Assembly (NCBI GenBank): GCA_046331705.1
Contig: JAXLQJ010000041.1
Coordinates: forward strand, 48,060-68,059
Source: a bacterium
GTDB taxonomy: Bacteria > JADJOY01
Direction: 5' to 3'
Length of the DNA: 20,000 nucleotides
The translations under genes were made by a program, and so were the position numbers. The notes under the pieces were generated by a model that was not told where the DNA came from, searched no databases, and saw only the letters and a program-made list of their open reading frames with translations. This document shows, piece by piece, positions 1-20,000 of the stretch (positions are counted from its first letter, which is position 1; each line of letters starts with the position of its first letter).

Positions 1-2
1 TG

Positions 3-935
3 CTCGGCGTACGCGCGTCGGAGAGTTTGCGGCACCGGTACCGCTCGATCCTTCCGGCCGAGCACCGCGAGGTCTTCCGCGGGCTGGTGCGCGAGCTCGG
101 CCGCGCCAAGACCGACACCATCGAGCGCCAGATCCAGCTCACGATCGAGGACCGCACCGTCACACTGCTGGCGAGCGTGACGTTGCTGCGCGACGAGGAG
201 CGCGAGTTCCTGGGGCTGCTGTTCGTGTTCGAGGACTTGACCCAGCTCCTCAAGGCGCAGCGCATGGCGGCGTGGCGCGAGGTGGCGCGGCGAATTGCCC
301 ACGAGATCAAGAACCCGCTGACGCCCATCCAGCTCGCGGCGCAGCGGATTCAGCACCGCTACGAGAACGTGGTGGGCGCCGACCGCGAGATCCTGACGGA
401 ATGCACCAGCACCATCGTGAGCCAGGTGGAGGGGCTCAAGAAGCTGGTGAGCGAGTTCTCGGATTTCGCGCGGATGCCTGCATCCAATCCCTCACCGAAC
501 TCGCTCAACGACATCGTCGAGGAAGCGCTGGCGCTCTACGACGGCAGCCACGACAAGATCCGCTTCACGCGCACCCTCGATCCCGACGTGCCGATCTTCA
601 ATCTCGACCGCGAGCAGATCAAGCGGGTCATCATCAACCTGATCGACAACGCCATCCGCGCCCTCGACGGCGCCGTCGGTCAGGTGGACGTCGTCACCCA
701 CTACAACCGCCTCCTCGACCTGGCGCGGCTCGAGATCTCGGATACCGGCGAGGGGATCCCACCGGAGATCCGGCCGCGGCTGTTCGAGCCGTACTTCTCC
801 ACGCGCCGCGGCGGCACCGGGTTGGGGCTCGCGATCGTGAGCACGATCGTGGCGGACCACCACGGTTACATCCGGCTGCGCGATCGCAAGCCGCACGGCA
901 CCACGTTCATCGTCGAGCTGCCGATTCGGATCTGA
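3..935 (+). CDS. Sensor histidine kinase, NtrY-like (PAS-HisKA-HATPase_c), 5'-truncated by window edge
   Basis: Frame is open from nt 3, upstream of the track's TTG at 27. H-box 'AAWREVARRIAHEIKNPLTPIQL' is typical of the NtrY subfamily; N-box 'INLIDNAI', G1 'DTGEGI', F 'LFEPYFST', G2 'GTGLGLAIV'; PAS C-terminal end 'GLLFVFEDLT'. Confidence 0.93.
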   Translation, partial: LGVRASESLRHRYRSILPAEHREVFRGLVRELGRAKTDTIERQIQLTIEDRTVTLLASVTLLRDEEREFLGLLFVFEDLTQLLKAQRMAAWREVARRIAHEIKNPLTPIQLAAQRIQHRYENVVGADREILTECTSTIVSQVEGLKKLVSEFSDFARMPASNPSPNSLNDIVEEALALYDGSHDKIRFTRTLDPDVPIFNLDREQIKRVIINLIDNAIRALDGAVGQVDVVTHYNRLLDLARLEISDTGEGIPPEIRPRLFEPYFSTRRGGTGLGLAIVSTIVADHHGYIRLRDRKPHGTTFIVELPIRI

Positions 936-937
936 TC

Positions 938-958
938 CTCGGCCTCCGTTCGGCCGAG
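938..958. terminator. Small GC hairpin between convergent genes (possible terminator)
   Basis: CTCGGCC(938-944)-TCCGTTC-GGCCGAG(952-958) directly after the kinase stop; no U-tract. Confidence 0.3.
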
Positions 959-1004
959 ACCGATCCCACGTGCATGCGCCGAGCGGCGCCGCACGACCAG
1001 CCCG

Positions 1005-2387
1005 TCAGGGTTGGACGGCCAGGAACGTCGGCGTGCCCGGCAGCTCCGTGACGCGGGCGCGGGTATCGGGCTGATCGACGATCGTGAGCTGCCCCGGATC
1101 GGTGGCGTGCGCGAGCAGCAGGAACTGGCCGGTCGTGCCGACGAGTGGTCGGAAGGCGACCACGTCGGGCGCGACCGTGAGCGACTTCTTCTCGGTCTTG
1201 TCGAGCTGGTCGTAGCCACGCAGCACGTTCGACTCGGTGGTCGCCCACACCAGGGTCTCGGAGGCCGTCACCAGCACCGCGAGGCGGGTGGCGTCTCCCG
1301 CCACCGGGATCGACGCGATGACGAACGCGCCGGTGCCGTCGACCAGGTCGATGGTGTGATTGGTCCGGCTGAGGACGAAGAGCGTGGTACCGCTCAGCAC
1401 CATGTCGATCGGGTCGGGGCCGACCGCCACCCGCTCGGTGATCGTGCGGGTGGACGGGTCGACGAACGCGACTCGCGCGTCCGCGCGTTCGAGAACGAAC
1501 GCCTTCGAGGTGAGCTGATTCATGATGAGCGGTCCCGGGTTCGCACCCAGGTCCACGCGCCCCAGCTCGGCGGGAGTCGCGGAGTCGGCATCGTAGAACA
1601 CGACCGCCGGCGCATCCGGCGCGAGCGCCACCACCACCGTGCCGTCGGTGGTGGCCTCGAGGGCGGAGACACGGCTGCCGGCATCGACGGTGGCGCGCAC
1701 CGCCGGGGTCGCCGACTCGAGGACCTCGATGGTCCCGTCGAGGTGCCCGATCCAGGCCTCGGTGCGATCGCTCGCGAGCTCGTCGATGGTGGGAACGATG
1801 GTGTCGAAGACCAGCGCCGACGGGCTCGGCGCCAACCCCACGCGCGCGTCGAGCGCGCTCGCGGCGGAGTCGAAGCGCCAGGCGAACCCGCCGGCCTCGT
1901 CGTCACCCAAGAGCCAGGCGAGCGAGCCATCCGGCGAGAAGCGCGCGGCGCGCGGCGCGCCGGACGCCGGGAGCACCGCCTGAACCAAGCCGGTGTGGGT
2001 GTCGAAGACGGTCACGCCGTCGGACGCCTCGGTGCCGACCAGCAGCCAGGGGCCGATCACGCGGAACGGCACGCGCCCGCTCTCGACTCCGCCCACGCTG
2101 ACGACCACGTCGCCGGTCACCGCGCCGGACGGCACGCGCACGTGGATCTCGGTGGGCTCGATGGAGATCACCGACGACGACGGTGCGACGACCCCGCCGA
2201 ACGAGATGCGCGTCTGCGAGAAGTCGTCGACGAAATTCGTCCCGACGATCGTGACCTCGGTGCCCTCCTGCCCTTCGGGCGGGCTGACTTCGAGCAGGTC
2301 TGGGCGGTCGATGTGGATACAGCCGATCGCACCCGCGCAGGCGGCGGCGCACACGGCCACGAGGAGGTGCCGGACGAATCGTTGCAT
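1005..2387 (-). CDS. Lipoprotein with N-terminal IPT/TIG domain and YVTN/YncE-like beta-propeller (460 aa)
   Basis: Likely start is ATG at 2387 (MQRFVRHLLVAVCAAACAGAIG-C, lipobox-like); the track's extension to 4223 is the antisense shadow of the 2571-4154 gene. IPT/TIG pattern 'VSPPEGQEGTEVTIVGTNF...ISFGG...IHVRVPSGAVTGDVVVSVGG'; propeller blades 'VTVFDT', 'ARFSPDGSLAW', 'VAVGPDPIDM', 'IPVAGDA'. Confidence 0.8.
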   Translation of the reverse strand: MQRFVRHLLVAVCAAACAGAIGCIHIDRPDLLEVSPPEGQEGTEVTIVGTNFVDDFSQTRISFGGVVAPSSSVISIEPTEIHVRVPSGAVTGDVVVSVGGVESGRVPFRVIGPWLLVGTEASDGVTVFDTHTGLVQAVLPASGAPRAARFSPDGSLAWLLGDDEAGGFAWRFDSAASALDARVGLAPSPSALVFDTIVPTIDELASDRTEAWIGHLDGTIEVLESATPAVRATVDAGSRVSALEATTDGTVVVALAPDAPAVVFYDADSATPAELGRVDLGANPGPLIMNQLTSKAFVLERADARVAFVDPSTRTITERVAVGPDPIDMVLSGTTLFVLSRTNHTIDLVDGTGAFVIASIPVAGDATRLAVLVTASETLVWATTESNVLRGYDQLDKTEKKSLTVAPDVVAFRPLVGTTGQFLLLAHATDPGQLTIVDQPDTRARVTELPGTPTFLAVQP

Positions 2388-2485
2388 GAGGGCTCGCGGG
2401 AGAAGGACGCTGGTTCGCGAACGAGCGCCGCTCGGTCTACCGGCTGAACCCGCACGCGGCAAGCGAATCGCGTCCGCCGCGCGCC

Positions 2486-2512
2486 CGCTTCGTGGCCAGG
2501 ACGCACGAAGCG
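2486..2512. repeat. Perfect 9-bp inverted repeat adjacent to the candidate sigma-54 site
   Basis: CGCTTCGTG(2486-2494)-N9-CACGAAGCG(2504-2512). Confidence 0.7.
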
Positions 2513-2513
2513 A

Positions 2514-2528
2514 TGGCACAATCGTCGC
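2514..2528 (+). promoter_or_regulatory. Candidate sigma-54 (-24/-12) promoter for the O-antigen ligase/radical SAM pair
   Basis: TGGCACAATCGTCGC versus consensus TGGCACRNNNNTTGC (GG-N10-GC spacing exact, one mismatch), 42 nt upstream of the TTG at 2571. Confidence 0.5.
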
Positions 2529-2570
2529 GGGCGCCGCGGCACTCGCGTCGCACCCGTTCACGAGGCCCGA

Positions 2571-4154
2571 TTGACCCGCGCCGCCGCTCTCCGCGAGCTC
2601 ACTCGTTTCCGCTTCGATGGCCTCGCGGCGCTGGTCTACGGCGCCGTGTTCGCGCTGATGTTCCTGCTCATGGGGGTGGCCACCCAGCTGCCGCCGCTCT
2701 GGATGATCCTGGTCATGGCCGGGTTCCTGGCGGGCATGGTCTTCCTGGCGCTTCCCGAGAAGCGGTTGGCGCTGTGGACCTTCTATCTGCTCACCGTGCC
2801 GCTCGGCGCGGCGAAGTGGGTGACGACGGCTCCCACGTTCTTCTTCGGCGAGAACCCCGACGGCTTGGTGCTCTACATCTCGGACATGCCGTTGATCGTG
2901 CTGTTCGTGTGGTGGGGCGCCGAGCTCTGCCTGGGCAAGGCACGGGTGGTGCGCTCGCCGATCTTCTTCCCGTACCTGGCGTGCCTGCTGTGGCGCGCGG
3001 CCACGATCGTGGTGGCGCGGGACAAGTCGCTGGCGGCTTGGAACATCGTGATGCACGTGAAGTTCTTCCTGATCTTCGCGTGGGCTTCGAGCCACCTCAC
3101 GGATCGGCGGTCGATCTTCCTCACCCTCGGCTGCTTGCTCTTCGACCTCATCCTGCAAGGGGGTCTCAACACCCTCTCGTACTTCATCAAGGGCGTCGTC
3201 TCGATCTTCGGCCTCATCAAGTACGACTGGCAGCGCATCGGCGGCGAGAACATCTTCCGCGCCACCGGCACCATCGGGCCGCACAACGTCCAATGCCACT
3301 TCTACGAGATGGTCATGCCGCTCGGCATGATCCTGCTCTACTTCTCGAAGAACGGCTGGGTGAAGTTCCTGAGCCTCCTGGGCATCGCTCTCGCCAGCAT
3401 CGGCACGGTCTTCACGTTCTCCCGCGGTGGCTGGGTGTCCGTGGGCCTCTCGATGACCGTCGTCACGCTCTTGCTCTACCGAAGGCGTCTGCTCAGCACC
3501 ACGGTGCTCTCGCTGCTGGTGATCGCCACGGTGCTCGCCGGCGCGGCGTTCCTCCTCGGGCCCGACAACGTGATCCAGAAGCGCATCACCCAATCGCAGG
3601 CCATCGCGACCACCTCCCGCTGGCACATGCTCGGCGTGGGCATTCGCATGGTCGCGGCGAATCCCGTGATGGGAGTCGGCGCGAACCAAGCCGCCGAGCA
3701 GCTTCAGGAATACTTCCCGCTGGGTGTGCCGCGCGAGTGCTGGTACGAGATCGAGGTTCGGCTCTTCGAGCACAAGCGCTTCATCATCCCGATCCACAAC
3801 AAATACCTGATGAGCGCCGCCGAGCTCGGCATCGGCGGCATGATGCTGTGGATCTTCTTCCTGTATCGCTACCTGTCGACCTCGGTCACCGTGATGCGCT
3901 GCCGCCACGAATGGATCGCCGCGCTCGGGACCTGGTTCCTGGCCTCCAACGTCGGCCTCTTCTTCCACAACATGCTCTCCGAGTTCTCCTACGGAACCGT
4001 CCTCGAGATCTTCTACATGCTGCCGGGACTGCTGTCGGGGATCTGGCAGTGGGGCGTCGATACCGGCGACATCGTTCCCGTGGCGCGCCGCAGCCGCCGC
4101 GCTGCACCTCGGCCCGCGCGACCCGAGCTGGCGCCAGAACCCGTGCCCGCGTGA
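2571..4154 (+). CDS. O-antigen ligase / Wzy_C family polytopic membrane protein (527 aa)
   Basis: About 12 hydrophobic segments; 'RATGTIGPHN', 'TFSRGGW', 'R..M...GIRMVAANPVMGVG', 'IHNKYLMSAAELGIGG' match the Wzy_C periplasmic-loop motifs. TTG start is uncertain. Confidence 0.88.
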   Translation: MTRAAALRELTRFRFDGLAALVYGAVFALMFLLMGVATQLPPLWMILVMAGFLAGMVFLALPEKRLALWTFYLLTVPLGAAKWVTTAPTFFFGENPDGLVLYISDMPLIVLFVWWGAELCLGKARVVRSPIFFPYLACLLWRAATIVVARDKSLAAWNIVMHVKFFLIFAWASSHLTDRRSIFLTLGCLLFDLILQGGLNTLSYFIKGVVSIFGLIKYDWQRIGGENIFRATGTIGPHNVQCHFYEMVMPLGMILLYFSKNGWVKFLSLLGIALASIGTVFTFSRGGWVSVGLSMTVVTLLLYRRRLLSTTVLSLLVIATVLAGAAFLLGPDNVIQKRITQSQAIATTSRWHMLGVGIRMVAANPVMGVGANQAAEQLQEYFPLGVPRECWYEIEVRLFEHKRFIIPIHNKYLMSAAELGIGGMMLWIFFLYRYLSTSVTVMRCRHEWIAALGTWFLASNVGLFFHNMLSEFSYGTVLEIFYMLPGLLSGIWQWGVDTGDIVPVARRSRRAAPRPARPELAPEPVPA

Positions 4155-5230
4155 GCCCGAGTCGGCTCGAGGTCGCGGCTCTCGCGGAACGCGTCCGCGA
4201 TGCCGCGCGACACTACGGGCCACGCAAGCTCGCGAATGCGCTGGGCGCGGAGCTCGGATACCGGCTGCGCACCCGCGATCCGATCGGCGATCCCACGGCG
4301 CTGATCGTCGACCTCACCACTCACTGTCAGCTGCGCTGTCCGCTCTGTCCCACCGGGCTCGCACGCGAGGGACGCGCGCGCCAGCACATCCCGGTCGAGG
4401 CGTTTCGACGGCTCGTCGATCGCTATGCGCGGACCTCGCTCAGGCTCTTCCTCACGGACTGGGGCGAGCCGTTGCTCCATCCCCAGGCGGCCGAGCTCAT
4501 CGCCTACGCCGAGGCGCGCGGGCTCTGGACTGCGATCTCCACCAACGGGCTCTTCCTACCCGACGAGCTCGCGGCCGGCTTGGTGGCGGCGCGGCTCTCC
4601 CACGCCACCTTCTCGATCGACGGCGCGACCCAGGAGTCCTACGCGCGCTACCGGGTGCGCGGCGAGCTCGACACCGTCCTCGCGAACCTCACGCGCCTGG
4701 TCGCGGCGCGCAATCACGCCGGCTCGCGCCGTCCCCACGTGACCTGGCAATTCCTGGTGTTCCGGCACAACCAGCACGAGGTCGACGCGGCGCGCGCCAA
4801 GGCCCGCGAGCTCGGCGTGGCGTTCGACGCCCGCGGCGCGGGCCTCGGCGTGCACGGCGAGACTCCGCACCGAGCGCCGAGCTCGCCCGAGGCGCTCGCG
4901 TGGCTCGTGGACGATCCGCGCTGGCCCGAATCCCACGCTTACTTCGACGCTTCGCGGCCGTACCTGGAGGACCGCCACTGCTGGTGGCTCTGGAAGGCCT
5001 TGGTGGTCTCGCCCAACGGCTCGGCGCCCCCCTGCTGCTGCACCTTCGAGGAGCGCGACGACGTCGGCAACGTGTTCACCGACGACCCCGAGCGCGTGCG
5101 GCGCTCGCCGCGCGCGCGGCGGATGCGCGCGGTCTTCCGTCGCGAGGCGCTGCCACCGGGCGAGCCGGTGGTGTGCGAGAGCTGCGACGTCTTCCGGCGC
5201 GCCGAGGAACACGCGCACCCTCCGGCATGA
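4151..5230 (+). CDS. Radical SAM protein with C-terminal SPASM/twitch domain (359 aa)
   Basis: GTG at 4151 overlaps the upstream TGA (GTGA coupling). CxxxCxxC 'CQLRCPLC', 'WGEPLLHP', 'STNG', 'FSIDGATQESY'; auxiliary-cluster Cys 'CWWLW...NGSAPPCC...CESC'. Confidence 0.92.
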   Translation: MSPSRLEVAALAERVRDAARHYGPRKLANALGAELGYRLRTRDPIGDPTALIVDLTTHCQLRCPLCPTGLAREGRARQHIPVEAFRRLVDRYARTSLRLFLTDWGEPLLHPQAAELIAYAEARGLWTAISTNGLFLPDELAAGLVAARLSHATFSIDGATQESYARYRVRGELDTVLANLTRLVAARNHAGSRRPHVTWQFLVFRHNQHEVDAARAKARELGVAFDARGAGLGVHGETPHRAPSSPEALAWLVDDPRWPESHAYFDASRPYLEDRHCWWLWKALVVSPNGSAPPCCCTFEERDDVGNVFTDDPERVRRSPRARRMRAVFRREALPPGEPVVCESCDVFRRAEEHAHPPA

Positions 5231-5241
5231 CCGAGCCCACC

Positions 5242-5271
5242 ATCGCTCGCGCGCGACGCCGCGCGGGCGAT
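5242..5271. terminator. 12-bp stem-loop between the convergent radical SAM and batE genes
   Basis: ATCGCTCGCGCG(5242-5253)-CGACGC-CGCGCGGGCGAT(5260-5271), one G:U pair on the + strand transcript; 11 nt after the stop; no U-tract. Confidence 0.5.
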
Positions 5272-5342
5272 CGCGACCGCGGGACGCGCCGCCGCCCCGT
5301 CGAGACGAACGCGGACCGACGCCCGAGCCGGCGCGGCCCCCG

Positions 5343-6158
5343 CTACTCGTCGTCGAAGCGCACGGGGGCGAGCTGATCGGAGCGAACCCAGCCTTCGCGC
5401 CCGTCGGCGCGACGGATGCGTCGATAGGCGCCGTCCCGTGCCGTCACCACCACCTCCGTCCCTTCCGACGACGCGAACGCGACGGGCTGACTGCCACTCG
5501 GTGCGGCCCGCACCTCGGCGTCGCCGTTGACCACGACCTGGGCGTCCACGCGGGTGAGCACGTAGTGCTTCACGCCCCACGACGCACCCATCAGCACCAG
5601 CAACCCGGCGGCGACGAACGTCGCCGCGCCGCTGGCGACGCTTCCCGACGCGACGCGCCAGGTGACGGCGGCGCACAGCGACACCCAGGCGACCACGGCG
5701 GCGATCGCGAGCTCGCGATGGGTCGCCAGGTCGTACCAGAACGCGAGGCTGCGCACGGCGTAGAGCGGCCCTTTCGCGCCCACCGGCTCGGCGACCTGAC
5801 CGCGCGCGACGGCGAGGTTGTGCCGCAGATCGGGATCGCGCGGCAGGAACAGCTCCGCACGCCGGTAGGCGCGAATGGCCTCGCCCAGCGAGTCGCGCTT
5901 CAGATACGTGTTGCCGAGGTGGAAGAAGAGCACCCCGTTCCGCCAGCCCGCGACGGCCAGCCCCTCGAACAGGCCCTGCGCGCGGTCGTAGCGGCCGTCG
6001 AGATAGGCCTGGACGCCCGCCGCAAAATCCTTCGCGAGCGCGTCGGAGGCCTCGCCTGGCACCGGCCGCTCCGCCGCGGCCCACGCGCCGCACGTGAGCG
6101 CCAACCACGCGCACGCCACCCGCACCGCCGTGCGTCCGCTCGCTCGTCCGCGTTTCAA
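5343..6158 (-). CDS. batE: BatE-like protein: signal peptide, TPR, two TM helices, C-terminal bacterial SH3 domain
   Basis: 'FFHLGNTYLK...LGEAIRAYRRAELFLPRDPDLRHNLAVAR' TPR; two TMs; SH3b 'EVRAAPS...EGTEVVV...RIRRADGREGWV'; last gene of the operon; TTG overlaps the batD TGA. Confidence 0.85.
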   Translation of the reverse strand: MKRGRASGRTAVRVACAWLALTCGAWAAAERPVPGEASDALAKDFAAGVQAYLDGRYDRAQGLFEGLAVAGWRNGVLFFHLGNTYLKRDSLGEAIRAYRRAELFLPRDPDLRHNLAVARGQVAEPVGAKGPLYAVRSLAFWYDLATHRELAIAAVVAWVSLCAAVTWRVASGSVASGAATFVAAGLLVLMGASWGVKHYVLTRVDAQVVVNGDAEVRAAPSGSQPVAFASSEGTEVVVTARDGAYRRIRRADGREGWVRSDQLAPVRFDDE

Positions 6159-7720
6159 GTCGCGCCCCCCCGGGCTCCGGTCCTGAGCTCGTCGTCGATG
6201 CGCGCGATCAGCGTGCGTGCGCGCTCCACGGTGTCGGCGCGGCCGTCACCGGCGCCAGCAGCGCCGCTCGCCGCGGCGTTGCGTGCCCAGCGCTTGAGCT
6301 CGCAAGCCACCAGCAGCTCGCGCACCTCGCCCGCCGTGGCCTTGTTCAAGCCGCCGTCGCTCAGCCGCGACTCGACCTCCTCCGGCGTCAGCACGCCGGG
6401 CGGAAAGTCGACCTTGGCGGCGACGAAGTCGCGGATCACGCGACCGACCTGCTCGTAGAAGAGCGACGCTTCGCCCTCGGTGCGCTCGGCCCGCTCGAGC
6501 TCGTGCTTGGCGCGCCGGAGGGCCCCCCGTTCCCGTGCCCAGCGCGGGTCCGCGGCAGCGCGGCGGGCGCGCTGGATCTGGAAGATCGCGCCACCCGCGC
6601 CGAGCAACGCGGCCACCGCCGCCGCCCAGCCGATCGCGCCGGGGCCGGCCAGCGGATCGACCACCGTGGCGCGCGGCAGCGAGGCGTGGACGCTGCGGAT
6701 CACGTCCGAGTCGTCGACTCCGCGGCCGCTTCCGCTCGTCGCGGCGCTGCCGAGGCCGCGTCCGACGCGCACGCTCAATGCCTCGCTGGCGGCCTCCTTG
6801 AGCCTGCCGAGCGCCGGGTCGACGTACGGCACCGTGATCGGCGGGATCTGGAACTCGCCCGCCCGGGAGCCGAGCAGCGCGAGCTTGAAGGTCTTGCGCG
6901 CCCGGAACGCGCCCGCGGGCTCCAGCACCCATTCGGTGACCGGCTGGTCCGCGACCACCTGGAAGGAGTCGAGCCCGGCGACCCGCGGCGAGGCGATCGC
7001 TGCATCGTCGCCGTAGCTCTGGACCTCGATCGTCAGCGTGGCGGGTTGTCCCTTCTTCACGCTCACGGGCGCGATGGCGGCCGAGATCTCGGTCTCGCCG
7101 ACCGGGGCGCGGCCATCACCGGGCACGGGACGCGCATCGATGCGGATCGGCTGGGTGCGGCCTTCACCAGGAATGGAGCGGCCGCTGTAGAAATCCTCGA
7201 ACATCGAGCCGGCGCCCTCGGCGCTCGCGCCGAGCTTGATCCGGCACGTGAACGACGCGGGGCCGATCTCGCTCGCGCCGGTGCGCGTCGCGAAGAGCGG
7301 TGCCCGGTACTCGTGCACGCGATACGCGACGCCGCTCTCGTTGGTCGAATAGTCGGACTCCACGAACGGCTGTGCTTGCTTCAGCCCAACCAGCTCGGGT
7401 GCGGTGAACTCGAGCTTGTAGATCGGCACGGCGCTCGAGATCTGGATCACCAGCACGACCTGCTGCCCGACGAAGGGCGTGCGATCGGAGACTTGCGCGC
7501 GCAGGAACACGCGCCCGCCTTCCCCGGTGGACTCGAGCGTCTGCGCCGGCGCGTCGACCGTACCGGGCTCGTCCCGCTGCGCCCGCTCGCGGCGCCCATG
7601 GCGCGTGACATCCGGGCGGCCGTCCGGACCCACGCGCGAGCGCGCCGTGGCTGCGTCGGCCACCACCAACGCACCGAGCAACGCGCACGTCACCAGCGCG
7701 CACAGCTGCGGCCCGCGCAC
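6155..7720 (-). CDS. batD: BatD family (oxygen tolerance) protein, exported Ig-like domains plus C-terminal TM
   Basis: 'VFLRAQVSDRTPFVGQQVVLVIQI', 'PVGETEISAAIAPVSVKKGQPATLTIEV', 'AGEFQIPPITVPYVDP' are BatD-like; TM 'IGWAAAVAALLGAGGAIF'. Start is probably GTG 7720 (MRGPQLCALVTCALLGALVVADAATA signal peptide); ATG 7771 is the alternative. The track's 8374 start lies inside the upstream gene. Confidence 0.8.
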   Translation of the reverse strand: MRGPQLCALVTCALLGALVVADAATARSRVGPDGRPDVTRHGRRERAQRDEPGTVDAPAQTLESTGEGGRVFLRAQVSDRTPFVGQQVVLVIQISSAVPIYKLEFTAPELVGLKQAQPFVESDYSTNESGVAYRVHEYRAPLFATRTGASEIGPASFTCRIKLGASAEGAGSMFEDFYSGRSIPGEGRTQPIRIDARPVPGDGRAPVGETEISAAIAPVSVKKGQPATLTIEVQSYGDDAAIASPRVAGLDSFQVVADQPVTEWVLEPAGAFRARKTFKLALLGSRAGEFQIPPITVPYVDPALGRLKEAASEALSVRVGRGLGSAATSGSGRGVDDSDVIRSVHASLPRATVVDPLAGPGAIGWAAAVAALLGAGGAIFQIQRARRAAADPRWARERGALRRAKHELERAERTEGEASLFYEQVGRVIRDFVAAKVDFPPGVLTPEEVESRLSDGGLNKATAGEVRELLVACELKRWARNAAASGAAGAGDGRADTVERARTLIARIDDELRTGARGGAT

Positions 7721-7736
7721 ACGGCGGGCCCGACGC

Positions 7737-10700
7737 TCACCAATCGATTCCGACCGCACCGTCACCGCCATGACCGTCCTGTGAGTCTCCCTCGCCCGAC
7801 GAGCTCTTGCTCGGGCGCCGCTGCTCGCCCGGCAAGCTGTCGAGGATTCGTTGCGCATCCTCGGCCGCCTGCTCGCCCTCGTCCTTGGCGTCGGGCTTGC
7901 GCTCGTTGCCGTGCCCCTGGCCGGCGTTCGCCGACGAATCGTTGCTCTTCTCGCTCTGGAGCCCTTCCCGGCCCGACTCCTTCTCTCCCTTCGCCGGCGG
8001 AACCTTCTCCTGCGGCGCATCGCCGGGGCGCTTCGAGAGCGCGGCGACGTTCGCTTCGATGTCGCCGACCTCGACCTTGGGCTTCGCCCCTCGCTCGCTC
8101 GCGTCGTCCTCGAGCTTGGCGAGCTGCTCGCCCAGCTTGCGCAGCGACTCGGCGAGCTGCTTACGCTCATCGGCGCTCTGCGACTGCTCGAGCTGACGTC
8201 GCACGCGCGCCATCTCGCTGCGAAGCTGCTCGGCGCGCTGTTGCTCGGGACTCTGTTGCGGCTCGGGTGGCCGGTCGGCCATGGCCTGGAGGGCGGCGAG
8301 ATCGAGCTTGAGCTTGCCGACCTGGACCTGACCCTGCTGCCGCTCTGCGGAGCTCGTCGCCTTGCCCACCGCATCCTGCGCCGCCTTGATCTCGAGCTCC
8401 TTGAGCTTGATCTGCGCGTCGACGTCGCGCTGCGGAGTGCCCCCCGCCATCGCCGCCTCGTTCACCTGCATGCGGTCGAGCTCCATCTGCAACTCGAGCG
8501 CCTGCTGCGGATCGCCCGCCTGCGCGATCTCCGCCTTCTTGGCCGCGATCTTGCGCTGCGCCTCCTCACGCGCCGCGGCGAGCTGCTCGGGCGTCATGGC
8601 CTCACGCGGCGGGAGCTGCTGCTGGAGCTGGGCGAGCTGACCCTCGAGGTCGCGCTGCTCGGCTTCGAGCTTGGCGCGCTCCTCGGCGGAGCGCGCCTGA
8701 GCCAGCTTCTTCTGTGTGGCGTCGAGCTTGCGCTCGAGGTCCTCGGCGCGTTGCAGATCCGCCAGCTCCTTCTGCAGCTCCTCGCGTTCCTTCGGGTCCT
8801 TGGTCTTCGCCAGATCTTCCCGCTTCTCGGCGATTCGCTTCGCGAGCTCCGCGGCATCGGGCCGCGGCTCCGGGACCTGAGGCTTCGCCTCGGCGCCGAT
8901 CGCGTCCTCGACCTTGACGAGCGTCGCTTCGAGGTCCCGCTTCTGCGCCTCGAGCTTGCGCCGCTCTTCGGCGGACTTCGCTTGCTCGAGCTTCCGCTCG
9001 GTGTCGTCGAGCTTGCGCTCGAGATCCGCCGCCTGCTCGAGGGCCGCGAGCTCCTGCGCGAGCTGCTCGCGCTGGCGCGGGTCCTTGGCCTTGGCGATCT
9101 CCGTGCGCTTCGCCTCGATCCGTCGTGCCAGGTCCGCGGCGTCCGGTCGCTTCTCGGTACCGGCCTCGTCCTTGTCGGACGCGAGGGATCGTTCGACTCG
9201 CGCGAGCTCGGCGGCTAGCTCGCGCTGCTCCGCCTGCAATTGCTTTCGCTCGTCGGCGGATTTCGCTTGCGTGAGCTTCCGCTCGGTCTCGCCCAGCTTG
9301 CGCTCGAGATCCGCGGCCCGCTCGAGATCCGCCAGCTCTTGCGCCAGCTCCTCGCGCTGGCGCGCGTCCTTCGTCTTCGCCAGGTCGTCGCGCTTCCGTG
9401 CGATCCGCTTCGCCAGCTCGGCCGCGTCCGGACGCTTCTCGGTGCCGGTCTCGTCCTTCTCGGAATCGAGGGATTGCTCGACGCGCGCGAGCTCGGCGCT
9501 GAGCTCGCGCTGCTCCGCCTGCAATCGCTCTCGCTCGTCGGGCGATTTCGCCTGCGCGAGCTTCTTCCCGGTCTCGTCCAGCCTGGCCTTCAGCGCCTCC
9601 GCCAACTGTTGTTCGGCCGCTCGGTCCGGATCGGTCGCGAGCGCGGCTTCCGCCTTGGCCAGCTTCGCTTCCAGGTCGCGCTTCTCCGCGTCGAGCTTGG
9701 CGCGCTCTTCCTTGGACTTGGCCTGCTCCATCTTCTGATCGACCGCGTCGAGCTTCTTCTCGAGCTCACGGGCAGTCGCCAGGTTGGTCATCTGCTCTTT
9801 GCGCACCGCCAGCTCGCGCTTGGCGTCCGCGAGCTGCCGCTCGAGCGCCTCGCGCTCCTTCGGGTCGGTTGCCTCCTTGGCGAGCTTGGTCTCGAGGGTC
9901 GTCACCTCGTCCTCGAGATCGCGGGTGCGGTCCTCGGCGACCTTGCGAAACGCGTCCGTCCGCATGCGCTGCTGCTGCTCGCGCCGCGCGGCGGCCTCGC
10001 GCTCCTTCTTCTCGATCTCCTTCGCCCGCTCGTCGAGCTTCGCCAGCCGATCCTGGATCTCCTGCGCCTGACGCTGGATCTCGGTGCGCTCCTTGCGCTC
10101 CGCGCGTTGCCTGTCCTCGTCGCGCGGATCGAGCTTCTCGCGCGCGGCCTCGAGCTTCTCGCGGGCCTTCGCGGTGTCCGCGAGCTTCGTGCGCGCGTCG
10201 CGCTCCTCCTCGAGCGCCAGCTTCCGCAGCGGGTCGCTCGCACGGGCGATGTCGCGCTCGAGCTCCGTCAGGCGGCGCTCGTTGTTCTTGGCTTGCTCCG
10301 CCGTGAGCTGATCGCGCTTCGCGTCGAGCTCGGCTTGCTGCCGCTCCACGTTGCGCTCGCGCTCCGCCAGCTCTTGCTCGCGCTTGGCGAGCTCGCGCAA
10401 TTGCTCGCGGAGCTGCTCGCTCTGCTGCTGGTCGCGCTGCTCGAGCTCGTCGGGACGGGCGCTCTGCTGTTGCCGATCGCGCTCCGCGGCGAGCTGCGCG
10501 ATCTCGACGCGCATCTCGCCGGCGCGGATTTCCAGGCTGCGCTTCGCCTCGGGCGAGGGCGCATCGGCGAGCGCCTTCTGCGTGGACTTGAGCTCGATCT
10601 CGGCCGCATGGATCCGATCGTTGAGCGACTGCAATCCTTGCTCGCGCAGATCCGACTCGAGCCGCGTGCGCTCGAGACCGAGGTCGCGGCGCTCACGCTC

Positions 10701-12986
10701 GCCGAGCTCGGACTTCGCCAGCTTCTGGTCGATCTCCGAGATCCGCTCGCGCAGCTCGCCACGGCGCTCGATCGCCGCCAGCTCGGCCTCGGCGGGGTTG
10801 CGCTCGGCCTCGAGCTGCTCCCGCTCCGCGCGCTGGCGCTCGCTTTCGCGCCGGGTCGCGTGCTCGTCCTCGCGCAGCTTGTCGAGCGCCGTGTCGAGCG
10901 CGGCGTCGGTCGCGTCGTGTTCCTTCAGGCGGTCGCGCAACGCCGCGTCACGCTGCTCGAGCAGGACGACCGCGTCCTCGATGACGTTGCTCTGCTGCTT
11001 GCGGGCATCCTCGGCCTGCTTGCTCTGCTCGAGCGCCACCTCCTCGAGCGAGCCCGCCAGCTCCTTGGCCTTGTCGGCGCGCTCCTCGAGGTCCTCGTTC
11101 TGCTTCTCGATGGCCTCGTGCTTCTCCTCGATCTTCTGGGTCTTGCGCTCGGTCTGCAGCAGGGCGTCGATGGCTTCGCGCTGCTGCTCGGCGCTCTTGG
11201 CGTTCGCCATGTCGCGGATCAGCTCCTCGGCCGCATCCGTGACCTTCGCCTCGCGATCGAGGGCGTTCGCCTGACGCGCCAGCGAATCCTCGTGGTCGGT
11301 CGCGACGTCGCCCGTGGTCTGCCCGAGCCGCACCAGGCCGGCGGCGGCGGCGTCCGCCGCCCGCTCCGCCGCCTTCACGCGCTGCTCCAGCTCCGCGCTC
11401 TGGTACTCGGCGCCGACCTTTCCGACCTCGGCCTTGAGCTGGCTGAGCTCGTCCTGCGCGATCGACGCGACCGCGGCGCTGAACGCCTGCGCCGCCTTGT
11501 CGATGCTGGGCCGCATCTGCTGATCGATGGCGGCCTGGTGCTCGGCCACCATCTCGCGCAGCTCGGCGCGCTGCGCGTCGGGATCGGAGGTGCGCCGATC
11601 GATCTCGGCGGCTTCCTTGGCGAGCTGCGGGGCGATCGCCGCCCACCGCTCGGCGCGCTCGGTGGCGAGCGCCTCGGTGTGCTTCTCGAGCTCCGCTTGC
11701 GCCCTCCGCAGGATGTCGGACTCGGTCTCGTTCACCTCGCGTTCGATCGCATCCAGCGCAGCGGCTTCCTCCTTCGAGGTCTTGGCGTTCGCGGGGCGCG
11801 CCGTGGAGTCGGCGATGGTGCCAGCGTCGTTGCCGAGCGCCGCCTGCATCGCGCCCATGAGGCTGGCGCTCAGCTCGTCGCCAGCAGCGTGCACGGCTTC
11901 CGTGATCGTGCTCATCGCCTCCGCGTTCGCCTCGCCCGCATCGGTCGTGCCGCTGCGGTTACCCGTGCTCGGCGCTCCGCCGCTCTCGCGCAGCTGGGTG
12001 GCGAGTTGCTCGGGCGTGATCGAGGGCGGCGCGTCGAGCAGTGTCTGCAGGATCGTGTCCTGCTCCTTGCTGTCGCCGCCCGCGCCCGACTGGCCCGATG
12101 TCGTACGACGTCCGCCATGCGCGCTCTGCGCACCGTCCGTGTTGGACGACCCCGCCTGCTCGGCGAACGTCTGCTCGATCGCCTGGTTCGCCGCGCTCTT
12201 CACGTTGGGAACCATCGATCCGGCGCCCACCTGATCCGCCGCGGCGGCCAGCGCGCCCGGCGCGCTGCCGCTTCCTCGTCCCGCCCCGGATCCCGATCCC
12301 GATTGAGAGGCGTCGTCGAGCGCGTCCTGGGCAGCGCCGAGGGCCTGATCGAGGGCCGTCGTGACGTTCGGGTCCTTCGCCAGCGAGCTGGTCGCGACGA
12401 GCAGCTCGTCGAAGAGGCTCGGCAACGGCAGGCGCTGCCCGCTCGTCGCCGCCGCGCTCGCAGGGTTCCCGGCGCCAGCACTGACCCCGGCTCCGAACGA
12501 ATCGCCGGAACTTCGCCCACCGCCGCCACCCTCCTCGCCCGAGGCGAGCCGGATCATGTACTCGAGGTTGTGCTTGGCCTCGATGTCGTCGGGCACCACC
12601 TTGAGCGCGAGCTTGTAGTGGCGGACCGCCTCCTTGAGGTCGCCGAGGCGGAAGTACGTGTTGCCGAGGTTGTACTGGGCGCGCGCGGTGAGGTCCGGAT
12701 CCTCGCCCGCGATCGCGCGAGCATAGGACTGCATCGCACGGTCGTATTGACCGAGCCGGTAGTACACGTTGCCCAGGTTGTAGTGGACGAAGATGTCGGC
12801 GGGATCGGTCTTGAGCGCCTCCTCGAGCACCTTGCGGGCTTCGTCGAAGCGCCCGGCCTGGTACTCGAGGATCGCCTGCTCGACCCGCTCACGGGCCGTG
12901 CGGCTCACCTCCAGCGCCCGCGCCACGCTGCTGCTTGCGACCAGCGAACCGACCACGAACCACGTCTTCCATGCGTTGCCACGCAT
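7737..12986 (-). CDS. Giant BatC-like protein (1749 aa): signal peptide, about 3 TPRs, G/S-rich linkers, long charged helical/coiled-coil repeat region, BatC-type C-terminus
   Basis: Strong SD GGAGGT 7 nt before ATG 12986; TPRs 'HYNLGNVYYRLGQYDRA', 'AQYNLGNTYFRLGDLKEAVRHYKLALKVVPDDIEAKHNLE'; ends 'EDAQRILDSL...IDW'; sits between batB and batD. Confidence 0.85.
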   Translation of the reverse strand: MRGNAWKTWFVVGSLVASSSVARALEVSRTARERVEQAILEYQAGRFDEARKVLEEALKTDPADIFVHYNLGNVYYRLGQYDRAMQSYARAIAGEDPDLTARAQYNLGNTYFRLGDLKEAVRHYKLALKVVPDDIEAKHNLEYMIRLASGEEGGGGGRSSGDSFGAGVSAGAGNPASAAATSGQRLPLPSLFDELLVATSSLAKDPNVTTALDQALGAAQDALDDASQSGSGSGAGRGSGSAPGALAAAADQVGAGSMVPNVKSAANQAIEQTFAEQAGSSNTDGAQSAHGGRRTTSGQSGAGGDSKEQDTILQTLLDAPPSITPEQLATQLRESGGAPSTGNRSGTTDAGEANAEAMSTITEAVHAAGDELSASLMGAMQAALGNDAGTIADSTARPANAKTSKEEAAALDAIEREVNETESDILRRAQAELEKHTEALATERAERWAAIAPQLAKEAAEIDRRTSDPDAQRAELREMVAEHQAAIDQQMRPSIDKAAQAFSAAVASIAQDELSQLKAEVGKVGAEYQSAELEQRVKAAERAADAAAAGLVRLGQTTGDVATDHEDSLARQANALDREAKVTDAAEELIRDMANAKSAEQQREAIDALLQTERKTQKIEEKHEAIEKQNEDLEERADKAKELAGSLEEVALEQSKQAEDARKQQSNVIEDAVVLLEQRDAALRDRLKEHDATDAALDTALDKLREDEHATRRESERQRAEREQLEAERNPAEAELAAIERRGELRERISEIDQKLAKSELGERERRDLGLERTRLESDLREQGLQSLNDRIHAAEIELKSTQKALADAPSPEAKRSLEIRAGEMRVEIAQLAAERDRQQQSARPDELEQRDQQQSEQLREQLRELAKREQELAERERNVERQQAELDAKRDQLTAEQAKNNERRLTELERDIARASDPLRKLALEEERDARTKLADTAKAREKLEAAREKLDPRDEDRQRAERKERTEIQRQAQEIQDRLAKLDERAKEIEKKEREAAARREQQQRMRTDAFRKVAEDRTRDLEDEVTTLETKLAKEATDPKEREALERQLADAKRELAVRKEQMTNLATARELEKKLDAVDQKMEQAKSKEERAKLDAEKRDLEAKLAKAEAALATDPDRAAEQQLAEALKARLDETGKKLAQAKSPDERERLQAEQRELSAELARVEQSLDSEKDETGTEKRPDAAELAKRIARKRDDLAKTKDARQREELAQELADLERAADLERKLGETERKLTQAKSADERKQLQAEQRELAAELARVERSLASDKDEAGTEKRPDAADLARRIEAKRTEIAKAKDPRQREQLAQELAALEQAADLERKLDDTERKLEQAKSAEERRKLEAQKRDLEATLVKVEDAIGAEAKPQVPEPRPDAAELAKRIAEKREDLAKTKDPKEREELQKELADLQRAEDLERKLDATQKKLAQARSAEERAKLEAEQRDLEGQLAQLQQQLPPREAMTPEQLAAAREEAQRKIAAKKAEIAQAGDPQQALELQMELDRMQVNEAAMAGGTPQRDVDAQIKLKELEIKAAQDAVGKATSSAERQQGQVQVGKLKLDLAALQAMADRPPEPQQSPEQQRAEQLRSEMARVRRQLEQSQSADERKQLAESLRKLGEQLAKLEDDASERGAKPKVEVGDIEANVAALSKRPGDAPQEKVPPAKGEKESGREGLQSEKSNDSSANAGQGHGNERKPDAKDEGEQAAEDAQRILDSLPGEQRRPSKSSSGEGDSQDGHGGDGAVGIDW
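8610..9585 (-). repeat. About 3.5 tandem copies of a 285-nt (95-aa) intragenic repeat
   Basis: 'PDAAELAKRI', 'PDAADLARRI' and 'PDAAELAKRI' begin at 9431, 9146 and 8861 (residues 1186, 1281, 1376), exactly 285 nt apart; a half copy precedes them (about 9432-9585). Confidence 0.92.
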
Positions 12987-13998
12987 GACGCCAACCTCCC
13001 AGCGGACTACCCCGCCGTTCGTCGATCAAGGCCTCGACGATGAGCAGCAAGAAGACCAACACCACGATGCCCTGGAACCGTTCCTCCCAATGTTGAGCGC
13101 GTTTGCCACGCAGCTCCTGGGGAATCGTCTTGTCACGGATCTCGCGGTAGAGCCCCGCGACGTTGAGCTCGCCGCTGGCGGATCGCACGTACGAGCCGCC
13201 GGTGAGCCGCGCCATCTCGCGCAGGGTGGCTTCGTCCAGGGAGGTCGCCACCAGCTTACCATCCGGGTCCTTCTTGAGATCCACGCCTGCCGCGTCGAGC
13301 GGGATCGGCACCGGGCTGCCGCTGCCGAGCCCGATGGCGAAGATGCGCACACCCGCCTGCGCGGCCTCCTGGGCCGCCGCGATCGGGTCGGAGCCGTGGT
13401 CCTCGCCGTCGGTGATGAGCAGGATCGCCTTGGAATCCGGGCTGGTGCCCTTGAAGAGCCCCAGCGCGGCCTTCACCGCGGTGCCCACGTAGGTGCCGCG
13501 AATGGGCACCGAATCCGTGTTGACGAGGGTGAGGAAGAGCTCGACCGCCCGGTAGTCGAGCGTCATCGGGCACAGCACGAACGGCTGGCCGGCGAACGGC
13601 AGCAACGCCACCTGATCGCCATCGAGCAAGCTCACGAGCTCCTTGAGCTCGAGCTTGGCGCGCTCCAGGCGGTTGGGCGATGCGTCCTGCGCCAGCATGC
13701 TCAGCGAGGTGTCGATCGCCACCACCAACTCGATGCCGCGCCGTTCCAGCGGCTCCCAGGTGTAGCCCCATTGCGGCCGCGCCGCCGCCAGCAGCAGCAG
13801 CGCGAACGCGACCGCGACCAGCCCTTCCTTGACCAGCCGACGCCGCAAGCTCACCGAGGGCGTCAGCCGCGCCGCCAGCAACGGCGCCAGGAACTCGTGG
13901 AGCTTCCGCCGCCGCAACCGGTGCGCCCACCAGAACACGCCGAGCAGCGCAGGCAGCAGCAGCAACGCCCACAGGTGGTACGGCGCGCCGATCCTCAT
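12889..13998 (-). CDS. batB: BatB-like VWA domain membrane protein
   Basis: N-terminal TM, 'LLLAAARPQWG', MIDAS 'DTSLSM', 'QDASPNRLERAK', 'PMTLDY', 'LITDGED', C-terminal TM; ATGA overlap with batA. Confidence 0.88.
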   Translation of the reverse strand: MRIGAPYHLWALLLLPALLGVFWWAHRLRRRKLHEFLAPLLAARLTPSVSLRRRLVKEGLVAVAFALLLLAAARPQWGYTWEPLERRGIELVVAIDTSLSMLAQDASPNRLERAKLELKELVSLLDGDQVALLPFAGQPFVLCPMTLDYRAVELFLTLVNTDSVPIRGTYVGTAVKAALGLFKGTSPDSKAILLITDGEDHGSDPIAAAQEAAQAGVRIFAIGLGSGSPVPIPLDAAGVDLKKDPDGKLVATSLDEATLREMARLTGGSYVRSASGELNVAGLYREIRDKTIPQELRGKRAQHWEERFQGIVVLVFLLLIVEALIDERRGSPLGGWRHAWQRMEDVVRGRFAGRKQQRGAGAGGEPHGP

Positions 13999-14990
13999 GG
14001 CACCTTCAGGAAGCGCGTGCGCGCCAGCACCGCTTCGGCGATCAGGAGCAGCGCCGCCACGAACAGCACGTACGGGAAGAGCTCGCGCCAGCTCTGGATG
14101 ATCTCCTCGCGGCGGTCGCTGCGCTCGAGCTGATCGATCTGCGCGTAGATGCTCGTCAGCTCGGCGGTATCCGCGGCGCGGAAGTAGCGGCCGCCGGTCT
14201 CCTCGGCGATCCGTTTCATACCCGGCTCGTCGAGCTTCACCTCTTGCTTGATCGTGCGCTGCACGCCGGTGCTGTCGACGAAGGTGAGCGTGGTGTCCTT
14301 ACCCGTGCCGATGCCGATCGTGTACACCTTGACGCCGAATCCCTTGGCGGTGGTGATGGCCTGATCGATCGTGATGTTCCCGGCGTTGCTCACGCCGTCG
14401 GTGAGCAGGATGACGATCCGCGACTTGGCGTCGGTGTCCTTGAGACGCTGCACGGCGCGGGCGAGACCGTTGCCGAGGGCCGTGGTGTCGCCGGCCTCGC
14501 CGACCTGCACGCGGTCGAGCAGGTCGAGGAGGATGTCGTAGTTGAGCGTGAGCGGGCATTTGGTGAACGCCGCCTCGCCGAAGATCACGACTCCGATGCG
14601 GTCGCCCTTGCGCTTGAGCACGAACTCGCGCACCACGTGCTTGAGCGCCTCGAGCCGGCTCACGCGCTGCTGATCGAGGAAGAAGTCGAGGCCCCGCATC
14701 GAGCCCGAGACGTCCATCGACAGCATGATGTCGATGCCGGAGGCCTTGAGCGGATCGCGCGCGCCGGGCAGCTGCGGCCGCGACGCGGCCAGCACCAAGA
14801 GCGCCAGCACCACCATGCGCAGCCCGCCCAGCCAGCCCAGGCGCCGCCGCGGGTTGGTGCCGCCCACCGCCTTGAGCCGCTGGATGGTCGAGTAGACCAG
14901 CGTGGTGCCGTTGACGCGCTGGATCGGCACCGCGAGCACCAGCGGCACGAACACCAGCAACACCAGGAACGCCGGGCTCTCGAGCCTCAT
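13995..14990 (-). CDS. batA: BatA-like VWA domain membrane protein (331 aa)
   Basis: Start ATG 14990 (MRLESPAFLVLL) overlaps the upstream TGA; 'LAASRPQ', 'GIDIMLSMDVSGSM' (MIDAS), 'DRIGVVIFG', 'TALGNGLARAVQRL', 'ILLTDG', 'IAEETGGRYFRA', 'IYAQIDQLE'. Confidence 0.92.
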   Translation of the reverse strand: MRLESPAFLVLLVFVPLVLAVPIQRVNGTTLVYSTIQRLKAVGGTNPRRRLGWLGGLRMVVLALLVLAASRPQLPGARDPLKASGIDIMLSMDVSGSMRGLDFFLDQQRVSRLEALKHVVREFVLKRKGDRIGVVIFGEAAFTKCPLTLNYDILLDLLDRVQVGEAGDTTALGNGLARAVQRLKDTDAKSRIVILLTDGVSNAGNITIDQAITTAKGFGVKVYTIGIGTGKDTTLTFVDSTGVQRTIKQEVKLDEPGMKRIAEETGGRYFRAADTAELTSIYAQIDQLERSDRREEIIQSWRELFPYVLFVAALLLIAEAVLARTRFLKVP

Positions 14991-16183
14991 GCTTCCGGCT
15001 CCCCGGGCGCTTCCCCCTCGAGCTCCACCGTGGGCACCACCGTGCGCGTGAGGTCGATGAAATAACCGATGTCGTGCCACGTGCCGTCGGACTCGGGAGG
15101 CGTCGGCTCGTGCGCGGCGAACTTGACCTTGTCGGTGCCGCCCATGAAGCGGTCGGCGACCTCGTAGGTGTGCTCGCCCAGATGGGGCGCGTCGGCCAGG
15201 GTCCGCTCGATCTCCTCGCTGGTGCGCACCAGCGCGCTCCACCCGTAGCGGCGCGCGAGGTAGCGCCGGAAGATCAGCGAGAGCTCGACGTAGTGCTCCT
15301 GGAAGCGGCGCTCGGCGAGCAGCTTGCGCTCTTCCAGCGCCTGAAGCTCCTTCAGCGCCAGCTCGTGCGGGAGCAGCGGCCGGTCGAGGACCGGCGCCCG
15401 GCGCCGCAGGCGGAAGATCAGGAACGTGAGGAGGGCGGCCACGGACACGACCACCGCGATCGCCGCCGGCAGCAGCCAGAGCGGCAGCGGGATGCCGCCC
15501 GCCTTGGGCGGCTTGATGTCGACGACGTCGGTGGGCTCCGCGCCCTCGGGGATGACCGAGGCCGCGACCACCTGGATCGGCTCGGTGCGCAGCCGGCGAT
15601 TGCGCCCGTCGCGGTCGAGGTACGTGAGCGGCACCGCGGGAATGCGGTAGTCGCCGGGCATGAAGGCTTGCAGCAGATACTTGCGGCGGCTGACGATGCG
15701 TCCGTCGGTGGTGGGCTGGGCGTCGACGTCGCCACCCGGCAGCACCTCGAACCGGTTCATGCGCCGGAACGTCGGGAACGCCACCTGGACGCCCACGGCG
15801 TGATTCACCGCGACCTCGAGCGTGATCACGTCGCCGACCGTCACCACGTTGCGGTCGACCCACGCGAAGGGCACCGCATCGGGCGGGGTCTCGCCCTCGG
15901 CGACCGGAAGATGCAGCACGTCGGGAGGCTGGTTCGCCGGCAATCCGGGAACCGGCGCGAACTCGCTGCCTGCGGACGGCGTCCCGGAGGCAGCATCCTC
16001 CTCGGCGGGCTCGGAGGTGCGACAGCCGATCCCGCCCACCAGCGCGACGGCCACCAGCGCGGCGCAGACCACCCGGCGCACGGGTCCGGCGGCGGCGCCG
16101 GGGCACGCCCGCCACCCGCGCGGTCCCGTCGCGAGCGCACCGCGCAGCGCGGCGATCGAGGGGAAGGCCGTGGCGTCGGTCAC
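14987..16183 (-). CDS. Conserved Bat-operon membrane/lipoprotein (single BatD-like Ig domain + TM + cytoplasmic helical domain)
   Basis: GTG 16183 overlaps the DUF58 TGA; alternative GTG 16081 gives a clean lipoprotein signal (MRRVVCAALVAVALVGGIG-C). 'VDRNVVTVGDVITLEV', 'DIKPP', TM, 'PHELALKELQAL', 'LSLIFRRYL', 'DKVKFA' are typical of the gene between DUF58 and batA. Confidence 0.8.
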   Translation of the reverse strand: MTDATAFPSIAALRGALATGPRGWRACPGAAAGPVRRVVCAALVAVALVGGIGCRTSEPAEEDAASGTPSAGSEFAPVPGLPANQPPDVLHLPVAEGETPPDAVPFAWVDRNVVTVGDVITLEVAVNHAVGVQVAFPTFRRMNRFEVLPGGDVDAQPTTDGRIVSRRKYLLQAFMPGDYRIPAVPLTYLDRDGRNRRLRTEPIQVVAASVIPEGAEPTDVVDIKPPKAGGIPLPLWLLPAAIAVVVSVAALLTFLIFRLRRRAPVLDRPLLPHELALKELQALEERKLLAERRFQEHYVELSLIFRRYLARRYGWSALVRTSEEIERTLADAPHLGEHTYEVADRFMGGTDKVKFAAHEPTPPESDGTWHDIGYFIDLTRTVVPTVELEGEAPGEPEA

Positions 16184-17079
16184 ATCCGTTTCTCGCGCAT
16201 GCGGAAGAATCGCACCAGCTCGTCCATGTACGGCCGGTCGGTGCGCAGGCGGATGTGGTCGACGCGCGCGCGCCGGAAGACGCGCTCGAGACGTTCGTCG
16301 TCGTCGGTGCGGATGCGGCGGAACTCGCGCTGGAACTCGAGGTCGTCGGTGTCGACGAGGATGACCTCGCCGGTCTCCGCGTCCTCGAGCTCGAGCAGGC
16401 CGATCCGCGGCAGCACTTCCTCGCGCGGGTCCACGATCGAGACCGCGATCAGATCGAAGCCCTGGCGCAACGTCATCAGGCTGCGGTCGAAGCCCTCGTC
16501 CTGGAAGTCGGAGACCACGAACAGGATGGCCTTGTGGGAGCTCACGCGGTGCGCGTACTCGAGCGCCGCCGCGAGGTTCGTGCCGCGCCCGCGAGGCTCG
16601 AAGGTGAGCACCTCGCGGATCAGCCGCCACACGTGGCCGCGGCCCTTGCGCGGCGGGATGAACTCCTCGACGTCGTCCGTGAAGAGCAGCATCCCGACCC
16701 GGTCGTTGTTGCGGATCGCGCTCATCGCCAGCACCGCGGCGACCTCGGCGGCGAGCTCGGCCTTGGTGGCCTTCACCGAGCCGAAGCGGTTCGAGCGCGA
16801 GAGGTCCACCGCGATCAGCACCGTGAGCTCGCGCTCCTCGCGGAAGATCTTGACGAACGGCGCCCCCATGCGGGCGGTGACGTTCCAGTCGATCAGTCGG
16901 ATGTCGTCGCCCGGGACGTACTCGCGCACCTCCTCGAACTCCATCCCGCGGCCCTTGAAGGCGCTCACGTACTCGCCCGCGAAGGCCGAGTCGACCATGT
17001 GCGAGCTCTTGATGTGGATGCGCTGGATCTGACTGATGATCTCGGGCGGCAGCAGACCCTGGGTACCGGTGGCGGGCAT
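16180..17079 (-). CDS. DUF58 domain protein (MoxR-associated, VWA-like)
   Basis: 'GEYVSAFKGRGMEFEEVREYVPGDDIRLIDWNVTAR', 'FREERELTV', 'NNDRVG', 'VSDF'. Confidence 0.95.
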   Translation of the reverse strand: MPATGTQGLLPPEIISQIQRIHIKSSHMVDSAFAGEYVSAFKGRGMEFEEVREYVPGDDIRLIDWNVTARMGAPFVKIFREERELTVLIAVDLSRSNRFGSVKATKAELAAEVAAVLAMSAIRNNDRVGMLLFTDDVEEFIPPRKGRGHVWRLIREVLTFEPRGRGTNLAAALEYAHRVSSHKAILFVVSDFQDEGFDRSLMTLRQGFDLIAVSIVDPREEVLPRIGLLELEDAETGEVILVDTDDLEFQREFRRIRTDDDERLERVFRRARVDHIRLRTDRPYMDELVRFFRMREKRM

Positions 17080-17150
17080 GGTGGCGATGATCCGGTGGCT
17101 CGGTGCGCGCAGTCTGGAAGCGTTCGCTCACGGGAGAGCGCGCGCGGACC

Positions 17151-18134
17151 TCAGGGGACCTCCAGGCTGTCGAAGATCTTGAGCACCACGTCGTCGGTGG
17201 TGAGCCCCTCGGCCTCCGCCTCGTACGACAGGATGATGCGGTGACGAAGCACGTCGAGGCCGATCGACTTGACGTCGAACGGAGTGACGTAGGCGCGGCC
17301 GCGCAACAGCGCGTAGGCGCGCGCCGCCGCCGTGAGCGACAAGCTGGCGCGGGGCGACGCGCCGAACTGGATGAACGGCGCGACGGCGAGGTTGAAGCGT
17401 TTCGGGTCGCGCGTCGCGAACACCACGCGCACGACGTAATCGGCAACCTTGTCGTCCACGTACACCTGATCCACCAGCTTGCGCAGCGCGATCACCTGCT
17501 GCGGCGTGACCACGGCGCTCACGGGATCGGGGACGTGCCCGCTCATGCGCTTGACGATCTCCTTCTCCTCCTCGAGGGTCGGATAGCTGATCTTGACCTT
17601 GAGCATGAAGCGGTCGACCTGCGCTTCGGGCAGCGGGTACGTGCCTTCCTGCTCGATGGGGTTTTGGGTCGCCAGCACCAGGAACGGCGGGTCGAGCTGG
17701 AACGTCGTGTTGGCGATGGTGACCTGCCGCTCCTGCATCGCCTCGAGCAGCGCGCTCTGCACCTTGGCGGGGGCGCGGTTGATCTCGTCCGCCAGGATGA
17801 TGTTGTGGAAGATCGGCCCCTGCTTGATCGTGAACTCGCCGGTCTTCGGCTGGTAGATCTGCGTGCCGACGATGTCCGCCGGCAGCAGGTCGGGCGTGAA
17901 CTGGATGCGCTGAAAGCTCGCCTGCAGCGTCTTGGCGAGCGCCTTCACCGCGGTGGTCTTGGCGAGGCCCGGCAGTCCCTCCATCAGCACGTGGCCGTCG
18001 GCCAGCAGGCCGATGAGCAAGCGCTCGACCATCATTTCCTGACCCACGATCATCTTGCGCACCTCGCTCAGGATGCGTTCGATGATGGGCCGTCGTGCCG
18101 AGATCTCGCTCTGAAGCTCTTCGGGCGTGCTCAT
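17151..18134 (-). CDS. moxR: MoxR-family AAA+ ATPase (MoxR proper)
   Basis: Walker A 'GLPGLAKT', 'RIQFTPDLLPADIVG', Walker B 'ILADEINRAPAKVQSALLEAM', 'ATQNPIEQEGTYPLPEAQVDRF', 'GASPRA'; SD-like GGAAGGA upstream. Confidence 0.97.
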   Translation of the reverse strand: MSTPEELQSEISARRPIIERILSEVRKMIVGQEMMVERLLIGLLADGHVLMEGLPGLAKTTAVKALAKTLQASFQRIQFTPDLLPADIVGTQIYQPKTGEFTIKQGPIFHNIILADEINRAPAKVQSALLEAMQERQVTIANTTFQLDPPFLVLATQNPIEQEGTYPLPEAQVDRFMLKVKISYPTLEEEKEIVKRMSGHVPDPVSAVVTPQQVIALRKLVDQVYVDDKVADYVVRVVFATRDPKRFNLAVAPFIQFGASPRASLSLTAAARAYALLRGRAYVTPFDVKSIGLDVLRHRIILSYEAEAEGLTTDDVVLKIFDSLEVP

Positions 18135-18226
18135 GCGCAGGGTTCCTTCCCGTGGTTCTGCTCGTCGTTCGGTCGTTCGTGGAAGCGCGCGTGCTGGCGA
18201 TGAGGTTCAGTTCGTGCGGTTCGCCT

Positions 18227-18490
18227 TCACGCGGGATGCGCAGCGGGCCCCGCGGGCGGCGGCTCGTGCGACTCGTCGGGCCCCGGGCCGGTGGCGGTCT
18301 CGCGCGCCGCGAGCAGGCGCAAGCGCACGAACGTGCTCACGACCGTGACCACGATCGAGAGCGCGGCCGCACCGAGCAGCATGAGCGTCAGGTCGACGCC
18401 TAGCGAGCTCGAGTTCGGGTTGTAGCCGGGCCGGATGGCGAGGATGCGCCCGCGGCGGGCGAGTCGACCTCGGGGGCGCGCTTCCGTCAT
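18227..18490 (-). CDS. Small single-TM hypothetical protein with GYNPNSSS motif (87 aa)
   Basis: ATG 18490 with AGGA 4 nt upstream: MTEARPRGRLARRGRILAIRPGYNPNSSSLGVDLTLMLLGAAALSIVVTVVSTFVRLRLL...; one clear hydrophobic helix. The track's 19030 start overlaps the + strand gene at 18780. Confidence 0.7.
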   Translation of the reverse strand: MTEARPRGRLARRGRILAIRPGYNPNSSSLGVDLTLMLLGAAALSIVVTVVSTFVRLRLLAARETATGPGPDESHEPPPAGPAAHPA

Positions 18491-18542
18491 CGTGTCCTGG
18501 ATACCGGCTCGGCGCGGGGGGCGGCGCATCCGACGTCGTGCG

Positions 18543-18572
18543 AGCGTACCTCTGCTCCGCCGGAAGGTGCAA
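18543..18572 (-). promoter_or_regulatory. Candidate sigma-70 promoter for the small gene/MoxR-Bat operon
   Basis: Minus strand TTGCAC(18572-18567)-18 nt-TACGCT(18548-18543), about 50 nt upstream of ATG 18490. Confidence 0.35.
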
Positions 18573-18779
18573 TCGTTTCCAGGACCTGCGCAGTGGGACG
18601 GCCACGAGACCGCGACCACGAGGTCGAGCTCCGCGCGCGTCGAGGGAAGCGTCCCCGAGGCCAACCTCGCGTTGCGACGGGCGCGGTCGGTGCTCGAGAC
18701 CACTGCCACACCCGCACGCCCCGCCCTCGCGTGGTCGCCGCATCGGGCTAAGATGGGAACTTCGAGTACGGGAGGACGG

Positions 18780-20000
18780 ATGCAGGGCGGGAACGCGCTA
18801 CTCGCTTCACTCGCCATCGCCGTGCTCCTCGCGGCGCCGGCCGCGCAGGCCACCCCGCGTGTGGCGTTCATGACCAGCGAGATCGGCACGGGAAACCTCT
18901 CGACCTGGCCCCATGCCAATGGGCACTCGGGGATCGACGCCGCCGACGCCGTGTGCCAGGCGATGGCACTCGCCGGCGGCTTCTCGGCCGATCGCGCCGC
19001 GCTCTTTCGGGCGTGGGTCTCGACGCCCACCGTCGATGCGTATTGTCACCTCCTCGGGTTCGCCGGCACCAAGGCCTCGGCCTGTGGCGGCCAGGTGGTC
19101 GGCGAGCCGGCACTGGGGCCGTGGGTGCGCCGCGACGGTACGGCGTGGGCCGCCAGGCTCGCGAAGCTCACCGGCAACGACGAGATCTACAACCCGGTGA
19201 AATTCGACCAGACGGGCGCGGTCGTCGATCTCGCGACCTCGCAGTACTGGACCGGAAGCTGGGACACCGGCGAGGTGATCCCGTCTTACAACTGCTCGGG
19301 CTGGACGACGGAGAGTGCCGTCGCCAGCGGAACCTTGGGTCACGGCCAAGCAGCCGGCCCGGCGACAACTCTCCAGGACACCTTGCCGTGCAACGAGTCC
19401 CACCGCCTGCTCTGCATCGAGGCGGCCGCCGGCGATCCGACCTCCTTCCCCCACACTCCGGGGATGCTGGCGTTCACCACCGAGGCGAGGGGCGGCGGAA
19501 AGCTGAGCCAGTGGCCGCTCGCGCACGGGAAGACCGGGCTCGCGGCCGCGGACGAGATCTGCAAGTCGGCCGCGACCACCGCCGGGCTACCCGTTCCGAG
19601 CTCGTTCGTGGCGTGGATCTCGGCTTCGACGAGCAATGCCTCGACCCGCGTCACCGGCGCTGGCCCGTTCCGCCGCTTGGATGGATTCGTGATCGCGAAC
19701 TCTCGGGTGGCGTTCCTGAACGGCGCGATCGTCACGAGTGTCGGGCAGACCGAGCGCGGCGACTACCTCACCTACGCCGCCGGCACGGACGTGTGGACCG
19801 CCACCAGCTCGGATGGGTCGTACCTGAGCCCGTATTCGTGCAACGACTGGACGGCCGCCTCCAACCCTGACCAGGGAATCCGCGGCGAAGCCGACTACGG
19901 CTGGTACAACTGGAGCTCCGTCGCGACCCCGTCGTTCTGTGAGAACGTCTTCCATCTCTACTGCTTTTCGAACGTGGTGACGCTGTTCCTGGATGGCTTC
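18780..20000 (+). CDS. Secreted protein with two tandem endostatin-like/DUF1554-like (C-type lectin fold) domains, 3'-truncated by window edge
   Basis: Not in the ORF track (no stop in the window). SD GGAGGA then ATG 18780; manual translation is open for 407 codons: MQGGNALLASLAIAVLLAAPAAQA-TPRVAFMTS..GIDAADAVCQ..FRAWVS..YWTGS..NCSGWT..PCNESHRLLCIE, then MLAFTT..GLAAADEICK..FVAWIS..VWTAT..SCNDWT..FCENVFHLYCFS, ending VTLFLDGF. A -10-like TAAGAT lies at 18749-18754. Confidence 0.88.
   Translation, partial: MQGGNALLASLAIAVLLAAPAAQATPRVAFMTSEIGTGNLSTWPHANGHSGIDAADAVCQAMALAGGFSADRAALFRAWVSTPTVDAYCHLLGFAGTKASACGGQVVGEPALGPWVRRDGTAWAARLAKLTGNDEIYNPVKFDQTGAVVDLATSQYWTGSWDTGEVIPSYNCSGWTTESAVASGTLGHGQAAGPATTLQDTLPCNESHRLLCIEAAAGDPTSFPHTPGMLAFTTEARGGGKLSQWPLAHGKTGLAAADEICKSAATTAGLPVPSSFVAWISASTSNASTRVTGAGPFRRLDGFVIANSRVAFLNGAIVTSVGQTERGDYLTYAAGTDVWTATSSDGSYLSPYSCNDWTAASNPDQGIRGEADYGWYNWSSVATPSFCENVFHLYCFSNVVTLFLDGF

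What the first reader, a model, noticed from the sequence alone, without database searches (positions are those of the whole stretch)
7737..12986. Giant 1749-aa BatC: TPR head and 'DW' tail separated by about 1500 aa of mostly helical insert
Seen: signal peptide and TPRs in the first ~150 aa, G/S/A-rich linkers to ~aa 350, then ~1300 aa of E/K/R/Q/A/L-rich helix. No Cys seen, and no F/W/Y from residue 1014 to 1748. It ends 'EDAQRILDSL...IDW'. Established (recollection): BatC is about 250 aa, with TPRs, a short Q/K/D-rich linker and an 'A..LL.A...(K)DW' tail. Inference: the linker has become a very long exported rod or tether, about 7 times the normal protein length, that could span the periplasm, act as a ruler/scaffold, or be a holdase arm of the MoxR-VWA machine. 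This is the best candidate for an undescribed system in the window.
Basis: partly seen in the sequence, partly recalled or inferred. Interest (0 to 1): 0.8.

Follow-up and report, generated by a model that had tools for sequence, protein, structure and literature searches.

The report
Giant BatC with long helical insert
A normally small envelope protein of the widespread but poorly understood Bat (MoxR-VWA) system has, in one uncultured wastewater lineage, kept both conserved ends while its linker grew into about 1,250 residues of repeated helices.

Summary
ORF 7737-12986 (-) encodes 1749 aa with no Cys and no F/W/Y between 1014 and 1748, and it ends in IDW. It lies between batB and batD in a complete MoxR-DUF58-BatA-BatB-BatC-BatD-BatE operon. 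Its three-TPR head and its C-terminal 'EDAxRILxxL...DW' tail both align with ordinary BatC proteins, which are about 230-300 aa.

The roughly 1,550 residues between them replace the usual low-complexity linker. This stretch has two parts: a G/S/A-rich segment (149-400) and an array of about 28 amphipathic helices (401-1640), which includes tandem 95-aa repeats.

It is not an assembly artefact. Colinear contigs occur in independent metagenomes. Orthologs of about 1,500-1,750 aa occur in 5 of the 6 genomes of its small phylum. Strain SNPs are 22 synonymous to 4 non-synonymous.

In about 1,000 genomes searched from other phyla, tail-bearing frames never exceeded 1,072 aa, and the longest I inspected were BatB-BatC fusions or stop-free read-through.

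The same genome also has a second complete Bat operon with a normal 303-aa BatC, so the giant is a diverged paralog.

The function is inferred only: a long semi-rigid tether or scaffold between two conserved docking modules. I rate it a new variant of a known kind, of moderate interest.

The parts
7737..12986 (-). Giant batC gene (1749 codons plus the stop codon at 7737-7739)
   Evidence: ORF list and translation. Orthologs are colinear over the full length. Contigs from other runs are colinear.
12909..12986 (-). aa 1-26: predicted Sec signal peptide or signal anchor (MRGNAWK, a hydrophobic stretch, then ARA/LE)
   Evidence: Read from the sequence. It is conserved in the orthologs. In BatB-BatC fusions the equivalent segment follows an Arg-rich loop after BatB's last TM helix. 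No signal-peptide predictor was available.
12543..12908 (-). aa 27-148: three-TPR head
   Evidence: Pfam TPR_1, TPR_2 and TPR_11. NCBIfam TPR_BatC_Lepto matches aa 20-148 to profile positions 14-143 of 214. Identity to the two orthologs is 89% and 66%. PDB sequence hits fall only in this part.
11787..12542 (-). aa 149-400: G/S/A-rich, probably disordered linker with short conserved islands (e.g. LPLPSLFDELL, VPNVKSAAN, EQD..LQTLLDAPP)
   Evidence: Composition. Alignment A1. It is the least conserved part, at 48% and 34% identity.
8067..11786 (-). aa 401-1640: array of amphipathic helices (the insert proper)
   Evidence: AF2 gives 28 helices of 17-93 aa, mean pLDDT 71. Hydrophobic periodicity peaks at 3.6-3.67 with z about 10. 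Breaks fall at K-(S/T/D)-P-type motifs. Matches to this part are found only in the same family, in 5 of 401 genomes.
8487..9821 (-). aa 1056-1500: tandem 95-aa repeats (three clear copies at 1151-1245, 1246-1340 and 1341-1435, with diverged flanking copies). Each copy is modelled as helices of about 17, 33 and 32 residues.
   Evidence: TRF finds a 285-nt period, 2.2 copies, 84% matches, at 8962-9582. Fragment BLASTP gives 54-75% identity at offsets of 95 and 190. AF2 helix boundaries. The other-genus ortholog lacks 206 of these 445 residues.
7740..8066 (-). aa 1641-1749: G/S/K/E-rich segment and the conserved BatC tail
   Evidence: Composition and alignment.
7740..7883 (-). aa 1702-1749: BatC tail motif (EDAQRILDSL ... 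GIDW-COOH)
   Evidence: Alignment A2 with 22 other tails has L14 and W48 invariant. The profile hits once per genome, at 31-43 bits in the five giants and 33 bits in a local hmmsearch.
12889..13998 (-). batB (VWA, 369 aa). Its last 98 nt overlap the start of batC in another frame.
   Evidence: Pfam VWA and NCBIfam VWA_BatB_Lepto. The same overlap is seen in a relative.
13995..14990 (-). batA (BatA_N plus VWA, 331 aa)
   Evidence: Pfam BatA and VWA; NCBIfam VWA_BatA_Lepto.
14987..16183 (-). Membrane protein with a BatD-type domain (398 aa)
   Evidence: Pfam BatD, E = 3.2e-8.
16180..17079 (-). DUF58 protein (299 aa)
   Evidence: Pfam DUF58, E = 5.5e-76.
17151..18134 (-). MoxR-type AAA+ ATPase (327 aa)
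   Evidence: Pfam AAA_3, E = 8.8e-67, and AAA_lid_2.
6155..7771 (-). batD (538 aa from the ATG at 7771). It overlaps the end of batC by 35 nt.
   Evidence: Pfam BatD, E = 5.8e-13. The start codon was chosen by eye.
5343..6158 (-). batE (TPR plus SH3, 271 aa)
   Evidence: Weak Pfam hits to SH3_3, SH3_4 and TPR.

Best explanation
This is a true BatC, the TPR protein encoded between batB and batD in the Bat (MoxR AAA+ / DUF58 / VWA) envelope operon. In it, the normally short, low-complexity linker between the exported three-TPR head and the conserved C-terminal 'helix ... DW-COOH' tail has been replaced by about 1,550 residues.

Shown:
- The head, the tail and the gene order are those of BatC.
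- The insert is a G/S/A-rich stretch followed by about 28 amphipathic helices, and it grew at least partly by tandem duplication of a 95-aa unit.
- The gene is intact, under purifying selection, and conserved at 1,500-1,750 aa across the two genera of a small uncultured phylum.
- It sits in a second complete Bat operon, beside an ordinary one with a 303-aa BatC.

Inferred:
- Head and tail are the two docking modules of BatC. They act in the periplasm, next to the periplasm-facing VWA domains of BatA and BatB.
- Linker length varies from about 50 to about 250 aa across phyla and reaches about 1,550 aa here. The linker is therefore a tether whose exact length is not fixed by the machine.
- In this paralog the floppy tether has become a long, semi-rigid, highly charged helical spacer or scaffold. 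That would let the tail, or whatever binds along the helices, work tens of nanometres from the membrane-anchored Bat complex. Laid end to end as helices, about 1,240 aa would measure about 185 nm. Folded back into hairpins or three-helix units it would be roughly a third of that. Both figures are arithmetic, not measurements.

What the Bat machine itself does is still unknown.
For: Identity as BatC:
- Operon order is MoxR, DUF58, BatD-domain protein, BatA, BatB, this gene, BatD, BatE.
- The best NCBIfam hit is TPR_BatC_Lepto.
- The tail aligns with 22 BatC tails from many phyla.
- The tail profile hits exactly once in each of 5 genomes of the lineage, always at the end of the giant frame.

The linker is variable and normally low-complexity: it is Q/K/D-rich or D/G-rich in short BatCs. 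AF2 of a 261-aa BatC with 139 rows gives pLDDT 97 for the TPR domain, under 50 for the linker and 66-79 for the tail helix.

The insert is helical and repetitive.

It is real and under selection:
- Orthologs are 63% and 38% identical and colinear, with indels concentrated in the repeat zone.
- A contig from another run covers 7000-11339 without gaps, including the repeats, and a second covers 11341-13500.
- Of 26 strain SNPs, 22 are synonymous; pN/pS is about 0.06.
- Five short contigs in an RNA library fall in batC (4) and batB (1). This is only a weak hint of transcription.

Rarity, using the tail profile:
- In 401 genomes of about 275 families, the 83 matches outside the lineage lie in frames of 174-728 aa.
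- In 301 genomes of the phylum of a Myxococcaceae MAG, 159 match and the longest frame is 1,072 aa. The six longest were inspected. Five are in-frame BatB-BatC fusions, and one is stop-free upstream read-through.
- In 301 genomes of the phylum of a Bacteroidales MAG, 169 match and the 150 listed frames are at most 645 aa.
- The helical part alone matches only the same family, in 5 of 401 genomes.

Paralogy: a second full Bat operon lies on contig C4, and the small BatC is present in 6 of 6 genomes of the phylum.

Periplasmic setting: the VWA domain of the BatA-like BB0173 faces the periplasm (PMC5700661, passages read). In the fusions an Arg-rich loop separates BatB's last TM helix from BatC's N-terminal hydrophobic segment.
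Against: - No partner of the head or the tail is known.
- The NCBIfam BatC model is matched below its curated cut-off and only over the head.
- The global arrangement of the helices is not predicted (pTM 0.26), so neither length nor rigidity is established.
- Hydrophobic periodicity of 3.6-3.67 fits packed or self-associating amphipathic helices as well as it fits a monomeric spacer.
- Repeat number differs between orthologs. That fits a tolerated expansion as well as an adaptive one.
- The tail-profile survey is a floor. It misses the genome's own small BatC paralog because of compositional bias, so long forms with divergent tails could be missed elsewhere.
- The giant was not found in 1 of the 6 genomes of the lineage; that genome is 74% complete.
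- One relative shows an apparent frameshift in a G-run near aa 175.
Confidence: 0.6

Rival explanations
1. The helical array self-associates as a dimeric or higher coiled coil or bundle. It would then form a fibrous element of the envelope, such as a periplasmic or surface-associated cytoskeleton-like fibre, or a strut that sets envelope spacing. TPR head and DW tail would be its two anchoring ends.
For: The amphipathic periodicity is strong (z about 10 at 3.6-3.67) and conserved across 1,200 residues. The composition (L 11-12%, A 14-19%, 46-48% charged) resembles fibrous helical proteins; that comparison is from my own knowledge. The structural look-alikes are antiparallel helical hairpins and bundles such as chemoreceptor, SMC/MukB and spectrin repeats. 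Selection acts on the whole length.
Against: The periodicity does not peak at the heptad value of 3.5. Helices are broken every 17-93 residues by Pro/Gly motifs. The VIA Z-scores, at most 10.6, are below what the tool's own notes say is meaningful for helical bundles. No oligomer prediction was run.
Confidence: 0.2
2. The insert is a largely neutral runaway expansion of a linker on which there is little length constraint. The protein would work exactly like a short BatC, and the helices would have no function beyond connecting head and tail.
For: Linker length and composition vary widely among BatCs. Growth by recent tandem duplication is visible, with 54-75% identical 95-aa copies. Orthologs differ by whole repeat units. 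A normal BatC operon is present as a possible back-up.
Against: pN/pS is about 0.06, with 22 of 26 SNPs synonymous, all within codons 293-1575. Helix-forming, amphipathic character is maintained over about 1,240 residues. Size is retained at 1,500-1,750 aa across two genera, with 34-40% identity in the helical parts. No comparable expansion was seen in about 1,000 other genomes, although their linkers are equally free to vary.
Confidence: 0.15
3. The helical array is a client-binding (holdase or chaperone-like) or ion- or polymer-binding arm of the MoxR-VWA machine.
For: MoxR ATPases are generally regarded as chaperone-like (own knowledge). The array offers a very large charged amphipathic surface.
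Against: MoxR and DUF58 have no signal peptides and are presumably cytoplasmic, whereas BatC carries an export signal. Nothing tested here bears on this idea.
Confidence: 0.05
4. It is an artefact: a mis-assembled, chimeric or collapsed-repeat contig, or a pseudogene that happens to stay open in GC-rich DNA.
For: The DNA is 70% G+C, which gives many long spurious frames. The gene contains 285-nt tandem repeats. A relative's assembly breaks inside the repeats, and another relative shows a frameshift.
Against: A relative has a full-length colinear ortholog with the same head and tail. Contigs from other runs and studies are colinear across the repeats without indels. The SNP pattern is 22 synonymous to 4 non-synonymous in this frame. 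The tail motif sits exactly at the stop codon.
Confidence: 0.02

Closest known systems
BatC of the Bacteroides aerotolerance (Bat) operon and its homologs (NCBIfam NF047507 TPR_BatC_Lepto; usually annotated 'tetratricopeptide repeat protein')
   Same: It has the same position between batB and batD. It has an N-terminal hydrophobic segment, three TPRs and a C-terminal 'EEAERILNAL ... KDW' tail.
   Different: It is 1749 aa against about 230-300 aa. The Q/K/D- or D/G-rich low-complexity linker is replaced by a G/S/A stretch plus about 1,240 aa of repeated amphipathic helices. It scores below the curated cut-off of the Leptospira-specific model. It is a second BatC in a genome that also has a normal one.
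BatB-BatC fusion proteins (reported for Leptospira biflexa in PMC3557215, passages read; seen here in several phyla)
   Same: They are another way in which BatC-bearing frames become long. They have the same TPR and tail modules.
   Different: The fusions are about 580-730 aa and owe their length to an added VWA domain, not to the linker. In the window, batB and batC are separate frames that overlap by 98 nt.
TolA domain II and similar long helical periplasmic tethers (analogy recalled from general knowledge; not tested)
   Same: It is an exported, Ala- and charge-rich helical region that connects a membrane-proximal part to a distal binding module.
   Different: There is no sequence relationship: Pfam gives nothing but TPR families at E <= 0.01. 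It is several times longer and is segmented into 28 helices. It has no TM anchor of the TolA type.
Chains of helical bundles or hairpins (spectrin repeats, talin, vinculin, alpha-catenin, SMC/MukB arms)
   Same: The AF2 model's best structural look-alikes are of this kind. The 95-aa repeat is modelled as three helices.
   Different: The matches are not significant. The best Foldseek E-value is 0.043 with TM <= 0.12, and VIA Z <= 10.6 is below the level of about 13 that the tool says helical proteins need. There is no sequence similarity.

Membership tests
BatC (TPR protein of the Bat/MoxR-VWA operon) | Encoded between a VWA-domain batB and batD, in an operon with MoxR, DUF58 and batA | tested here: met
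   Pfam and NCBIfam hits on all neighbouring genes.
BatC (TPR protein of the Bat/MoxR-VWA operon) | N-terminal export or anchor segment followed by a three-TPR domain that matches a BatC model | tested here: inconclusive
   TPR_BatC_Lepto is the top NCBIfam hit (E = 1.7e-24, 86.5 bits, aa 20-148 to profile 14-143 of 214). This is below the curated cut-off of 175, which was set for Leptospira proteins. The head aligns with 50 BatC heads, with N80, G82 and N114 invariant.
BatC (TPR protein of the Bat/MoxR-VWA operon) | C-terminal motif: short helix '(E/D)(E/D)A.(R)(I/L)L..(L)', then 20-30 residues, then a terminal (D/N)W. This definition is derived here from loci, not from a published one. | tested here: met
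   Alignment A2. The profile gives 40.2 bits, E = 3.5e-9, with one hit in the genome, and 33 bits in a local hmmsearch.
BatC (TPR protein of the Bat/MoxR-VWA operon) | Size of about 230-350 aa with a short low-complexity linker | tested here: not met
   The protein is 1749 aa and its linker is about 1,550 aa. This is the point of difference. I treat it as a variant, not as grounds for exclusion.
Canonical heptad coiled coil | Hydrophobic periodicity of 3.5 sustained over long stretches | tested here: inconclusive
   The power peak is at 3.6-3.67 (z 7-10). At 3.5 it is weaker (z 2-6). No dedicated coiled-coil predictor was available.
Single alpha-helix (ER/K) domain | Very high E/K/R content, very few hydrophobic residues, and enriched i/i+4 opposite-charge pairs | tested here: not met
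   L is 11-12% with clear amphipathic periodicity. The i/i+4 salt pairs are only z 1.2-2.3 above shuffles.
Spectrin-type three-helix repeat | Structural match of a repeat unit to solved spectrin repeats | tested here: inconclusive
   VIA gives Z 7.8-8.2 to spectrin entries, below the level that is meaningful for helical folds. The model is 1,200 residues with pTM 0.26.
TolA (domain II) | Sequence membership in the TolA families | tested here: not met
   No family other than TPR families at E <= 0.01 in Pfam or NCBIfam.

The most novel reading that the evidence does not exclude
The giant BatC is a mechanical element. It would be a chain of helical bundles tens of nanometres long, comparable in principle to spectrin or talin. 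One end would be held at the inner-membrane BatA/BatB VWA complex by the TPR head. The other end would be held by the tryptophan-terminated tail, which docks into a TPR groove or a VWA metal site of another Bat subunit.

Head-to-tail or subunit-to-subunit linkage would then build a periplasmic lattice or ruler that is remodelled by the MoxR ATPase. If so, ordinary BatCs do the same thing with a floppy linker. The long-unexplained Bat system would be an envelope-tethering or envelope-spacing machine rather than an oxidative-stress system.
Probability: 0.12. Interest if true: 0.75.

Novelty: new variant of a known kind. Interest (0 to 1): 0.5.

Why it matters
The Bat/MoxR-VWA operon is very common. 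The BatC tail alone was found in 88 of 401, 159 of 301 and 169 of 301 sampled genomes. Yet its function is still described as elusive (PMC3557215, passages read).

This lineage offers a natural experiment. The same two end modules are separated by about 1,550 residues instead of about 100, in a paralogous operon next to a normal one. That constrains models: head and tail do not need a fixed spacing. It also points to the conserved '...DW-COOH' tail as a testable docking signal that I did not find mentioned in the three literature searches. Finally, it provides a repeat-built helical protein whose length could be measured and varied.

If the insert is only a tolerated expansion, the finding is a curiosity of an uncultured wastewater phylum.

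Tried and rejected
- **Complex prediction, TPR head (A6) against tail (A2).** Score 0.02 against a mark of 0.32, no verdict, controls not run. This says nothing either way about head-tail binding. Tail against VWA, BatD or BatE could not be tried because the cap is one job.
- **The search for homologous proteins with the whole protein.** It gave 34 generic multi-TPR proteins, each covering at most 8% of the query. With aa 1056-1749 it gave nothing at E <= 0.001. Both are uninformative, because neither the query nor two orthologs are in that collection and candidates were capped at 8000.
- **The search of protein representatives with 20 short BatCs (A3).** The best 150 were all long multi-TPR proteins of 809-3855 aa with 6-32 matched stretches. 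That is TPR cross-matching, so the result is useless for BatC lengths.
- **Foldseek against PDB with the 1,200-residue model.** No hit at E <= 0.001. The VIA second look gave only generic helical hairpins.
- **ESM Atlas look-alikes for aa 401-1640.** No usable hit.
- **PDB sequence search.** Only TPR-head matches.
- **AF2 of a short BatC.** It returns no contacts, so it could not show whether the tail docks on the head.
- **'Joints' in read laying.** All have sides of 20-22 letters. By the tool's own note these are attributable to other organisms or repeats. I do not take them as rearrangements.
- **Parts of the gene without RNA-contig cover.** These are not evidence of anything.
- **Phylum samples around G165 and G279.** They turned out to hold only 5 and 3 genomes.
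- **Three named loci** (the Phycisphaerales, Pyrinomonadaceae and Nitrospirota MAGs). Their genomes had no tail match, so their TPR hits may not be BatC.
- **Supplementary files of papers** were not consulted. Figure S1 of PMC3557215, which shows bat gene maps in spirochetes, might show other unusual gene lengths.
Full report
**What is there.** The window is about 70% G+C and full of spurious long frames. The frame at 7737-12986 (-) is nevertheless a real gene. It starts with ATG and encodes 1749 aa. It has no Cys. After F1013 the next aromatic residue is the terminal W1749.

It lies in a co-directional operon:
- MoxR AAA+ ATPase, 17151-18134
- DUF58, 16180-17079
- a membrane protein with a BatD-type domain, 14987-16183
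- BatA, 13995-14990
- BatB, 12889-13998
- this gene
- BatD, 6155-7771
- BatE (TPR plus SH3), 5343-6158

batB and batC overlap by 98 nt in different frames. The same arrangement is visible in a relative.

**Is it BatC?**
- *Head.* Pfam sees TPRs only at about aa 35-134. The best NCBIfam family is TPR_BatC_Lepto (86.5 bits, aa 20-148 against profile positions 14-143 of 214). That is below the cut-off of 175 set for this Leptospira-specific model.
- *Tail.* I read the ORFs between batB and batD at loci from many phyla. They are 195-550 aa and end in a shared motif of the type '...M.KEDAERILNAL.DDEK...(about 20 residues)...GKDW'.
- The window's last 48 residues (EDAQRILDSL...GIDW) align with 22 such tails. 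The Leu of 'IL' and the final Trp are invariant.
- A profile of these tails hits exactly once in each of five genomes of the lineage, always at the end of the giant frame (31-43 bits).

**What lies between the ends.** In ordinary BatCs the linker is low-complexity: Q/K/D/N-rich in most, D/G/S-rich in the Myxococcaceae-type genomes. AlphaFold2 of a 261-aa BatC with a 139-row alignment gives a confident TPR domain (pLDDT 97), a linker below 50 and a tail helix at 66-79.

In the window's protein:
- aa 149-400 are G/S/A-rich with a few conserved islands.
- aa 401-1640 are 34-48% D/E/K/R, 7-12% L and 14-23% A, with few other hydrophobic residues.
- AlphaFold2 of aa 401-1600 (three-row alignment) predicts about 93% helix in 28 helices of 17-93 residues, with mean pLDDT 71 but pTM 0.26. 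The helices are credible. Their mutual arrangement is not.
- Hydrophobic residues recur with a period of 3.6-3.67 (z up to 10 against shuffles) rather than 3.5. Opposite-charge pairs at i/i+4 are barely enriched. These are amphipathic helices, not a textbook heptad coiled coil and not an ER/K single helix.
- Residues about 1056-1500 are tandem 95-aa repeats. Three copies are 54-75% identical. Each copy is modelled as helices of about 17, 33 and 32 residues.
- No Pfam family, PDB sequence or Atlas cluster matches anything beyond the TPR head. Structural look-alikes are generic helical hairpins and bundles below the level of significance.

**Is it real?**
- A same-genus genome has a 1747-aa ortholog, 63% identical and colinear from Met to the final IDW. 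A genome of the other genus has a 1503-aa ortholog, 38% identical.
- By region, identity to these two orthologs is 89/66% in the head, 60-76/34-40% in the helical parts and 79/44% in the tail. The shorter ortholog lacks 206 of the 445 residues of the repeat zone.
- Two further relatives have the gene split at contig ends inside the repeats, or carry an apparent frameshift in a G-run near aa 175.
- Near-identical DNA is held by 14 runs from 9 coded studies of activated-sludge, wastewater and digester metagenomes. One of these may be the source of the window.
- In one run a single contig covers 7000-11339 without gaps, repeats included, and another covers 11341-13500. A run from a different study covers 7000-9302 and 9367-12582.
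- The 26 single-base differences that these contigs show inside the gene are 22 synonymous and 4 non-synonymous (pN/pS about 0.06), all in codons 293-1575. The frame is therefore under purifying selection through the linker and helices.
- One RNA library holds five short contigs, four in batC and one in batB. This is no more than a hint of transcription.

**How unusual is it?** The phylum that holds this genome has only six species-level genomes in the collection: one family, two genera. The giant is present in five of them. The sixth is 74% complete.

| Sample searched with the tail profile | Genomes with a match | Frame lengths outside the lineage |
|---|---|---|
| 401 genomes of about 275 families | 88 (83 outside the lineage) | 174-728 aa, median 283 |
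| 301 genomes, phylum of a Myxococcaceae MAG | 159 | up to 1,072 aa |
| 301 genomes, phylum of a Bacteroidales MAG | 169 | 150 listed frames, at most 645 aa |

- In the first sample, 69 frames are at most 460 aa and 14 are 581-728 aa. Two frames of about 600 aa were checked, one from this sample and one from the Myxococcaceae-type phylum. Both are VWA+TPR (BatB-BatC) fusions.
- In the second sample I read the six longest frames. Five are in-frame BatB-BatC fusions and one is stop-free upstream read-through. Their BatC parts are about 330-420 aa by eye.
- The helical part alone (aa 641-1500) finds only the same family in 401 genomes, 5 of 401.
- A pattern-seeded scan of 185,579 species genomes returned 273 confirmed relatives. 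Of the 80 kept, only four covered more than the head, and all four are MAGs of this lineage.

Caveats:
- The tail profile missed this genome's own small BatC because of compositional bias, so all these tallies are floors.
- One search ran with a stricter first look.
- One genome (G600) is unpublished. It enters only that tally.

Three full-text searches listed no paper on an enlarged BatC. I read passages of PMC3557215 and PMC5700661 only.

**A second Bat operon.** Contig C4 of the same genome carries another complete set, with the following identities to the window's genes: MoxR 64%, DUF58 51%, BatD-domain protein 28%, BatA 42%, BatB 38%, BatC head 32%, BatD 22%, BatE 29%. Its BatC is an ordinary 303-aa protein with a Q/D/K/P-rich linker and a '...REQAEGLLRSF...GRRDW' tail. 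This small BatC is present in 6 of 6 genomes of the phylum at 56-71% identity. The giant is therefore a diverged paralog in a second system, not the lineage's only BatC.

**How it probably works.**
- *Shown:* two conserved end modules joined by a lineage-specific, selected, repeat-built helical array.
- *From the literature:* the VWA domain of a BatA-like protein faces the periplasm (PMC5700661), and Bat function is unresolved (PMC3557215).
- *Inferred:* BatC is exported. Its TPR head and its Trp-terminated tail are docking modules that act beside the VWA domains of BatA and BatB. The linker is a tether whose length the machine tolerates. In this paralog the tether has become a long, charged, semi-rigid spacer or scaffold.

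I put 0.6 on this package. Identity as BatC is about 0.9. Most of the remaining doubt concerns the role of the insert.

The rivals are a self-associating fibre (0.2), a mostly neutral expansion (0.15), a client-binding arm (0.05) and an artefact (0.02). The one complex prediction allowed (head against tail) gave no verdict and is not used as evidence.

**Verdict.** 'Undescribed system' is an overstatement. This is a striking size variant of one component of a known but poorly understood system, confined, as far as searched, to a small uncultured phylum found in wastewater communities. Novelty: new variant of a known kind. Interest: 0.5.

Noticed in passing
G000 contig C4, locus L129 about 6331-14896 (minus strand); small BatC at L002:1072-1983 (-): There is a second complete Bat operon in the same genome, with a normal 303-aa BatC that ends in RRDW. 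The small BatC is present in 6 of 6 genomes of the phylum.
   Followed up: yes
window 12889-12986: batB and batC overlap by 98 nt in different frames. A relative shows the same arrangement. In other phyla the two genes are often fused in frame, so this overlap may be a remnant of such a fusion or a means of translational coupling.
   Followed up: partly
L017 about 7640-7760 (relative G003): There is an apparent frameshift in a G-rich run near codon 175 of the giant batC ortholog. The TPR head and the rest lie in different frames. It could be an assembly error or a real disruption.
   Followed up: partly
Loci L009-L015, L028-L096 and others: The BatC C-terminal motif ('EEAERILNAL...KDW', with spirochete variants such as 'RILDYI...EDW') is conserved across many phyla, always at the very C-terminus. 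I found no mention of it in the passages and listings I saw.
   Followed up: partly
window 14987-16183 (-): An extra 398-aa membrane protein with a BatD-type domain sits between DUF58 and batA. A counterpart (28% identity) sits at the same place in the second operon.
   Followed up: no
window 2571-4154 (+), 4100-5230 (+), 1005-4223 (-): Downstream of the operon are an O-antigen-ligase-like (Wzy_C) frame and a radical SAM/SPASM frame on the plus strand. A long minus-strand frame with TIG and beta-propeller hits overlaps them. Which frames are real was not resolved.
   Followed up: no
window 18435-20000 (+): A Cys-rich frame that runs off the end of the window has a weak DUF1554 hit (E = 3.4e-4, below cut-off).
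   Followed up: no
Whole genome G000 and its relatives: The phylum holding this 8.2-Mb, roughly 70% G+C genome has only six species genomes in the collection. Near-identical DNA recurs in activated-sludge, wastewater and digester metagenomes from 9 coded studies.
   Followed up: partly
Loci L123-L127 (Myxococcaceae-type phylum): The BatC linkers there are D/G/S-rich ('DGGSDGGQGDGG...') rather than Q-rich, and their tails contain 'NLQLWRFQ'. Linker composition seems to track lineage.
   Followed up: no
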